Shown here: positions 1 through 64,000 of the stretch, one piece after another
How positions within the stretch are numbered: the stretch's first letter is position 1
Layout: each line of letters opens with the position of its first letter
Assembly: GCA_026770705.1 (NCBI GenBank)
Contig: JANJGN010000009.1
Span: 163,370,001-163,434,000 of the forward strand
Direction: 5' to 3'
Length of the DNA stretch: 64,000 nt
Source: Isurus oxyrinchus
Taxonomy: Eukaryota
The notes under the pieces: generated by a model
The model's input: only the letters and a program-made list of their open reading frames with translations
Told to the model about the DNA's origin: nothing
The model's database searches: none
Translations under genes and position numbers: made by a program

Positions 1-333
1 AAATGCATTGGAAGCAGTTCAGAGAAGGTTTACCAGGCTAATACCAGGAATGGGTGGATTGTCTAATGAGGAAAGGTTGGACAGACTAGGCTTCTATCTG
101 CTGGAGTTTAGAAGAGTAAGAGGCGACTTGATTGAAACATATAAGTTCCTGAGGAGACTTGACAGGGTGAGTGCAGAGAGGAAGTTTCCTCTTGTGGGAA
201 AATGAGGGGTCACCCATTTAGAACACAGATTAGGTGATTTTTTTTTAACTCAGAGGCTTGTGAGTCTTTGGAAATCTCTTCCTGAAAAAGTGGTGAAGGG
301 GAGTCTTCGAATATTTTTAAGGCAGAGGTGGAG
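1..333 (+). mobile_element. CR1-clade LINE 3' end (HER1-like)
   Basis: LEAVQRRFTRLIPGMGGLSNEERLDRLG...RGDLIETYK is the CR1 ORF2 C-terminus. Confidence 0.9.
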
Positions 334-475
334 TGGTACAAATCAGCAGTAACTTGTGGCATTTCACGATTCATTGGCTTTTTTCTTCATCGTCAAAAGT
401 TGCTGACTGATTTTCACATTAAAAGAGGTGTTTGTTGTTCAAACCCCATTATATTTTCAGTAAGTTCTAGCCCAT

Positions 476-1070
476 TGTTATAGAGTTGATTTTCTAGGCA
501 ACTTTTCTGGAGGGAAACATTGAACTTTATTTACAAGACAGCAGCAGCAGCTACATGTGTGTATCTAACTCTATAACTAAAGGAGAACTCCCCGTGGAGG
601 TTCCCCATGCTGCAAACTGGTTGGTTTACACAGATCATGTTCTCTTACAACAAAGCATTATTCTTAATGTTACAGTCCCACGTTTATTGAAACTATAATT
701 ATTATATTCCTCACCCTTTAACTTTTCTGTACATTTTGCATTTACAAAGATGTTTATCTTATGACATTAAAATATTTACACAGGTCATGAAATTATAAGT
801 TCAGTCTTTCAAGTGGTTTCCTGATCCATGTGGAATGTCATAGCTTCACCATCTCTGATTCTCTGACAGGAACCACAGTCTCTGCAATAACATCAGGTAC
901 CTCATTAGGCACAGGCAGATCAGTGTCGTCCACTCCGACAGAGACATCGGGCATGACTATCCTTGGTTGTACAATTTTAACAGGAACCACAGGTTCAACA
1001 ATGGCTACAGGTGGAACATCATTTTGTGGGGTATCTCCATTCTTTTTAAAACAATCAGGAGCTTACGGGT
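476..1070 (-). mobile_element. Gypsy-type LTR retrotransposon relic: integrase C-terminus, PPT and short 3' LTR (476-706)
   Basis: Minus strand reads ...VVPVRESEMVKL*HSTWIRKPLERLNL* (RRSxRxRKPPxRL-type end). This is followed by the purine tract aaagggtgaggaa and an LTR ending ...ataaca. The B copy begins with TG. Confidence 0.65.
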
Positions 1071-1141
1071 GATCCTCAAAGATTAGCAAATAAAACCAAA
1101 ATATTAAGAAATCTCTGTATTCAATTGGACAACTAAATTTC

Positions 1142-1151
1142 GGAAATGAAA
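1142..1151 (+). promoter_or_regulatory. Candidate Ets-IRF composite element (GGAAatGAAA) upstream of gene A
   Basis: Exact GGAAnnGAAA about 380 bp upstream of the ATG; motif match only. Confidence 0.25.
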
Positions 1152-1419
1152 AAAATACTTCTGTTCCTGTGGGGTTTGTGGAAATTGGGAGGGGGTTCCT
1201 GTTCTAACTCACCTCACAATTCAGTATCAATACTAGCTCAGCTCATCATTATCCATATGTTCTAACTTTTTAACATTCTTGTTTTCAGGATTTTAAATAA
1301 TTTCAATGAAAATTAGTTTAGTTCTTTTGTTAAATATAACTGACAGAAGTTCAAGTTCTTAGGGGTCAGATTTCATCAGCTGCCTTAATGTGGCTTCATG
1401 ACCTGGCTTCCTGCTATCT

Positions 1420-1432
1420 TCTTCCTCATTTA
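1420..1432 (-). promoter_or_regulatory. Candidate PU.1/Spi site (aaatGAGGAAg) in proximal promoter, kept in B (~47466-47476)
   Basis: Purine-rich GAGGAA core about 100 bp upstream of the ATG, next to an AGATAG; motif match only. Confidence 0.3.
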
Positions 1433-1531
1433 AATTCCTTGTAACATTTACATTAGACAATTATTTCGATGTGAGAAACAAGAGCTGAGTGTCTGGAAAC
1501 AAGTTCTGTCCTGATCTTTGTGAACAAAACG

Positions 1532-1568
1532 ATGTGGATTTTGATTCTCCTCATTAGTTCTCTGCCCG
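1532..1568 (+). CDS. Gene A exon 1, signal peptide MWILILLISSLP
   Basis: ATG, hydrophobic leader, phase-1 donor G|gtgagt; joins in frame to exon 2 (VSGA-LW). Confidence 0.88.
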
Positions 1569-4500
1569 GTGAGTGACAGCCAGAGCTGGATATTCCAATA
1601 ATCTGAGTTGGTTTAAATCTCGTGCGCTGGTTATATAGCAGATGTTTAAATATTTGGAGACATGCAAAGGCACAAAAGAGGTCTTGGGCACAATGGGTAG
1701 TGTCTCTGTATCTGAGCCAGAAGCTCTGTGTTTGAGTCCCACTTCTGTTCTTGTTGAGAATGGAAGGCGCGTTCTAACCAGGCCCAACAGGTTGATTATC
1801 AACCTGAACATCTTCCAACAGACGTAAGGCTGGTGGGAAGAGGGTTTGAGATCCCAGTCCAACATGCTTGATGTGGAGTGGTGCCACTCATTCTGTTGTC
1901 TCCGGAGGTTAGTGACCTGTTCCGGGGAAAACAAGCTTTGGAATGCAAAAGTAAAATATGCTTTGTCCGCCGCATCCGTCTCTAGATGTGGGAAGTCTCC
2001 TAAGTCTAAAGGCACAAAATAGTCAGCAAAACCAAATGAATAATAATTGTGAAGTATTTTATTACCCTGTGAATTTACTATCACACCATGGGAATAGTTA
2101 ACAAATAAACTGAACTGCATTATTAACTATGAATGATAAGTAAAGGAGAATTAAATTTTCAGAAAGCTATGCAAGCAACATTTTGAAAATGAAAACCTTT
2201 TTTAATTGGTAATTTTCAATATAATCTGATGTCCAGTATAGACTGAAGACTGCAGCGGTAATAATCCCACAAATAAAACATGTCCCAAGTTGGCGAATAT
2301 TTCTGTTTTTTAAAGTACAGTTGATGAAATATTGTGTTATGAGGCTCTCTCAGTGACACTGTTCCTCACTGGTAGATGGTTGGTCTACATCACTCTTCTC
2401 ATAAGTAGCCTTTTCTTGTTCATTCTTTAACTTTAAGAAACTAGATTTTGCTCATCACTCAGTATTGCCACCTCTCCATCATTTTCGATGAATCTGTTTT
2501 ATAACACACAATGTTAAACTCCCAGCCCCATCTGCTCTTAACCACCTCCCCAAAATAGTTTGTGCCTCTAGCTGATCAATTTTATGCAGAATACTTGATG
2601 TACTTATGGACAGGAAACTGAATCATGTTTCTGTCTGTTTGGCAATCTTCTTCTTTTCAATCCTTCCTCTTTCTGATCTGATCTCTTTCCCATTCCCTTT
2701 TCATCTGTAACTTTCCCTGTATCTTTTTCCTTTCCTTCACTTCTCTCTAGCCATTTAATTATTTTCAATCTCTCTTTTCTTATGTTAGTGCAAACTCTTT
2801 CCCCACAGCATGAGTTTCTCTCCCGGCAAGGCCATTGGTCTCATGAATATTCATGTCAATGCAGCCAAATCTCTACCTCAGGAATCCATCCAGCCTACAA
2901 GGCCACCTATCACACAACCTCTCAAACTTTCAAGGCCTTCAAATCCTACCTCTGGACATCCCTAACTCATTCAAGATCTGAACACCCCCTCCTGCAAGGA
3001 CCCAACCATCTCCCGCACCCCACCCACTTCAGATCAGAGCAGGGAACTGTCGGCTCCTGTGACCCCCTCCACACTGCTCCCCAACCGACTGCAAATCAGG
3101 CCTGTCAGTCAGGCTGGTTTCTGGCTGTGGAACCTCAGGATGATGTCATACGCAGTCTAGGGTGAAACCCCACAGTATGAGGCAGAACCCCAATTTCCAG
3201 GTTCCCCTCACTCTACCACCCCCTGTCAATAAGTCAAGAAAATGCCCCAAATATCTCACAAGTAAATCATTGTCTGTGACGTGCTTTGGAACACAGTGAG
3301 GCTCTGATAAGTGTCTATATGAATGATTACTCTCATCACAAACTTGATGGAATTTAACTCATTAAAATGCATCTGTTTGAATTAAACAGTTATTTCCTGT
3401 TCAATTCCTGAAATGTTGTCTCCTCAGTTTCAGGTGCATTGTGGGCAAAAGACAGAGTAACAGGAGTTGTGGGAAGAGCGATCACAATAGAATGTCACTA
3501 TGATGCGTGGAGGTACAAGTCACATATAAAATATTGGTGTCACGGCTGGACTCGCCAGTGTAATGTTGTAGCATCGACAAATTGGCGAAATGGAAGAATA
3601 TCGGTCACAGATAACAAGACACAAGGATTATTTATTGTTACTATGGAGAATCTTCACTCAGGAGATACAGGATGGTACAGCTGTGGTATTGAAGTAACTG
3701 GCCACGATCCAATGTTTAATGTAAAGCTACAAATATCTTACGGTACATTTCTTACTGATTTTCTTTATTATTCTCGACTGAAATGTTTGCTCAATGTTTT
3801 ATCCGGAAAGAACCCTGACAGCTCCGATATCCCGAGGCTCCACAGAAATGCAGAGTCTTAAAGGTAAAGGGCAGAGGTCGGGAAATCCAACTCATGTTAC
3901 CCAAACCCAATTTATGGCCTGTCCAACATGTCAGAGTTGAACTTTACAAGTGAACTAAATGGAAATTGAGAAGTTGTTTTGATGGTAAAAGAAGCCTCTT
4001 TATTAATTGTTGAGACATTGGGCTGGATATTCAGCCTCAAAGCGGGTAGGGGGAATTCGGAAAATTCCCCGCTCGGCCTTGGAAGAAAGTGCCCACAAAG
4101 GTGGGACTCCCATTGCTGGGAGCTGTGCCCGGGCTGCAGTCTGGCCAGCCACACCAGGAAGAAATGCAGTGGCAGCCACAGGGGCTGCCGGCTGGGGAGA
4201 CGGGCTGTTTAAAAGGCCCCTCCTTAATGCCCTTGGACTTTGTAACAGCTAAAATCAAAACACAAAAGCCCTTCACCCCTCACCCCTCACAGCCCACAAA
4301 GGGGGTGGGTGTAAGGGGAAAATTGTCATGAGGGGTCTTGGAGGTGGGTGGAAGTGTACAGCTTGAAGTCGGCAACACGAGGGGGTATAAGGCGTGGGTA
4401 AAGGAGTTAGGGGGCATGAAGGGCCAAGCGGGATGGATGGGGGTGTGACTTGGCATAGGGATTATGAGATGGACCTTTTGAAATTAACTGTTAAAAGGTC

Positions 4501-7500
4501 CCCTTATGCAGACCAGTGTTTACAGCTCCTCTGAGGGGCTTTGGACTATGACTCATTCAAAATCTGGACCAAGTCCATGAAAATTGCAGAGGAGTAGGAC
4601 GTGTCTATCTCCACAACGGAGGCAGCCAGGTTGGGGAGTTCTGGGTGAGGGTTTGAAGGAGCCAGCCTGTATCCTTTAAAGCTGCTCCCAAAATCACACA
4701 ACCCTGGAAAGCAGTTGGGAATCTCAGAATTAGGACACACCCGCCATTTTTAAAGGGCTCCTGAAACAACACAAGTTGGTGAAATCCAGCCCGTCACTTT
4801 GGTCTGAAGGCTGCACAAAGCACAGGGTAGAGGCCCTGGACTGAGACACCTGCCTTTATCTTGTACAGAAAGTGTTCACATGTGAGTGACATGAACATTG
4901 CTCATCAAAACAAGCAGCGATAGGCAGGGAGACATTCTTTGGAGTTTATTGACAATAATGAACAGTATGTACAAGTGATTAACACCCGTGCCCAGGACGT
5001 GAAACTACATCTCCTCAACTTGGTTTAAAGTTTGTAAGTTTCCTTTAAACTTTGCTCTTAGTTCTACAGCTGACCTGAATTAGGGGCTGTGCTGGATTTG
5101 TCCCAATTTTGTTAATTTAGTTTGATTGTTTGACTCAAGAAAGAGTTACATCTCCTCAACCAGGCGGTGTCTGGCGGCACCGTCGAGACCTTCCGTGCTC
5201 GGTGGGTGACCACGGGGGTTGGGGTGCTTTATCCACCCTCTTAATCACATTTTGGTTTGATGTTGTAAGTTTCCTTTAAATCCTGTCTTTGGTTTTGCAG
5301 TGACCCTAACTTAGGGGCTGCGTTTTATTTTATCCCTCATTTTGTTAATTTAGTTTATTTGGTTGACTTTAAAAGAGCTACATCTTCTCAACTTTCCTAA
5401 TCCTCCCGCTACATCTTGGTGCTCCGCAGACATCCAGAGTGGAGGTAAAGACAGTCTGCTGACTGCTATGCTCCGTCTGTGATAACTTTGGCGGGTGTCC
5501 TCTGGAGGCCTGAGGCCTGTAGGGCCCCGGCTTCCTTTCGAGGTCCTACTGTGTGGCATTAGCACCCTCCTTGGTCTGTGGATTTGGAGCTGTCAAGGTC
5601 ACAGTAAGAGGGGATTCGGTTGGGCCAGACACTCCTGGAGTTACCAGGATGATTGGCCCCAGAGGGTACACTTGTTGATCCTTCTCGCTATGGGTACCCA
5701 AAGGCCATTGGCTGAATGCTTGAGGAGCAGGGGTAGCTGGAGTGAGATCGAGCTGCCTGCACCCCTCTCGCATACACAGTTTCAGGGGAAAACTATGCAT
5801 CAGCAATGGAGTTCAGCCCCGCAGCAGTGTAGGAATGGTGCCCTGGACCAACGTCTCCATGGCAGCTGCCATCCTACCAGTGTTGACCTCAGTGCATTGA
5901 CATGCCGGCGCTATCACCTCAGAGTGCAGGCGGACGGACTCCTCCATTGTGCCTTGCAATCTGAGGGGTGCAGCAGATATCCCTTCCTGATGTTCCCGCA
6001 TTGGCCTTTCCAGTTCCAGCAACGGTGACATGACCAAATCCAGAAACGCGTCACCTGACTCGACCTCAGCAAATTTATGGCCTCCAGCTGCCCACTGAGT
6101 GCCGGACACCTGGGAAGCCCCTGCCGCTGCCAGCTGTGGATCAGGCAGTGCGATTTGCTCACCAGCTGTGACCCTGAGTCTACTCTAAAGCTAGATCTCA
6201 CCGAGGGGTGTGCCTCTGCGCTGGTGGAGGGTGTGGGTGAGGGGAGTGACGGTACATCAAGGAGGGTCCCTCCAGGTTCCTCTTCAGAGATTTCTTTGGG
6301 CCTTATTTGGTGTCCCTGGGTCTCCATCGGCTGTTACCCAGATGTGCGTGCAGAAGCAAGTGGAAATACTTTGTACATGGCAGTGGCCTGTGAAACAGGA
6401 CACATCACTCACAGCATCGTTGTCTGATGGATGTTGCACTGCTGGACCCTCACTTGGTTGAGCACCACAGACCTCATCGTCAGCACAGGATTGGTCCAGG
6501 CCATTGCCGTCCAGTTGGATGGCTCTGTTTTCAAAGTCCTTGCAGTGTTCAGGATCATGATGTCATTGCGATCTCTCCTCGGTTCCATTCAGGAAGCTGG
6601 GTAAACCCAGGATGTGCCATTAGATTCAAATGTATGATGAAAATTCATTAGAATTCAGCAATTTACATTTACATTTCTAACCCACCAATCTAAGGAGGCT
6701 TCTGCACAACCAGCCAAGTATGACAGAGATAAACACTGAGGTCAGCATCTTGAGTCAGATTCCAGATGTGACATTCCACATGTTAACCCTGACCCCATCC
6801 ACATACACTGCTCCGAGTCAAAGCTCCTTCTGTTATGGCATGACAGATGGTAAATGCCAAACTGCTGAAATCCCAGAGGGAAACATGAAACAGATGCCTA
6901 GACGGTTTTTCCAATTTGTATAGTATGAGGAGTGGTTCTGAAATCAGGAAATGATTTCCCTAAATACATGTGATGATTTTATTGTAAAGTAAACACTTAT
7001 TGAAAGAATAAAGGAAAGAAGACACAATTTCATTTAAACACCAGAATAGATTCAGACAGTAAACAGCATTTTAAAACTGTTCCACAAATCTTAACCTAGC
7101 TCACCTCAAAGCTAATCTTTCTCTTTTCTGTTCAAGAACTAACACTATAGATTTAAAAATCTATAGAAGTCCAGTAATTTTACCACACACTGCTTTTTCC
7201 TTGGGGTGTCCTCTGAGGCTGACCACATCTGGGTTTTCAGGTCTGGGCCTTGTACACACTGTCTCCTGGGAGTTCTGACCAGCTACCCTTCTGTCTTCAG
7301 GGAGATCTGGCCAACCATCCTGCTGTGTTCTGGGAGATCTAAGCAGCTACGCCCTTACATAGGCTTCAGTATTTCCTTAAATGTGTTTCTTTTCTTTGAT
7401 CTCTCTTTGTTGCAACCAGTCTGTTCAGGATTGCTTTTTTCCCAGGATTGATTAAATCAATCTTCACTTTCCTCTTAGACCTGTAAAAACAAACTTACCC

Positions 7501-10500
7501 TATCTTTATGTCACTTCCTTGCACCTTTTTACAACCTGCATATATCCCTCTTTGAGCTAAAAAAAACTCAGTTCAAACTATTCCTGTTATTGCTTCATGT
7601 ACAAATCTGTTGAAGTTCTTTTTTGTCCATTAACATATCAAAACAACTTCTTACTGTTGACTTTTGACCCTACCCACTGATGAGGCAGTCCACGTCATGG
7701 AACCATAACCTTAAATCTGGAGATAGGCTCGTCAGGGATGTCAGGAAGCACTTCTTCACGCAAAGTATAGTGAAAATCTAGAATACTCTCCTCAAAAAAG
7801 CTCTTGAACTTAATTGAAAATTTCAAAACTGATTGACAGATTTTATCTGGTAGCAATATTCGGGTTATGGGACCCAGGTAGGTAAATGGACAGAAGATAC
7901 TGGTCAGTTGGGATTTAATTGAATTGTGGAACAGGCTGAAGGGGCTGCATGTCCGAATCCCTTTTCCATGTTCTGGAGCCCCAGTTAATTTTTCAGTGGT
8001 CTGGGCCTTGTGAGTAACAATGTGCTGTGAAACAAGCTCACAAACAGTTAGCATTTCAAAGAGACACTTTCCAATCACCAGGCAAACTGTGACCTGTGTT
8101 GTTTCAGAGTACAGTTTGTGACAGTGAAAGCAGTGAAGGCCTGCCAAACCTCACTAAAAATGTTGGTGAAATTGTCACTTTTCTCTGGCTAATCCCTTGA
8201 CCAAAGAGGGAATTTTAATTCCCCTCCCCCATCCTGCATCGTGTTGAAGCATGATGGGATTTGCTGGATCCAGAACCTTCTCCAGCACGGCTTGTGATTC
8301 AGGAGACACACGAAAGCTTCACCCCCACCCCCAGGCAAATGTTTTATACAATTTCTCCCTCCCCATGATTGGCCAATCCTGCCCCAAGCAGCAAAGTCAC
8401 CCTGACTCCCTCCTCGCTGCTGTGCTCCGAGGACAAATTCCCACCAATTTCCAAACTTTTACCATAACGTTCCTACTTGGAAACCAGCCAAACTTTCAAT
8501 CAGTCTGCAAGAATTCTGGTGAGATTTTGCTGTTAAATTCGGCACAAACTCAACATTCCTGGTATTTCCAGCTTTCTCACCACCCCACACACAGTCCCCC
8601 CTCTCGTCTCCACGTACCAGGGTTGAAGTGTTCTATCGCAGCATGCAGAGAACCAGAGCCAATCACATTTACATTCTTATCCAAAGCTACAAAACATGTA
8701 ACCGATATCTGACAACATTTTGCCCTCATTTTCCCCTTTGCTTTTCTAAGATTCTCTCCAACTAATTCACATTCAACTCACAAACAATGAAACAGCATTG
8801 GAGGCTTACTACCAGCTACGAAGAGATATTGTTCGCCATGATATTCATGTTAACATACTCTCAGTATCATAGCTGCTGTTCTGATCTGGAGACCTGATTT
8901 GTTCTGATATAATGGCTGAAAGGGTAACTCAGGCCTCTAAGAGGATGGAGAGATATGGGGATGGATTTTTAAAAAGTATGGGGTCAGGATTAGAGGTGGG
9001 TCGGTGTGAAATTTGACACCGCTGGTCTCCATGCCATTTTACCGTTACAATCCCAAGCCCCAAATATTTAGAAAGCGGGCAGCTTGCAGTCAAGTGATGG
9101 GCAGCTAACTTAGGAAATAACATTTACCAAAGGGCCAATTAAAGACCCATTCCTGCGCCCACTGGGATTTCATTCAGCAATGCAAGCAGACCACATTGCC
9201 CCTTCAGGATCATGGTCTGGCGCTGCCCGGCTTTGAAACATAAAATAAACTTACCTGGACTTTCCCCTTGCTGTCTCCATGCTCAGGTCAGCAACTCCCA
9301 CCTCACCTGGTGAGGCCCTCTAGCATCAGGAGCCCGCCCTCTGTCCCTGATTGGATGGTGAGACCAGTTCCAGGCTTTCGATTGGCTGGAACATTGAAAA
9401 TTGCTGTGGGCATGCCTAAAGAATGGTGAATGGTGTCAGGACCTGGAACTATCTCCCATGTCCAGTTCCCAAACCGAAAATAAACATCGACCCCTTGGAG
9501 TGGTAGATGTGTTGGTGAGATTCCAACATGGCAGAGCCTGGCTGAGATGAAGTGCAAAGTTTGAAGAGTATTTGATTATTAAATGTTCAGTATCTGAATG
9601 TTTCTTTCTTTCCAACAGAACCCGTGTCTGTTCCTGTGCTTAGATTTTCATCACCGCTAAATGTCTCATGTTCTGGGGGTTCAGTGTCCGTCTCCTGTGA
9701 GTCTGTCCAGGGATCCCTTCCCATTCAGTACACATGGTATGAAAAGACCCTGTCTGAAGATTCAAAGATCTCTGACACCAATAAACTGGATCTACATTGT
9801 CAATCCTTCAAACAGCAACATCATCAATATTACTGCACAGCCTCGAATAATCAGGGGGAAAAATCCAGTGAAATGGTTAACATATCAATGATCAATATAA
9901 CAACGAAAAACTGCAGTTATTTGATACAAATTGGAAATGTTGGTAAGTGTTACTTTAGACAAACAATGTGGCGAATGAATGTTTTAAATTCATGTCTATC
10001 CAAACTGGTCACTGGTTCAGTTCCTTCAATCAATCTGAGAAATTGCAACTGGCCAAATTCACTCTCTCTGGTTCCTCAAACATTCTGAACAAGGTCACTA
10101 AGTTGCATTTTTCATGAAAAATGGACAGGATCAGAAAATATCCCCAAAACATGCAAAAATATTGCAGAATCTCCAACAAACCCATCGAATCAAAATAGCA
10201 TTTGATTGACAGAGCTTTCATAAAGCAATTTGTCTATTTCCAGCAGATGGAATTGTGAAATGCAACCTCCAACTGTTGTGTCCTAGTTTGGGAAGGATAT
10301 CACTGATAGAATAGAGAAGAATTGAATTAAAATGAACCCTTGGATGAGAGGTTTTAGTCATGAGGAAAGTATCATCACAACTGAGGTGAATGACCAGCTG
10401 GAGGACGTGGAAATTGTTAGAAATTTGGATAAGGTAACTCTAACTATTTCCACTAGTCAGTGAGTCAGCAACAAGAGAGCATTAACTTTAAAATTATCAC

Positions 10501-13500
10501 TAAAAGGACAAAGGGAGAAATTTGGAGAATTTTATTGATGCAAACTGTTTTTAGGACATGGAATGCCCAACTGAAATAAGTTTACAAACAAATTTAATAA
10601 TAGATTTTAAAAGGGAAACAAATGTATGAGGGTGTGGGAAAAGGACAATGAAATGGAATTAAATGAGGAGATCATTCAGAGAACCAGCATTGGAGCGATG
10701 GGCTGAATTCCCTCCCCTGTGTTGTAAAAATTCCATCATTCCAGACAAAATCTCAAATTATCCTGTATAAAAAATTAACTATTCCTTCCCCATAAAACAA
10801 TGACCCTGGTTCTGAAACAAGGAGGACTTTAGCCTATTTGAATGTAACGGTTCAATTTTCTGCAGAGTGGGTGCAGCATGTTCACCGAGAAACACCAACA
10901 TGGGCACAAAACAAAGAGAATCACATTTTCACCTGAGCAGCAGGAGACAGGAATTTACATATGCAAATATATTGACTCTGGTCATGTGGTCTCTTGCCTC
11001 AGTTGTCAGGGAAGAAGGGTGGAATTTTACACCCCCATTGCGGCAGGGACTGGGCTGTAAAATGCAGCCAGCCATTCTAAACTCCATGCACTCCAGCAGG
11101 ACAATTAAATCCCACTGTCACAAGCCTCTGACCAAAGGCTGTCAGCAGCAGGTAGAAATTACACCTGTAAACTGTGTTTGTACTGGAGTTGTCAGCAGGG
11201 ACTCAGTTGCACTCTGACCTTTGATGCCAGTCTTTTGTAGTTACAAGTTCCCCTTAAGAGTTAAAATTCAGGCTGATACCACTGTCCAGCACTGAGGTAG
11301 TGCTATACTGGTGGTGGTGCTGCTGTGTAGATGAGGTATTAAACTGAGGATCCACATCCCCCTTAGGTAGATGTAAACATTTCCAGGGTATTATTCACAG
11401 AATAGGGAAGTTCTCCTGGTGTCCTTGAAGCCTTTATTCCTCAACCAATACACACAAATTGGGAGCAGGAGCAGGCCATTTGGTCTTTTGAGCCTGTTAA
11501 TGTCACTACAAAACAGATCATCTAGTGCATGTTTTACTGATGTTTGTGGGGCTTTGCTGTGTACGAATTAACTTCCACGTTTCCCAATATTAAAACTTTG
11601 GCTTTACTTCAAAAAAGTACTTCATAGGCTCTGAAACACTTTGGGATATCCCAAGTTGTGAAAGGTGATGAATCAACACAACTTCTTTCTTACTTTTTGA
11701 AACAGACGATTTATTAAAATACATCTGAACCAATTATCTGAATGCAAACTGGAGGGGGGGAGGGGGAGGGAGGAGCCAGTCCCAGCAGCAAAGTGGGTCA
11801 TTATAATTAAATGGTCAGAAAATCACTGGCAGGTTTGAGACATCTTTACTGCAAGCTCAGAAAACTGTCCCTGAAGGGCAGAAAGTGACCATTGCCAGTA
11901 TTAGGATGTAACTGTTTAATGTGTTCACGTGAAATTCATGTCAAACAAGTGTATCTCTGGATTGTAGTCTACCAACCTGAGCCCTTAACTGGCCCTCTAG
12001 TAACTCTGTCCCACCAACTCTCAGATATAGGAAAAAAAGTGGAATTACCAGTAAATATAGATCACCATCAGGTATCAGCAACCTCTCCACTTATAACCAG
12101 AGAGGGGTAAATTACACAGAAATCAATTCTACCAGCCAGGCTTTTCCTCAATTAATGAGGTTCCTTTTGACAATGATGCTCTCTCTGTTGAATATAAGTG
12201 AAAATAAGGCAAATCTGAATGTTATTCCCTTGTTTCAACAGGACCGGACTATTTTTGTGAAGATTCTACAACAGTATCACCAACTATACATTTGACAAGT
12301 ACAGATATAATTTCCACTACCAATCGATCCACACCTTCAGATCCCGAAAATGCTGAAAGGTACAATGTTCTCATGGATTGGCATTGCTTCCATATGTGAG
12401 AGATACGATTGGCCAAAGGAGTGAAAGTTGTTCATTAATTTGGAAAGTAGCTCATCAGAATGGAAATGGTGGCTGGGTTTATATCATGCTGTTGTGTTAG
12501 CTTCTTAATGAGGGTGCATTTTTCTGTTAGAAAGTACAAGCAAGGAGTGAGCTTTTCCATTGTGTTGCCGCTCAGATGGTGTTTTTTGCCTTATTCACCT
12601 TGATTACTTCACCGCTAAGGTAACCTCACAGTGTGTGAGGAGTTGTACTTGTCAAACTTACCTTGCTGCTGTCTACACTGACAGAGTAGCTGTATTTGGG
12701 CTGATGAAAAGGAAGAATTAGCGTGATATATCGGCACATCCCTTGGTTTCACTAATGAGAGACATCTTGCAGCTCTGGTCCTGTTTCCATATTATTAGCC
12801 TAAGCTGTCGACACTAAGTAGCAGAAATTGTAGTCCGATGTAAACACTCAGGAATCGGGTCTTTGAAGTTACAATGGTGATAAAGAGAAAACGCCAACTA
12901 AATGTCAAACAGAAAGAGGGACAGTTGGAAATGGACAGCAGGTATGTCCGCAGCTGTGGAGAAAATAAACACGTTCATGGTTTGGGTACAGACACTTCTT
13001 CAGAATTCTAGTCCACACACGAAGCGAAGCAGGTCCACTCACCCCACAGCTCCCAACTGATCTGCTGAATGTTTCCAGAATCTTCTGTTTTCCATTCATA
13101 TTTCCAGCACATGCAGTGCACTTACTTTTATCCAGATAATCGTCAATGCTTTAAGAAGTATTGAAAGTCTCAGAGATTTGTCTTAAAATAAAAATCAATG
13201 TCTGCTCTGTTGTATAAAGTTGACTACAAAGATCATCTGAATAAGAAATCCATATATGTATGAAACAGTTATTGTTCCCATTTTTTTCAGGGATTATCAG
13301 GTATTCCTGCATTTGGATTTCAATAATTAAAACTGACCCAGTATTAAACAGGGCTCAGTGGTAACACACTCACCTTATGTGTCAAAGGCTGTGGGTTCAC
13401 TTCCGCTCCAGAGACCTCAGCACATTATCTTGGCTGACACTCCAGTGCACTACTGAGGGAGTGCTGTGCTGTTGGAGGTGCCACCTCTCAGATGTGATAC

Positions 13501-16500
13501 ACCCAAGGCCCATCTGCTCTCTCAGGTGTTGTAACAGATCCCATAGTGACATTCATAGAAGATCAGGGCAGTTCTCGCTTGAGACCTGGGCAACATCACT
13601 AAACAAAACAAATTATTTATTCATCCATCTAATTGCTATTTGTGGGAGCATGCTGTGTGCAAATTGAATGCCACATTTGCCAAATTACAACAGTTAAGCT
13701 GCATTGAAAATATTCATTGTTTGTAAAGTGCTTTGGGATGTCCTGAGGTCACGAAAGCCACTTTATAAATATCTACCTTTAAATATTTCTTTAAACAAAT
13801 GGCCAATAATCAATTGTGAACCAACACTGTCCCTTGTCTATTCTCTGTTTCACAGTCTGATTTACATTGTGCTCGGAGTGCTGGGGGGCATTCTTGTGGT
13901 GTTTGCTGTTTCTCTACTTCTGTACCTGAGGCAAATCAACAAGGGTGAGTTTCTATTTCTCTTGAATCATTTCATTATATGGCAATAATTTGCTGCAGAA
14001 TAGAAAGAATATACAGTTTGTTGGATCAATCAACAATCACCCATGACCCTAGTATTCTCATTCTAGTCTACACATATTGAACATGGGGCTGAATGTTTCT
14101 CTATTCGAGCGGGTGCACACCAGACCCAAACGAGAGTAAAATAGTGTGTGATGAGGTCAGACGAAACCTCATCAATGGGCAGGATGGGGTTTTGACCAGT
14201 GATTAAAGCAAAAAATTTGAGAACTCATATTTAAATGGCCATGGTCATGTGACAGAGTCACATGAGGGGACATGTTTCCATTAGTTTTCAATTCTTTATT
14301 TTGATTGTTCAAAATCTTCAGCTCCCTGAGGCAGCTCTGAGACTCAGGGAGCTTTCACTGTGAGCACGCGCACACATGCACAAACTTGCACGCTTGCCCT
14401 CCTCCCACCATCACACCAGCAGTGCTGAGCATTGCAGCGCGTATTATGCACTGACTGGCCATTAATTGTCCAGCCCGTATGAAATCGATGTTGGGGCCTG
14501 ATTCGGGGCAGTGGTCGGCTTCACAAGCACTCCTGAGCCCACCTGCCATGCCCACCCGACAAGGGCAAAATTCTGTCCATGGAATAATTAAGTTGAGTAT
14601 TGCTGATAAAAAATACATTTGAACAGATGAACAAGGAGCAGGAGTAGGCCATTCAACCCCTCGAGCCTGCTCCATTATTCAATAAGATCATGACTGATCT
14701 GATGGTAACCTGAAATCTGCATCCCAGCTACCCCCCCAGTAACCTATCACCCCCTTGTTTACCAAGAATCTATCCACCTCCCCCTTAAAAATATTCAAAG
14801 ACTCTGCTTCCTCCACCTTTTCAGGCAGAGAGTTCCAAAGATTCACGACCCTAGGAGTGAAATAATTTTGCCTCATCTCCATCTTAAATGGGGGCGACCC
14901 CTTATTTTTAAATAATGACCCCTAGTTCTAGATTCTTCCACAAGAGGAAACATTCTCTCCACATCCAGCCCATTAAGACCCCTCAGGATTTTATGCTGTT
15001 GAAGCAATCAGCACTCTCTTCTCATGCAGTATAAATTGTTGCTCCCTTTATTGTTGGTATTCTTGCAAACTGTCCTGATGAGAACAAGGCAAAAAGCTTT
15101 GACAGCTCGTCTGTTTGAGTGAGTAAAAATTGGGCCTCTGATTTCACCCTGTGATGAATTGCTTGACCTTCCATCAATGACACGACATAACAGGTACTTG
15201 TATTCAGGATAGAATTGATCAGTTTTTGAAATGCTCAATCCTAAACACACGGGAGTTAATTTTCTCTTTCACATCACGGGTGTTAATCTGTCAGAGTGCT
15301 ACGTAGAAATTAATGGAATGAAATTTGGGTGCATTCTCTAATAGACAATCTGTTCTGTCAGACAGAAAACGTCATATGCTGGTAGTGTAGTTGCTGGTTT
15401 CTGGTGTGTGTGGCCTATCTTACCGAGAGAAACTTGTGTTACTCTGTTACTTGCTTTAAACTGCTTTATTAACACTGTATTTAAGATAGGTTACAGAGTA
15501 GGTATGCCTCCCCTGAGTACAGAGTGTTCCATCCACTCTCCCAGGTAAATAGCACATGACTGCCAATGTCGTTGATACATCATGGTGTACATCACTCATC
15601 AGCATAGCTATTCTATTATCCCATTACACTACAAACACTTTTGTCATGCTATGTATAATTACCAGGCTGATTGTTCATTCCATGTTGGAAATCATTGGTG
15701 CAATGCAGATGAACGTATTTCCATGAATGTGGATCAATGTCAGGTTTAGCACGCTTGCAATACATGTTTAGTTTAGAGATTTTAAACATATTAACCATTC
15801 CTTGTTACTGCTCTTTCAACAGTTACATTGTAATTTTTCAGGTACAAACTGCATTCTAATTCATCGGAGAGACAAGACTCTCCATGATAATCAGGTAAGG
15901 ATATAAACATTACTTCTCTGAATACTGTTTGGAAATTTGCAAGTTGGTGGATATAGAATTTACTAAGAACTTACAGCCATTTGGCCCATCTGCACGAGGC
16001 TGGTTTTTATGCTCCACACGAACCTCCTCTCACCCCTCTTCATCCCACCCTATCAGCATATCCTTCTGTCCTTTACTCTCTCATGTGCTTATCTAGCTTT
16101 CCTTTAAATGCAGCAATCCTATTGGACTCAACTCCTCCCCAGGGAAGGAATAAGGAATTCAGAAGAAACTTCTTTACCCAGAGAGTGTCAGAACCTGAAC
16201 TTTGTTACTATAAGGCAAAGTTCAGGCAAATACCATAAATAAAGCTGGATAAAGCTGGATAAGCAGTTGAGGGAGAAAGTAATAGAAAGATATTTTGAAG
16301 AGGTTGGATGAAGAGGGGTGGGAGGAGGCTTGTGAGGAGAATGATACTGGTATAGACCCATTGGGCTGAATTGTTTGTTTCTGTGCTGTAAATAATTTTT
16401 AATATCTTGTAATCCTTTATAAACTGATTTATAATAATGGATACATAGCTTTCTCCTCATAACAGCACAAGTCACCATTCAGGCTAATCAAAAATAAATG

Positions 16501-16837
16501 CAATCTTTTTTTAAATATATTTTAGGAATTGGCAGCAGAGGAAGAGGACACTGTGTATGCAAAAGTAAACCACACTCAAAGGAGCTCGGCAGGAACACAC
16601 AGAGAGGGAACTGCCGAGTTGAATAATGAGGAAATCACGTATGCAGCAGTGCAGTTGCAAAAGAAATCGTCTACACAGAGAGGTGAAGGGACAAGTCACT
16701 CAGTTAACAACCCGGACAGTGTCATCTACAGTGGAGTCATGATTCACAACCAGCCCACAAAGAAAAACCCTAAAACTCCATTACATGATACTCCCCAGGA
16801 ATCTGAAATGGCAATTTATGCTACCGTTACTCATTAG
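1532..16837 (+). CDS. Gene A: CD300/pIgR-like (MDIR-type) inhibitory Ig-superfamily receptor, 7 coding exons, 415 aa
   Basis: Exons 1532-1568, 3428-3742, 9619-9942, 12242-12359, 13856-13944, 15842-15894 and 16526-16837 all have GT-AG boundaries. Phases are compatible (1,1,1,2,1,0) and total 1248 nt open to TAG. Architecture: SP-IgV-Ig-S/T stalk-TM-tail with 4 Tyr motifs. Confidence 0.92.
3428..3742 (+). CDS. Gene A exon 2, IgV domain of CD300/pIgR/TREM type
   Basis: Acceptor ctcctcag. Motifs ITIECHY, KYWC-x6-C (extra C-C' cysteine pair typical of CD300/pIgR) and DTGWYSC. Donor G|gtacat. Confidence 0.95.
4020..4792. mobile_element. MITE-like non-autonomous Harbinger-type element
   Basis: Termini gggctggatattc...gaaatccagccc. 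The B copy (~39873-44865) is split by the Penelope insertion. Confidence 0.55.
4793..6600 (-). mobile_element. Harbinger-type DNA transposon fragment (Myb/SANT-like ORF 3' half)
   Basis: Homologous to 56450-57900 (REHQEG...LRLQG...TEVNTGRMAAAMETL); degenerate. Confidence 0.7.
5020..5377 (+). mobile_element. Two tandem 5'-truncated Tx1-like non-LTR retrotransposon tails (5020-5145, 5161-5377)
   Basis: ORF2 end AVSGGTVETFRARW...GCFIHPLNHILV* plus a T-rich 3' UTR. Flanked and separated by three copies of ctacatctyctcaac. Confidence 0.7.
6831..7710. mobile_element. Possible solo LTR
   Basis: Termini tgttatgg...ccataac; non-coding; no TSD confirmed. Confidence 0.3.
9619..9942 (+). CDS. Gene A exon 3, second Ig domain (C2/I-like, FcR-like spacing)
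   Basis: Acceptor ttccaacag. EPVSVPVL...VSCESVQGSLPIQYTWY...YYCTASN. Donor G|gtaagt. Confidence 0.93.
11270..11690 (+). mobile_element. Deu-domain SINE (SacSINE1-like), degenerate; mirror copy ~34125-34550
   Basis: Core cagcactgaggtagtgct...gatgaggtattaaactgagg...ggtagatgtaaa. Confidence 0.6.
12242..12359 (+). CDS. Gene A exon 4, Ser/Thr-rich stalk
   Basis: Acceptor tttcaacag. GPDYFCEDSTTVSPTIHLTSTDIISTTNRSTPSDPENAE. Donor AG|gtacaa; phases fit both flanking exons. Confidence 0.85.
13350..13770 (+). mobile_element. Deu-domain SINE; mirror copy ~32020-32445
   Basis: tRNA-like head gctcagtggtaacac..., core tactgagggagtgctg, tail gtaaagtgctttgggatgtcctgagg. Confidence 0.7.
13856..13944 (+). 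CDS. Gene A exon 5, transmembrane segment
   Basis: Acceptor tttcacag. SLIYIVLGVLGGILVVFAVSLLLYLRQINK, with no charged residue in the TM. Donor G|gtgagt. Confidence 0.92.
14086..14579. mobile_element. MITE-like Harbinger-type element; B copy 31021-31710 is ~190 bp longer
   Basis: Termini ggggctgaat...aaaattctgtcc (B: gggcagaatttt...attcagcccc). Confidence 0.55.
14625..14990 (-). mobile_element. CR1/HER1 LINE 3' end; mirror copy ~30612-30975
   Basis: EMRQNYFTPRVVNLWNSLP motif plus a HER1-type tail. Confidence 0.85.
15382..15633 (-). mobile_element. Short solo-LTR-like element; mirror copy 29967-30219
   Basis: Inverted termini gtagtgta...tacactac and an internal AATAAA. Confidence 0.4.
15842..15894 (+). 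CDS. Gene A exon 6, membrane-proximal cytoplasmic
   Basis: Acceptor tttttcag. GTNCILIHRRDKTLHDNQ. Donor CAG|gtaagg; bridges phase 1 to phase 0. Confidence 0.85.
16526..16837 (+). CDS. Gene A exon 7, cytoplasmic tail with ITSM/ITIM motifs
   Basis: Acceptor ttttag. Motifs TVYAKV, ITYAAV, VIYSGV and AIYATV, then TAG. Confidence 0.92.
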   Translation, partial: ELAAEEEDTVYAKVNHTQRSSAGTHREGTAELNNEEITYAAVQLQKKSSTQRGEGTSHSVNNPDSVIYSGVMIHNQPTKKNPKTPLHDTPQESEMAIYATVTH

Positions 16838-16934
16838 CGAAACCATTCGGATGGCACATGTACTGCCCAGTGCACTTAACGTTGCATCTCAGTTGCATTG
16901 AATTTCTTCTGCCATGAGCTGTCCACATATTTAC

Positions 16935-17095
16935 TTTAGTCCAATTCTTCCTTTATCTTGGGAATTGTTTCCTCCATTCCCACCGCTCCTCCCAGTTTGG
17001 AATCATCAGCAAATGTAATCAATTCACCTTGAGTTTCAGAGTCCAGGACATTAATGTAAATTAGAGTGGTCCCAATACCAGGTCTTATAGCACCA
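16935..17095 (-). mobile_element. Old CR1 RT fragment in the 3' flank of gene A; mirror copy ~28505-28665
   Basis: IYINVLD...FADDSKLGG is a decayed YINDLD..KFADDTKLGG. Confidence 0.7.
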
Positions 17096-17139
17096 CACTC
17101 ACCAGCCAGACCCCCCACCCCCCCAACACCCCCAGCATT

Positions 17140-17590
17140 GGTAGCTCTGTTGCTGCTGATTCACAAGTTCCAGGTTTGAGTTCCATGCCAGGGCTTGAGT
17201 GGAAAATTCAAATGTTGAAACTCTGTTGTAGTACTGAGGGAGTGCTGAACTGTTGGAGGTGCTGTTTTTTGGGTGATATGTTAAACCGAGGTCCCATCTG
17301 CCTATTTGAGTGAATGTAATAGATCCCATGGCATTATTTTGAAGAAGAATAAGGGAGTTAACCCCGGTGTCCGGACCATTATTTCTCCCTCAATCCACAT
17401 CACAGAAACAAATAGCCTGATCATTATCACATTGCTGTTAGTGGGGGTTTGCTGTGCACAAATCGGCTGCTGCATTTTCTACATCACAACAGTGACTACA
17501 CTTCAAAAGTGCTCCAGGGGCTGTAAAGCTCTTTGAGACATCCAGTGATTATAAAAAACATGATAAAAATCCACAGCTTTCTTTCTTTTC
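17140..17590 (+). mobile_element. Deu-domain SINE; mirror copy ~28015-28465
   Basis: gtactgagggagtgctg...ttaaaccgaggtccc...agatcccatggca core. Confidence 0.75.
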
Positions 17591-17649
17591 TTTAACACAA
17601 CCGGCCTAATGGGCCAAATTTGTCTCAGCGTCCAACTCGAGTCTCCAAG

Positions 17650-18530
17650 TCAGATCGTCATGGGTTACCTCCGGGACTTGATCATACAATCCAGGCAGAT
17701 ACTTCAGTGCAGTACTGAGAGAGTGCTGCACTGTTGGGACTGCCTTCTTTTAGGTGTGATAGTAAACTGAAGACAAAACAGAAAGATGGGGGTGTTGAAT
17801 GGCAAGCAACAGGAAGTTCTGGGTCATGCTTGCGTAGAGACCAAAGTGGTCCTGCAAAGCGATCACCCCACCCTCACAAGGACCATCTCTCACTTGTTCA
17901 TGTTGTTCTTTCCAGAGAGCTTACCCTTGTCCTGCCATTATCACATTCTGCTTTCTGATCTTAATGTCACCATTAGCACCTTCTTTAGCCAGTATCACTA
18001 TCAAGAAGACCCCTTTGTCCTTTTGTCTATGACATCTCTGGCAATCTCTCCTTTGCCTCCACCTATCACTGATCTTCTATCCACCTTCACCTGCTCCACC
18101 TCCACTTAAACAGCATAAATTTCATTACATTTTTACTACTCTCTAGCTCTGAGGAAGAGTCATTAGGATTCAAAACGTTAACTCTTTTTTTTCCCTCCAC
18201 AGATGCTGTTAGACCTGCTGAGTTTTTCCAGCATTTTCTGTTTTTGTTTCAGATTTCCAGCATCTGCAGTATTTTGCATTTATCTTAGTATTAAACTGAA
18301 GACCCTCCTGTACCTTAGGTGGATGTAAAAGATCCCATGGCACTATTCAAACAGTTCTCCCAGTGTCCTGGTCAATATTCTGCACCCAGTATCAAGTAAA
18401 GAGATTACCTGCTTATTCATCCAGTTTTGGGCCCTTGCTGTATGATGATTTGTTGCCACATCTCTCTGTTTCAAAAATACTTCATTGGCTGTGAAAGGCA
18501 TTGTATAAATTGTAAGTTCAACTCTTCTTT
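17650..18530 (+). mobile_element. Deu-domain SINE interrupted by a short Penelope insertion
   Basis: SINE core resumes after 18292. Confidence 0.65.
17775..18291 (+). mobile_element. Short Penelope-like insertion with inverted 5' part and 12-bp TSD
   Basis: TSD taaactgaagac at 17763-17774 and 18292-18303. 3' end ...gacctgctgagtttttccagc as in 40041-44242. The 5' piece is an inverted GIY-YIG fragment. Confidence 0.75.
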
Positions 18531-18704
18531 CTTTTCTAATGAGCATTAGTTTCATTTTGTTATTCAAACAATCTTTTTATCCCAGGGTTTACCCTAAATA
18601 CACAGAGTTTTGGAGATGCCAAGGTTGAGGCCTCTGACCCTCTACAAGGAGCAGGCAGCAGATCTGGCTGGAGGGGACAGGTGCCATTTCTGTGTAAAGG
18701 GCAA

Positions 18705-19895
18705 GGTTGCCCATCCCTAATTGAGAAGGTGGTGGTAAGCTGCCTTCTTGAACCACTGTAGTAGCATGGGTACACCACAGGAGAGAGGTTCCAGGATTTT
18801 GACCCAGCGACAGTGAAGGAATAGCGATATATTCCAAGTCAGGATGGTGAGTGGCTTGGAGAGAAGCTTCCAGGTGTTGGTGTTCCTATGTATCTGCTGC
18901 CCTCGTCATTCTATATGGTGATGGTCGAGGGTTTGGAAGGTGCTGTCTAAGGAACCTTGGGGAGTTCCTGCAGTGCATCTTGTAGATAGTACTCTGCATT
19001 GCTGATGGAGGAAATGGATGTTTGTGGATGGGGGGCTAATCAAGCAGAGCTGCTTTGTCCTGGATGGTATTGAGCTTCTTGAGTGTTGTTGGAGCTGCCC
19101 TCATCCAGGTAAGTGGAGTGTATTCTATCACACTCCTGACTTGTACCTTGTAGATGGTGGACAGGCTTTGGGGGAGTCAGGTGAGTTACTCACTGCAGGA
19201 TTCCCTGTCTTTGATCTGCTCTTATAGCCACAGTATTTATATGGCTAGTCCAGTTCAGTTTCTAGTAACCCCCCCAGACTGATAGTGGGAGATTCAGCGA
19301 TGGTAATGCTATTAAATGTCAAGGGGCAATGGTAAGGTTCTCTCTTGTTGGGGATGGCCATTGCCTGGCACTTGTGTGGTCCAAATTTACTTTTCACTTG
19401 TCAGCCCAAGCCTGGATATTGTCCAGGTCTTGCTGCATTTGGACATGGACTGCTTCAGTACCTGAGATGTCGTGAATGGTGCTGAATGTGCAATCATCAG
19501 CGAACATCCCCACATCTGACCTTATTGCAGAAGGTAGGTCATTGTGAAGCAGCTAAAGGTGGTTGGGCCTAGGACACTATCCTGAGAAACTCCAGCAGTG
19601 ATGCTCTGGAACTGAGATGATTGACCTCCAACAACCACAAACATCTTCCTTTGTGCTCAGTATGACTCCAACCATTGGAGAGTTTTACTCCTGATTCCCA
19701 ATGACTTCAGTTTTGCTGGGGCTTCATGATGCCATGATTGGTCAAATGCTGCCTTGATGGCAAGGGCAGTCACACTCGCTTTACCTCTGGAGTTCATCTC
19801 TTTTGTCCATATTTGAGGTCAGAGCTGAATGATCCTGGCTGAACCCAAATTAAGCGTCAATCACCTGGTTATTGCTAAGCGAGTGCCACTTGATA
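18705..19895 (-). mobile_element. CR1/L2-group LINE 3' fragment
   Basis: Decayed RT C-terminal region; same family as 23105-23910 and 25966-26640. Confidence 0.75.
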
Positions 19896-20069
19896 GTTGT
19901 ATCTTCAAACAACTAAAGTGAGAACTTACAGAGTGTCCAAATAATTAAAACCAAAAATAGGTTTTTGTTATGGGCCTGAGTATTAGCTGAATGTGAGTTT
20001 ATTACATTGTAAAAGGAGCTAGCCTTTGTCTAATTTAAATGTTTTAAGAATAGCCTGAGGTAATAGCAA

Positions 20070-20385
20070 CTCACCAAGGCTCCTTCGACAGCACCTTCCA
20101 AACACTTGAATTCTACCATCTAGTAGAATAAAGATAACAGATGTGTGGGAACACCACCATGTGCAAGTTCCTCTCCAAGTTACTCAGTATTCTGACCAGA
20201 AACCATAATGCTGTTCCTTCATTTTCACTGGGTCAGTAATCCGACCTCTCTCCCCAACACCTAACACCCTAACAAGGACAGCAGCGGCTCAAGAAGGCAA
20301 CTCACCACCATCTTCTCAAGGACAGTAAGGGATGGACACCAGGGTCTTGCCAATGGCCCCCACAGCCTAAGAATGAATAAAATAA
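20070..20385 (+). mobile_element. LINE 3' tail (same family as 26340-26640)
   Basis: ctccttcgacagcaccttccaaac...caccaccatcttctcaagg...gaatgaataaaa. Confidence 0.65.
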
Positions 20386-20802
20386 GTTTTTGTCGGGTTG
20401 AATATTTACATGCTTTCTGTTTGATGAAACCTAAAAATTCCTAGGGGCAACATTTTCCTCCTGCCAGGTGGATGTGTGGCAGTGGGCACAGTGGGCAGGT
20501 TCCTGATCAGTGAGATCGGCTCAGATGTTAAAGTTTACATAAAACTGGGAAAAAAAGTTCACCGCAGTGACCCCCATGTGACACCATCACAAGAGTTGGG
20601 ACATGTCCATATTTATTTATTTTGAAATATTCTTAGATTTTTAAGTCGCTCATGAAACATCAACCCACCCGAGGTTTCATGGACGGGCAGGTTCATTAAT
20701 AACATCAATCAGTTTTTTAATGGCCTTAATAGGCCGTTGACAGGTCATAGGAATGACATGTACAGGACAGTTATTGAGAATAATTGCGTCAATATGTCAG
20801 TC

Positions 20803-21057
20803 CACAAGACCATAAGACAAAGGAGCAGAAATTAGGCCATTCGGCCCATTGAGCCTACTCCGCCATTCAATCATGGCTGATAAGTTTCTCAGCCCCATTC
20901 TCCCGCCTTCTCCATGTAACCTTTGATCCCCTTACCAATCAAGAACCTATCTACCTCCATCTTAAATACACTCAATGACCTGGCCTCCACAGCCTTCTGT
21001 GGCAATGAATTCCATAGATTCACCACTCTCTGGCAAAAGAAGTTTCTCCTCATCTCA
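20803..21057 (-). mobile_element. CR1/HER1 (or HE1 SINE) 3' tail
   Basis: ccataagacaaaggagcagaaattaggccattcggccc terminal motif. Confidence 0.75.
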
Positions 21058-21430
21058 GTCTTGGCTCAGTATGTAACACTCTCACCTCTGAGTCAAAACG
21101 TTTGTGAATTCAAGTCACAATCCAGTAACTTGAGTGCGCAGTCCAGGCTGGCAGTATTGAGGGCATGCTGCACTGTCCGTAGGTGCCATCTTTTGATGAG
21201 ATGAAGCCCTGCTGCCTGCCTTCTAAGGTGGAGAAGAAAAGAAATCGCACCACACTTTTCAAAGGAGTTCTCCCGAAACCAATATCTAAAAATGCAGATG
21301 ATCTGGTCATTTATTTCATAGCTTTTGATGGGAGCTTGCTATGTGCAAACTGGCTGCTAAGTTTCCTCCATTACTTCACTGGCTGTAAAGCACTTTGGGA
21401 CCTCCTGGGGTGGTGAAAGCTATTTCTTTT
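21058..21430 (+). mobile_element. Deu-domain SINE
   Basis: ttggctcagt head, core, and gtaaagcactttggga tail. Confidence 0.65.
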
Positions 21431-22189
21431 ATTTAAAATGTAATACCAGCCCCATGATTAGTTTTGAATTGTGCTGCTAAATATAAATAAATATTTGATG
21501 AACAACTGACTTTTAAAAGATCTGTTATTAAATTACTGCGCTGACTTTAATGCCTATAAAAGGATTACAGGTGGCTTTGGGGAAAGGAACGTGAATAGTT
21601 CAGCATTACGGTGATGTAGTAAATTGGACCACGTGGTTGAACCACCAACTTCCCATTCAGAAGTGGTAAGAGGTTTAAAATAGAAGCTGAAAGGGTTGAG
21701 TCAAGAGAAAACCTGTTTCAAAATCGCAGTTGTAAGATTTTTTTCTGTTCCTCTGGTTGTATTGAATGACTAATGAGCACATGACGACACCACAATGTAT
21801 GTCTGTCTGTTTATATTTAAACATGTCTCAGAGGTGTGCCCTGTGCTATGCAATTTATACTGGAAAGGGAGAGTTAGTTCCTTGGAGTTTTGATACCGTT
21901 TCACTGGTGTATCTCTGTAGAAGTCAAAGCTCATGTACTGTTCTCTGCTCCTCGGTGCCAGGAAGTCCTTCAACCACTTCATTTATGCTTAAAAGCTTGC
22001 AGTGGCAGTGCAATAATCAGCATGCTTATGATCAGGGGCTTAATAGGAGTGAGACAGATGTGAGGCTGAATATAACCCAGGATTTTTTTAAATGGCTATC
22101 TATTAACAAGGAGTGCAAACAGACATGCATATTTTATCTCCTGTTAGTTATTTTCTGAATCTTGTATGAGAAATGCCAGTGGTATTGTT

Positions 22190-23105
22190 CCACCTGACCC
22201 ACATCTCTACCTCACCACCAGCTCTCTCAATCCCTCCACTGTCTCTAAACTGTTAGGCTGCATGTCCCAGTACGAGCTGAACAGAAATTTCCTCCAGCTA
22301 AATATCGAGACAGCCAAAGCTATTGCTGTTTGTCCCTGCCACATATTCCATTCCCTAGACACTGACTCCATCCTCACTCCCTAGCATCTGTCTCAGGCTA
22401 AACCAGGCAGTTCACAATCTTGGTGTTATAATACAACCCAAGATGAGCTTCTGACCATATATCCATGCTATCACTAAGATCACCTTTTTTGAGCTCCGTA
22501 ACATCACCCCACTCTGCCCCTGTCTCATCTGCTGCTAAAACCCTCATCTATGCCTTTTTTTTTTCTCTATACGACTATTCTAATGCCCTCCTGGTTGCCT
22601 CCCATGTTCAATCTCCGTAAACTTGAGGTCATCCAAAACGCGGCTGACCTTATCATAATGTGCACAAAGTCCCATTTACCCCTGTGCTCGCTGATTTATA
22701 TTGGCTCCCATTTAAACAACACATCAATTTTAACATTCTCATCTTTGCCTTAAAATCCTACATGACTCCATCTCCCCCTATCTCTGCATTCTCCTCCAGC
22801 CCTCCAGCTCCTTTAAGTCTGTCCTCTTGCACATCTCCAATTGTAATCACTCCAGAATTGGTTGCTGAACTTTTAACTGCAAGACCCTAAGCTCTTGAAT
22901 TCTCTCCCTGAACTTCTCTGCCCGTCTACCTCTCTCTCCTCCTTTAAAATGCTCCTTAAAACCTACCTCATTGGCGAAGCCTTTGGTCATGTGTCCTGAT
23001 ATCTCCTTATGTGTCCCAGTGTCAAATGTTATTTGATAATGCTCCTGTGATGTGCCATGGACCCTCTTAACTACGTTAAAGATGCTACATAAAATCAAGT
23101 TGTTG
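22190..23105 (+). mobile_element. L2-like LINE 3' fragment
   Basis: Decayed QLYL...NFLQLNI.KT..I and LDYSNALL...LQNAA-type ORF2 motifs. Confidence 0.6.
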
Positions 23106-23910
23106 CTGGCAGCTTTCGACCGGGTGTGGCATCAAGGACCCCGAGTAAAACTGGAGTCAATGGGAATCAGGGGGAAAACTCTCTGCGGGCTGGATTCATA
23201 CCCAGCACAAAGGAAGATGGTTGTGGTTGTTGGAGGCCAATCATCTCAGTTCCAGGATATCACTGCAGGAGATCCTCAGGGTAAAGCCCTAGGCCCAACC
23301 ATCTTCAGCTGCTTCATCAATGACTTTCACTCCAGCATAAGGTCAGAAGTGGGGATGTTCACTGACTATTGTACAATTTTCAGTACCAATCGCGACTCCA
23401 CAGATGCTGAAGCAGTCTTTGCCCACATGCAGCAAGACCTGGACAATATTTAGGTATTCCTGATAGTGGAAAATAACATTCCAACTACATAATGACCATC
23501 CCTAACAAGAGAATCAAGCAATTTCCTCCTGATAATCAACATCAATTCCACCATTGAATCCCTAACCATCAATATGTGAAGGTTAGCATTGACCAGAAGC
23601 TTGACTGGACCAGCCATATAAAAACTGTGGCTACATGAGCAGATCAAAGGCTGGGAATTCTACGATGAGTAACTCACCTCCTTACTCCTCAAAATGTTTC
23701 CATCATCTGCAAGGCACAAGTCAGGAGTGTGGTGGAATATCCTCTGCTTGCCTGGATGAGTGCAGCTCACACTCAAGAAGCTCAGCACCATCCAAGACAA
23801 AGCAATCCCCTTGATAGGCACCCCATCCACCACCTTAAATATTCTCCCCCACTCCACCACCCACCACTACCTTGCACGGTGGTAGCAGCATGTACCAACT
23901 ACAAGATTGA
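23105..23910 (+). mobile_element. CR1/L2-group LINE RT fragment
   Basis: AAFDRVWHQG..KLESMGIRG...PQG..LGPTIFSCFIND...MFTD. Confidence 0.8.
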
Positions 23911-23919
23911 AAACGAATG

Positions 23920-24340
23920 AAAAAGAACTTGCATTTATATAGCACCTTTCATGACCTAAGGATGCCCAAAAGCACAAAACAATTGATGATTTACTTTTGC
24001 AACATAGTCTCTATTGCAATGTACAAATGCAGCAGCCAATTTGCACACACACTCTCAACAATTTGGTGATGAGCAGATTATTTGTTATTAGTGATAATGG
24101 TGGCAATATTGGCCAGGATACCAAGAGAATTCCCCTCCTCTTCTTCAAATAGTGTCATGGGATCCTCTACATCCACCTGAGAGGGCAGACAGGGCCTCGG
24201 TTCAACTTCCCATTTGAATGACTGTACCCCTGATCGTTTAGCACTCCCTCAGTACTTCACTGAAGAATGTGTGATTCACTAGATTATATGTGGTTTGAAT
24301 TTTAGACTCAGAAGTGTGAATACAATATATAAACCACAAT
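23920..24340 (-). mobile_element. Deu-domain SINE
   Basis: Reverse core gcactccctcagtac and tail cttgcatttatatagcacctttc. Confidence 0.7.
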
Positions 24341-25090
24341 TGACACTTTATCTGAGTTATCTTTCACATCTGCTCATTTAGACTGCTGTTCTTTTTCTCT
24401 CATGTTTTTGACTAATATTGTGAATTTTCCTTTTCACACATCACCCTAACCAGCTTAAATCTTCCCCCATTGCCCTTTCACACTTTTCACAAGGATGTGG
24501 GCGTTTCTCTGGTTTACATGAAAGCCATTACATTCCACAGCCATCCCTAGCTTTGAAAGTGGTTCTACTGTCCCAAGAATTTGAAACCCTGCTTGCTACA
24601 TCATCTTTCCAGACAGACATTGACAATTCTACTCTTGCCATTCCTGACTGGTCCAGTTTGTGAAAATGGGAGAAATTCCGAACTCCGATCGTGTTGGATT
24701 TTTTGCTCCTTAACCTAGAATTCAGCTCGTTGAAACCCCTTTGCAGAACCTCTGTGTTCAAACTGACTGTGTGTGTTAACTGTTAACCCTACTTAGTTTC
24801 TTTGTGATGCAAAATCTACCCCAGCTAAGAATCCAGCTCCTTCTTAATAGCATTCAGAGAGTCAGCATCCACCACACCATAGACACACTACTCTGTAGGA
24901 AAAGAATTATCGTCCAACATCTAGCCTGTCCTTACTGCAGAATAATTTAAACACATGTTTGATGCTCCAATCTATCAAACAGAAATAATTCTATCAATAA
25001 GCACAGAATCCAGCCTTTCATTATTCTATACAGCTCTATCACATTACCTCTTACTCTAAACCGCCCTGAACTAAATTGGCCCAACCCTTT

Positions 25091-25807
25091 GGACTGAATT
25101 TTCCAGCCTTGTTATGATAGTCTTGGAGGCCGAGGAGCCAGGAAAATAGGGAATGGCCCATCAGGGCAACACGCGATGCATTCCTGCTGCCAGGAAGTTT
25201 CCCCAGGGACAGACTGAGACAAGGGACAGCTGCCCACAGAGCTGAGGCAGGGAGGCAATTACATAGTTAAGGCCCCAATTACGGGTGATTTTGTGGCACT
25301 ACCAGCACTTTGTCGGTAACGGAGCGGACCCTCACCATGCGCAGGTGACCCCAACTCGATGAGGCAGCCTCCCGGCTGACAAGATGGGGATTCATCCGAG
25401 CTGGAGGCCCAAGGAAAGACTGCACCCGCGGCCCAGACACTTCCACCAGAAGGGTCTCCCCTCCTCTCCAAGGAGCCCACCAGCTTAGTCCCTTTGAAAT
25501 CATCCTTTAAATTTTCACCTGCGAGGGTGCCTCCACATTGAGATACCCTCACGGGCCCGAAATGCCTCAGTAGCACCTCCCTCTCCCAGTAGAGTTACTG
25601 AGGCTCTAGAACTGGCAGCCCTTTGACTGAGCCTGGAGCACCAGGAGACGCCGACCACCCTTAATAGAACAGCAAACACAGAGGCAGCAAATCAGCAGGC
25701 TGCCTCTGGGAAGATTGCACCTCCATCTCACTCGGGATGAGTGCCAGCTTGGGAGCTCCATTTGATCCCGACATTGGGATGCTGAAACCCACAGGAAAAT
25801 CCTGCCC
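25091..25807. mobile_element. MITE-like Harbinger-type element
   Basis: Termini ggactgaattttcc...ggaaaatcctgccc. Confidence 0.55.
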
Positions 25808-25899
25808 TTTTAGTTTATCTTAATAACTAAAGCTGCTTCAGCTGCAACATCAGGAAATATTCCACTTCAGTCAAAGTCATACTGGACATTATTTCTCTT

Positions 25900-26640
25900 T
25901 AATTCATTCATGGGATGTGGGTGTCGCTGTTTAGGCCATCATTTATTGCCCATCCCTAATAACAGCCCTTGACATTTAATAGCATTACCATCGCTGAATC
26001 TCCCACTACCAGTCTGGGGGGTTACTAGAAACTGAACCGGACTAGCCATATAAGTACTGTGGCTTTAAGAGCAGGTGAAAGACAGGGAATCCTGCAGCGA
26101 GTAACTCACCTGACTCCCCCAAAGCCTGTCCACCATCTACAAGGTACAAGTCAGGAGTGTGATGGAATACTCTCCACTTACCTGGATGAGGGCAGCTCCA
26201 ACAACACTCAAGAAGCTCAATACCATACAGGACAAAGCAGCTCCGCTTGATTAGCACCCCATCGACAAACATCCATTTCCTCCATCGGCAATGCAGAATA
26301 CTATCTACAAGATGCACTGCAGGAACTCCCCAAAGTTCCTTAGACAGCACCTTCCAAACCCTCGACCATCACCATATAGAATGACGAGGGCAGCAGATAC
26401 ATAGGAACAGCAACACCTGGAAGCTTCCCTCCAAGCCACTCACCATCCTGACTTGGAATATATCGCTATTCCTTCACTGTCGCTGGGTCAAAATCCTGGA
26501 ACCTCTCTCCTGTGGGTGTACCCACACTACTGCCGTGGTTCAAGAAGACAGCTCACCACCACCTTCTCAAGGGCAATTACGGATGGACAATAAATGCTGG
26601 CCCAGCCAGTGATGCCCACATCCCATGAATGAATAAAAAT
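25900..26640 (+). mobile_element. LINE 3' fragment capped at its 5' side by an inverted LINE 3' tail
   Basis: ttcattcatgggatgtggg... at 25903 is an inverted repeat of ...cccacatcccatgaatgaa at ~26615-26633. Confidence 0.7.
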
Positions 26641-26978
26641 GTTGAATAATATGTATTCCCAGTATTAATGAGGAACAAAGATTTTCGCTTATTCTCACTG
26701 AAACAAAAATAGAGAATGAAAGATCTAAATCTAATGTTCACATTAAAGTGATTTTCACAGCTGTTTAACAGAAATGACTGTAGGGATTTCAACAGATGTA
26801 AAGAAAATCTCCAAGAAGCAAGAAATTAGACAGAAAATTTAAATTTTCTGTTCTACAAAGTTATTTTGTAATTTCTGTTTTCCTTCTACAAATGTAAACC
26901 ACATTGATATCAATGCAAGAGCACCGAACACAAATTCTTATTAAATAGCTTCTTTTACTTAGGATGGAATAATATATA

Positions 26979-27175
26979 AAATCAAAAAACTGCGGATGCT
27001 GGAAATCCAAAACAAAAGCAAAAATACCTGGAAAAACTCAGCAGGTCTGGCAGCATCTGCAGAGAGGAACACAGTTAACGTTTCGAGTCCGTATGTATCT
27101 TCAGCAGAAGTAAGTAAAAATAGAAAAGAGGTGAAATATAAGCTGGTTTAAGGGGGTGGGGGGTAGAGCTGGATC
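26979..27175 (-). mobile_element. Short Penelope-like 3' end with 11-bp TSD
   Basis: TSD aataatatata at 26968-26978 and 27176-27186; matches the pseudo-LTR of 40041-44242. Confidence 0.75.
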
Positions 27176-28763
27176 AATAATATATACTTTAGTCAGACAT
27201 TGGTAAGCCCTTGAAGAACCATCAAATCAGGCCTCTGAGCAGGCAGAGAACCAGTCCATACGGTGAGCTTATCATGAAGCTAATGAGTTTACTTCAAGTT
27301 TTTCTAGATGTACCAATCTCAGAACTCCAAAGTAACTGCAAAAGTCAGGACAACAAACCCTGACTAAAATTCATGTTCCCTGCTCATAGGTAAGAGAATA
27401 AATGAAGAATTTCCTTTACAAGATGTAAGTGGCAGTATTTTACATCAGAAGTAATTGCCCTCAGAGGGCTGCACACCTTGGGCAGAATCTTGTGCCCTTT
27501 AAAAATAATCAAAACGTGGGACCATATTTGGCTCTCGACCCATGTGTCTGCCTGAGAGATCTTCCTGGAGGCAGCCAATTAAGAATCCACACCCGGGCCT
27601 ATCATCCGATTGAGGAAGGCAGGCAGGCTAGAGGGCCTGCAGCCTTGGCAGGGGTGCAATTCCACTGGCAGAGGTGGGCACTGCTGCTGCAGAAAGGGGA
27701 ATGTAAGGGTGCCCCCATTTTGAGGCACCCTCTGGAGAGGTATCCACTGTTATAAAAGCTAGTGACCCCAGGTGTTGCCCACTGATGACTGCACCTCCAG
27801 TTGCGAGTTAAAACAGGAGGTCACACGGATGCCCCAGGTCATCTCCAGACGCCTGCTGGGCTTGGCTCTCAGTGGGTGCTAGGGTTGCCAGTGATTAAAT
27901 GCATTCTGGGAGGTTTCATCGCACCCTCATGGTCAGGCCATTAGTTGGCCAACACATCTTGGAGACTCGAGATGGACACTGAGACAAATTTGGCCCATTA
28001 GGCCGGTTGTGTTAAAGAAAAGAAAGAAAGCTGTGGATTTTTATCATGTTTTTTATAATCACTGGATGTCTCAAAGAGCTTTACAGCCCCTGGAGCACTT
28101 TTGAAGTGTAGTCACTGTTGTGATGTAGAAAATGCAGCAGCCGATTTGTGCACAGCAAACCCCCACTAACAGCAATGTGATAATGATCAGGCTATTTGAT
28201 TCTGTGATGTCGATTGAGGGAGAAATAATGGTCCGGACACCGGGGATAACTCCCTTATTCTTCTTCAAAATAATGCCATGGGATCTATTACATTCACTCA
28301 AATAGGCAGATGGGACCTCGGTTTAACATATCACCCAAAAAACAGCACCTCGAACAGTTCAGCCCTCACTCAGTACTACAACAGAGTGTCAACATTTGAA
28401 TTTTCCACTCAAGCCCTGGCATGGAACTTAAAACTGGAACTTGTGAATCATCAGAGCTACCAATGCTGGGGGTGTTGGGGGGGTGGGGGGTCTGGCTGGT
28501 GAGTGCGGTGCTATAAGACCTGGTATTGGGACCACTCTAATTTACATTAATGTCCTGGACTCTGAAACTCAAGGTGAATTGATTACATTTGCTGATGATT
28601 CCAAACTGGGAGGAGCGGTGGGAATGGAGGAGACAATTCCGAAGTTAAAGGAAGAATTGGACTAAAGTAAATATGTGGACAGCTCATGGCAGAAGAAATT
28701 CAATGCAACTGAGATGCAAAGTTAAGAGAACTGTGCAGTACATGTGCCATCCGAATGGTTTCG

Positions 28764-29075
28764 CTAATGAGTAATGGTAGCATATATTGCCATTTCAGAT
28801 TCCTGGGGAGTATCATGTAATGGAGTTTTAGGGTTTTTCTTTGTGGGCTGGTTGTGAATCATGACTCCACTGTAGATGACACTGTCCGGGTTGTTAACTG
28901 AGTGACTTGTCCCTTCACCTCTCTGTGTAGACGATTTCTTTTGTAATTGCACTACTGCATACGTGATTTCCTCATTATTCAACTCGGCAGTTCCCTCTCT
29001 GTGTGTTCCTGCCGAGCTCCTTTGAGTGTGGTTTACATTTGCATACACAGTGCCCTCTTCCTCTGCTGCCAATTC
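28764..29075 (-). CDS. Gene B exon 7, tail with ITSM/ITIM motifs
   Basis: Motifs TVYANV, ITYAVV, VIYSGV and AIYATI, then TAG. Confidence 0.92.
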   Translation of the reverse strand, partial: ELAAEEEGTVYANVNHTQRSSAGTHREGTAELNNEEITYAVVQLQKKSSTQRGEGTSHSVNNPDSVIYSGVMIHNQPTKKNPKTPLHDTPQESEMAIYATITH

Positions 29076-32000
29076 CTAAAAATATTAAAAAAATGATTGC
29101 ATTTATTTTTGATTAGCCTGAATGGTGACTTGTGCTGTTATGAGGAGAAAGCTATATATCCATTATTATAAATCAGTTTATAAAGGATTACAAGATATTA
29201 AAAATTATTTACAGCACAGAAACAAACAATTCAGCCCAATGGGTCTATACCAGTATCATTCTCCTCACAAGCCTCCTCCCACCCCTCTTCATCCAAACTC
29301 TTCAAAATATCTTTCTATTACTTTCTCCCTCAACTGCTTATCCAGCTTTATCCAGCTTTATTTATGGTATTTGCCTGAACCTTGCCCTATAGTAATGAAT
29401 TTCAGATTCTGACACTCTCTGGGTAAAGATGTTCCTTCTGAATTCCTTATTCCTTCCCTGGGGAGGAGTTGAGTCCAATAGGATTGCTGCATTTAAAGGA
29501 AAGCTAGATAAGCACATGAGAGAGTAAAGGACAGAAGGATATGCTGATAGGGTGGGATGAAGAGGGGTGAGAGGAGGTTCGTGTGGAGCATAAAAACCAG
29601 CCTCCTGCAGATGGGCCGAATGGCTGTAAGTTCTTAGTAAATTCTATATCCACCAGCTTGCAAATTTCCAAACAGTATTCAGAGAAGTAATGTCAATATC
29701 CTTACCTGATTATCATGGAGAGTCTTGTCTCTCCGATGACTTAGAATGCAGTTTGTACCTGAAAGATTACAATGTAACTGTTGAAAGAACTGTAACAAGG
29801 AATGGTTAATACGTTTAAAATCTCTAAACTAAACATGTGTTGCAAGTGTGCTAAACCTGACATTGATCCACATTCATGGAAATACGTTCATCTGCATTGC
29901 ACCAATGATTTCCAAGATGTAATGAACAATCAGCCTGGTAATTATACATAGAATGACAAAAGGGTTTGTAGTGTAATGGGTTAATAGAATAGCTATGCTG
30001 ATGAGTGATGTACACCATGATGTATCAATGAAATTGGCAGTCATGTGCTATTTACCTGGGAGAGTGGATGGAACACTCTGTACTCAGGGGAGGCATACCT
30101 ACTCTGTAACCTCTCTTAAATACAGTGTTAATAAAGCAGTTTAAAGCAATTAACAGAGTAACACAAGTTTCTCTCGGTAAGATAGGTCACACACACCAGA
30201 AACCAGCAACTACACTACCAGCATATGACGTTTACTGTCTGACAGAACAGATTGTCTATTAGAGAACGCACCCAAATTTCATTCCATTAATTTCTACGTA
30301 GCACTCTGACAGATTAACACCCGTGATGTGAAAGAGAAAATTAACTCCCGTGTGTTTAGGATTGAGCATTTCAAAAACTGATCAATTCTATCCTGAAAAC
30401 GAGTTCCTGTTGTGTTGTGTCATTGATGGAAGGTCAAGCAATTCATCACAGGGAGAAATCAGAAGCCCAATTTTTCTCACTCAAACAGACGAGCTGTCAA
30501 AGCTTTTTGCCTTGCTCTCATCAGGACAGATTGCAAGAATACCAACAATAAAGGAAGCAACAATTTATAGTGCATGCGAAGAGAGTGCTGATTGCTTCAA
30601 CAGAATAAAATCCTGAGGGTTCTTGATGGCCTGGATGTGGAGAGAATGTTTCCTCTTGTGGAAGAATCTAGAACTAGGGGTCATTATTTAAAAATAAGGG
30701 GTCGCCTCCATTTAAAATGAAGATGAGGCAAAATTTTTTCACTCCTAGGGTCGTGAGTCTTTGGAACTCTCTTCCTGAAAAGGTGGTGGAAGCAGAGTCT
30801 TTGAATATTTTTAAGGGGGAGGTGGATAGATTCTTGGTAAACAAGGGGGTGATAGGTTACTGGGGGGGTAGCTGGGATGCAGATTTCAGGTTACCATCAG
30901 ATCAGTCATGATCTTATTGAATAACGGAGCAGGCTCGAGGGGCTGAATGGCCTACTCCTGCTCCTTGTTCATCTGTTCAAGTGTATTTTTTATCAGCAAT
31001 ACTCAACTTAATTATTCCATGGGCAGAATTTTGCCCTTGTCGGGTGGGCATGGCAGGTGGGCTCAGGAGTGGTTGTGAAGCCGACCACTGCCCCGAATCA
31101 GGCCCCAACATCGATTTCACATGGGCTGGACAATTAATGGCCAGTCAGTGCATAATATGCGCTGCAACGCTCAGCACTGCTGGCGTGAGGGCGGGAGGAG
31201 GGCAAGCGTGCAAGTTTGTGCATGTGTGCGCGTGCTCACAGTGAAAGCTCCCTGAGTCTCAGAGCTGCCTCAGGGAGCTGAAGATTTTGAACAATCAAAA
31301 TAAAGAATTGAAAACTAATGGAAACATGTCCCCTCATGCGACTCTGTCACATGACCATGGGCATTTAAATATGAGTTCTCAAAGTTTTTGCTTTAATCAC
31401 TGGTCAAAACTCCATCCCGCCCATTGATGAGGTTTCGCCAAAAGTGCAAAGGCTGATTGGCCGATTCGACCACAAACCAACCGAACAGTTGGACCGGCAG
31501 CAAAAAATTCAATTCTATTAATTGATTAAGGGCCTTAATAGGTTGCTTCATTGTCAGCGGGTGTTCTGCCGCCTCTCGCACATACCTGCAGAGTGAAATA
31601 TCACCAGAGTGTACGATGATGTCCAGACGCTCGTCTGACCTCATCACGCACTATTTTACTCTCGTTTGGATCTGGTGTGCACCCGCTCGAATAGAGAAAC
31701 ATTCAGCCCCATGTTCAATATGTGTAGACTAGAATGAGAATACTAGGGTCATGGGTGATTGTTGATTGATCCAACAAACTGTATATTCTTTCTATTCTGC
31801 AGCAAATTATTGCCATATAATAAAATGATTAAAGAGAAATAGATACTCACCCTTGTTGATTTGCCTCAGGTACAGAAGTAGAGAAACAGCAAACACCACA
31901 AGAATGCCCCCCAGCACTCCGAGCACAATGTAAATCAGACTGTGAAACAGAGAATAGACAAGGGACAGTGTTGGTTCACAATTGATTATTGGCCATTTGT

Positions 32001-35000
32001 TTAAAGAAATATTTAAAGGTAGATTTTTATAAAGTGGCTTTCATGACCTCAGGACATCCCAAAGCACTTTACAAGCAATGAATATTTTTGATGCAGTGTA
32101 ACTGTGGTAATTTGGCAAATGTGGCATTCAATTTGCACACAGCATGCTCCCACAAATAGCAATTAGATGGATGAACAAATAATTTGTATTGTTTAGTGAT
32201 GTTGCCCAGGTCTCGAGGAAGAACTGCCCTGATCTCCTATGAATGTCACCATGGGATCTGTTACACCCACCTGAGAGAGCAGATGAGCTTTGGGTTTATC
32301 ACATCTGAGAGGTGGCACCTCTAACAGCACAGCACTCCCTCAGTAGTGCACTGGAGTGTCAGCCAAGATAATGTGCTGAGGTCTCTGGAGTGGAATTGAA
32401 CCCACAGCCTTTGACACATAAGGTGAGTGTGTTACCACTGAGCCCTGTTTAATACTGGGTCAGTTTTAATTATTGAAATCCAAATGCAAGAATACCAGAT
32501 GATCCCTGAAAAAATGGAAGTAATAACTGTTTCATACATATATGGATTTCATATTCAGATGATCTTTGTAGTCAACTTTATACAACAGATCAGACATAGA
32601 GATTTGTCTTAAAATAAAAATCAGATACTTTCAATACTTCTTAAATCATTGACAATAATCTGGATAAAAGTAAGTGCACTGCATGTGCTAGAAATATGAA
32701 TGGAAAACAGAAGATTCTGGAAACATTCAGCAGCTCAGTTGGGATCTGTGGGGTGAGTGGACCTGTTTCACTTCGTGTGTGGACTAGAATTCTGAAGAAG
32801 TGTCTGCACCCAAACCATGAACGTGTTTATTTTCTCCACAGCTGCGGACATACCTGCTGTCCATTTCCAACTGTCCCTCTTTCTGTTTGACATTTAGTTG
32901 GCGTTTTCTCTTTATCACCATTGTAACTTCAAAGACCCGATTCCTGAGTGTTTACATCGGACTACAATTTCTGCTACTTATTGTCGACAGCTCAGTCTAA
33001 TCATATGGAAACAGGATCAGAGCTGCAAGATGTCTCTCATTAGTGAAACCAAGGGATGAGCCGATATATCACGCTAATTCTTCCTTTTCATCAGCCAGAA
33101 TACAACTACTCTGTCAGTGTAGACAGCAGCAAGGTAAGTTTGACAAGTACAACTCCTCACACACTGTGAGATTACCTTAGCGGTGAAGTAATCAAGGTGA
33201 ATAAGGCAAAAAACACCATCTGAGCAGCAACACAATGGAAAAGCTCATTCCTTGCTTGTATTTTCCAACAGAAAAATGCACCCTCATTAAAAAGCTAACA
33301 CAACAGCATGATATAAACCCAGCCACCATTTCCATTCTGATGAGCTACTTTCCAAACTAATGAACAACCTTCACTCCTTTGGCCAATCGTATCTCTCACA
33401 TATGGAAGCAATGCCAATCCATGAGAACATTGTACCTTACAGCATTTTTGGGATCTGAAGGTGTGGCTCGATTGATAGTGGAAATTATATCTGTACTTGT
33501 CAAATGTGTAGTTGGTGATACTGTTGTAGAAACATCACAAAAATACTCAGGTCCTGTTGAAACAAGGGAATAACAGTCAGATTCAGCTCATTTTCACTTG
33601 TCGTCAACTGAGAGAGCATCATTGTCAAATGGAACCTCATTAATTGAGGAAAAGCCTGGCTGGTAGAATTGATTTCTGTGTAATTTACCCCTCTCTGGTC
33701 ACAAGTGGAGAGGTCGCAGATACTTGGTGGTGATCTATCTTTACTGGTAATTACACTTTCTTTCCTATCTCTGAGAGTTGGTGGGACAGAGTTACTAGTG
33801 GGCCAGTTAAGGGCTCAGGTTGGTGGACTACAATCCAGAGATACACTTGTTTGACATGAATTTCATGTGCACACAATAAACAGTCACATCCTAATACTGG
33901 CAATGGTCCCTTTCTGCCCTTCGGGGACAGTTTTCTGAGCTTGCAGTAAAGATGAGAATCTTCACCCACTGACCGTGAATGCCTCAAACCTGCCAGTGAT
34001 TTTCTGACCATTTAATTATAATGACCCTCCGTGCTGCTGGGACTGGCTCCTCCCTCCCCCCCTCCAGTTTGCACTCAGATAATTGGATAAGATGCATTTT
34101 AATAAATCGTCTGTTTCAAAAGGTAAGAAATAAGTTGAGTTGATTCATCACCTTTCACAACCTTGGGATATCCTAAACTATTTCAGAGCCTATGAAGTAC
34201 TTTTCTGAAGTAAAGCCACAGTTTTAATATCAGGAAAAATGAAAGTGCATTCGTACACAACAAAGCCCCACAAACATCAGTAAAACATTCACTAGGTGAT
34301 CTGTCTTGTAGTGACATTAACAGGCTCAAAAGACCAAATAGCCTGCTCCTGCTCCCTATTTGTGTGTATTGGTTGAGGAATAAAGGCTTCAAGGACACCA
34401 GGAGAACTTCCCTATTCTGTGAATAATACCCTGGAATTGTTTACATCTACCTAAGGGGGATGTGGATCCTCAGTTTAATACCTCATCTACACAGCAGCAC
34501 CACCACCAGTATAACACTACCTCAGTGCTGGACAGTGGTATCAGCCTGAATTTTAACTCTTATGGGGAACTTGAACATAGAATACATTGGCATCAAAGGT
34601 CAGAGTGCAACTGAGTCCCTGCTGACAACTCCAGTACAAACACTTACAGTTTACAGGTGTAATTTCTACCTGCTGCTGACAGCCTTTGGTCTGAGGCTTG
34701 TGACAGTGGGATTTTATGGTCTGCTGGAGTGCATGGAGTTTAGAATGGCTGGCTGCATTTTACAGCCCAGTCCCTGGCGCAATGGGGGTGTAAAATTCCA
34801 CCCTTCTTCCCTGACAACTGAGGCAAGAGACCACATGACCAGAGTCAATATATTTGCATATGTAAATTCCTGTCTCCTGCTGGTCAGGGGAAAATGTGAT
34901 TCTCTTTGTTTTGTGCCCATGTTGGTGTTTCTCGGTGAACATGCTGCACCCACTCTGCAGAAAATTGAACCGCTACATTCAAATAGGCTAAAGTCCTCCT

Positions 35001-38000
35001 TGTTTCAGAACCAGGGTCATTGTTTTATGGGGAGGGAATAGTTAATTTTTTATACAGGATAATTTGAGATTTTGTCTGGAATGATGGAATTTTTACAACA
35101 TAGGGGAGGGAATTCAGCCCATCGCTCCAATGCTGGTTCTCTGAATGATCTCCTCATTTAATTCCATTTCATTGTCCTTTTCCCACACCCTCATACATTT
35201 GTTTCCCTTTTAAAATCTATTATTAAATTTGTTTGTAAACTTATTTCAGTTGGGCATTCCATGTCCTAAAAACAGTTTGCATCAATAAAATTCTCCAAAT
35301 TTCTCCCTTTGTCCTTTTAGTGATAATTTTAAAGTTAATGCTCTCTTGTTGCTGACTCACTGACTAGTGGAAATAGTTAGAGTTACCTTATCCAAATTTC
35401 TAACAATTTCCACGTCCTCCAGCTGGTCATTCACCTCAGTTGTGATGATACTTTCCTCATGACTAAAACCTCTCATCCAAGGGTTCATTTTAATTCAATT
35501 CTTCTCTATTCTATCAGTGATATCCTTCCCAAACTAGGACACAACAGTTGGAGGTTGCATTTCACAATTCTATCTGCTGGAAATAGACAAATTGCTTTAT
35601 GAAAGCTCTGTCAATCAAATGCTATTTTGATTCGATGGGTTTATTGGAGATTCGGCAATATTTTTGCATGTTTTGGGGATATTTTCTGATCCTGTCCATT
35701 TTTCATGAAAAATGCAACTTAGTGACCTTGTTCAGAATGTTTGAGGAACCAGAGAGACTGAATTTGGCCAGTTGCAATTTCTCAGATTGACTGAAGGAAC
35801 TGAAACAGTGACCAGTTGGATAGACATGAATTTAAAACATTCATTCACCACATTGTTTGTAGAAAGTAACACTTACCAATGTTTCCAATTTGTATCACAT
35901 AACTGCAGCTTTTCGTTGTTACATTCATGAGTGTTAAGTTAACAGTGACAGTGTCACTGGATTTTACTCCCTGATTATTCGAGGCTCTACAGTAATATTG
36001 ATGATGTTGCTGTTTGAAGGATTGACAATGTAGATCCAGTTTATTGGTGTCAGAGATCTTTGAATCTTCAGACAGGGTCTTTTCATACCATGTGTACTGA
36101 ATGGGAAGGGATCCGTGGACAGACTCACAGGAGACGGACACTGAACCCCCAGAACATGAGACATTTAGCGGTGATGAAAATCTAAGCACAGGAACAGACA
36201 CGGGTTCTGTTGGAAGGAAAGAAACATTCAGATACTGAACATTTAATAATCAAATACTCTTCAAACTTTGCACTTCATTTCAGCCAGGCTCTGCCATGTT
36301 GGAATCTCACCAACACATCTACCACTCTATGGGGTGGATGTTAAATTTGGGTTTGGGAACTGGACATGGGAGATAGTTTCAGGTCCTGACACCATTCACC
36401 ATTCTTTTGGCATGCCAACTGCAATTTTCAATGTTCCAGCCAATCAAAAGCCTGGAACTGGTCTCACCATCCAATCAGGGACAGAGGGCGGGTTCCTGAT
36501 GCAAGAGGGCCTCACCAGGTGAGGTGGGAGTTGCTGACCTGAGCATGGAGACAGCAAGGGGAAAGTCCAGGGAAGTTTATTTTATGTTTCAAAACCCGGC
36601 AGCTGCCGGGCCATGATCCTGAAGGGGCAATGTGGTCTGCTAGCATTGCTGAATGAAATCCCAGTGGGTGCAGGAATGGGTCTTTAATTGGCCCCTTTGG
36701 TAAATGTTATTTCCTAAGTTAGCTGCCCACCACTTGACTGCAAGCCGCCCGCTTTCTAAATATTTGGGGCTTGGGATTGTAATGGTAAATTGGCATGGAG
36801 ACCAGCGGTGCCAAATGTCATACCCACCCGCCTCTAATCCTGACACCATACTTTTTAAAAATCCATCCCCATATCTCTCCATCCTCTTAGAGGCCTGAGT
36901 TACCCTTTCAGCCATTATATCAGAACAAATCAGGTCTCCAGATCAGAACAGCAGCTATGATACTGAGAGTATGTTAACATGAATATCATGGTGAACAATA
37001 TCTCTTTGTAGCTGGTAGTGAGCCTCCAATGCTGTTTCATTGTTTGTGAGTTGAATGTGAATTAGTTGGAGAGAATCTTAGAAAAGCAAAGGGGAAAATG
37101 AGGGCAAAATGTTGTCAGATATCGGTTACATGTTTTGTAGCTTTGGATAAGAATGTAAATGTGATTGGCTCTGGTTCTCTGCATGCTGCGATAGAACACT
37201 TCAACCCTGGTACGTGGAGACGAGAGGGGGGACTGTGTGTGGGGTGGTGAGAAAGCTGGAAATACCAGGAATGTTGAGTTTGTGCCGAATTTAACAGCAA
37301 AATCTCACCAGAATTCTTGCACACTGATTGAATGTTTGGCTGGTTTCTAAGTAGGAACGTTATGGTAAAAGTTTGGAAATTGGTGGGAATTTGTCCTCGG
37401 AGCACAGCAGCGAGGAGGGAGTCAGGGTGACTTTGCTGCTTGGGGCAGGATTGGCCAATCATGGGGAGGGAGAAATTGTATAAAACATTTGCCTGGGGGT
37501 GGGGGTGAAGCTTTCGTGTGTCTCCTGGATCACAAGCTGTGCTGGAGAAGGTTCTGGATCCAGCAAATCCCATCATGCATCAACCCGATGCAGGATGGGG
37601 GAGGGGAATTAAAATTCCCTCTTTGATCAAGGGATTAGCCAGAGAAAAGTGACACTTTCGCCAACATTTTTAATGAGGTTTGGCAGGCTTTCACTGCTTT
37701 CACTGTCACAAACTGTACTCTGAAACAACACAGGTCACAGTTTGCCTGGTGATTGGAAAGTGTCTCTTTGAAATGCTAACTGTTTATGAGCTTGTTTCAC
37801 AGCACATTGTTACTCACAAGGCCCAGACCACTGAAAAATTAACTGGGGCTCCAGAACATGGAAAAGGGATTCGGACATGCAGCCCCTTCAGCCTGTTCCA
37901 CAATTCAATTAAGTCACAACTGACCAGTATCTTCTGTCCATTTACCTACCGGGGTCCCATAACCCGAATATTGCTACCAGATAAAATCTGTCAATCAGTT

Positions 38001-41000
38001 TTGAAATTTTCAACTGATTTCAAGAGTTTTTTTGAGGAGAGTATTCTAGATTTTCACTATACCTTGCGTGAAGAAGTGATTCCTGACATCCCTGACGAGC
38101 CTATCTCCAGATTTAAGGTTACGGTTCCATGACGTGGACTGCCTCATCAGTGGATAGGGTCAAAAGTCAACAATTTGAAGTGGTTTTGATATGTTAATGA
38201 ACAAAAAAGAACTTCAACAGATTTGTACATGAAGCAATAACAGGAATAGTTTGAATTGAGTTGTTTTAGTTCAAAGGGAGATATATGCAGGTTGTAACAA
38301 GATGTAAGGAACTGACATAAAGATAGGGTAAGTTTGTTTTTACAAGTCTAAGAGGTAAAGTAAAGATTGATTTAATCAATCCTGGGAAAGAAGCATTTCT
38401 GAACAGACTGGTTTCAACAAAGAGAGATGAAAGAGAAGAAACACATTTAAGGGAATACTGAAGCCTATGTGAGGGGGTAGCTGCTTAGATATCCCAGAAC
38501 ACAGCAGGATGGTTGGCCAGATCTCCCTGAAGACAGCAGGGTAGCAGGTCAGAACTCCCAGGAGACAGTGTGTACAAGGCCCAGACCTGAAGACATCTGT
38601 TTAATGCTACCACTGCATACAATTAAACACAGTTAATAAAGGATTAGATGGTGACCTTCTCTCTTTTTAAATAAAATTTTCAGTTAATATGGAGGAATCC
38701 GTCCACTTGCAGTCTGAGGTGATAGCGCCAGCATGTCAATGCACCAAGGTCAACACTGTTAGGATGGCAGGTGCCATGGAGACGTTGGTCCAGGGCACCG
38801 TTCCTACACTGCTGTGGGGCTGAACTCCATTGCTGATGTATAGTTGGCCCCTGACAGTGTGTATGAGAGAGGGGTGCAGGCAGCTCGATCTCAGTCCAGC
38901 TACCCCTGCTCCTCAAGAATTCAGACACGGGCCCTTGGGTACCCATAGTGAGAAAGATCAACATGTGTACCCTCGGGGCCATTCATCCTGGTAACTCCCC
39001 TCTTACTGTGACCTTGACAGCTCCCAGTTCACAGGCCAAGGAGGGTGCTAATGCCACACAGTAGGACCTCGAAGGGAAGCCAGGGCCCTCCAGGCCTCAG
39101 GCCTCCAGAGGACGCCTGCCAAAGTTATCACAGACAGAGCATAGCAGTCAGCAGACTGTCTTTACCTCCACTCTGGATGTCTGCAGAGCACCAAGATGTA
39201 GCGGGAGGATTAGGAAAGTTGAGAAGATGTAGCTCTTTTAATGCCAAACAAATAAACTAAATTAACAAAATGAGGGATAAAATAAAACGCAGCCCCTAAG
39301 TTAGGGTCACTGCAAAACCAAAGACAGGATTTAAAGGAAACTTATAACATCAAACCAAAATGTGATTAAGAGGGTGGATAAAGCACCCCAACCCCCGTGG
39401 TCGCCCACCGAGCACGGAAGGTCTCAACAGTGCCGGCAGACACCACGTGGTTGAGGAGATGTGCCTCTTTCAAGTTAAAACCAATTAAACCAAATTTACA
39501 AAATTGGGATAAATCAGGCACAGCCCCTAATTCATTTCAGCTGCAAGACCAAGAACAAAGTATAAAGGAAACTTACAAACTTTAAACCAAAATGTGATTA
39601 AAGGGGTCGATAAAACACCCCAGTCCCCGCGGTGCCCAACAAGGCGTTGAGGAGATGTAGCTGCACGTCCTGGGCACTGGTGTTTATCACTTGTACATAC
39701 TGTTCATTATTGTCAATAAACTCCAAAGAATGTCTCCTTGCCTATCGCTGCTTGTTTTGTTGAGCAATGTTCATGTCACTCACATGTGAACACATTCTGT
39801 ACAAGATAAAGGCAGGTGTCTCAGTGCAGGGCCTCTATCCTGTGCTTTGTGCAGCCTTCAGACCAAAGTGATGGCCTGGATTTCACCAATTTGGGTTGAT
39901 TCAGGAGCCCTTTAAAAATGATGGGTGTGTCCTAATTCTGGGATTCCCAACGGCGTTCCAGGGTTGTGTGATTTTGGGAGCAGCTTTAAAGGATACAGGC
40001 TGGCTCCTTCAAAACCCACACCCAGAACTCCCCAACCTGGAAAAACTCAGCAGGTCTGGCAGCATCGGTGGAGAAGAGCAGAATTGACGTTTCGAGTCCT
40101 CATGACCCTTCAACAGAACGAAGTAAAATTAGGAGAGGGATGAAATATAAGCTGGTCTAATGGATTGCGGGGCGGGGGGGGTTGGTGGAGAGAGAAGTGG
40201 GGGGTGGTTGTTGGGACAAGCAAGCAGTGATAGGAGGCGATAACCAAAAGAAGTCACAGACAAAAGAACAAAGAGGTGTTGAAGGTGGTGACCCCAGTTT
40301 CATTCTATTCTTCGTCTCATCCGTCGCCTCAACAAGAAACCTTTTCTCTTTCTCTCAAGTGCTAAGGAACGCAAGCTGCAACAACTCATTGACACCAACA
40401 CACATCCAAGACCCTCCATCCCAGCCTGTCCCTCCGTCCTCATCCCATCTTCCAATCCCAGCCCCGGCCGGGTATTCACTATACCCCCTGACCTTCCCCT
40501 CTTTGATGCTGAACGTTCAGTGCTCAGCAAAGGACTCAGTTTCATACCCTTACGTACTCATCTCAATGAATTTCGGGCTCGGCATGATACTGAACTCTTC
40601 TTTCACCGTCTTCGTTTCCGGGCTCACTTCTTTGGGCAGGAGTCCTCTCCCCTTTCAATGGATCCTTTCACCCATCTCCATATTCTCCCTCCACCTGGAC
40701 CTCTCCATCTAGATTCCTACCTGCTCTTGATCTTTTCATTGAGAACTATCGGCGTAACATTAGTCGTCTCAATTTCTCTGCTCCTCTCACCCATTCTAAC
40801 CTGTCTCTCTCTGAACTTACTGCACTCCATTCTCTCAGGTCCAACCCTGACATTGTCATCAAACCCGCTGACAAGGTTGGTGCTGTTGTTGTCTGGCGCA
40901 CTGACCTCTACCTCGCGGAGGCTGAGCGTCAACTCGCAGACACTTCCTCCTACCTCTCCCTGGACCATGATGGCACCACTGAACATCAAGCCATTGTTTC

Positions 41001-44000
41001 CAGGACTGTCACTGATCTCATCCCCTCTGGGGATCTTCCTCCCACAGCTTCCAACCTGATAGTCGCCCAACCTCGGACGGCCCGCTTCTACCTCCTACCC
41101 AAAACCCACAAACAGGACTGTCCCGCCAGACTGATCGTGTCAGCCTGTTCTTGCCCCAGGGAACTCATTTCTCGCTATCTTGAGTCCCTTCTCTCTCCCC
41201 TTGTCCAGTCCCTTCCCACCTACATCCATGATTCCTCTGACACCTTACGTCACATCACCAATTTCCAGTTCCCTGGCCCCAACCGCCATTTCCATCCCCT
41301 TTCCGTTTCTTCCCCCACCTTTTTGTTTTTTCCAATACTTTATATAGATTTTTCTTTTCCCAACTATTTCCGTTATTTTTAAATGTATTTCCATCCATTG
41401 TTTATCACTTCCTTTTAGCTTTTTAGTATTCCTTCACCCCACCCCACCCCCGTTACGTCTATCTGTACCTTGTTTGTCCTGCTTTCTACCCTTAATTAGC
41501 ACATTCCTTTAGATAATATCACCACCTTCAACACCGCTTTGTACTTTTGTCTGCGACATCTTTTGGTTATCTCCTCCTATTACTGGCTTCTTGTCACAAC
41601 AACGCACCTACCCTCCTCTTAAACCAGCTTATACTTCACCCCTTTCCTTTTGTAACTTAGTTCTGTTGAAGGGTCATGAGGACTCGAAATATCAACTGTG
41701 CTCTTCTCCACCGATGCTGCCAGACCTGCTGAGTTTTTCCAGGTATTTCTACTTCTGTCTTTGGTTTGGATTTCCAGCATCTGCAGTTCCTTGCTTTTAT
41801 CTCAATATTTATCTTTGTTTAGCATTTCAGCAAACAATTGTTTTGTGACTTACTGCACTCCGTTCTCTAAGATCCAACCGCAACATTGTCATCAAACCCG
41901 CTGTCAAGGGTGGTGCTGTTGTTGTCTGGCGCACTGACCTCTACCTCGCAGAGGCTGAGCGTCAAGTCGCAGACACTTCCTCCTAACCCTCCCTGGACCA
42001 TGACCCCACCACTGAACATCAAGCCATTGTTTCCAGGACTGTCACTAACCTCATCCCCTCTGGAGATCTTCCTCCCACAGCTTCCAACCTGATAGTCGCC
42101 CAACCTCGGATGGCCCGCTTCTACCTCCTACCCAAAATCCACAAACAGGACTGTCCCGGCAGACCGATCGTGTTAGCCTCTTCCTGCCCCACGGAACTCA
42201 TTTCTCGTTATCTTGACTCCCTTCTCTCTCCCCTTGTCCAGTCCCTTCCCACCTACATCCGTGATTCATCTGACACCTTACGTCACATCAACAATTTCCA
42301 GTTCCCTGCCCCCAACTGCTTCCTCTTCACCATGTACGTCCAATCCCTCTACACCTCCATCCCCCACCAGGATGGTCTGAGGGCCCTTAGCTTTTTCCTC
42401 GAACAGAGGCCCGAACAATCCCCATCCACCACTACTCTCCTCCGTCTGGCTGAACTTGTTCTCACACTGAACAATTTCTCCTTCAACTCCTCTCACTTCC
42501 TCCAAATAAAAGGTGTGGCTATGGGTACCCACATGAGCCCCTGTCTCTTTATGGGGTATATGGAACATTCCTTGTTCCAGTCCTACTCCGGCCCCCTCCC
42601 ACACCTCTTTCTCCAGTACATCGATGATTACTTCGGTGCCGCTTCATGCTCTCTTTGGGACCTGGAAAAATTTATTAATTTTGCTCTGAATCTCCACCCC
42701 TCCATCATTTTCACATGGTCCATCTCTGATACTTCCCTTCCCTTCCTTGACCTCGCTGTCTCAATCTCTGGTGATAGACTGTCCACCAATATCCATTACA
42801 AGCCTACCGACTCCCACAGCTACCTCGACTACAGCTCCTCACACCCCGCTTCCTCTAAGGACTCCATCCCATTCTCCCAGTTCCTTTGCCTTCGTCGCAT
42901 CTGTTCCAATGATGCTACCTTCAAAAATAGTTCCTCTGACATGTCCTCCTTCTTCCTTTACCGAGGTTTTCCACCCACGGTCGTTGACAGGGCCCTCAAC
43001 CGTGTCCAGCCCATCTCCCGCGCAGCCGCCCTCACGCCTTCTCCTCCCTCCCAGAAACATGATAGGGTCCCCCTTGTCTTCACTTGTCACCCCACCAGCC
43101 TCCGCATTCAAAGGATCATCTTCCGCCATGTCCGCCAACTCCAGCATGAAGCCACCACCAAACACATCTTCCCTTCACCAGCCCCCCCCCGGTGGCATTC
43201 CGTAGGGATTGTTCCCTCCAGGACACCCTGGTCCAGTCCTCCATCATCCCCTACTCCTCAACGCCCACCTATGGTACCTCCCCATGCCCACGCAAAAGAT
43301 GCAACACCTGCCCCTTCACTTCCTCTCTCCTCACTGTCCAAGGGCCCAAACACACCTTTCAAGTGAAGCAGCATTTCACTTGCATTTCCCCCAACTTAGT
43401 CTACTGAATTAGTTGCTCCCAATGCAGTTTCCTTTACATTGGAAAGACCAAACGCAGACTGGGTGACCGCTTTGCAGAACACCTTCGGTCTGTCTGCAAG
43501 CATCACCCAGACCTCCCTGTCGCTTGCCATTTCAACACTCCACCCTGCTGTCATGCCCACATGTCTGTTCCTTGGCTTGCTGCATTGTTCCAGTGAACGC
43601 AAACTGGAGGAACAACACCTCATCTTCTGACTTGGCACTTTACAGCCTTTTGGACTGAATATTGAGTTCAACAACTTTAGATCTTCAACTCCCTCCTCCA
43701 TCCCCACCCCCTTTCTGTTTCTTCCTCCTCCTTTTTATTTTTTACAATAATTTATATAGATTTGTCTTTTCCCACCTATTTCCATTATTTTTAATGTATT
43801 CCACTGATCATTTATCTATACCTTTTATGCCCTTTTAGTCTTATTTCACCCCACCCCCACTAGACCTATCTGTACCTTGCTTGTTCTGCTATCCATTCTT
43901 AATTAGCACATTCTTTTAGATAATATCACCACCTTCAACACTTCTTTGTTATTTTGTCTGTGACATCTTTTGGTTATCTCCTCCTATCACTGCTTGCTTG

Positions 44001-47000
44001 TCCCAACAACCACCTCCCCACTTCTCTATCCACTCGCACCCCCACCCCCACCCCTTAGACAAGCTTATATTTCACCCCTCTCTTCTTTTTACTTAGTTCT
44101 GTTGAAGGGTCATCAGGACTCGAAACATCAACTGTGCTCTTCTCCGCCGATGCTGCCAGACCTGCTGAGTTTTTCCAGGTATTTCTTATTTTTTGTTTTG
44201 GATTTCCAGCATCCGCAGTTTTTTGTTTTTATTTTTGTTTTTAACTCCCCAACCTGGCTGCCTCCATTGTGGAGATGGACACGTCCTACTCCTCTGCAAT
44301 TTTCATGGATTTGGGCCAAGTTTTGAATGAGTCGTAGTCCAAAGCCCCTCAGATGAGCTGTAAACACTGGTCTGCATGAGGGGTCCTTTTAACAATTAAG
44401 TTCAAAAGGTCCATCTCATGCCCCCTATGTCAAGTCACACCCCCATCCAGCCCATTTGGCCCTTCATGCCCCCTATATCGCTTTACCCATGCCTTATACC
44501 CCCTCATGCTCCTGACTTCAAGCTGTACACTTCCACCCAACTCCAAGCCCCCTCATGACAAATTTTCCCCTTACACCCACCCCCTTTATGGGCTGTGAGG
44601 GGTGAGGGGTGAAGGGCCTTTGTGTTTTGAGCTTAGCTGTTACAAAGTCCAAGGGCATTAAGGAGGGGCCTTTTAAACAGCCCGTCTCCGCAGCCGGCAG
44701 CCCCTGTGGCTGCCTCTGCATTTCTTCCTGGTGTGGCTGGCCAGACTGCAGCCCGGGCACAGCTCCCAGCAATGGGAATCCCACCTTTGTGGGCACTTTC
44801 TTCCAAGGCCGAGCGGGGAATTTTCCGAATTGCCCCTACCCGCTTTGAGGCTGAATATCCAGCCCAATGTCTCAACAATTAATAAAGAGGCTTCTTTTAC
44901 CATCAAAACAACTTCTCAATTTCCGTTTAGTTCACTTGTAAAGTTCAACTCTGACATGTCGGACAGGCCATGAATTGGGTTTGGGTAACATGAGTCGGAT
45001 TTCCCGACCACTGCCCTTTACCTTTAAGACTCTGCATTGCTGTGGAGCCTCGGGATATCGGAGCTGTCATGTTTCCTCCCAGATAAAACATTGAGCAGAC
45101 ATTTCAGTCGAGAATAATAAAGAAAATCAGTAAGAAATGTACCGTAAGATATTTGTAGCCAGACAGCAAACATTGAATCGAGGAGGCCAGGTTTGTCAAT
45201 ACCACAGCTGTACCATCCTGTATCTCTTGAGCGAAGATCCTCCATAGTAACAATAAATATTCCTTGTGACTTGTTATCTGTGACCGATATTCTTCCATTT
45301 CGCCAATTTGTCGATGCTACAACATTACACTGGCGACTCTTGCCAAGACACCAATATTTTATATGTGACTTGTACCACTGTGCATCATAGTGACATTCTA
45401 TTGTGATCGCTCTTCCCACAACTCCTGTTACTCTGTCTTTTGCCCACAATGCACCTGAAACTGAGGAGACAACATTTCAGGAATTGAACAGGAAATAACT
45501 GCTTAATTCAAAGAGATACATTTTAATGAGTTAAATTCCATCAAGTTTGTGATGAGAGTAAACTTTCATATAGACACTTATCAGAGCCTCACTCTGTTCC
45601 AAAGCACATCACAGACAATGATTTACTTGTGAGATATTTGGGGCATTTTCTTGACTTATTGGCAGGGGCTGGTAGAGTGAGGGGAACCTGGAAATTGGGG
45701 TTCTGCCTCATACTGTGGGGTTTCACCCTAGACTGCGTATGACATCATCAAGAGGTTCCACAGCCAGAAACCAGCCTGACTGACAGGCCTGATTTGCAGT
45801 CGGTTGGGGAGCAGTGTGGAGGGGGTCACAGGAGCCGACAGTTCCCTGCTCTGATCTGAGGTGGGTGGGGTGCGGGAGATGGTTGGATCATTGCAGGAGG
45901 GCGTGTTCAGATCTTGAATGAGTTAGGGACATCCAAAGGTAGGATTTGAAGGCCTTGAAAGTTTGAGAGGTTGTGTGATAGGTGGCCTTGTAGGATGGAT
46001 GGATTCCTGAGGTAGGGATTTGGATGCTTTGACTTGAATATTCATGAGACCAATGGCCTTGCTGGGAGAGAAACTCATGCTGTGGGGAAAGAGTTTGCAC
46101 TAACATAAGAAAAGAGAGATTGAAAATAATTAAATGGCTAGAGAGAAGTGAAGGAAAGGAAAAAGATACAGGAAAAGTTACAGATGAAAAGGGAATGGGA
46201 AAGAGATCAGATCAGAAAGAGGAAGGATTGAAAAGAAGAAGATTGCCAAACAGACAGAAACATGATTCAGTTTCCTGTCCATAAGTACATCAAGTATTCT
46301 GCATTAAATTGATCAGCTAGAGGCACAAAATATTTTGGGGAGGTGGTTAAGAGCAGATGGGTCTGGGAGTTTAACATTGTGTGTTATAAAATACATTCAT
46401 TGAAAATGATGGAGAGGTGGCAATACTGAGTGACGAGCAAAATCTAGTTTCTTAAAGTTAAAGAATGAACAAGAAAAGGCTACTTATGAGAAGAGTGATG
46501 TAGACCAACCATCTACCAGTGAGGAACAGTGTCACTGAGAGAGCCTCATAACACAATATTTCATCAACTGTACTTTAAAAAACAGAAATATTTGCAAACT
46601 TGGGACATGTTTTATTTGTGGGATTATTACCGTTCCAGTCTTCAGTGTATACTGGACATCAGATTATATTGAAAATTATCAATTAAAACAGGTTTTCATT
46701 TTCAAAATGTTGCTTGCATAGATTTCTGAAAATTAAATTCTCCTTTACTTATCATTCATAGTTAATAATGCAGTTCAGTTTATTTGTTAACTATTCCCAT
46801 GGTGTGATAGTAAATTCACAGTATAATAATATACTTCACAATTATTATTCATTTGGTTTTGCTGACTATTTTGTGCCTTTAGACTTAGGAGACTTCCCAC
46901 ATCTAGAGACGGATGCGGCAGACAAAGCACATGTTTACTTTTGCTTTCCAAAGCTTGTTTACCCCGGAACAGGTCACTAACACCGGAGACAACAGAATGA

Positions 47001-47364
47001 GCGGCACCACTCCACATCAAACATGTCGGACTGGGATCTCTCACCCTCTTCCCACCAGCCTTAGGTCTGTTGGAAGATGTTCGGGTTGATAATCAACCTG
47101 TTGGGCTTGGTTAGAACGCGCCTTCCATTCTCAACAAGAACAGGAGTTCTTGACAAAGCTTCAAAGACAGAGCTTCTGGCTCAGATACAGAGACACTACC
47201 CACTGAGCCCAAGACCTCTTTTGTGCCTTTGCATGTCTCCAAATATTTTAACATCTCCTGTATAACCAGCGTACGAGAGTTAAACCAACTCAGATTATTG
47301 GAATATCCAGCTCTGGCTGTCACTCACCGGGCAGAGAACAAATGAGGAGAATCAAAATCCACAT
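28764..47364 (-). CDS. Gene B: inverted paralog of gene A, inhibitory Ig-superfamily receptor, 7 coding exons, 418 aa
   Basis: Exons (minus strand) 47364-47328, 45460-45143, 36206-35877, 33553-33436, 31939-31851, 29758-29706 and 29075-28764. Splice sites are intact; 1257 nt open. Confidence 0.92.
29706..29758 (-). CDS. Gene B exon 6, cytoplasmic
   Basis: GTNCILSHRRDKTLHDNQ; AG/GT intact. Confidence 0.85.
31851..31939 (-). CDS. Gene B exon 5, transmembrane segment
   Basis: Nucleotide-identical to gene A exon 5. Confidence 0.92.
33436..33553 (-). CDS. Gene B exon 4, Ser/Thr stalk
   Basis: GPEYFCDVSTTVSPTTHLTSTDIISTINRATPSDPKNAV; paralog of 12242-12359. Confidence 0.85.
35877..36206 (-). CDS. 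Gene B exon 3, second Ig domain
   Basis: Paralog of 9619-9942, two codons longer. Confidence 0.93.
38688..39872 (+). mobile_element. Harbinger-type fragment, B-arm copy (truncated)
   Basis: Reverse complement of 4793-5948. Confidence 0.7.
39233..39645 (-). mobile_element. Two tandem Tx1-like tails in the B arm (39233-39449, 39465-39645)
   Basis: WAPRGLGCFIDPFNHILV* end; three copies of gttgagragatgtag at 39218, 39450 and 39646. Confidence 0.7.
40082..40120 (-). ncRNA. Minimal type I hammerhead-ribozyme-like motif in Penelope pseudo-LTR (best-preserved copy)
   Basis: gtt-CUGUUGA-a-GGGUC augag GACUC-GAAACGUC-aau; the core has U in place of canonical A6. Confidence 0.55.
42110..43366 (+). pseudogene. 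Penelope reverse transcriptase ORF (frameshifted before the endonuclease)
   Basis: 418-aa ORF with PLE RT motifs. Small deletion after GTHMSP, frameshift at a C run (~43182-43190), stops in the GIY-YIG part. Confidence 0.85.
45143..45460 (-). CDS. Gene B exon 2, IgV domain
   Basis: ECHYDAQWYKSHIKYWCLGKSRQC...DTGWYSCGIDKPGLLDSMFAVWLQISY; splice sites conserved. Confidence 0.95.
47328..47364 (-). CDS. Gene B exon 1, signal peptide MWILILLICSLP
   Basis: Reverse-complement match to 1532-1568; donor gtgagt. Confidence 0.88.
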
Positions 47365-47825
47365 CGTTTTGTTCACAAAGATCAGGACAGAACTTGTTTC
47401 CAGACACTCAGCTCTTGTTTCGCACATCGAAATAAGTGTCTAATATAAATGCTACAAGGAACTTAAATGAGGAAGAAGATAGCAGGAAGACAGATCATGA
47501 AGACATATCAAGGCAGCTGATGAAATCTGACCCCTAAGAACTTGAACTTCTGTCAGTTATATTTAACAAAAGAACTAAACTAATTTTCATTGAAAGGATA
47601 TAAAATCCTGAAAACAAGAATGTTAAAAAGTTAGAACATATGGATAATGATGAGCTGAGCTAGTATTGATACTGAATTGTGAGGTGAGTTAGAACAGGAA
47701 CCCCCTCCCAATTTCCACAAACCCCACAGGAACAGAAGTATTTTTTTCATTTCTGAAATTTAGTTGTCCAATTGAATACAGAGATTTCTTAATATTTTGG
47801 TTTTATTTGCTAATCTTTGTAGATC

Positions 47826-48415
47826 ACCCATAAGCACCTGATTGATTTAAAAAGAAAGGAGATACCCCACAAAATGATGTTCCACCTGTAGCCATTGTTG
47901 AACCTGTGGTTCCTGTTAAAATTGTACAGCCAAGGATAGTCATGCCCGATGTCTCTGTTGGAGTGGACGACACTGATCTGCCTGTGCCTAATGAGGTACC
48001 TGATGTTATTGCAGAGACTGTGGTTCCTGTCAAAGAATCAGAGGTGGTGAAGCTATTCCACATGGATCAGGAAACCACTTGAAAGACTGAACTTATAATT
48101 TCAAGACCTGTGTAAATATTTTAATGTCATAAGATAAACATCCATGTGAATACAAATTGTACAGAAATGTAAAAGGGTGAGGAATGTAATAATTATAGTT
48201 TTGATCAGTGTAGGACTGTAACATTAAAAATAATCCGTTGTTGTAAAAGAACATGATCTGTGTTAACCAATCAATTTGCAGCATGGGGAACCTCCACGGG
48301 GAGTTGTCCTTTAGTTATAGAGTTAGATACACACATGTAGCTGCTGCTGCTGTCTTGTAAATAAAGTTCAATGTTTCCACCCAGAAAAGTTGCCTGGAAA
48401 ATCAACTCTATAACA
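47826..48415 (+). mobile_element. Gypsy-type relic, B-arm copy (LTR 48185-48415)
   Basis: PPT followed by TGTAAT...AATAAA...ATAACA. Confidence 0.65.
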
Positions 48416-48554
48416 ATGGGCTAGAACTTACTGAAAATATAATGGGGTATGAACAACAAACACCTCTTTTAATGTGAAAATCAGTCAGCAACTTTTGGCG
48501 ATGAAGAGAAAAGCCAATGAATCGTGAAATGCCACAAGTTACTGCTGATTTGTA

Positions 48555-51540
48555 CCACTCCACCTCTGCCTTAAAAATATTCAAAGACTCACCTTCACCA
48601 TCTTTTCAGAAAGAGATTTCCAAAGACTCACGAGCCTCTGAGTTCAAAAAAATCACCTAATCTGTGTTCTAAATGGGTGACCCCTCATTTTCCCACAAGA
48701 GGAAACATCCTCTCTGCACTCACCCTGTCAAGTCCCCTCAGGAACTTATATGTTTCAATCAAGTCGCCTCTTACTCTTCTAAACTCCAGCAGATAGAAGC
48801 CTAGTCTGTCCAACCTTTCCTCATTAGACAATCCACCCATTCCTGGTATTCGCCTGGTAAACCTTCTCTGAACTGCTTCCAATGCATTTACATCCTTCCT
48901 TAAATAATGTGACCAATACTGTACAGAGTCCTCAAAATGTGGTCTCACTAGTGCCCTATGCAGATGAAGAATAACTTCCCTACTTTTGTATTCAATCTCC
49001 CTCACAATAAATGAAATCATTCTATCAGCTTTCCTAATTACTTGCGGTATCTCCATACTAACCTTTTGTGATTCATGCACTAGGACAGCTAGATCCCTCT
49101 GCACCTCAGAGCTCTGCAATCTCTCACCATTAAGATAACATGCTTCTCTTTTACTCTTCCTGCCAAAATGGACAATTTTACATTTTCCCACATTATACTC
49201 CATTTTCCAGATCAGTGCCCACTGTCTAAACCTATCTATATCTTTTTGTAGCCTCCTTCTGTCCTCTTCACAACTTACTTTCTACCTATCTTTGTGTCAT
49301 CAGCAAATTCAGAAACCATCCCTTCAAACCCTTCATCCAAGTCATTTATATAAAGTGTAAACTGTTGAGGTCCCAGCAATGATCCCTGTGCCACAACACT
49401 CTTATATCTTGCCAAACTATAAAAGATCCTTTAATGCCTACTCTCTGCTTCTTCTTAGCCAGCCAATGTTCTATCCATGCCAATATGTTACCCACTACAC
49501 CATGAGCTTTTATTTTCCGCAATAACTTTTGAAGTGCCACTTTATGAAACGCCTTCTAGAAACCTCAGTACAGTACATCCACCGGTTCCCCTTTCTCCAC
49601 AGCACATGTTACTTCCTCAAAGAACTCCAAAAAACTGGATAAACAGATTTCCCTTTCACAAAACCATGTTGATTCTGCCTGATGACCATGACCTTATCCA
49701 AGTGTCCTGCTATAATTTCTTTAATAATAGCTTCTAACATTTTCAATATGACTGGTGCAAAATGCCTGTTCAATTCATCTGCCATCTCCTTGTTTCCATT
49801 ATCAATTCTCCAGGCTCACCTTCTATAGGACCAGCACACACTTTGTTCACTCTTTTCTTTTTTACGTACTTATAAAAACTCTTCCTATCTGTTGTTATAT
49901 TCCTGGCTACCTTTCTCTCATAAACTAAATTTTCCCTTCTTATTAGTCTTTTAGTCATTCTTTTCTGTTCCTTTTATTCTGTCCAATCTTCTGACCTGCC
50001 ACCTGTCTTTGCAGAATTATATACTTTTCCTTCGAGGTTGATACTATGTTTAAACATTCAAGTTAACCACGGATGGTGTGTCCGTCACTTAGACTTTTTC
50101 TTACTCGTTGGAATGTGCATTCTGAAATATCCCCTCAAATATGAGCCATTGCATCTCGATTGACCTGTCCCTTAACCTATTTTGCCAATTCACTTTAGCC
50201 ATCCCAGCTTTCATGTCCTTATAATTGCCCTTATTAAAGTTTAAAAACTTACAGTGGGATTTTCCACACCCGCTCGCCGGCCCTTCCTGTCCTGTCGCAA
50301 GTCAGTGGGGCATCTGGCTAGGGAACTGCCTCCCCCACAGCGAGTCCCACCAGCAGCAGAGCCCAAAAATCCCCGCCTTAGACTCAGACCCACTCCTCTC
50401 TCCTACAAACTGAATGTAAAATTCATCCTATTATGGTCACTATTTCCTAGGGGCATCTTCATGGTGAGATCGTTAATTCCTCCCATCTCATTGCACAGTA
50501 GTAGGTCTAGTATAGCCTGCTGTCTGGTTAAATCCAGAACATGCCGTTCTCAGAAACTATCTTGAAAACATTCAATGTACTCCTCAGCTAGGCTATCTGT
50601 TGATTTACTATTAGATTTGTTCTCACTATACCCCCTTGTCAGTGTCTGGTTTTCATTTTTCCTAATAATACCTTTATCTTTTGACTTGTCTCTGCTCATT
50701 GAATTACAACATTATCCCGAATATGATCTGTTGTCCACTATTTAGTTTAAAAACCTCTCTACATCCCTAGTTATGTGGCTTGCAAGAACACTGGTCCCTG
50801 CACGGTTCAGGTGTAGACCATCCCAATGGTACAGATCCCACTTTCCCCAGTACTGGTTCTTGTGCCCTACAAACCAGAACCCACTTCTTCCACACCAGCC
50901 TTTGAGGCACATTCACCTCCTGAGTCTGATTTGTCCTGTGGCAATTTGCACATGGCTCAGGTAATAATCCATCGGTTATGACCTTTGAGGTTCTGCTTCT
51001 TAATCTGATGCCTCATTCCTCATATTGATTGTGCAGAATCTCCTTCTCTGTGCTGCCTATGTCGTTGGTGCTTATATGGACCACGAAGACTGGGTGCTCC
51101 CCCTCCCAATGCAAGTTCCTCCCCAGACCCGAGCCGACATCCCACACCCTGGCACCGGGCAGGCAACATGGTTGTGTGGACTCACGCTGTTTGCTGCAGA
51201 GAACAGTGTCAATCCCTCTGACTATACTATCCCTCACTCCCGCTACATTCCTGTTTGCTCCCCCCACTTGGATGGTTTCCTGTGCCATGGTGCCAAGGTC
51301 AGTTCGCTCATCCCCCCTGCTCACCCGCTGCTCTTGTCCAAACAAGCTGAGAAAAGTTCAGACCTGTAGAACAATTGTAAAGGCTGAGGCTCCTGCGCTC
51401 CTGCCCTCTGGGTCCCTTTACCTGCCGCACTCGCAGTCACACTCACCCTGTCCTAAGAGCTGTGATTGCCTCCTGGCACAAAGAATCCAGGTAAATTTCC
51501 TTCTCCCTGATGCGTCGCAGTGTCTGTTCTGAGCTGAAGC
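48555..51540 (-). mobile_element. Long decayed CR1-clade LINE (ORF1 esterase, endonuclease and RT remnants)
   Basis: ORF1 SGNH-like DSIVRGID...CLPGARV...VVHISTNDIG (51013-51345); RT LLRKIKAHG; C-terminal MEYNVGKCKIVHFG...VQRRFTR. Confidence 0.9.
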
Positions 51541-52325
51541 TGCTTAACCTTCAAACACTTACTGCCAACGTGTTTGCCCTGTAACAATGCAATTCTTCTT
51601 CTTCTCCCATTTGCAAACACAACCCTTCATTTTGTGACTAACACCTGTTGTACATTCACAGCTTTCTGTCACACCTCAATCCTAACAATAGCAGCACATT
51701 TTTCTTGTGGTTTCAAGCCACCATCTACATGACAAGGTGCAACAGCTTTGAAAACATTTTTTTCAGAGTTTAACTCTATTTACGTTGGTCATCAATTGTT
51801 AAATTAGTTGTGGAGTTAATGAATTGCACTGAAACTGAACTATGTTCATTTGGGATTGAACATCCACCCTCACCATTCTGTACACAACAAAAAGTTTTCA
51901 ACCATTGAAACCGGAAGGAAACTCAGGCCTCGAAAGGCAATCTGTTCCACATGGGTAAAGTCTTCACTCTTACATGTCTAAAGCAATGGACCTCAGGTTG
52001 ACAATGCAGTGAGTTGAGAAGCACATTCATTTATTGTCATTCCCAGAAGGAAGTCCCTGTAATACCGGCACCAGTAGATCCTAATTCCAAACTGGTAAAT
52101 GAAGACCAGTTCTGAACTAGGTAGGACCAGTAAAACTGTCAATATCACCGGTATTACCGGTCGCCCAGTAGGAACAGCCAGAAATACTGGTGATGTAGGT
52201 AGTACTGGTCCAAACTGGTTACTTTTCCCGTTTATCTGTTGGTGTTTATTGCTGGTGCACTTATATATTGCAGGGCCAAATGAGGATCAAGAATGTCAAT
52301 AATGAACTGAAATCACGCATTCCCA

Positions 52326-52328
<3 letters not shown>

Positions 52329-52363
<35 letters not shown>

Positions 52364-52400
52364 TGTGGGTGATTGAGGATATTTGTGTGTGTGTGTAGGT
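52329..52400. repeat. (TG)n microsatellite, interrupted
   Basis: Direct observation. Confidence 0.9.
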
Positions 52401-52595
52401 GTGTGCGAGTGTATGAAGGTGCTCTGAATTAAATTGATATGAGCTTACATCTCCATAAACTCAGAAAAAACACTCAGAATAAAAGTTGAATAAAATCTGC
52501 GCATATTTTCTTGTGAAAAACGAGGACAGCCAGACACAATTAAAACACAGACATTGTCTACGCTGCTTGTAATTGACTCCAGACAAAACACTCAG

Positions 52596-52701
52596 AATAA
52601 AACAAAAACAGAAATAAGTGGAAAAACTCAGCAGGTCTGTCAGCATCGGCGGAGAAGAGCAAAGTTGAAGTTTCGAGTCCTCATGACCCTTCAACAGAAC
52701 T
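52596..52701 (-). mobile_element. Penelope-like 3' terminal fragment
   Basis: gaaaaactcagcaggtctg...gagtcctcatgacccttcaacagaact matches the pseudo-LTR. Confidence 0.75.
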
Positions 52702-53624
52702 CAATTTGATTTAAAGCCGAGGAGATGTTGTGAGAATCAATATCTTCCCAATTGTACACTTACTCCACATGCAGGCTTTCCCCCCACAACTGGAACAATC
52801 AATGTGGGGGCTGCACTGTGTGTGTTCCTGGGTGTTGCACTGAGAGACATAGTCCTGGGCTGCCCTGTCACATTGAGAGGCTGGGACAGTCCTCTTACTG
52901 CAACTGGAAAGGAAAAAGCAGCTTTTTATTGTTATATCAGAGGCTGGGGAGACATTTGCACAACCCCAATAAATCTGATTCTGATCAGAGCGATGCTGCA
53001 TTAGAAAGTGTTAAAAGGGATGTGGCAGGTAACTGTAAATTGCAGCTATATAAACATATATATACCCTGCCTGAAGGCTACAAGAGTTTCTTCTTGGAGA
53101 CAGTCAGTAATCCTGGAGATATCCTCCAGCTTTTCCTGGTCGGCTGCCTTCTCTACTTCCCACCTCCCGATCTTACCAAGCAGCTCATCCTGGCACTGGG
53201 CAGGTTCCATCACCTGTCCTCGGGAATGGGAGCTGGGTGGCACTGGACGGGTGTCGGACTCCACTGAAGCGCCCTAATCGGGCAGAAGCAGTGTGGTCCG
53301 GTGCGCTGACTCGGAGACACACACATGGCACATGGAAGATATCAACTCACAGTCGCCATTGCCCTGAGCCTCACAAACCACAAGGCAGGTTTTGTTGCTG
53401 CTCCTGGTCTCATACCGTCTCCTCGCTGCCTCTGCCCCACCTCCAGCTCCCTCTCCACAGCCTCCCTCACTGTGGCCTCAGCCTTTGCTGCTGCCGCCTT
53501 CGCTGCTTCTCCCTCTGTCACTGTCACAGCCGCTGCCTCCCCCTCCTCAGCCTCAGCCACTGTCTCTGCTGCTGCCGCTGCTGATGTCTCCTCCTCCACC
53601 CCCACATTCACTACCTCCATCGCC

Positions 53625-54170
53625 TCGGCAACCACCTCCACCTCAGCCTCCTCAGTCACTGCCTCCACCTCAGCCTCCTCAGTCACTGCCTCCACCTCAG
53701 CCTCCTCAGTCACTGCCTCCACCTCAACCTCCTCAACCACCAACTCCACCTCAGCCTCCTCAGTCACTGCCTCCACCTCAGCCTCCTCAACCACTGCCTC
53801 TACCTCAGCCTCCTCAGCCACTGCCTCCACCTCAGCCTCCTCAGTCACGGCCTCCACCTCAGCCTCCTCAACCACCACCTTCACCTCAGCCTCCTCAGTC
53901 ACTGCCTCCACCTCAGCCTCCTCAACCACCACCTCCACCTCAGCATCCTCAGTCACTGCCTCCACCTCTGCCTCCTCAGTCACTGCCTCTTCCTCAGCCT
54001 CCTCAGTCACTGCCTCCACCTCAGCCTCCTCAGTCACTGCCTCCACCTCAGCCTCCTCTGCCACCACCTCCACCTCAGCCTCCTCAGTCACCGTCTCCAC
54101 CTCAGCCTCCACCTCAACCTCCTCAGTCACTGCCTCCACCTCAGCCTCCTCAGTCACCAGCTCCACCTCA
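53625..54170. repeat. 27-bp minisatellite (gcctccacctcagcctcctcagtcact)n, about 20 units, with degenerate flanks 53440-54270
   Basis: Translates as (ASTSASSVT)n on +, (EAEVEAVTE)n on -, and (PPPQPPQSL)n in a second + frame. Confidence 0.95.
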
Positions 54171-54559
54171 TCCTTCTCCACTGTTGTTGCCGACTTCACT
54201 GCAACCTTCAGTTCCGCTGCTATCGCCACCTCCACCTCCACCACTGTTGTCTCCTCCACTGTTGCCTCCTTCCCTGAGGCTGATGCTGATTCTGCCAGAG
54301 TGACCAACTCTGGGGACAATGTAAGGATGCTTCTGTCTCTGTCTCCCTTTCTCCCACTTTCCCACCTTTCTCTCGAAGCCTTCTCAGGCCCTCCTCAGAC
54401 TGCACCACCCACTGAATGAGAGTTTATGCCCCAGTTCTTGCATTGTCCCTCTCTGACTCCTAGTCCAATTGGGAACAGGTGCTGTGGTTCCAGCTCAATT
54501 TAGCTGAAGCAACTGGAATCCCTACTGGATTTCTGATGTCCAGTAGAATCCAGTAGAGA

Positions 54560-55025
54560 TCACCTGGCCGATCGTGTCTGCACCGGCTCTCCAAATGAGC
54601 AATATGACTTCGTGCCATTCTCCTGATTTTTCCCTGTATCCTTGCACATTGTTTCTATTCAAATAATAATCTAATGCCGCGTTGAAAGACTCAATTAAAC
54701 TTGCATCCACCACACTCTAGGCAGCGCTTTCCAAACTCGAGCTACTCATGTGGAAATGTTCATTTCTCACATCACAGTTGCTTCTGTTGCAAATCTCATT
54801 AAATCTGTGCACTCTTGTTCTCAACCCTTTTACGAGTGGGAACAGTTTCTCCCTCTCTACTCTATCCAGCCCCCTCATGATTCTGAACACCTCGATTAAA
54901 TCTCCTCTTAGCCTTCTCCTCCCCAAGGAGAACAGTCCCAATCTCTCCAATCTATCTTCATAACTGAAGTTGCTTCTTCTTGGAACCATTCCTCTAAACC
55001 TCTCCTGCACTTTCTGGTCCAACAT
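54560..55025 (-). mobile_element. CR1 LINE 3' end
   Basis: KVQERFRGMVP..FSYEDRLERLGLFSL..RRLRGDLIEVF. Confidence 0.9.
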
Positions 55026-55653
55026 GTTATTTCCTACCGGGAAGTGTGGAGCACAAGAACAATAACTTGCATTGATATAGAGCCTTCTTCATCATAAAAC
55101 TGGCAGCAAAGGTTTTGATGAGCTTAAGTTGGTTCAGGGTGGAAGATGTAAAGTCAACTCGGATGGTATTGGAGCAGTCAAATTTGTAGCTAAGAACAAC
55201 ATTGGATGAAAACTCAATTGGACAGGGAGGTGGATACAATCAGTGGCTATAAGGAAAAGTGTCTGTAGTGGGGACAAAGACAGTGGCTTCAGTCTTCACA
55301 ATGTTCAGTTGTAATTTGGGACTGGCTGTTGGACAAACAGCTGGACAGGCAGTCTGACAGCACAGAGACAATGGAGGGGGCAAGAGAGGAGGTGGTCAAA
55401 CAGGGAATCAGGCTTCGTGCTTGAAACTGCGCTTGTGGTCATTAGGAAACAGGGAATTCCTCACAAGTGTAGATTGTATTTGCTAAAATATGGATAAAAA
55501 TCATAACATAATAACATTAAGATCATATCAGGTTTCTAAAAGGAAAACACCTTCTTTATTATACCTGTGGGTCTCCCATTCTACAGTTATAAAGGTTCCA
55601 TCCCATGTAAAACATATTATTGAAGTGTGAAGCATATATATTAATCTTTATAA

Positions 55654-58600
55654 TGTTATTGGAAATTATTTTAAATGAGAGTTTAGTGGTGTCTGTATCT
55701 GTGGGCAGAATTTTCCCAGAATTGCACTAAGTGCGGTAGCGGGTGGGTAAAATGGAGTCCTACCTGCCGACGAAGATGACGGGTTTTCACACCATATCAT
55801 CCCGAACCCGGCTCATTATTTATTCACCCCCGTGAAACACACCGTTTCCATGGCAAGCGGGCTCTCATTCGCCCACGCACCATCACCCCGCTGTTACATC
55901 ACGCTGGCCACCATCTTTAAAAGGCAGCTACCATCAAAGCGCTCATCGCCACCAGCTCACCACCCCTGCCTGGGAGACATGGCCAGCAGAGGGAAAAAAG
56001 ACTGCAGACCCCTGCTTCATTGATGGGTCCCTCAAGCGACTGCTGGATGCCGTGGAGGGGCACCGGCATGTGCTCTACCCCACGCTCTGACCGCAGGGTG
56101 GGCAGCAAAGTACCCAACCCGGCTTGGGAGGTGGAGGCAGCGGTGGTCAGTGTGAACGTCCTGCAGAGGAGGACAGTCACCCAGTACCGCAAAAGGATGA
56201 ATGATCTCCTCCGTTCCTCCAGGGTAAGTCACTCTTTTCACAAACCCAACTCACACACTCACAAACCCATCACACATCTACAGGGCCCTCACTCACTGCC
56301 AGTGCAAGGGACGTCACCATTCACCTGTTCACATACACCTTCATTGTTCTCACCCTGTCCACGGGACCACTCCCCACCCACACAGGCCAGGCATACTTAT
56401 CATCTGTCCCCTGCAGGCATCCTGACACACTGTCCCCATCCATATCCACACAGGACAAACTGGCACACAACAGAGGGGAAAGGTCAGAGACAGGTGGAGG
56501 GATGCCGGAGATCAAAGTTCTGACAGAATTCGAAAGCAGAGCCATCCAGCTGACCGGCAATGATCGGGGCCGGTCCTGTGCTGATGGTAAGGTTGGCACT
56601 GCCCTATCAAGTGAGGGTCCAGCAGTGCAACACCCATCAGATAACCATGCTGTGAGTGATGTGTCCTTTATCACAGGCCACTGCCATGCACTCATTATCT
56701 CCCCTTGCTTTCACAGACACATCTGGGAAGCAGCCGACAGAGTCCATGACCCAGGGTCTCCTGAAGAAACCTCTGAAGAGGAATCTGAAGGCACTCTCCC
56801 TGAAGTTCTGTCACAGAGCTCACCCACAGCCACTGCCAGCGCAGAGACTCACACCTCAGTGGGACCTAGCTTTAGAGTAGCCTGAGGATCACAATCTGGG
56901 AGCACATCGCACTGTTTGATCTACAGCAGGTGGAGGCAGGGACTTCCCAGGTCCCCTGCCCCTCAGAGGATGCTGGAGGCCACAATGTTGCTGAGTCCAA
57001 GTCAGATGACAGCCTCTGGGCTCGGTCATGTCACAGTTACTGGAATTGCAAAGGCAAGCTCGGGAACATCAGGAAGGGATGCCCGCTGCACTCCTCAGAT
57101 TGCAAGGCATGATGGAGGGGTCCGTCTATCTTCAGGTTGAGCTGATAACTCCGGCGCTGCAATACACCGAGGTCAACACTGGCAGGATGGCAGCTGCCAT
57201 GGAGACCTTGGCCCAGGACGTCACTCCTGTGCTGCTGTGCACGGTGAACTCCATTGCTGATGCTATATTTAGCCTCCAACAGTGTGTATGAGAGAGGGGT
57301 TACAATTAGCACAATCTCACTCCAGCTACATCCTCCGCTCTCAGAGTCAGCCAGGGGCCATCAGACACCGATAGGGAGGAGGAGCAGCAGGTACACACTC
57401 CGGGGCCATCGACTCAGGAGGTTCTGGGAGTGACTGGCCAACCCGACTCCCCTCTTCCTAGGATCTCAGCAGCTCCAGCCCCCCAGGCCGAGGAGGGGGC
57501 CACTACCACACAGCAGGACCCCGAAAGCAGGCCGGGGCCCACCAAGTCTCAGCCCTCCAGAGGACGCCCACCAGTGTCATCACAGACAGGGCGTCACATG
57601 CAGCGGGTTAGCTCCACCTCTGCTGTGGATGTCTGGGGAGCAGCAAGATGTAGTGGCAGGGTTAGGAAAGTTAGGGAAATGTAGTTGCACAGCCTGGGTA
57701 CGGGTGTTGGTCACATGTACATATTGTTCACTATTGTCAGTAAACTCCGAAGAATGTCACCCTGCCTGTGGCTCCTTGTTCTGATGAGCAGTGTTCTTGT
57801 CACTCAGATGTGAAACCTTCCTGTGCAAGATAAAGGGCAGGTGTATGAGTCCAGGGCCTTTTCCCTGTGCTCTGTGCAACCTTCAGATAACAGTGATGGT
57901 CCAGCCTCACACTCCCTGGACACATTACTGATGCCCGCACCCCGGCGGTGCTGGGCATTGCTGCCAGAATGGAGTGGGCAGGCCCCACAGAGTTCTCTCA
58001 TTCTCACTTTGAGCTCTCAGCATCTTTAAGGTGGGGCTGACCCCCATCACACCAGCATCTGTGACCAGTGATACTGCGCACCAGCTCCTGAATGGGCTGA
58101 GGTGCTGAAGGAGGACACAGCACCAGATGCGTCTTAAGTTTAATGGCTGCATCTGAGATGGTCCTGAGCATGGAGCCACCGACACCATTCGCCTCTGAGG
58201 TTGGTCATCACATGACCCTGGACATCTCCCCCTCAGTATCCACCTCCAAGGCAGCCAGCACTTGCCACTAGACACCTTGCCCTCAGCATTTCAAGGCTGG
58301 CCAGCTCTTACCCCCCCCGGACACCCCCCTCTCAGCAGTCACATCCGGGGTCAGGCATCCCTGAAGCCTGTAAACAACAGGCAAGCTGTGGAGAACGCTG
58401 CTGCTCACTCACCCCATTTCCCCCAGAGTCAAGGCCACCAGGTACAAATTGCCTGTGTGCTGTTGTGAATCACGTCGGCGTGCTTTCCCGCTAACGTGGA
58501 CAGAGGATACGGCCGGGTTCCAAGAGCCTGGCAGGATGGCCTTTTAATTACATGCTGATGTATAACAATTAGCTCCCCGCTGACCGATAGCGGGAAGCAC

Positions 58601-59519
58601 GACCCGCTGTAGGTGGGCTGAGCGGACGATCACAACCTGCCTTCATGCTGCCATTGTGAAGCAGCTCACACCATATTATCCACACATGCCACTTATTACA
58701 CCTGCTGCCAGCGGGCTCGGAAAATCCTGCCCTCTGTGTGTGTGTGTGTGTCCTAATTGGATTAAAGCCAGCTTGTCTAGAGGCTTTGATGTATAGAAAA
58801 GGAGTAGGTTTGAAATGTTAATTAGGTAAATATGGGGGCAATTTGCATTTTTTCTTTAAACTAACTCCCCTACCTTGGGTTCAGAGATGGTGTGAAATAT
58901 TACACCTAACCAGGTGAAGCTCAGAAACTGTGTGTTTGTTTATTTTTCCCAAGGATTACTAATAAAGTGGGTCGTATGAAAGTGTCTTATTATTTGAAGA
59001 GTTAAAATTTCAAAAGAAATAGTGGTAGAATGAAAATTGCATTCAAAGAGAAAAATATGTAAAAAGGATTAGAAGGCTGTTGGTAAAAAGGAGAGCGATT
59101 CTAAGAACTAAAGCCTCCAGTCCGTAAGCCTCAAGCCGCTGTCTGCAAAGAGCCAGAGCTGAAAGAAACTCAATTTGAATGTGACCATCCAGAGTGAGCT
59201 TTGCCCAGGGTCTGTTTAATCCATGTGTTTTACTGATGCCTTAACGGAGGTATAACTTGGAGCCAGATTAATTAGGGGATTTTGTAGACATTATAGTAGT
59301 AATTTTGTCAACATATGCATGTGCTCACAATCTTTCTTGTATTAATAAATGTTTAATTTAGTTTTATAAAAACCTGTTGAGACTCAGTCGTCTTATTACT
59401 ACTGAATTTAAAGCCTGCATCTTCAATCATACAAATTGCAACAGTTAGTTATGACAGTTGGTTCAAGTTTCCCTCCTGGATTTGAACCGCTCAGCATTTA
59501 GCTCAGCTGCATCATAATA
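55654..59519 (+). mobile_element. Solo LTR split by a Harbinger insertion (55654-55702 + 58733-59519)
   Basis: Starts tgttat and ends cataata; similar along its length to the LTR at 62702-63626; AATAAA at ~59344. Confidence 0.55.
55703..58732 (+). mobile_element. Harbinger-type DNA transposon (non-autonomous) with decayed spliced Myb/SANT-like gene
   Basis: TIRs gggcagaattttcc / ggaaaatcctgccc. Myb/SANT-like reading from ATG 55979 (LLDAVE..R.VLYP...PAWEV.AAVVSVN...RT.TQYRKRMNDL|gtaagt) to KVREM* at 57684. No intact transposase seen. Confidence 0.8.
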
Positions 59520-59852
59520 TGAAGCGATTGGTTTCCAATAAATGAACCTTTCAAGTTGCTTATTTCTTAAAGAATTTGATAGTCTTAAAACAAGAAATAA
59601 AGTTGTGTAGACACTAAGGCAGCAAACAGAGAAATTATTGTCAGGATGTAGATATACAAATTGAAGTTCGCAGCCTCATTTTGCTTTTTGATTGCTCCAC
59701 TAATTTAATGGTCAAAATTATTTGATGAGAAAATCGATTTTTATTCTGTAGAATTATTAAAAGAAATTCAAAGCTCGACGAATAATGAATATTTTGTCAG
59801 GATGAAAAATTCCATCAATGTAGATGTAACCCCGGAATCTTCATTTTCCCTC

Positions 59853-59894
59853 TTAGGTCAAGCTCTGAGGATTTGATTCGTTGAGTGTCTGGAA
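59853..59894 (-). CDS. Candidate terminal exon of gene C (FQTLNESNPQSLT*)
   Basis: Acceptor gattttcag, phase 0 matching the gene C TM exon donor, in non-repetitive DNA. Too short to verify. Confidence 0.3.
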   Translation of the reverse strand, partial: FQTLNESNPQSLT

Positions 59895-60399
59895 CTGAAA
59901 ATCACCAGATTAATTGAGACTGAGAACGATGCATTATTTTACATGTGAACAGAATTCTGGCTATGCCAACAAATCGAGGCAAAGCATGTGATGAGCTGGA
60001 GCTGTGGCAACATCACACTCCTCACCCATTGCATGTGTGCTGGGAAATGTTATCAGTTGTGCCCCTCTTGAAGAGATGTAACACCATTTTCTCATGGGTA
60101 ACTAATGTTCCCCTGCAACTGGCATTATGGGTAGAAATTGATTGCTGTGGCTACTTTATTAAATATATTTTATACAGTGCAATTGCTACTTCCAGTAACA
60201 ATTCTCTTGGGTCTGTATCTCAGTCTCCTGTTGCAGTCTGTATAATTTTACGTCTCCTTGTGTTCTTGTTGACAAACAATCATCCCTGGTGCTCTGTTAG
60301 ATTCTGCCTCCATTTCCTCGCTTCCTTTTCTTGTATCGATTATTTTGTAAGATTAGATTAAACTATGGAATGTTTCTATTATGGATGGGTTACATGGGA

Positions 60400-61615
60400 T
60401 CATAGTAACAGGGACAATTGAAGGGAAGTTTAAAACATCTAAAGGAAATGAGAGAGCAGAAGTGCAGGGTAGTGAAGAGGCGAATGGTAATCAAAGTATG
60501 ATGAGAAGCGGCAGGACAAGGAGCAGAAGAGTGCAGCAGAAATGAGAACCAGAATGGGCAATAATGGTAAACAATCCAAGCTTAAGGCTTGTTATCTGAA
60601 TGCACGCAGATGAGTTGACGGCACGAATAGAAATATATGGATATGACTTGATAGCCATGACAGAGACATGGTTGCAGAGTGACCACGACTGGGAATTCAA
60701 TATTCAAGGGTATTCGACAATCCGGAAAAAATGGCAAAAAGGAAAAGGAGGTGGGGTAGCTTTGTTAATAAATGAAGGTATCAGTGCGGTGGTGATATAG
60801 CTGGCATAGATCGTGATGTGGAATCAGTTTGGGTAGAAATAACAATTAGTAAGGGGAACGAGCCATGCGTTGGACTCATCTATGGGCCTCCAAAGAGTTT
60901 GCTCACTGTAGGACAAAGCATAAACTGGGATATAATGTAGGCATGTAAGAAGGGTTCTACAATTGTCATGGATTATTTTAATCTGCATATTGACTGGAGA
61001 AATCAGATAGGCAGGGCTAACTTGGAAGACAAATTTGTAGAGTGTACCAAGGATAGTTTCTTTCAGCAATATGTTGCATAACCTACTTGGGAACAGGCTA
61101 TTTTGCATCTAGCAATGCGTAATGAGGTACGATTCATAAGAGATCGTGTAGTTAGGGATCCTCTAGGGGATAGCGATCACACAACATTGTAGAATTTGAA
61201 ATTCTGTTTGAGGGTGAGCAGCTCGTCTCTAAAACCAGTGTCCTCAACCTAAATAAGGCCAATTACAGAGTTATGAAGGAAGAGTTGGCTGGAGAATAGA
61301 CTAACAGGAAGGTCAGTGGGTGAGCAGTGGCAGACATTTAAGTAAGTATTTCATAACGCTCAGAAAAAATTTATCCCGCTCAAAAGGAAGGACTCGATGA
61401 GAAGGATGAACCACCCATGGTTAACGACGGCAGTCAAGGAGAGTATCCAATCAACAACTAAAGTATAAAAAGGGGGGAAAACTAATGGTATGCTTGAGGA
61501 TTAGGAATTTTTTAGGAACCAGCAGCGGATGACCAAAAAACGAATAAAGAGGGAGAAAGATGATTATGAGATGGAATGGCAAGAAATATTTAAACAAACA
61601 GCAAGAGCTTCCACG
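60400..61615 (+). mobile_element. CR1 LINE, endonuclease region of ORF2 (decayed)
   Basis: YLNAR..DELTARIEIYGYDLIAMTETWLQ...KGGGVALLI; later motif LGDSDH. Confidence 0.85.
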
Positions 61616-62395
61616 GGTCTGCGCGCGATTCCAAGGGAGTGTCCGTGACTCCTATATTCTCAGTAAGTGTCAGATCCCTGACATCATCCAGCTTGTTCTG
61701 CAGGAATACAGATGGAGAGAGCGTAAGCAGGGTGCCTGCCAGGTCACATGAGGAGGGCACCCGGCACGTGTGGGTGGTAAGTGGTGCCATGGATGAAGAC
61801 AGGAACGGCAGGGCAGAGGAAGGTGTGTGTGAGAGCGTGAATGGTGATGTCCTTTGAACTGGTATTGAGTGAGATCCCTGTGAATGTGTGATGGGTTTTT
61901 GAGTTGTGAGTGATGAGAAAAGTGATTTAACCTAGCAGAAATCAGGTGACCATTCATCCTCTTTCAGCGCTGGGTGGCCGTCCTCTTTAGCAGTGCAATG
62001 GCACTGACCACTGCTGCCACCACCACCCATGCTAGATTTGTTGCCATGCTTGTTGGTCTTCGCCTAGAATTGGGGTAGAGGACTTCACGGCAGCTCTCAC
62101 AGTGCCCAGTAGGCTGAGGGTGGCAGTGCTAAATTTTGGATGCAACATGTTTCCTCCCTTTGGCAGCTATGAATTCCTAGCAGTTTCTGATGCCTTAGAG
62201 AGAGCTATCTCTCTGCAGGAACGGCCTTTAAATAGGGCGTCTGGATAAATGAAGGCCTGAGGTGACGGTGGGGTGGCGCGTCAGAGGCCTTCCCACCAGC
62301 GACCCGGTGTGTTTCCAGTGAACGCATAATTAATGAGGTGGGACGTGCCAGGAATAGGATAATAAGGTGTGAAAATCTGCCATTGCAGCCGGCGG
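61616..62395 (-). mobile_element. Harbinger-type 5' fragment (Myb/SANT-like ORF start)
   Basis: Resembles the reverse complement of 55750-56520; degenerate. Confidence 0.5.
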
Positions 62396-62701
62396 ATAAT
62401 ATCCCAGAAGGGAAAAACAGTAAAAAATGGGAAATAAGAATACGGGCCTGAGTGGGGTTCATATACTTTAACATGGAACACCAGTAAAAACTGGGAAATC
62501 AGGGTCTTGGCCTGTGCTGTTTTTTCACACCCGGGATGTCCTTTTTCCCACTCACTACCGCACTTTGTGCAAATCTCAGATGATTCTGCCCATAGAATCT
62601 GTAAAACACCTTGTTTCAATCTGTGGACCTTAACATCAATGCAAGTTTTTCTTGGCAATATCTGTGATCAATGTTTTTGAAATAATTGATGGAGAATTTA
62701 C

Positions 62702-63626
62702 TGTCATGAAAGTATAATAATTTTCATAATATTTTCTGCTTTATTGTGGAGTCGGTTTATGGGGGTAAGTGTTTGGGTCTGTCTGTGTGAGATTTAATTA
62801 CATTTGGAATCAGGTAGATGGCATGATATAACTCAACAAAAGAAGCTAGGTATTTGACATGCTAATGAGTAAACATGGATACTGGTTTAGCAAGTAAAGT
62901 GTAAAGGGAATTTGCCTTTTTAGATAAATGAAGGGAGATTTGGATTTCAAATGTATTTTAGTCTCTTTACAATTAGGCAGCTAAGCAAGATGAAGGAATG
63001 TGTTTCTTTATCTCAAAGGTTACTGACAATATATAGTATCGACATGAAAGTTTTTACATTGTGAGGAAGACACAGTTTCAAAGGTATCTGAAACAATAGG
63101 GTTTACATGTTAAATAGAGGGAAACATATATAAAGGAGAATGAGGCTATGTGTCAGGAGAAGTCCATATGAGACCTAACAGATGTGTTTGAAGTAGCCTT
63201 AATGAAGCCTCCAGCATTTGTGCATAAGCCTGCTGTCTAACGAAACTGAAGCTGGTGAAAGCCATTTGGAATTCCACTGTCTAGATCATTGTGTCAATTT
63301 GCTGGATCTGCTTGAAACCTAATATCTATTCTTTGTACAGTTGCCTTAAAGGAGGTGTAACTGGGAGTGAGGCTAATTAGGAATTTTACGAGTTATTATA
63401 GAAGAAATTAGTAGACTTATGTATGTAATTGAAATCTATCTTTTGCTAATAAATATATTTAACAATATATTTTTTAAATCTCTAAAAGTTTGGTAGACTT
63501 ATGGTGTCTGAATTCAGTGCATGCATCTCATAATAAATATAAATTGCAAAACCGTTGTGACAGCTCGACCAAGTTTCACTCATGGATTTGGTCTGCCTGA
63601 CACACATCATCTGCCACATCATAACA
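62702..63626 (+). mobile_element. Solo LTR in the gene C intron, ending 45 bp from the TM exon
   Basis: TGTCATGA...TCATAACA termini; near-perfect 4-bp TSD ttac/ttgc; AATAAA at ~63448. Confidence 0.65.
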
Positions 63627-63671
63627 TTGCAAACTGCCCATAATGATTCTTATACAGTCCATAACTCTCAC

Positions 63672-63762
63672 CTTAGATTTTCTCGTACACCATGTGCCCG
63701 AAACAGCACAAATCACCAGGAGAGTAAAGAGCACCCAGCGTATCACATCCCAGATAATGCAA
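63672..63762 (-). CDS. Gene C (partial): TM exon of a probable activating-type Ig receptor; upstream exons lie beyond the window
   Basis: Strong acceptor tttctcttctcttttgaacag, in phase 2 like the TM exons of A and B. Encodes CIIWDVIRWVLFTLLVICAVSGTWCTRKSK. Donor AAG|gtgaga. Confidence 0.75.
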
Positions 63763-64000
63763 CTGTTCAAAAGAGAAGAAATATCAAACCATTTAAATGA
63801 AATGAGACTGTTTCATTTTTGAAACATGACTCTCCGCTTTACACTGTAATTTTTTGCAGCAACATAAAGTAGACAAGGGACTTTAGCTGAAAGAATCAAC
63901 TAAAGTTCTACTTATCAACTTCATGATCATTAGATAAAAATCAAACGAAGCAAATTTCTTTAGCATGTCCATAATGTCTAACTGTAAGGCTAAGCGGAAT

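What the first reader, a model, noticed from the sequence alone, without database searches (positions are those of the whole stretch)
3428..3742. Strong diversifying-selection signature in the IgV ligand-binding domain
Seen, from a codon-by-codon comparison with 45460-45143: 17 replacement codons plus 1 inserted codon versus only 2 purely silent codons (GCG/GCA, GTA/GTC). Changes cluster in the BC loop (WR/QW), C-C' loop (HGWT/LGKS) and FG loop/G strand (EVTGH-DPMFNVK vs DKPGLLDSMFAVW). The TM exon is identical and the last exon differs at only 4 of 103 residues. Inference: germline CDR-like diversification of ligand specificity on a constant inhibitory chassis, as expected from a pathogen arms race.
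Basis: partly seen in the sequence, partly recalled or inferred. Interest (0 to 1): 0.8.

Follow-up and report, generated by a model that had tools for sequence, protein, structure and literature searches.

The report
Shark CD300-like receptor duplicates, divergent loops
Two intact, mirror-image copies of a shark inhibitory immune-receptor gene from a known family differ mostly in the loops that form the ligand pocket; the pattern is real but statistically modest, and it is usual for such gene families.

Summary
The count is exact. Between the V exons at 3428-3742 (+) and 45460-45143 (-) there are 17 replacement codons, one inserted codon and two silent codons. They belong to two intact, seven-exon, tail-to-tail inverted copies of an inhibitory receptor of the elasmobranch MDIR (CD300/pIgR-like) family.

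Replacements concentrate in the BC, C-C' and FG loops: 11 of 23 loop codons against 7 of 82 others. In mouse CD300lf, the best structural match, the C-C' and FG loops form the ligand cleft.

The signal is moderate, not strong:
- Omega is 2.0-2.1 and not significantly above 1 (p 0.2-0.3).
- The stalk exon has the same replacement rate.
- The arms' non-coding DNA also carries clustered differences.

Copy B's loop set recurs in a great white shark protein (15 of 18 sites). Copy A carries motifs widespread in sharks and rays. These look like old cleft types on a mosaic backbone, not a fresh arms-race burst.

Best reading: an adaptive shift of ligand specificity in the B lineage, plus patchy copying among paralogues. 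This is a new member of a known kind.

The parts
1..17649 (+). Arm A of the inverted duplication; carries receptor gene A
   Evidence: Self-BLAST gives 95.1-96.8% identity to 48889-27958 in reverse. MAFFT of the arms: 740 differences in 16,457 ungapped columns.
27958..48889 (-). Arm B of the inverted duplication; carries receptor gene B, tail-to-tail with gene A
1532..1568 (+). Gene A leader exon (MWILILLISSLP + G)
   Evidence: ATG, hydrophobic leader and GT donor. RNA-like contig X17 record 17 lies on 1481-1567 and 3427-3506, which is the leader-to-V splice.
3428..3742 (+). Gene A V-set exon: the finding
   Evidence: Pfam V-set E 8.9e-9. AF2 pLDDT 94.4. Foldseek best match is mouse CD300lf, TM 0.94. 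RNA-like runs have depth only over the exons here.
3507..3511 (+). BC-loop patch (A26 silent, W27Q, R28W)
3542..3551 (+). C-strand end and C-C' loop patch (H38L, W40K, T41S), between Cys37 and Cys44
   Evidence: In CD300lf the C-C' loop is one wall of the ligand cleft (PMC6166816, passages).
3693..3725 (+). FG-loop and G-strand patch (E88D, V89K, T90P, +Leu, H>L, P>S, N>A, V silent, K>W)
   Evidence: 12 substitutions plus a 3-nt indel in 33 nt; only 0.2% of 33-nt non-coding windows reach 12.
9619..9942 (+). Gene A second Ig exon (C2-like)
   Evidence: Weak Pfam Ig_3/Ig_2 hits and Ig_C17orf99 at its cut-off. 70% identical to skate MDIR3. AG/GT borders. Its 3' end holds a replacement cluster and a 6-nt indel against copy B.
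12242..12359 (+). Gene A stalk exon (Ser/Thr/Pro-rich)
   Evidence: tblastn with P0188. Borders. pN 0.093, omega 2.8.
13856..13944 (+). Gene A transmembrane exon, identical in both copies, with no charged residue in the span
15842..15894 (+). Gene A short cytoplasmic exon
16526..16837 (+). Gene A last exon with four tyrosine motifs (TVYAKV, ITYAAV, VIYSGV, AIYATV) and the stop codon
   Evidence: 4 of 103 residues differ from copy B; omega 0.36.
47328..47364 (-). Gene B leader exon (MWILILLICSLP)
45143..45460 (-). Gene B V-set exon (318 nt)
   Evidence: Pfam V-set E 3.4e-10. AF2 pLDDT 93.9. 96% identical to P0188 of Carcharodon carcharias.
35877..36206 (-). Gene B second Ig exon (330 nt)
33436..33553 (-). 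Gene B stalk exon
31851..31939 (-). Gene B transmembrane exon
29706..29758 (-). Gene B short cytoplasmic exon
28764..29075 (-). Gene B last exon
40017..44243 (.). About 4.2 kb present only in arm B, inside gene B's intron 2; holds a reverse-transcriptase-like ORF at 42110-43366
   Evidence: Alignment gaps of 732 + 3486 columns. RVT_1 scores 23.6 bits, below Pfam's cut-off.

Best explanation
The window holds two intact paralogues of an inhibitory receptor of the elasmobranch MDIR family. Each has a CD300/pIgR-type V domain, a C2-like Ig domain, a stalk, an uncharged TM span and an ITIM/ITSM-type tail. They sit tail-to-tail in an inverted duplication whose arms differ by about 4%. Their V domains are two distinct ligand-cleft types. 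Copy A keeps the canonical family cleft: Cys-HGWTRQ-Cys in the C-C' loop and G-x-D-x-M in the FG loop. Copy B has a derived cleft: the conserved Trp40 is replaced by Lys, the FG loop is one residue longer, and there are radical changes on the G strand. By analogy with CD300lf, which binds a phospholipid head group and a Ca ion between the C-C' and FG loops, the two copies most likely deliver the same inhibitory signal in response to different ligands, or the same ligand with different affinity. The derived B type arose before B separated from a great white shark gene and has been kept since. So the V-exon contrast reflects an older, mainly one-sided shift of specificity (directional selection on B) kept on a backbone that is reassorted and partly homogenised by copying between family members. 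It is not a recent two-way arms race. Shown: gene structures, fold, location of the changes, sharing of the B type, transcription and splicing. Inferred: ligand difference, selection, timing.
For: Both genes are open across seven exons with AG/GT at every border; the summed exon lengths of 1248 and 1257 nt are multiples of 3. Family: Pfam V-set; 59% and 70% identity of the two Ig exons to skate MDIR3; best fold match is mouse CD300lf, TM 0.94, rmsd 1.1 A. Loops: 11 of 23 BC/C-C'/FG codons are replaced against 7 of 82 elsewhere, p 7e-5; loop pN is 0.247 against 0.0395 in non-coding DNA. Counting runs of changes as single events, the loops still hold 6 events against 2.0 expected, p 0.017. The CD300lf cleft is formed by the CDR3 and C-C' loops over the Cys36-Cys44 disulfide, with Ca held by the CDR3 loop (PMC6166816, passages). 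Age and polarity: P0188 (Carcharodon) equals B at 15 of the 18 differing positions, A at 1, neither at 2. The tree is (A,(B,P0188)), with no support value read. A-type strings are widespread: HGWT in 45 of 137 other domains, CHGWTRQC in 7, GHDPMFNVKL in a Hemiscyllium domain. B-type strings occur only in P0188. Over 40 outgroup domains, B is alone in differing at 6.45 sites on average and A at 3.6. Mosaic: P0188 pairs a B-type V domain (96% to B) with a second Ig domain closer to A (84%) than to B (77%). Arm divergence is overdispersed, variance/mean 2.97, ranging from 1 to 26 differences per 300 nt. Expression: RNA-like runs of two related organisms cover only the exons. One contig shows the leader-to-V splice. 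One is A-like (7 differences in 265 nt, against 25 plus the indel between A and B). Others fit the B type (10 differences where B has 9; 3 where B has 3).
Against: Omega above 1 is not significant on this pair (p 0.31 and 0.21). Total exon divergence is matched by 4.1% of non-coding windows. With a looser event rule (gap of 5 or less) the loop excess vanishes (3 against 1.8, p 0.26). The stalk exon, which does not bind ligand, has the same pN (0.093). Five replacements lie in the D-E/E-F region, away from the cleft. I could not fetch any DNA of P0188 or of other paralogues (closed). So I cannot tell whether P0188 is B's orthologue in another species or a further paralogue, nor compare silent divergence. 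Equivalence with CD300lf residues rests on motif spacing and a fold match, not on a residue-level alignment. The ligand is unknown.
Confidence: 0.5

Rival explanations
1. One reading: recent, continuing diversifying selection by point mutation since the duplication, driven by a pathogen arms race, acting on both copies.
For: Omega is 2.0-2.1. dN of 0.0955 is about twice the non-coding divergence. Changes fall in the cleft loops. FG-loop positions 90 and 95 show three different residues in A, B and P0188.
Against: It is not significant on the pair. B's states are shared with P0188 at 15 of 18 sites, so most change is older than the B/P0188 split. A's states are the family's common ones, so change is mostly one-sided. 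Six codons carry two changes, and there are 9 adjacent-base pairs against 1.9 expected, which is unusual for independent point mutations at 8% divergence. No call bears on a pathogen.
Confidence: 0.12
2. Short-tract gene conversion alone: the three patches were copied in from other members of the roughly 1 Mb receptor cluster, or the rest of the exon and introns were homogenised around them. The excess of replacements is inherited from old, saturated loop sequences and needs no selection for change on this pair.
For: All 3 silent changes lie in or beside the patches. With patches drawn post hoc: Sd 3 of 11.5 silent sites inside against 0 of 54.2 outside. With structure-defined loops: pS 0.15 against 0.019. 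Changes come as runs of 2-4 adjacent bases. Non-coding DNA of the arms is also clustered, with 54 adjacent pairs against 21 expected. An organism-A DNA contig carries B-arm letters only at the cluster 2487/2494/2496, among 7 A/B-differing sites in its span. P0188 is a V/Ig2 mosaic. An earlier scan note on a sister pair reached 'patchy copying' (s1-866035).
Against: No donor was found. The window holds only these two V exons, and B-type strings occur in no other protein retrieved except P0188. The introns right beside the exon are at background level (7 differences in the 200 nt before it, 11 in the 200 nt after). So three separate tracts of 5-33 nt would each have to land on a cleft loop, which itself implies selective retention. 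The silent-site contrast rests on 3 changes and on patches partly defined by the differences.
Confidence: 0.25
3. Relaxed constraint plus clustered, multi-base mutation: the ectodomain of one or both young copies is drifting, and chance put the runs in loops.
For: Counted as events, the exon is not above the neutral rate (13 against 9.5, p 0.17), and the non-loop part sits at it (7 against 7.5). The stalk and the second Ig exon's end also change fast. Omega is not different from 1.
Against: Loop pN of 0.247 is six times the non-coding rate. Both genes are intact with all splice sites. Both V domains fold with pLDDT about 94. The B type is kept at 101 of 105 residues in P0188. V exons of both kinds are transcribed in related organisms.
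Confidence: 0.08

Closest known systems
Modular domain immune-type receptors (MDIR) of the clearnose skate
   Same: A multigene family of activating and inhibitory receptors built from CD300/pIgR/TREM-like V domains (PMC3031540, passages). The window's V exon is 59% identical and its second Ig exon 70% identical to skate MDIR3 (P0158). Database names of the shark and ray relatives are 'polymeric immunoglobulin receptor-like', 'CMRF35-like molecule' and 'Fc receptor-like'.
   Different: Skate MDIR3 has several V and C2 domains; these two genes have one of each. The original MDIR paper (Cannon et al. 2006, recalled) is not in the searchable library, so I did not read it and cannot say what it reports on V-loop variation.
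Mouse CD300lf (CLM-1) and mammalian CD300 receptors
   Same: Best structural match (TM 0.94, rmsd 1.1 A, 33-34% identity) and a sequence match of E 5e-16. It has the extra Cys-Cys bridge across the C-C' hairpin and a G-x-D-x-M spacing in the FG loop. CD300lf binds the phosphocholine head group and a norovirus capsid in the cleft between the CDR3 and C-C' loops, with a Ca ion held by CDR3 (PMC6166816, passages). It also has an inhibitory tyrosine-motif tail.
   Different: CD300 receptors have a single V domain and no C2 domain. The shark C-C' loop is one residue shorter (6 against 7 residues between the cysteines). Copy B lacks the family's Trp40 and has G-x-x-D-x-M. Residue equivalence was not checked by a residue-level alignment. 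SI Fig. S1 of that paper, which defines the loops, was not seen.
Gene conversion and escape from it in paired Ig receptors (primate CD300A/CD300C; ruminant CEACAM1 paralogue)
   Same: Copying between neighbouring paralogues keeps ectodomains alike (PMC12447643, abstract). A recently duplicated CEACAM1 paralogue is reported to escape concerted evolution under natural selection (PMC7042247, title and start of abstract only). This is the same interplay proposed here.
   Different: Those pairs have opposite signalling ends. Here both copies are inhibitory, and the arrangement is an inverted repeat.
Sister pair in the same genome (scan note s1-866035, about 0.5 Mb away)
   Same: Two roughly 97% identical MDIR genes with a divergent island over the V exon, read as patchy copying plus moderate selection.
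   Different: There the island extends 338 nt into the intron. Here the flanking introns are at background level and the excess is confined to three short loop patches. That note is an unchecked AI note, and I did not see its DNA.

Membership tests
CD300/pIgR-type V-set domain | V-set immunoglobulin fold | tested here: met
   Pfam PF07686 scores 36 and 40.5 bits against a cut-off of 26. The AF2 models have nine strands and pLDDT 94.4 and 93.9.
CD300/pIgR-type V-set domain | Closest solved structures are CD300 and pIgR D1, not antibody/TCR V domains | tested here: met
   phmmer: pIgR E 7.6e-36, CLM-1 E 5e-16. Foldseek ranks 1-8 are mouse CD300lf, TM 0.89-0.94.
CD300/pIgR-type V-set domain | Second cysteine pair bridging the C and C' strands, besides the canonical B-F pair | tested here: met
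   Cys22/Cys85 and Cys37/Cys44 are present in both copies. In the family columns, Cys37 is in 128 of 132 and Cys44 in 133 of 137. The bonding itself is inferred, by analogy with Cys36-Cys44 of CD300lf.
CD300/pIgR-type V-set domain | CDR3 metal/phospholipid motif (Gly-x-Asp-x-Met spacing of CD300lf G96, D98, M100) | tested here: inconclusive
   Copy A has G91-H-D93-P-M95. Copy B has G91-L-L-D94-S-M96, one residue longer. The match rests on spacing only, with no residue-level alignment to CD300lf. Binding was not tested.
MDIR (elasmobranch modular domain immune-type receptors) | Sequence homology to skate MDIR V and C2 modules | tested here: met
   Against MDIR3 (P0158): V exon 59% identity, E 9e-39; second Ig exon 70%, E 9e-47.
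MDIR (elasmobranch modular domain immune-type receptors) | Multigene family with inhibitory and activating members | tested here: met
   2075 representative proteins score at E 0.001 or better and 96 at 1e-30 or better. Both ITIM-tailed members (P0060, P0185, P0187) and members with a charged TM (P0062, P0069) were read. An activating-type TM exon lies at 63654-63782. Scan notes place many more copies within about 1 Mb (unchecked).
ITIM-bearing inhibitory receptor | Cytoplasmic (S/I/V/L)xYxx(I/V/L) motifs and a TM span without a charged residue (consensus recalled) | tested here: met
   ITYAAV and VIYSGV fit ITIM. TVYAKV fits the ITSM pattern TxYxxV. AIYATV is ITIM-like. The TM span LIYIVLGVLGGILVVFAVSLLLYL is uncharged.
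ITIM-bearing inhibitory receptor | Recruits SHP-1, SHP-2 or SHIP and inhibits signalling | not testable with these tools
   This needs phosphopeptide pull-down or signalling assays.
Gene under diversifying (positive) selection | dN/dS significantly above 1, for the gene or for a class of sites | tested here: inconclusive
   Pairwise omega is 2.06 (Fisher p 0.31) and 2.07 (LRT p 0.21). In the loops pN is 0.247 against pS 0.15. Site models need DNA of more copies, which I could not obtain (closed).

The most novel reading that the evidence does not exclude
The B-type cleft (Trp40 replaced by Lys, FG loop one residue longer, new Trp on the G strand) is a neofunctionalised CD300-like site that no longer binds the canonical phospholipid. 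It has been kept beside the canonical A type across lamniform sharks, by selection that blocks homogenisation of three short loop patches inside a converting palindrome. That would be a trans-species pair of inhibitory specificities.
Probability: 0.2. Interest if true: 0.5.

Novelty: new member of a known kind. Interest (0 to 1): 0.3.

Why it matters
It adds a cleanly annotated, transcribed pair of inhibitory MDIR/CD300-like genes in a shark. The pair is a natural experiment: the signalling end is nearly the same and the ligand clefts differ. If the two clefts bind different ligands, the pair would help show how germline innate receptors split specificities in the oldest jawed vertebrates. It would also show how selection holds short patches apart against copying between paralogues. 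As it stands the pattern is what is usually seen in vertebrate immune-receptor gene families, and this scan has already noted it for a sister pair in the same cluster.

Tried and rejected
Assembly artefact (two haplotypes laid down as an inverted repeat): rejected as unlikely. The window has no N. The arms are joined through a unique centre. Arm B alone carries a 4.2 kb insertion. V exons of both kinds appear in the RNA-like runs of related organisms.

A third V exon in the window as a conversion donor: none was found. The next tblastn hit has E 0.043.

More copies for codon models:
- The search for homologous proteins with the 140-aa reading frame over the exon gave 4 of 4 candidates, the best 71% identical.
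- The same tool with P0188's V region gave 34 of 42 candidates, none above 68% except P0188 itself.
- DNA of P0188's locus could not be fetched.
- Site models were therefore not run.

Read laying printed only 40 'other letter' rows and said 121 more were not shown. The per-site states of the loop patches in the other organisms are therefore mostly unknown, and I used only the per-contig counts.

Of the 40 rows shown, 18 read the B-arm letter at an A/B-differing site, 1 read a third letter, and 21 differ from both arms. I drew no timing from this biased sample.

Per-exon Nei-Gojobori counts used a wrong frame for the TM and short cytoplasmic exons. Their translations were redone (TM identical, one I/S difference), and their dN/dS values are not used.

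Papers: four searches for prior work on this family's V-loop evolution in sharks gave only PMC3031540, which mentions MDIR. They were 'modular domain immune-type receptor'/MDIR, CD300 + shark + positive selection, MDIR + skate + CD300 and cartilaginous fish + CD300 + pIgR. This says nothing about subscription journals. No supplementary files were requested.

The spliced models were never joined. Every search, fold and count was done exon by exon, and only exon lengths were summed.
Full report
WHAT IS THERE. The window holds a large inverted duplication. Positions 1-17649 match 48889-27958 in reverse at 95-97% identity. A full alignment of the arms gives 740 differences in 16,457 ungapped columns. 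Outside exons and outside a rearranged, transposon-rich stretch it gives 540 of 13,676 (3.95%).

Each arm carries one receptor gene of seven exons. All exons are open and have AG/GT borders in both copies. The summed exon lengths are 1248 nt (A) and 1257 nt (B), both multiples of three. The exons of gene A are:
- leader, 1532-1568
- V-set exon, 3428-3742
- second Ig exon, 9619-9942
- Ser/Thr/Pro-rich stalk, 12242-12359
- uncharged transmembrane exon, 13856-13944
- short cytoplasmic exon, 15842-15894
- last exon, 16526-16837, with four tyrosine motifs (TVYAKV, ITYAAV, VIYSGV, AIYATV)

Gene A reads rightwards and gene B leftwards, so the two genes lie tail to tail. I never joined the exons into a spliced model. 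All searches, folds and counts were done exon by exon.

THE OBSERVATION. At base level this is 25 substitutions and a 3-nt indel in 315 nt. The quoted patches exist.

On AlphaFold models of both V domains (pLDDT 94.4 and 93.9) the changes fall as follows:
- in the short helix of the BC loop (27, 28)
- at the end of strand C and in the C-C' loop, between Cys37 and Cys44 (38, 40, 41)
- in the FG loop (88-94, with the inserted Leu)
- on alternate residues of the G strand

Five more replacements (64, 67, 74, 76, 78) lie in the D-E loop, strand E and the E-F loop. The TM exon is identical and the tail differs at 4 of 103 residues.

HOW STRONG IS THE SIGNAL? It is weaker than 17:2 suggests, because 245 of the 312 compared sites are replacement sites.
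- Nei-Gojobori gives Nd 22, Sd 3, dN 0.0955, dS 0.0464 and omega 2.06, with Fisher p 0.31.
- A maximum-likelihood codon model gives omega 2.07, with a likelihood-ratio test against omega = 1 of 1.59, p 0.21.
- Against the much larger non-coding sample, dN is about twice the neutral divergence. Naive binomial p is 3e-4.
- That sample is overdispersed, with variance/mean 2.97. Empirically, 3.5% of 245-nt non-coding windows reach 22 differences and 4.1% of 312-nt windows reach 25.

The placement of the changes is the clear part.
- 11 of 23 codons of the BC, C-C' and FG loops are replaced, against 7 of 82 elsewhere (p 7e-5).
- Loop pN is 0.247, six times the non-coding rate.
- The changed columns are the hypervariable ones in an alignment of 137 family V domains: 2.23 against 1.10 bits, p 6.6e-6.

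Two cautions apply.
- The changes come as runs. There are 9 adjacent-base pairs against 1.9 expected. The introns also show such runs, 54 against 21 expected.
- If runs within 3 nt are counted as single events, the exon has 13 events against 9.5 expected (p 0.17) and the loops 6 against 2.0 (p 0.017). With a 5-nt rule the loop excess is gone.
- The rest of the ectodomain is not a constant chassis. The stalk exon has pN 0.093 and omega 2.8. The 3' end of the second Ig exon has its own replacement cluster with a 6-nt indel.
- Only the TM exon and the tail (omega 0.36) are conserved.

WHAT FAMILY. The V exon scores as Pfam V-set. By sequence its nearest solved relatives are pIgR domains and CD300/CMRF35-like molecules. 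By fold the first eight matches are mouse CD300lf (TM up to 0.94, rmsd 1.1 A).

A whole-library search finds 2075 relatives. The named ones are shark and ray 'polymeric immunoglobulin receptor-like', 'CMRF35-like' and 'Fc receptor-like' proteins, plus 'Modular domain immune-type receptor 3' of the clearnose skate. Against that protein the V exon is 59% identical and the second Ig exon 70%.

MDIRs are described as a multigene family of activating and inhibitory receptors related to CD300, TREM, FCAR and pIgR (PMC3031540, passages read). The genes are therefore new members of a known family. The nearest protein is from Carcharodon carcharias, so a lamniform shark is likely.

HOW OLD AND WHICH WAY. 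The closest protein, P0188 of Carcharodon, has a V domain 96% identical to B and 84% to A. At the 18 positions where A and B differ it equals B at 15, A at 1 and neither at 2. It differs from B at only four residues, three of them in the FG loop. A tree of 62 V domains gives (A,(B,P0188)); I read no support value for it.

Copy A's loop strings are common in the family. HGWT is in 45 of 137 other domains. CHGWTRQC is in 7, from bullhead shark to rays. GHDPMFNVKL is in an epaulette shark domain, and MENLHSGDTGWY in two more. B's strings occur only in P0188. Against 40 outgroup domains, B stands alone at 6.45 sites on average and A at 3.6. So most of the contrast is a derived B type that already existed when B and P0188 separated.

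P0188 is also a mosaic. Its second Ig domain is closer to A (84%) than to B (77%).

RNA-like runs of two related organisms cover only the exons of the laid stretch.
- One contig spans the leader-to-V splice.
- One contig of organism A is A-like: 7 differences over 265 nt, where A and B differ at 25 plus the indel.
- Contigs of organism B fit the B type: 10 differences where B has 9, and 3 where B has 3.
- Other contigs are A-like, or are further variants.

No run holds more than 43% of the stretch's words. The window's own species was therefore probably not among the runs served.

Whether it is B's orthologue or another paralogue stays open. Either way, the B cleft is not a private, recent product of this pair.

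MECHANISM. [quoted passage not shown] The cleft lies over the Cys36-Cys44 bridge, and a Ca ion is held by CDR3 residues Lys94, Gly96 and Asp98, with Met100 lining the pocket (PMC6166816, passages).

Copy A keeps the corresponding spacing, G91-x-D93-x-M95, and the family's Trp40. Copy B has Lys40 and one more residue between Gly and Asp. I infer that A is a canonical lipid-type sensor and that B has an altered specificity or affinity, both feeding the same ITIM/ITSM tail. This step is inference from motif spacing and fold, not from a residue-level alignment or any binding data. The paper's SI figure that defines the loops was not seen.

WHICH PROCESS. Relaxed constraint alone does not fit. Loop pN is six-fold above neutral, both genes are intact, the B type is conserved in P0188, and both kinds are transcribed.

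Between adaptive change and short-tract copying the data do not decide. All three silent changes sit in or next to the patches. With post hoc patches, Sd is 3 of 11.5 inside against 0 of 54.2 outside. With structure-defined loops, pS is 0.15 against 0.019. The arms are a patchwork of 0.3% to 8.7% divergence. One organism-A contig carries B-arm letters only at one 10-nt cluster.

On the other side, no donor is known, the introns beside the exon are at background level, and three separate tracts each landing on a cleft loop would still need selection to be kept.

My best reading, at about one in two, combines the two: an old, mainly B-sided adaptive shift of the cleft, kept apart on a backbone that is reshuffled and partly homogenised among paralogues.

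RELATION TO EARLIER NOTES. The scan's notes list many CD300/MDIR-like genes within about 1 Mb of this window. For a sister pair 0.5 Mb away they report the same kind of V-exon island, read as patchy copying plus moderate selection (s1-866035). I did not see that DNA. It agrees with my reading but is not independent evidence.

VERDICT. This is a new member of a known kind, of moderate to low interest. It would be worth a binding experiment if someone works on shark innate receptors.

Noticed in passing
window 9868-9942 and 35877-35957: The 3' end of the second Ig exon (G strand and linker) has its own dense cluster of replacements plus a 6-nt indel between the copies (EKSSE--MVNISMINITTKN against VKSSDTVTVNLTLMNVTTKS). 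N-x-S/T sequons are shifted. Here the Carcharodon protein P0188 resembles copy A, not B.
   Followed up: partly
window 63654-63782 (-): An exon encoding an activating-type transmembrane segment of the same family (IIWDVIRWVLFTLLVICAVS, with Asp and Arg in the span), 60-70% identical to the TM regions of P0093, P0167, P0195 and P0159. It is probably part of the neighbouring gene noted in s1-868869.
   Followed up: partly
window 53635-54178: A 27-nt minisatellite of 17.6 copies at 88% matches, open in several frames (Ser/Thr/Ala-rich or Pro-rich). There is no evidence that it is coding.
   Followed up: partly
window 40017-44243: About 4.2 kb present only in arm B, inside gene B's intron 2, with a 418-aa ORF (42110-43366) that weakly resembles reverse transcriptase (RVT_1 23.6 bits, below the cut-off). 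It was inserted after the duplication or lost from arm A.
   Followed up: partly
window 1687-1743 and 4171-4219: Two short stretches with very high contig depth and many loose ends in all four runs laid, RNA-like runs included. They are probably fragments of a high-copy SINE-like repeat in the introns.
   Followed up: no
window 10227-10826 versus 12034-12333: Arm-to-arm divergence is very uneven: 3 differences in 600 nt in one place against 26 in 300 nt in another. This suggests patches of recent copying between the arms.
   Followed up: partly
window 3478-3640 (contig X7 record 29): An RNA-like contig of a related organism differs at 18 positions with a 3-nt deletion at 3509. It is a further expressed V-exon variant, lacking the BC-loop residue that most family members also lack.
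   Followed up: no
window 3628: Copy A's Leu67 codon (TTA) is private. All four runs read A at this base, giving Ile as in copy B and in 113 of 135 family domains.
   Followed up: partly

Follow-up and report, generated by a model that had tools for sequence, protein, structure and literature searches.

Comparison of the two arms of an inverted duplication in Isurus oxyrinchus with their relatives across the genome supports a layered history of LINE insertion at a single base. An old 217-bp insertion, growth of the surrounding cluster, and then independent re-insertions in arms A and B by two younger subfamilies would together account for the present sequences, and we place the probability of this reading at about 0.85. 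The initial annotation had proposed parallel insertions, after the duplication, into a regenerated target; the membership of the second inserts in different subfamilies, the 16 paralogues that have one insert only, and the allele at position 9 of the target-site duplication all support that proposal. The site is a clean natural replicate of re-insertion at the same base, with the ancestral state kept in those 16 paralogues.

Structure of the site and identity of the inserts

The window, by which we mean the whole 64,000-nucleotide stretch of DNA analysed, holds an inverted duplication in which A 1-17649 matches B 48889-27958, with long blocks 95-97% identical. Arm A (1..17649, forward strand, its start lying before the window) is an Ig-domain gene block, arm B (27958..48889) lies on the reverse strand, and Ig V-set and Ig-domain exons are present in the duplicated block of both. 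The stack of arm A is hosted by a decayed Harbinger transposon at 4791..6538 (no strand assigned), the extent of which is taken from its match to a third copy. The Harbinger copy of arm B (38689-39874) is cut by a 1.3-kb deletion. The third copy (56526..57899, no strand assigned) is more divergent, and its target site at ~57670-57684 is empty.

Each arm has three 15-bp direct repeats around two inserts (A 5005-5392, B 39218-39660). On the forward strand of arm A, the upstream target-site duplication (5005..5019) is followed by A1 (5020..5145), a 126-bp 5'-truncated 3' end of a Tx1-clade LINE of the "A-tail" subfamily that comprises the last ORF2 codons, the stop and the 3' UTR. Next come the middle duplication (5146..5160), with the upstream allele at position 9 and a first base that matches the element's own 3' end, the 217-bp old Tx1 unit (5161..5377), orthologous to 39233-39449, and the downstream duplication (5378..5392). 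The order is the same on the reverse strand of arm B: the upstream duplication (39646..39660), which is the native left flank of the Harbinger site; B1 (39465..39645), a 181-bp 5'-truncated 3' end of the "B-tail" subfamily, with a fresh truncation close to a recurrent start ~185-195 nt from the 3' end; the middle duplication (39450..39464), again with the upstream copy's allele at position 9; the 217-bp 3' end of an older Tx1 subfamily (39233..39449), inserted before the cluster expanded; and the downstream duplication (39218..39232). The coordinates and insert lengths (217, 126 and 181 bp) first assigned to these features proved exact, as did the placement of both second inserts at the same base in the two arms.

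Arm B also has ~4.2 kb (40017-44243) that is absent from arm A and contains RT-coding frames with a weak RVT_1 match; these have a Penelope-like look. Elsewhere in the window, a degenerate tandem repeat with a period of ~27 bp (53500-54200) has long open frames on both strands.

Dispersed relatives of the inserts reach further 5' into an open frame with an RT domain, and the frame of one longer copy, L091, matches RVT_1 at E 3e-14. The best named match of its 686-aa ORF2 part is Xenopus Tx1 ORF2 (YTX2_XENLA; 45% identity, 99% covered, E 3e-178). A C-terminal zf-RVT match is weak and sub-cutoff. Protein homologues of the L091 ORF2 carry the AP-like endonuclease domain PF03372; the longest local copy retrieved is 2.3 kb. 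As judged by ORF2 protein similarity, the longer copies confirm that the inserts belong to the Tx1 clade of non-LTR retrotransposons, so that the earlier "Tx1-like" label was well chosen. The units have the hallmarks of such elements: a constant 3' end, varying 5' truncation, lengths of 40-2315 bp, and target-site duplications. The duplication proper is 14 bp, or 15 with a first base supplied by the element, since within a subfamily the downstream 15-mer always starts with the same letter, irrespective of the one found upstream. We rejected the 217-bp unit as a full-length SINE, as its dispersed relatives run further 5' into ORF2. Several points of 5' truncation, at distances of about 185-195, 252, 280 and 391-396 nt from the 3' end, recur in unrelated loci, possibly reflecting RT pausing or RNA structure.

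Origin of the second inserts

The 217-bp units of A and B differ at 10/217 sites (4.6%), and the flanks at 20/379 (5.3%) and 38/529 (7.2%). Between A1 and B1, 16/124 sites differ in a gapped alignment that also has two 2-bp indels (12.9%), and 21/126 differ without gaps (16.7%; 84% identical), a divergence that exceeds that of the pooled 217-bp unit and flanks (Fisher p=0.007). The initial annotation had put these inserts roughly 15% apart and above the arm background. The figure stands and so does the excess over the pooled background, but divergence between the arms is patchy: of ~130 windows, each 126 columns wide, the most divergent shows 18 differences (14.3%) and four others show 14-15. 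As background can reach 14.3%, divergence alone is suggestive and not decisive, and evidence from outside the arms is needed. The 4.6% divergence of the 217-bp units, together with the paralogues described below, bears out the earlier statement that this insert is common to both arms, and shows that it is common by descent. The identical truncation point of the two 217-bp units, also remarked on earlier, agrees with descent, although in this family such sharing alone is no proof of it.

Such evidence comes from copies dispersed through the 4.98 Gb of genome searched. The best relatives are 97% identical to A1 and 95% identical to B1 (best 40 of 1534 and of 2017 candidates scored, respectively). 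When 115 distinct 3' ends were compared, the partner insert ranked only 84th and 74th of 114, so that A1 and B1 are not each other's closest relatives at background divergence, the outcome that had been named as contrary to independent insertion. At 10 of the 21 columns where A1 and B1 differ, each agrees with the majority of its own family (5 are substitutions, 5 belong to an indel-shifted tail); of the rest, B1 has private states at 6 and A1 at 3, and 2 columns are unclear. Over 126 positions, A1 lies 4 differences from its own family majority and 15 from the other, and B1 lies 7 and 18. B1 is thus the farther from its majority (7/126 versus 4/126), even though its subfamily is found upstream of A-type units in stacks.

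A sample chosen without regard to similarity gave the same division. Copies were drawn by tail pattern only, from genome-wide exact matches numbering 180 B-type and 37 A-type, and 59 loci yielded 16 A-tail and 22 B-tail copies of usable length. Four columns outside the selecting pattern track the tail, in 12, 13, 14 and 16 of the 16 A-tail copies and in 21, 22, 21 and 22 of the 22 B-tail copies. The alignment and tree with genomic copies that had been suggested as a check place each second insert with a different subfamily. In this tree, each tail class forms one side of a branch with support 92/95, and a clade of A1 and B1 is rejected (p-AU 0.0001; p-AU 0.072 when the last 26 nt are removed). 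At the level of sequence, A1 and B1 are shown to be members of two different dispersed subfamilies.

The two arms, correctly described in themselves by the initial annotation, turn out to be only two members of a larger cluster. With the 217-bp unit as query (40 candidates scored), we recovered at least 28 paralogues of the site in C9:163.37-164.26 Mb; the best dispersed copy is 92% identical to this unit. Besides A and B, the 28 comprise 16 paralogues in which the 217-bp unit stands by itself and 10 with a four-unit stack composed of a SINE, a unit of ~185 bp, a unit of ~800 bp, and a version of the old unit that is only 195 bp long. Single-insert copies have different bases at position 9 of their upstream and downstream duplications, and the middle duplication of A and of B has the upstream allele, which shows that the 217-bp unit was already in place when each new unit duplicated the upstream copy.

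The blocks of the array in this interval contain Ig-domain genes; most have the same orientation, and several are nearly identical, through either recent amplification or assembly redundancy. In the four-unit stack (L079-L088) the old unit is 22 bp shorter, and its start and its young-type first bases are those of the 185-bp unit two places upstream, a sign that units of one stack may exchange their 5' junctions.

B, the single-insert copies L062 and L063, and the stack class have a deletion with the same breakpoint, 555 bp into the right flank; where B has this deletion, Harbinger sequence is retained in A and in 14 single-insert copies. The flank tree likewise joins B with L062, L063 and the stack class (12 copies) at 96/91, with A outside. 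Monophyly of A and B was not rejected in a test on the flank tree (p-AU 0.139), and flank SNP synapomorphies form a mosaic pattern with one derived allele exclusive to A and B. Parsimony favours three independent histories of re-insertion at the same base. By rough hand arithmetic, the chance that 3/5 lineages would be re-hit at a 10% background is p ~0.009, a rough hint that filled sites are hotter than empty ones. Exact junctions genome-wide, 423 internal versus 536 terminal, lean in that direction too, with the caveat that SINE arrays may also grow by unequal exchange.

APE-type elements nick the bottom strand, prime reverse transcription there, cut the top strand 14 nt downstream and join the 5' end variably. 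Under the history that we favour, an old Tx1-clade LINE would have left a 217-bp truncated copy in a preferred Harbinger site, the gene block around this site would then have multiplied to at least 28 copies, and younger Tx1 subfamilies would have entered the target duplication on the 5' side of the 217-bp unit, once per arm. From what is established for target-primed reverse transcription, the endonuclease would place its bottom-strand nick at the left edge of the upstream duplication. The native left flank of the upstream duplication survives every insertion, so each newcomer lands 5' of the previous copy and the site is regenerated. Ordinary 5' truncation, without junction inheritance (see below), probably gave A1 and B1 their 126 and 181 bp; both have young alleles from the first base onward and new truncation points.

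It is improbable, in our estimate, that a second insertion in the common ancestor was later overwritten in one arm by cDNA of the other subfamily, through TPRT-primed conversion with priming at the unit's 3' junction and resolution at the upstream duplication. The family does recombine with resident copies, as its chimeras attest, and the flank tree leaves monophyly of A and B unrejected. Even so, such replacement would still call for two retrotranspositions at the same base, plus a precise loss in L062/L063 and a replacement in the stack class; the 5' ends of A1 and B1 contain no remnant of the old alleles, and the constant order of tails in stacks (12:0, below) argues for upstream entry of new material. 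A three-unit ancestor, from which A and B each lost a different unit by recombination between the 14-15-bp duplications, is more improbable still. Multi-unit stacks are common, and SINE stacks with higher-order repeats suggest unequal exchange (L147), but both units, or a triple stack containing them, are found in 0/28 paralogues, and at least two precise losses would be needed in addition to the loss in single-insert copies. Least credence goes to the reading in which the common ancestor of the two arms received one second insertion, followed by a 55-bp deletion in A and locally fast divergence: A1 does align over its full length with the 3' 126 bp of B1, its first 28 bases are identical, and arm divergence is patchy enough to reach 14.3% in one background window, but the subfamily-diagnostic sites refute this reading, as random divergence would neither fit the units to different dispersed sets at 10 columns nor explain the four tail-tracking columns outside the selecting pattern (p-AU 0.0001), and the deletion of B is also present in the single-insert L062/L063.

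Common 5' junctions in stacks elsewhere in the genome

In the fetched loci that were parsed, neighbouring LINE units often start at an identical position that is specific to the locus. Examples are L060 (five complete units at ~-415), L057 (three at -430), L055 (three at -327) and L006 (four at ~-252). Adjacent pairs share their start in 25/33 cases at loci chosen by similarity and in 13/22 at loci chosen by pattern; the count was automatic, with four doubtful rows and one likely mis-call scored as "different". Between loci the start is shared in 16/276 comparisons (5.8%), and against that rate 13/22 has a binomial p of 3e-11. The target- and junction-anchored samples consist mostly of empty sites and SINE stacks, with 2 LINE-LINE pairs only.

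Same-start pairs were compared in a hand-picked set of 25 from 16 loci: the unit bodies are 2-14% divergent, much as units of unrelated loci are (mean 9.2%), and 11/19 of the rare alleles shared within these pairs lie in the first fifth of the unit. Tail class, which is coarse, differs in 26 same-start pairs and is the same in 11; tail order among classified pairs is constant (12:0), with old subfamilies downstream. The upstream unit of L209 is a chimera that has the junction of the old downstream unit, its private deletion and ~95 bp of private alleles, followed by young alleles. L193 and L242 are clear chimeras as well, in which neighbours have in common a non-element 5' tag (L193) or private alleles in the first 30 bp (L242); in L003 and L010 they have in common 70-120 bp of non-element 5' sequence. 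Stacks occur at unique off-target sites as well (L010, L019, L020, L229). A and B, with their fresh truncations, are exceptions to this sharing of junctions. The idea that a diverged resident blocks inheritance was not supported, as L193, L209, L242 and L020 inherited from residents with 78-83% identity.

When one LINE re-inserts on another, the cDNA of the newcomer is likely, in roughly 60-75% of cases, to be resolved on the resident copy and so to acquire the resident's 5' end. The nascent cDNA would find a homologous template, the resident, 14 bp from the nick. This may be through annealing of the cDNA to the top strand, cut or unwound inside the resident. Alternatively, the cDNA may switch onto the resident and run off the resident's 5' end. 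By either route the newcomer would carry the 5' junction of the resident, along with the resident's first tens of bases, ahead of a young 3' part. Gilbert et al. are said to have described, in 2005, chimeric L1 formation with a neighbouring L1. We consider it somewhat probable that junction copying is the usual finish beside an older copy, and that serial insertion of subfamilies builds equal-length head-to-tail arrays, newest unit 5', that mimic tandem duplication. If true, arrays would record the succession of subfamilies like strata, and residents would make sites hotter, even at unique off-target loci.

Same-start stacks might also arise when a copy is duplicated in tandem between its target duplications and younger subfamilies then convert the 3' ends, or when one microhomology is used repeatedly, which we hold to be possible but rather unlikely; duplication with later 3' conversion is the main rival for the stacks and is doubtful to the same degree. 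Some neighbours are very similar (2.1% in L057, 4.1% in L060, 4.8% in L051), 11 same-start pairs have one coarse tail class, starts recur near 190, 280 and 392 nt, and the R1 study takes identical junctions as amplification of one event (PMC2718515). Yet 26 same-start pairs differ in tail class in an order that is never reversed (12:0), starts differ across loci despite an identical duplication sequence, and a plain duplicate of the 217-bp unit is present in 0/28 cluster paralogues. Microhomology cannot supply the common 19-120 bp non-element 5' tags or the private deletions (L003, L010, L193, L209). Private tags common to neighbours therefore make microhomology insufficient, and different tails in a constant order are unlike what plain duplication predicts. 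Should junction inheritance hold, stacks could serve for the relative dating of subfamilies, and satellite-like arrays could form without unequal crossing-over.

Target preference, partner SINE and known systems

The host site lies downstream of a transposase gene in L047 (DDE_Tnp_4, PF13359, E 2e-16), a gene seen in L047 and not in the window copies. As judged by this HARBI1-type transposase, the host sequence is a Harbinger-type transposon. As for the Myb/SANT-like second ORF of such transposons, the Harbinger copies of the window show a decayed convergent frame, and a Pfam search of window positions 55921-56523 gave zero matches. Among 54 independent loci chosen by tail pattern (6/60 were left out because they repeated a stack already counted or were the window), a Harbinger flank lies within 1.5 kb in 26/54, a share that may be raised because the selecting patterns held the first bases of the target; the remaining 28 have no detected flank and mostly unrelated duplications. 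This share is above the >20% of flanks of one type that marks target preference in PMC4494074. Strict sequence specificity, with nearly all copies in one target, was not observed. The Harbinger site is a preferred target, and the preference is real but loose and not exclusive. The target was empty in 27 of the first 30 checked of 474 exact-match sites, a proportion for which exact matches may favour young host copies, and it is far from saturated. The parallel inserts of A and B, put forward initially as an internal control for target specificity, can be only a weak control of it, as the site is preferred and not exclusive (26/54).

The stacks also contain a 138-bp SINE with the same 14-bp duplication and target as Tx1, which has only the last few bases in common with the Tx1 3' end. 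It was seen in L079 (313-450), L116, L147-L152, L171 and L173, in stacks of up to ten or more units, and its units are usually upstream of LINE units in stacks. Its head is weakly tRNA-like (Rfam tRNA 15.6 bits, gathering threshold 29), and an ARAGORN scan found no tRNA in 4 loci. It is likely to be a Tx1-mobilised, target-preferring SINE; no description of it was found in the literature searched. In composite units, the terminal 88 nt of the SINE follow a LINE sequence that stops 24 nt short of its normal 3' end. These composites are near-identical in many unrelated loci (L013, L043, L051-L053, L130, L161, L182) and are apparently a mobile chimera. The off-target stack of L013 (oriented 1063-1388) includes, between the same duplications, a unit that resembles a U6 snRNA-headed retrocopy.

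Same-start LINE stacks bear on 5'-end joining, of all steps in target-primed reverse transcription the one least understood, and on the usual rule by which copies truncated at the same point are taken for duplicates of a single event. The window site also warns that, where a target is preferred, the presence of a retroposon can be a homoplastic marker. The literature that we searched, mostly without subscription journals, Repbase Reports and supplements, contained neither independent stacked insertions with a common 5' junction nor this Tx1 family; within the same scope, we found no earlier report of junction inheritance as the majority outcome in natural stacks.

Among Tx1 elements, close parallels are crocodilian. 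According to Kojima 2015 (PMC4494074), Tx1-9_AMi targets Harbinger, Tx1-Mar targets Mariner, and SINEU occurs in tandem around the target duplication. Tx1-9_AMi is thus alike in belonging to the Tx1 clade, in preferring a DNA transposon, Harbinger included, and in having a tandem partner SINE. The two differ, when compared by description, in that Tx1-9_AMi inserts ~300 bp from the Harbinger 5' end and the present family downstream of the transposase gene (L047); SINEU has a U1/U2 head, unlike the weakly tRNA-like head of the partner SINE here. Tx1 of Xenopus laevis, the best named protein match, also targets a DNA transposon, according to the same paper (PMC4494074), but has another host transposon and another target sequence.

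Double-insertion TE dimers are tandems that arise when one site is hit repeatedly, and they have the duplication at their junction (McGurk and Barbash 2018, PMC5932611). Distinct 5' truncations are there read as independent events, as in A and B; the accessible part of that paper does not describe independent insertions with a common truncation point. In L1 templated insertions (bioRxiv 10.1101/2024.08.27.596794), the cDNA leaves the RNA and copies DNA within ~15 bp in an SDSA-like manner, duplicating it. Those events are rare, whereas here the adjacent template is a homologous resident and the outcome is seen in the majority of LINE-on-LINE pairs.

A close precedent for the order of events is R1 in the 28S rDNA of Drosophila, where additional copies enter the 14-bp duplication at the 5' end of the resident, as set out by Stage and Eickbush 2009 (PMC2718515). 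R1 as described there is likewise a site-preferring APE-type non-LTR element with a 14-bp duplication and serial insertion on the 5' side, and serial insertion of this type is indicated here by the position-9 allele, the single-insert paralogues and the 12:0 tail order. The target of R1 in that account is rDNA, whereas here it is Harbinger and the stacks hold layered subfamilies of different age; identical junctions of R1 are read in the same text as one amplified event, whereas same-start neighbours here belong to different subfamilies (PMC2718515). Set beside these systems, the window site is a new, well-controlled case of a known process, re-insertion into the 5' target duplication.

What the first reader, a model, noticed from the sequence alone, without database searches (positions are those of the whole stretch)
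59853..63762. Probable activating counterpart: a paired inhibitory/activating receptor cluster in a cartilaginous fish
Seen: a TM exon WDVIRWVLFTLLVICAVSGTWC with Asp/Arg at the outer end of the helix, in the same acceptor phase as the A/B TM exons. No ITIM exon was recognised downstream, and a candidate 13-aa Tyr-free terminal exon lies at 59894-59853. Established: an N-terminal TM Arg marks FcR-gamma-coupled activating receptors (LILRA, PIR-A, GPVI, FcalphaRI), and skate MDIRs include activating and inhibitory forms. Inference: gene C is the activating sibling of A/B. Its ectodomain is outside the window, so family membership is unproven.
Basis: partly seen in the sequence, partly recalled or inferred. 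Interest (0 to 1): 0.7.

Follow-up and report, generated by a model that had tools for sequence, protein, structure and literature searches.

The report
Shark on/off immune receptor array
This is the tail end of an intact, spliced shark immune-receptor gene that is likely an "on" switch, one of 26 near-identical neighbours that carry the same kind of sensing domain on either a short, likely activating tail or a long, likely inhibitory one; the family was already known from skates.

Summary
Confirmed and extended. The two exons are the 3' end of an intact 311-aa gene (leader, V-Ig, C2-Ig, stalk, TM, 17-aa Tyr-free tail). RNA-derived contigs splice the TM exon straight to the 13-aa exon, with no ITIM exon. 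The gene is an MDIR: 54% identical to skate MDIR5, including the WxVxRW membrane motif. It lies in a 0.9-Mb array of 26 full genes, 14 with the Arg TM and 12 with ITIM tails. Some genes of opposite type have identical V exons; trees show tail swapping near the C2-stalk intron; V exons show excess amino-acid change (pN/pS 2.2). The Arg is conserved across sharks and rays; the Asp is not. An FcR-gamma gene is present in the genome, so FcR-gamma coupling is likely (about 0.65) but untested. Earlier AI notes of this scan reported the same receptor kind in other shark genomes (three notes). Part of the gene count may be haplotype duplication. Verdict: new member of a known family, with an unusually clear example of paired-receptor shuffling.

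The parts
63672..63762 (-). Gene C (g08) TM exon, WDVIRW motif with Arg276 at the outer end of the helix
   Evidence: both ends spliced in contigs
59853..59894 (-). Gene C terminal coding exon, FQTLNESNPQSLT then stop; alternative acceptor 6 nt downstream
59607..59852 (-). Gene C 3' UTR, at least this far (end not determined)
   Evidence: X1 contig covers L111 607-894
63763..64000 (-). Start of the intron leading out of the window to gene C's stalk (G000:C9:163435224-163435107), C2 (163437881-163437552), V (163443157-163442843) and leader (163445056-163445017) exons
47328..47367 (-). Gene B (g07) leader exon
45143..45460 (-). Gene B V-Ig exon
35877..36206 (-). Gene B C2-Ig exon
33436..33553 (-). 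Gene B stalk exon
31851..31939 (-). Gene B uncharged TM exon
29706..29758 (-). Gene B first cytoplasmic exon (predicted; matches annotated P0012)
28764..29075 (-). Gene B terminal exon with four Tyr motifs (TVYANV, ITYAVV, VIYSGV, AIYATI)
1529..16837 (+). Gene A (g06), inverted copy of B: leader 1529-1568, V from 3428, C2 9619-9942, stalk to 12359, TM 13856-13944, cytoplasmic exon 15842-15894, ITIM exon 16526-16837

Best explanation
Gene C is an intact, spliced MDIR-family receptor with a short Tyr-free tail and a conserved membrane arginine, and it likely signals as the activating half of a paired system by recruiting the FcR-gamma adaptor. Shown: the gene model, the splicing, 14 Arg-tail and 12 ITIM-tail genes with shared ectodomains, exchange of 5' and 3' modules between them, excess amino-acid change in the V exon, and an FcR-gamma gene in the genome. 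Inferred: Arg276 pairs with the TM Asp of the FcR-gamma dimer, whose ITAMs would recruit Syk, while ITIM siblings would recruit SHP-1/2; unequal crossover near the C2-stalk intron keeps giving inhibitory specificities an activating twin, as expected if microbes exploit the inhibitory forms. The ligand is not identified.
For: Gene model without stops and with canonical splice sites; C2-stalk-TM-terminal exon in one 1031-nt contig (X2 record 7). V domain closest to pIgR and CD300 structures, C2 closest to FCRL5, 54% identity to skate MDIR5 over 298 aa including the TM. W-x-[VIL]-x-R-W TMs in 35 of 112 homologues from 15 of 22 species; both TM kinds in 14 of 22 species; 1 of 28 terminal Arg-TMs has a YxxL/I/V motif in its tail. 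Arg-TM exon under purifying selection (pN 0.050, pS 0.155). [quoted passage not shown] FcR-gamma-like TM exon with the Asp retained on C1723 and C1648. Identical V exons in genes of both kinds; one clade of Arg-tail genes rejected on the 5' module (p-AU 2.6e-171), nearly kept on the 3' module (2 changes). V pN 0.072 vs pS 0.032, bootstrap 0.008.
Against: No experiment on any MDIR adaptor was found in the papers I could read. The N of NxxR is present in only 3 of 37 homologous TMs, and rays mostly have K, so likeness to the proven motif rests on the Arg and its position. XFL TM1 and tail share one exon, here they are separate exons, so homology of the modules is not shown. The count of Arg-TMs among homologues used a pattern that requires the Arg. 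The last, canonical ITAM exon of FcR-gamma was not located in this assembly. A CD3-zeta-like TM exon is also present. The contigs carry a few differences from gene C and may come from a paralogue or a related species.
Confidence: 0.65

Rival explanations
1. Gene C is activating but uses another adaptor (CD3-zeta, an FcR-gamma/zeta heterodimer, or DAP12/DAP10).
For: A CD3-zeta-like TM exon with the same Cys-x-x-x-Asp pattern is on C18. Mammalian CD300/TREM activators mostly use DAP12 (recalled).
Against: DAP12 partners usually carry a mid-membrane Lys (recalled; PMC2413239 notes the KIR2DS TM is unrelated to the N-terminal Arg type). Here the charge is an Arg at the outer end. The DAP10/12 family search gave one weak hit with a stop (E 0.41), which is inconclusive.
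Confidence: 0.15
2. The short-tailed form does not signal: it is a decoy, adhesion or ligand-capture receptor, and the Trp-Arg-Trp motif only anchors the helix at the membrane surface.
For: Arg and Trp are common at membrane interfaces (established knowledge); the helix stays long enough with the Arg near its edge. As I recall, the original skate paper listed MDIR5 as lacking typical signalling motifs (not readable here).
Against: The inhibitory TM of the same family has no such residue, the Arg is kept in all 14 array copies and in divergent copies found by profile, and activating/ITIM genes are interleaved in similar numbers, as in proven paired families.
Confidence: 0.13
3. The array size and some identical pairs are assembly artefacts: two haplotypes laid in tandem.
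For: Five gene pairs are 99.76-99.93% identical over 15-21 kb, a level compatible with allelic difference; FcR-gamma also appears on two unplaced contigs.
Against: No two genes are identical (closest: 11 mismatches in 16.2 kb); only 8 of 22 intergenic stretches have a near-full-length match and the order is not a simple repeat. Near-identical pairs share tail type, while mixed-type V clades occur three times. Halving the count would not remove the pairing.
Confidence: 0.25
4. The family are immunoglobulin (IgM/IgW) receptors like pIgR or Fc-alpha/mu-R, not pathogen-driven paired receptors.
For: Best structural-database matches are pIgR for the V domain and FCRL5 for the C2 domain.
Against: The pIgR domain-1 loop SVNRHT aligns to WWYKSHI here, and the V exon is diversifying, which fits a changing ligand better than a constant Fc.
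Confidence: 0.15

Closest known systems
Skate modular domain immune-type receptors, MDIR5 (P0070) and MDIR3 (P0039); Cannon et al. 2006, PMID 16738934 (paper not readable here)
   Same: V plus C2 modules, leader, WxVxRW TM with short tail (MDIR5, 54% identity to gene C over 298 aa); uncharged TM with ITIM tail (MDIR3, 45% to gene B over 408 aa).
   Different: Here one V-C2 unit plus a separate stalk exon instead of two or more units; D instead of K before the Arg; a very recent 26-gene array with identical V exons on opposite tails.
Xenopus XFL receptors and mammalian LILRA2, PIR-A, NKp46, GPVI, OSCAR, Fc-alpha-R (NxxR TM; PMC2413239)
   Same: Arg at the outer end of the TM, short tail, interleaved with ITIM-type siblings in similar numbers; C2 domain is FCRL-like.
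   Different: Those have C2-type ectodomains only; here a CD300/pIgR-like V domain leads. Motif is DxxR (N in 3 of 37 homologues) and the tail has its own exon.
CD300 / pIgR-like V-domain receptors
   Same: V domain with the extra C-C' cysteine pair; best PDB matches.
   Different: Extra FCRL-like C2 domain; N-terminal TM Arg rather than the mid-membrane charged residue recalled for activating CD300s.
CEACAM1/CEACAM3 paired receptors (PMC2832619, abstract)
   Same: [quoted passage not shown]
   Different: Unrelated family; CEACAM activators carry their own ITAM-like motif, and pathogens binding them are known.

Membership tests
MDIR | Ectodomain of CD300/pIgR-like V and C2-type Ig modules homologous to skate MDIRs | tested here: met
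   MDIR3 and MDIR5 retrieved by the V exon; 54-60% identity across V and C2; Pfam V-set and Ig_2/Ig_3
MDIR | Large multigene family with activating-type and inhibitory-type members | tested here: met
   26 full genes, 14 Arg-TM and 12 ITIM; family description from PMC3031540 passages
MDIR | TM and tail match a described MDIR subtype | tested here: met
   Gene C TM aligns to MDIR5 WKVGRW
MDIR | Expression in leukocytes or lymphoid tissue | not testable with these tools
   Runs are coded and carry no tissue; contigs show splicing only
FcR-gamma-coupled NxxR (TM1) receptors | Arg at the N-terminal end of the TM with a short tail | tested here: met
   Arg276, 17-aa tail without Tyr
FcR-gamma-coupled NxxR (TM1) receptors | Asn three residues before the Arg | tested here: not met
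   Asp in gene C; N in 3 of 37 homologous TMs
FcR-gamma-coupled NxxR (TM1) receptors | TM and tail on one exon (as in XFL TM1) | tested here: not met
   Separate terminal exon versus PMC2413239 section 6
FcR-gamma-coupled NxxR (TM1) receptors | Physical association with FcR-gamma | not testable with these tools
   Needs co-expression; the adaptor gene is present
Paired receptors (functional class) | Near-identical ectodomains on opposite signalling tails | tested here: met
   V+C2 protein 100% identical between g30 (Arg) and g12, g22, g24 (ITIM); gene C 97% to g33
Paired receptors (functional class) | Opposite signalling outcomes | not testable with these tools
   Inferred from motifs only
True pIgR | Tandem V domains with the domain-1 Ig-binding loop | tested here: not met
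   One V plus one C2; loop not conserved

The most novel reading that the evidence does not exclude
MDIR5-type genes are the main activating arm of the elasmobranch MDIR system, coupling a CD300/pIgR-like sensor and an FCRL-like C2 domain to a two-ITAM shark FcR-gamma; in this shark a recombination zone near the C2-stalk intron works as a standing switchboard that re-pairs every diversifying V specificity with both an on and an off tail. This would place FcR-gamma-coupled paired receptors, and their pathogen-driven counterbalance, at the base of jawed vertebrates, where a 2014 survey found neither the adaptor nor such receptors.
Probability: 0.4. Interest if true: 0.6.

Novelty: new member of a known kind. 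Interest (0 to 1): 0.36.

Why it matters
The family and its on/off design are known, so this is not a new system. Its value is as a test case: intact genes with the same ectodomain on opposite tails, plus a cloneable shark FcR-gamma, make adaptor use and ligand identity directly testable in the oldest jawed-vertebrate lineage. It also corrects a published absence (PMC4016189 found no FcR-gamma, pIgR or FCRL homologues in sharks) and suggests that MDIR5-type receptors are activating.

Tried and rejected
Complex prediction of the gene C TM with two FcR-gamma TM chains gave no verdict (score 0.02, mark 0.34, alignments not used); it is not evidence either way. A single-sequence fold of the V domain was low confidence (pLDDT 59.9) and was not searched. 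The TM profile found no meaningful solved structure (best E 0.69). The DAP10/12 family search was inconclusive. No listed run is on record as RNA; I rely only on spliced joints. Read support for gene B's splicing was not obtained, so its cytoplasmic exons rest on splice sites, an open frame and the annotated relative P0012. A Thr/Ser-rich ORF that I first took for a stalk exon lies upstream of the leader and was dropped. The clustering of 23 of 34 variable V codons in loop regions used regions chosen after seeing the data, so its p-value is not used. Cannon 2006 and PMC2823954 were not held. Literature searches found no paper on shark MDIR arrays or their adaptor beyond PMC3031540's mention; subscription papers are not searched.

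Full report
Observation. The TM exon lies at window 63762-63672 on the minus strand and the 13-codon terminal exon at 59894-59853. A scan for hydrophobic exons of this phase with canonical splice sites found only the A, B and C TM exons in the window. The window is G000:C9:163370001-163434000 of a 4.98-Gb genome; the closest annotated relatives of the V domain are from lamniform sharks (84% and 76%), so the organism is probably one (inference).

Gene C. The upstream exons lie just outside the window: leader, V, C2 and a 118-nt stalk exon. Joined, they give a 311-aa type I protein without stops, with Arg276 at the outer end of the helix and a 17-aa tail without Tyr. Contigs of four public runs were laid on the 3' half (RNA status is the tool's guess, but the joints are CT..AC introns). 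C2 to stalk is joined in 4 of 4 runs, TM to terminal exon in 3 of 4 (X6 at an acceptor 6 nt downstream), and one 1031-nt contig of X2 holds C2, stalk, TM and terminal exon in order. These contigs differ from gene C at a few letters and may come from a paralogue or a related species.

Family. The V domain matches pIgR and CD300 structures best, the C2 domain FCRL5. The protein search returned 112 relatives, all from cartilaginous fish, among them skate MDIR3 and MDIR5. Gene C is 54% identical to MDIR5 over 298 aa, TM included; gene B is 45% identical to MDIR3 over 408 aa. PMC3031540 (passages) describes MDIRs as multigene activating/inhibitory receptors. The original paper was not held; my memory that it called MDIR5 free of typical signalling motifs is unverified.

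The array. I fetched C9:163.21-164.29 Mb whole and parts of the flanks. From gene A onward there are 28 exon groups: 26 full genes (14 Arg-TM, 12 ITIM), one 5'-truncated ITIM gene and one orphan terminal exon. Twelve of 14 Arg-TM genes assemble without stops (g30 has lost the first terminal acceptor but keeps the downstream one); g17 and g29 have a doubled C2 with a broken first stalk exon. Eleven of 12 ITIM genes assemble without stops in the script; gene A does so after a 2-nt boundary correction by eye. Five more diverged groups upstream were left out of these counts. V exons are identical in DNA between g11, g19, g22 (ITIM) and g23, g30, g32 (Arg), and between g20, g25 (ITIM) and g26 (Arg); V+C2 protein is identical between g30 and g12, g22, g24. 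Gene C's V+C2 is 90% and 91% identical to A and B and 97% to g33. On the leader-to-V module the tail label needs 6 changes and a single Arg-tail clade is rejected (p-AU 2.6e-171); on the later C2-stalk intron and stalk it needs 2. Diagnostic sites place exchanges at several points from C2 to just before the TM exon. Among 18 distinct V exons pN is 0.072 and pS 0.032 (codon bootstrap 0.008; 34 codons vary in amino acid, 2 only silently); C2 shows no excess, the stalk does (0.082 vs 0.017), and the Arg-TM is under purifying selection. These are pairwise counts on recombining sequences, not a tree-based test. Caveat: five gene pairs are 99.76-99.93% identical, so part of the count may be a second haplotype; no two genes are identical and the order is not a simple repeat.

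The Arg motif. Of 112 relatives from 22 species, 35 hold 37 W-x-[VIL]-x-R-W TMs (15 species); 14 species show both TM kinds; 1 of 28 terminal Arg-TMs has a YxxL/I/V motif after it. The pattern requires the Arg, but profile and homology searches in this genome also found it kept in diverged copies, except one decayed remnant. [quoted passage not shown] Gene C works like these by position of the Arg and the short tail, but fails two membership features (no Asn; tail on its own exon), so shared ancestry of the module is not claimed.

Adaptor. An FcR-gamma-like TM exon with the Asp lies on contigs C1723 and C1648, and a CD3-zeta-like one on C18. It is identical over 31 aa to an annotated shark FcR-gamma. 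Five of 7 shark proteins retrieved have two ITAM-like motifs; the exons of the extra motif are in this genome, the last canonical ITAM exon was not located. PMC4016189 (passages) reported no FcR-gamma, pIgR or FCRL homologues in sharks; current annotation and this genome disagree. PMC4536121 gave no passage on sharks.

Mechanism. Most likely (0.65): ligand binds the V domain, Arg276 holds an FcR-gamma dimer, ITAM phosphorylation recruits Syk and activates the cell; ITIM siblings with the same sensor recruit SHP phosphatases. Gene structure, splicing, pairing, shuffling and selection are shown; adaptor use, signalling direction and the pathogen-counterbalance rationale (as for CEACAM1/3, PMC2832619 abstract) are inferred. 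Rivals: another adaptor (0.15), a non-signalling form (0.13); separately, inflated copy number (0.25) and Ig as ligand (0.15).

Novelty. MDIRs and their on/off design are known, and three earlier AI notes of this scan describe the same kind in other shark genomes (none for this place; none by sequence). Seven literature searches aimed at MDIRs or shark receptors and adaptors found no account of such an array, but subscription papers and Cannon 2006 with its supplements were not visible. Verdict: new member of a known kind, interest 0.36.

Noticed in passing
G000:C1723:88538-90529 and G000:C1648:24424-27727 (L132, L133, L135-L147): Shark FcR-gamma has an extra ITAM-like motif (YEEI-x7-YHEL) before the canonical one in 5 of 7 shark proteins retrieved; the extra exons are in this genome, on two unplaced contigs that may be haplotigs. 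The final ITAM exon was not found.
   Followed up: partly
G000:C9:163435107-163435224 and array copies: Most Arg-tail genes have a stalk with three Cys (YCCEAC) where ITIM genes have one (YFCD/N); the basking shark Arg-type stalk has one, so this is recent and might allow disulfide dimers. The stalk exon shows pN above pS.
   Followed up: partly
G000:C9:163695127-163716262 (g17) and 164121173-164142638 (g29): Arg-tail genes with a doubled C2 exon and a broken first stalk exon; could encode V-C2-C2 receptors if that exon is skipped.
   Followed up: partly
window 1-48889 and G000:C9:163456544-163467933: Genes A and B are inverted copies at about 95% identity; B, C and a 5'-truncated ITIM gene (g09) are inverted relative to the rest of the array, with an orphan terminal exon (g10) at the inversion edge.
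   Followed up: partly
window 47827-48066 (-) and 791-1069 (+): A Thr/Ser-rich open frame (Val/Pro-rich on the other strand) sits about 500 bp upstream of the leader in nearly every unit; no splice support was sought and it is unexplained.
   Followed up: partly
G000:C9:163250735-163289089 (g02): Diverged V-C2-V-C2 inhibitory-type gene with a stop inside its ITIM exon.
   Followed up: partly
G000:C9:164.32-164.47 Mb (L119-L130): More distant V exons (33-42% identity) with two further Trp-Arg-Trp TM exons (WSILRW, WAALRW): an older part of the cluster.
   Followed up: partly
P0002, P0009, P0040, P0043, P0046, P0047: Public gene models in other sharks read through the Arg-TM exon into the next gene, fusing neighbours, so database counts of these receptors are unreliable.
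   Followed up: no
window 40292-43363, 48688-49281, 53368-54300: Retrotransposon-like reverse-transcriptase fragments (family not tested) and a Pro/Gln-reading minisatellite between and within the genes.
   Followed up: no
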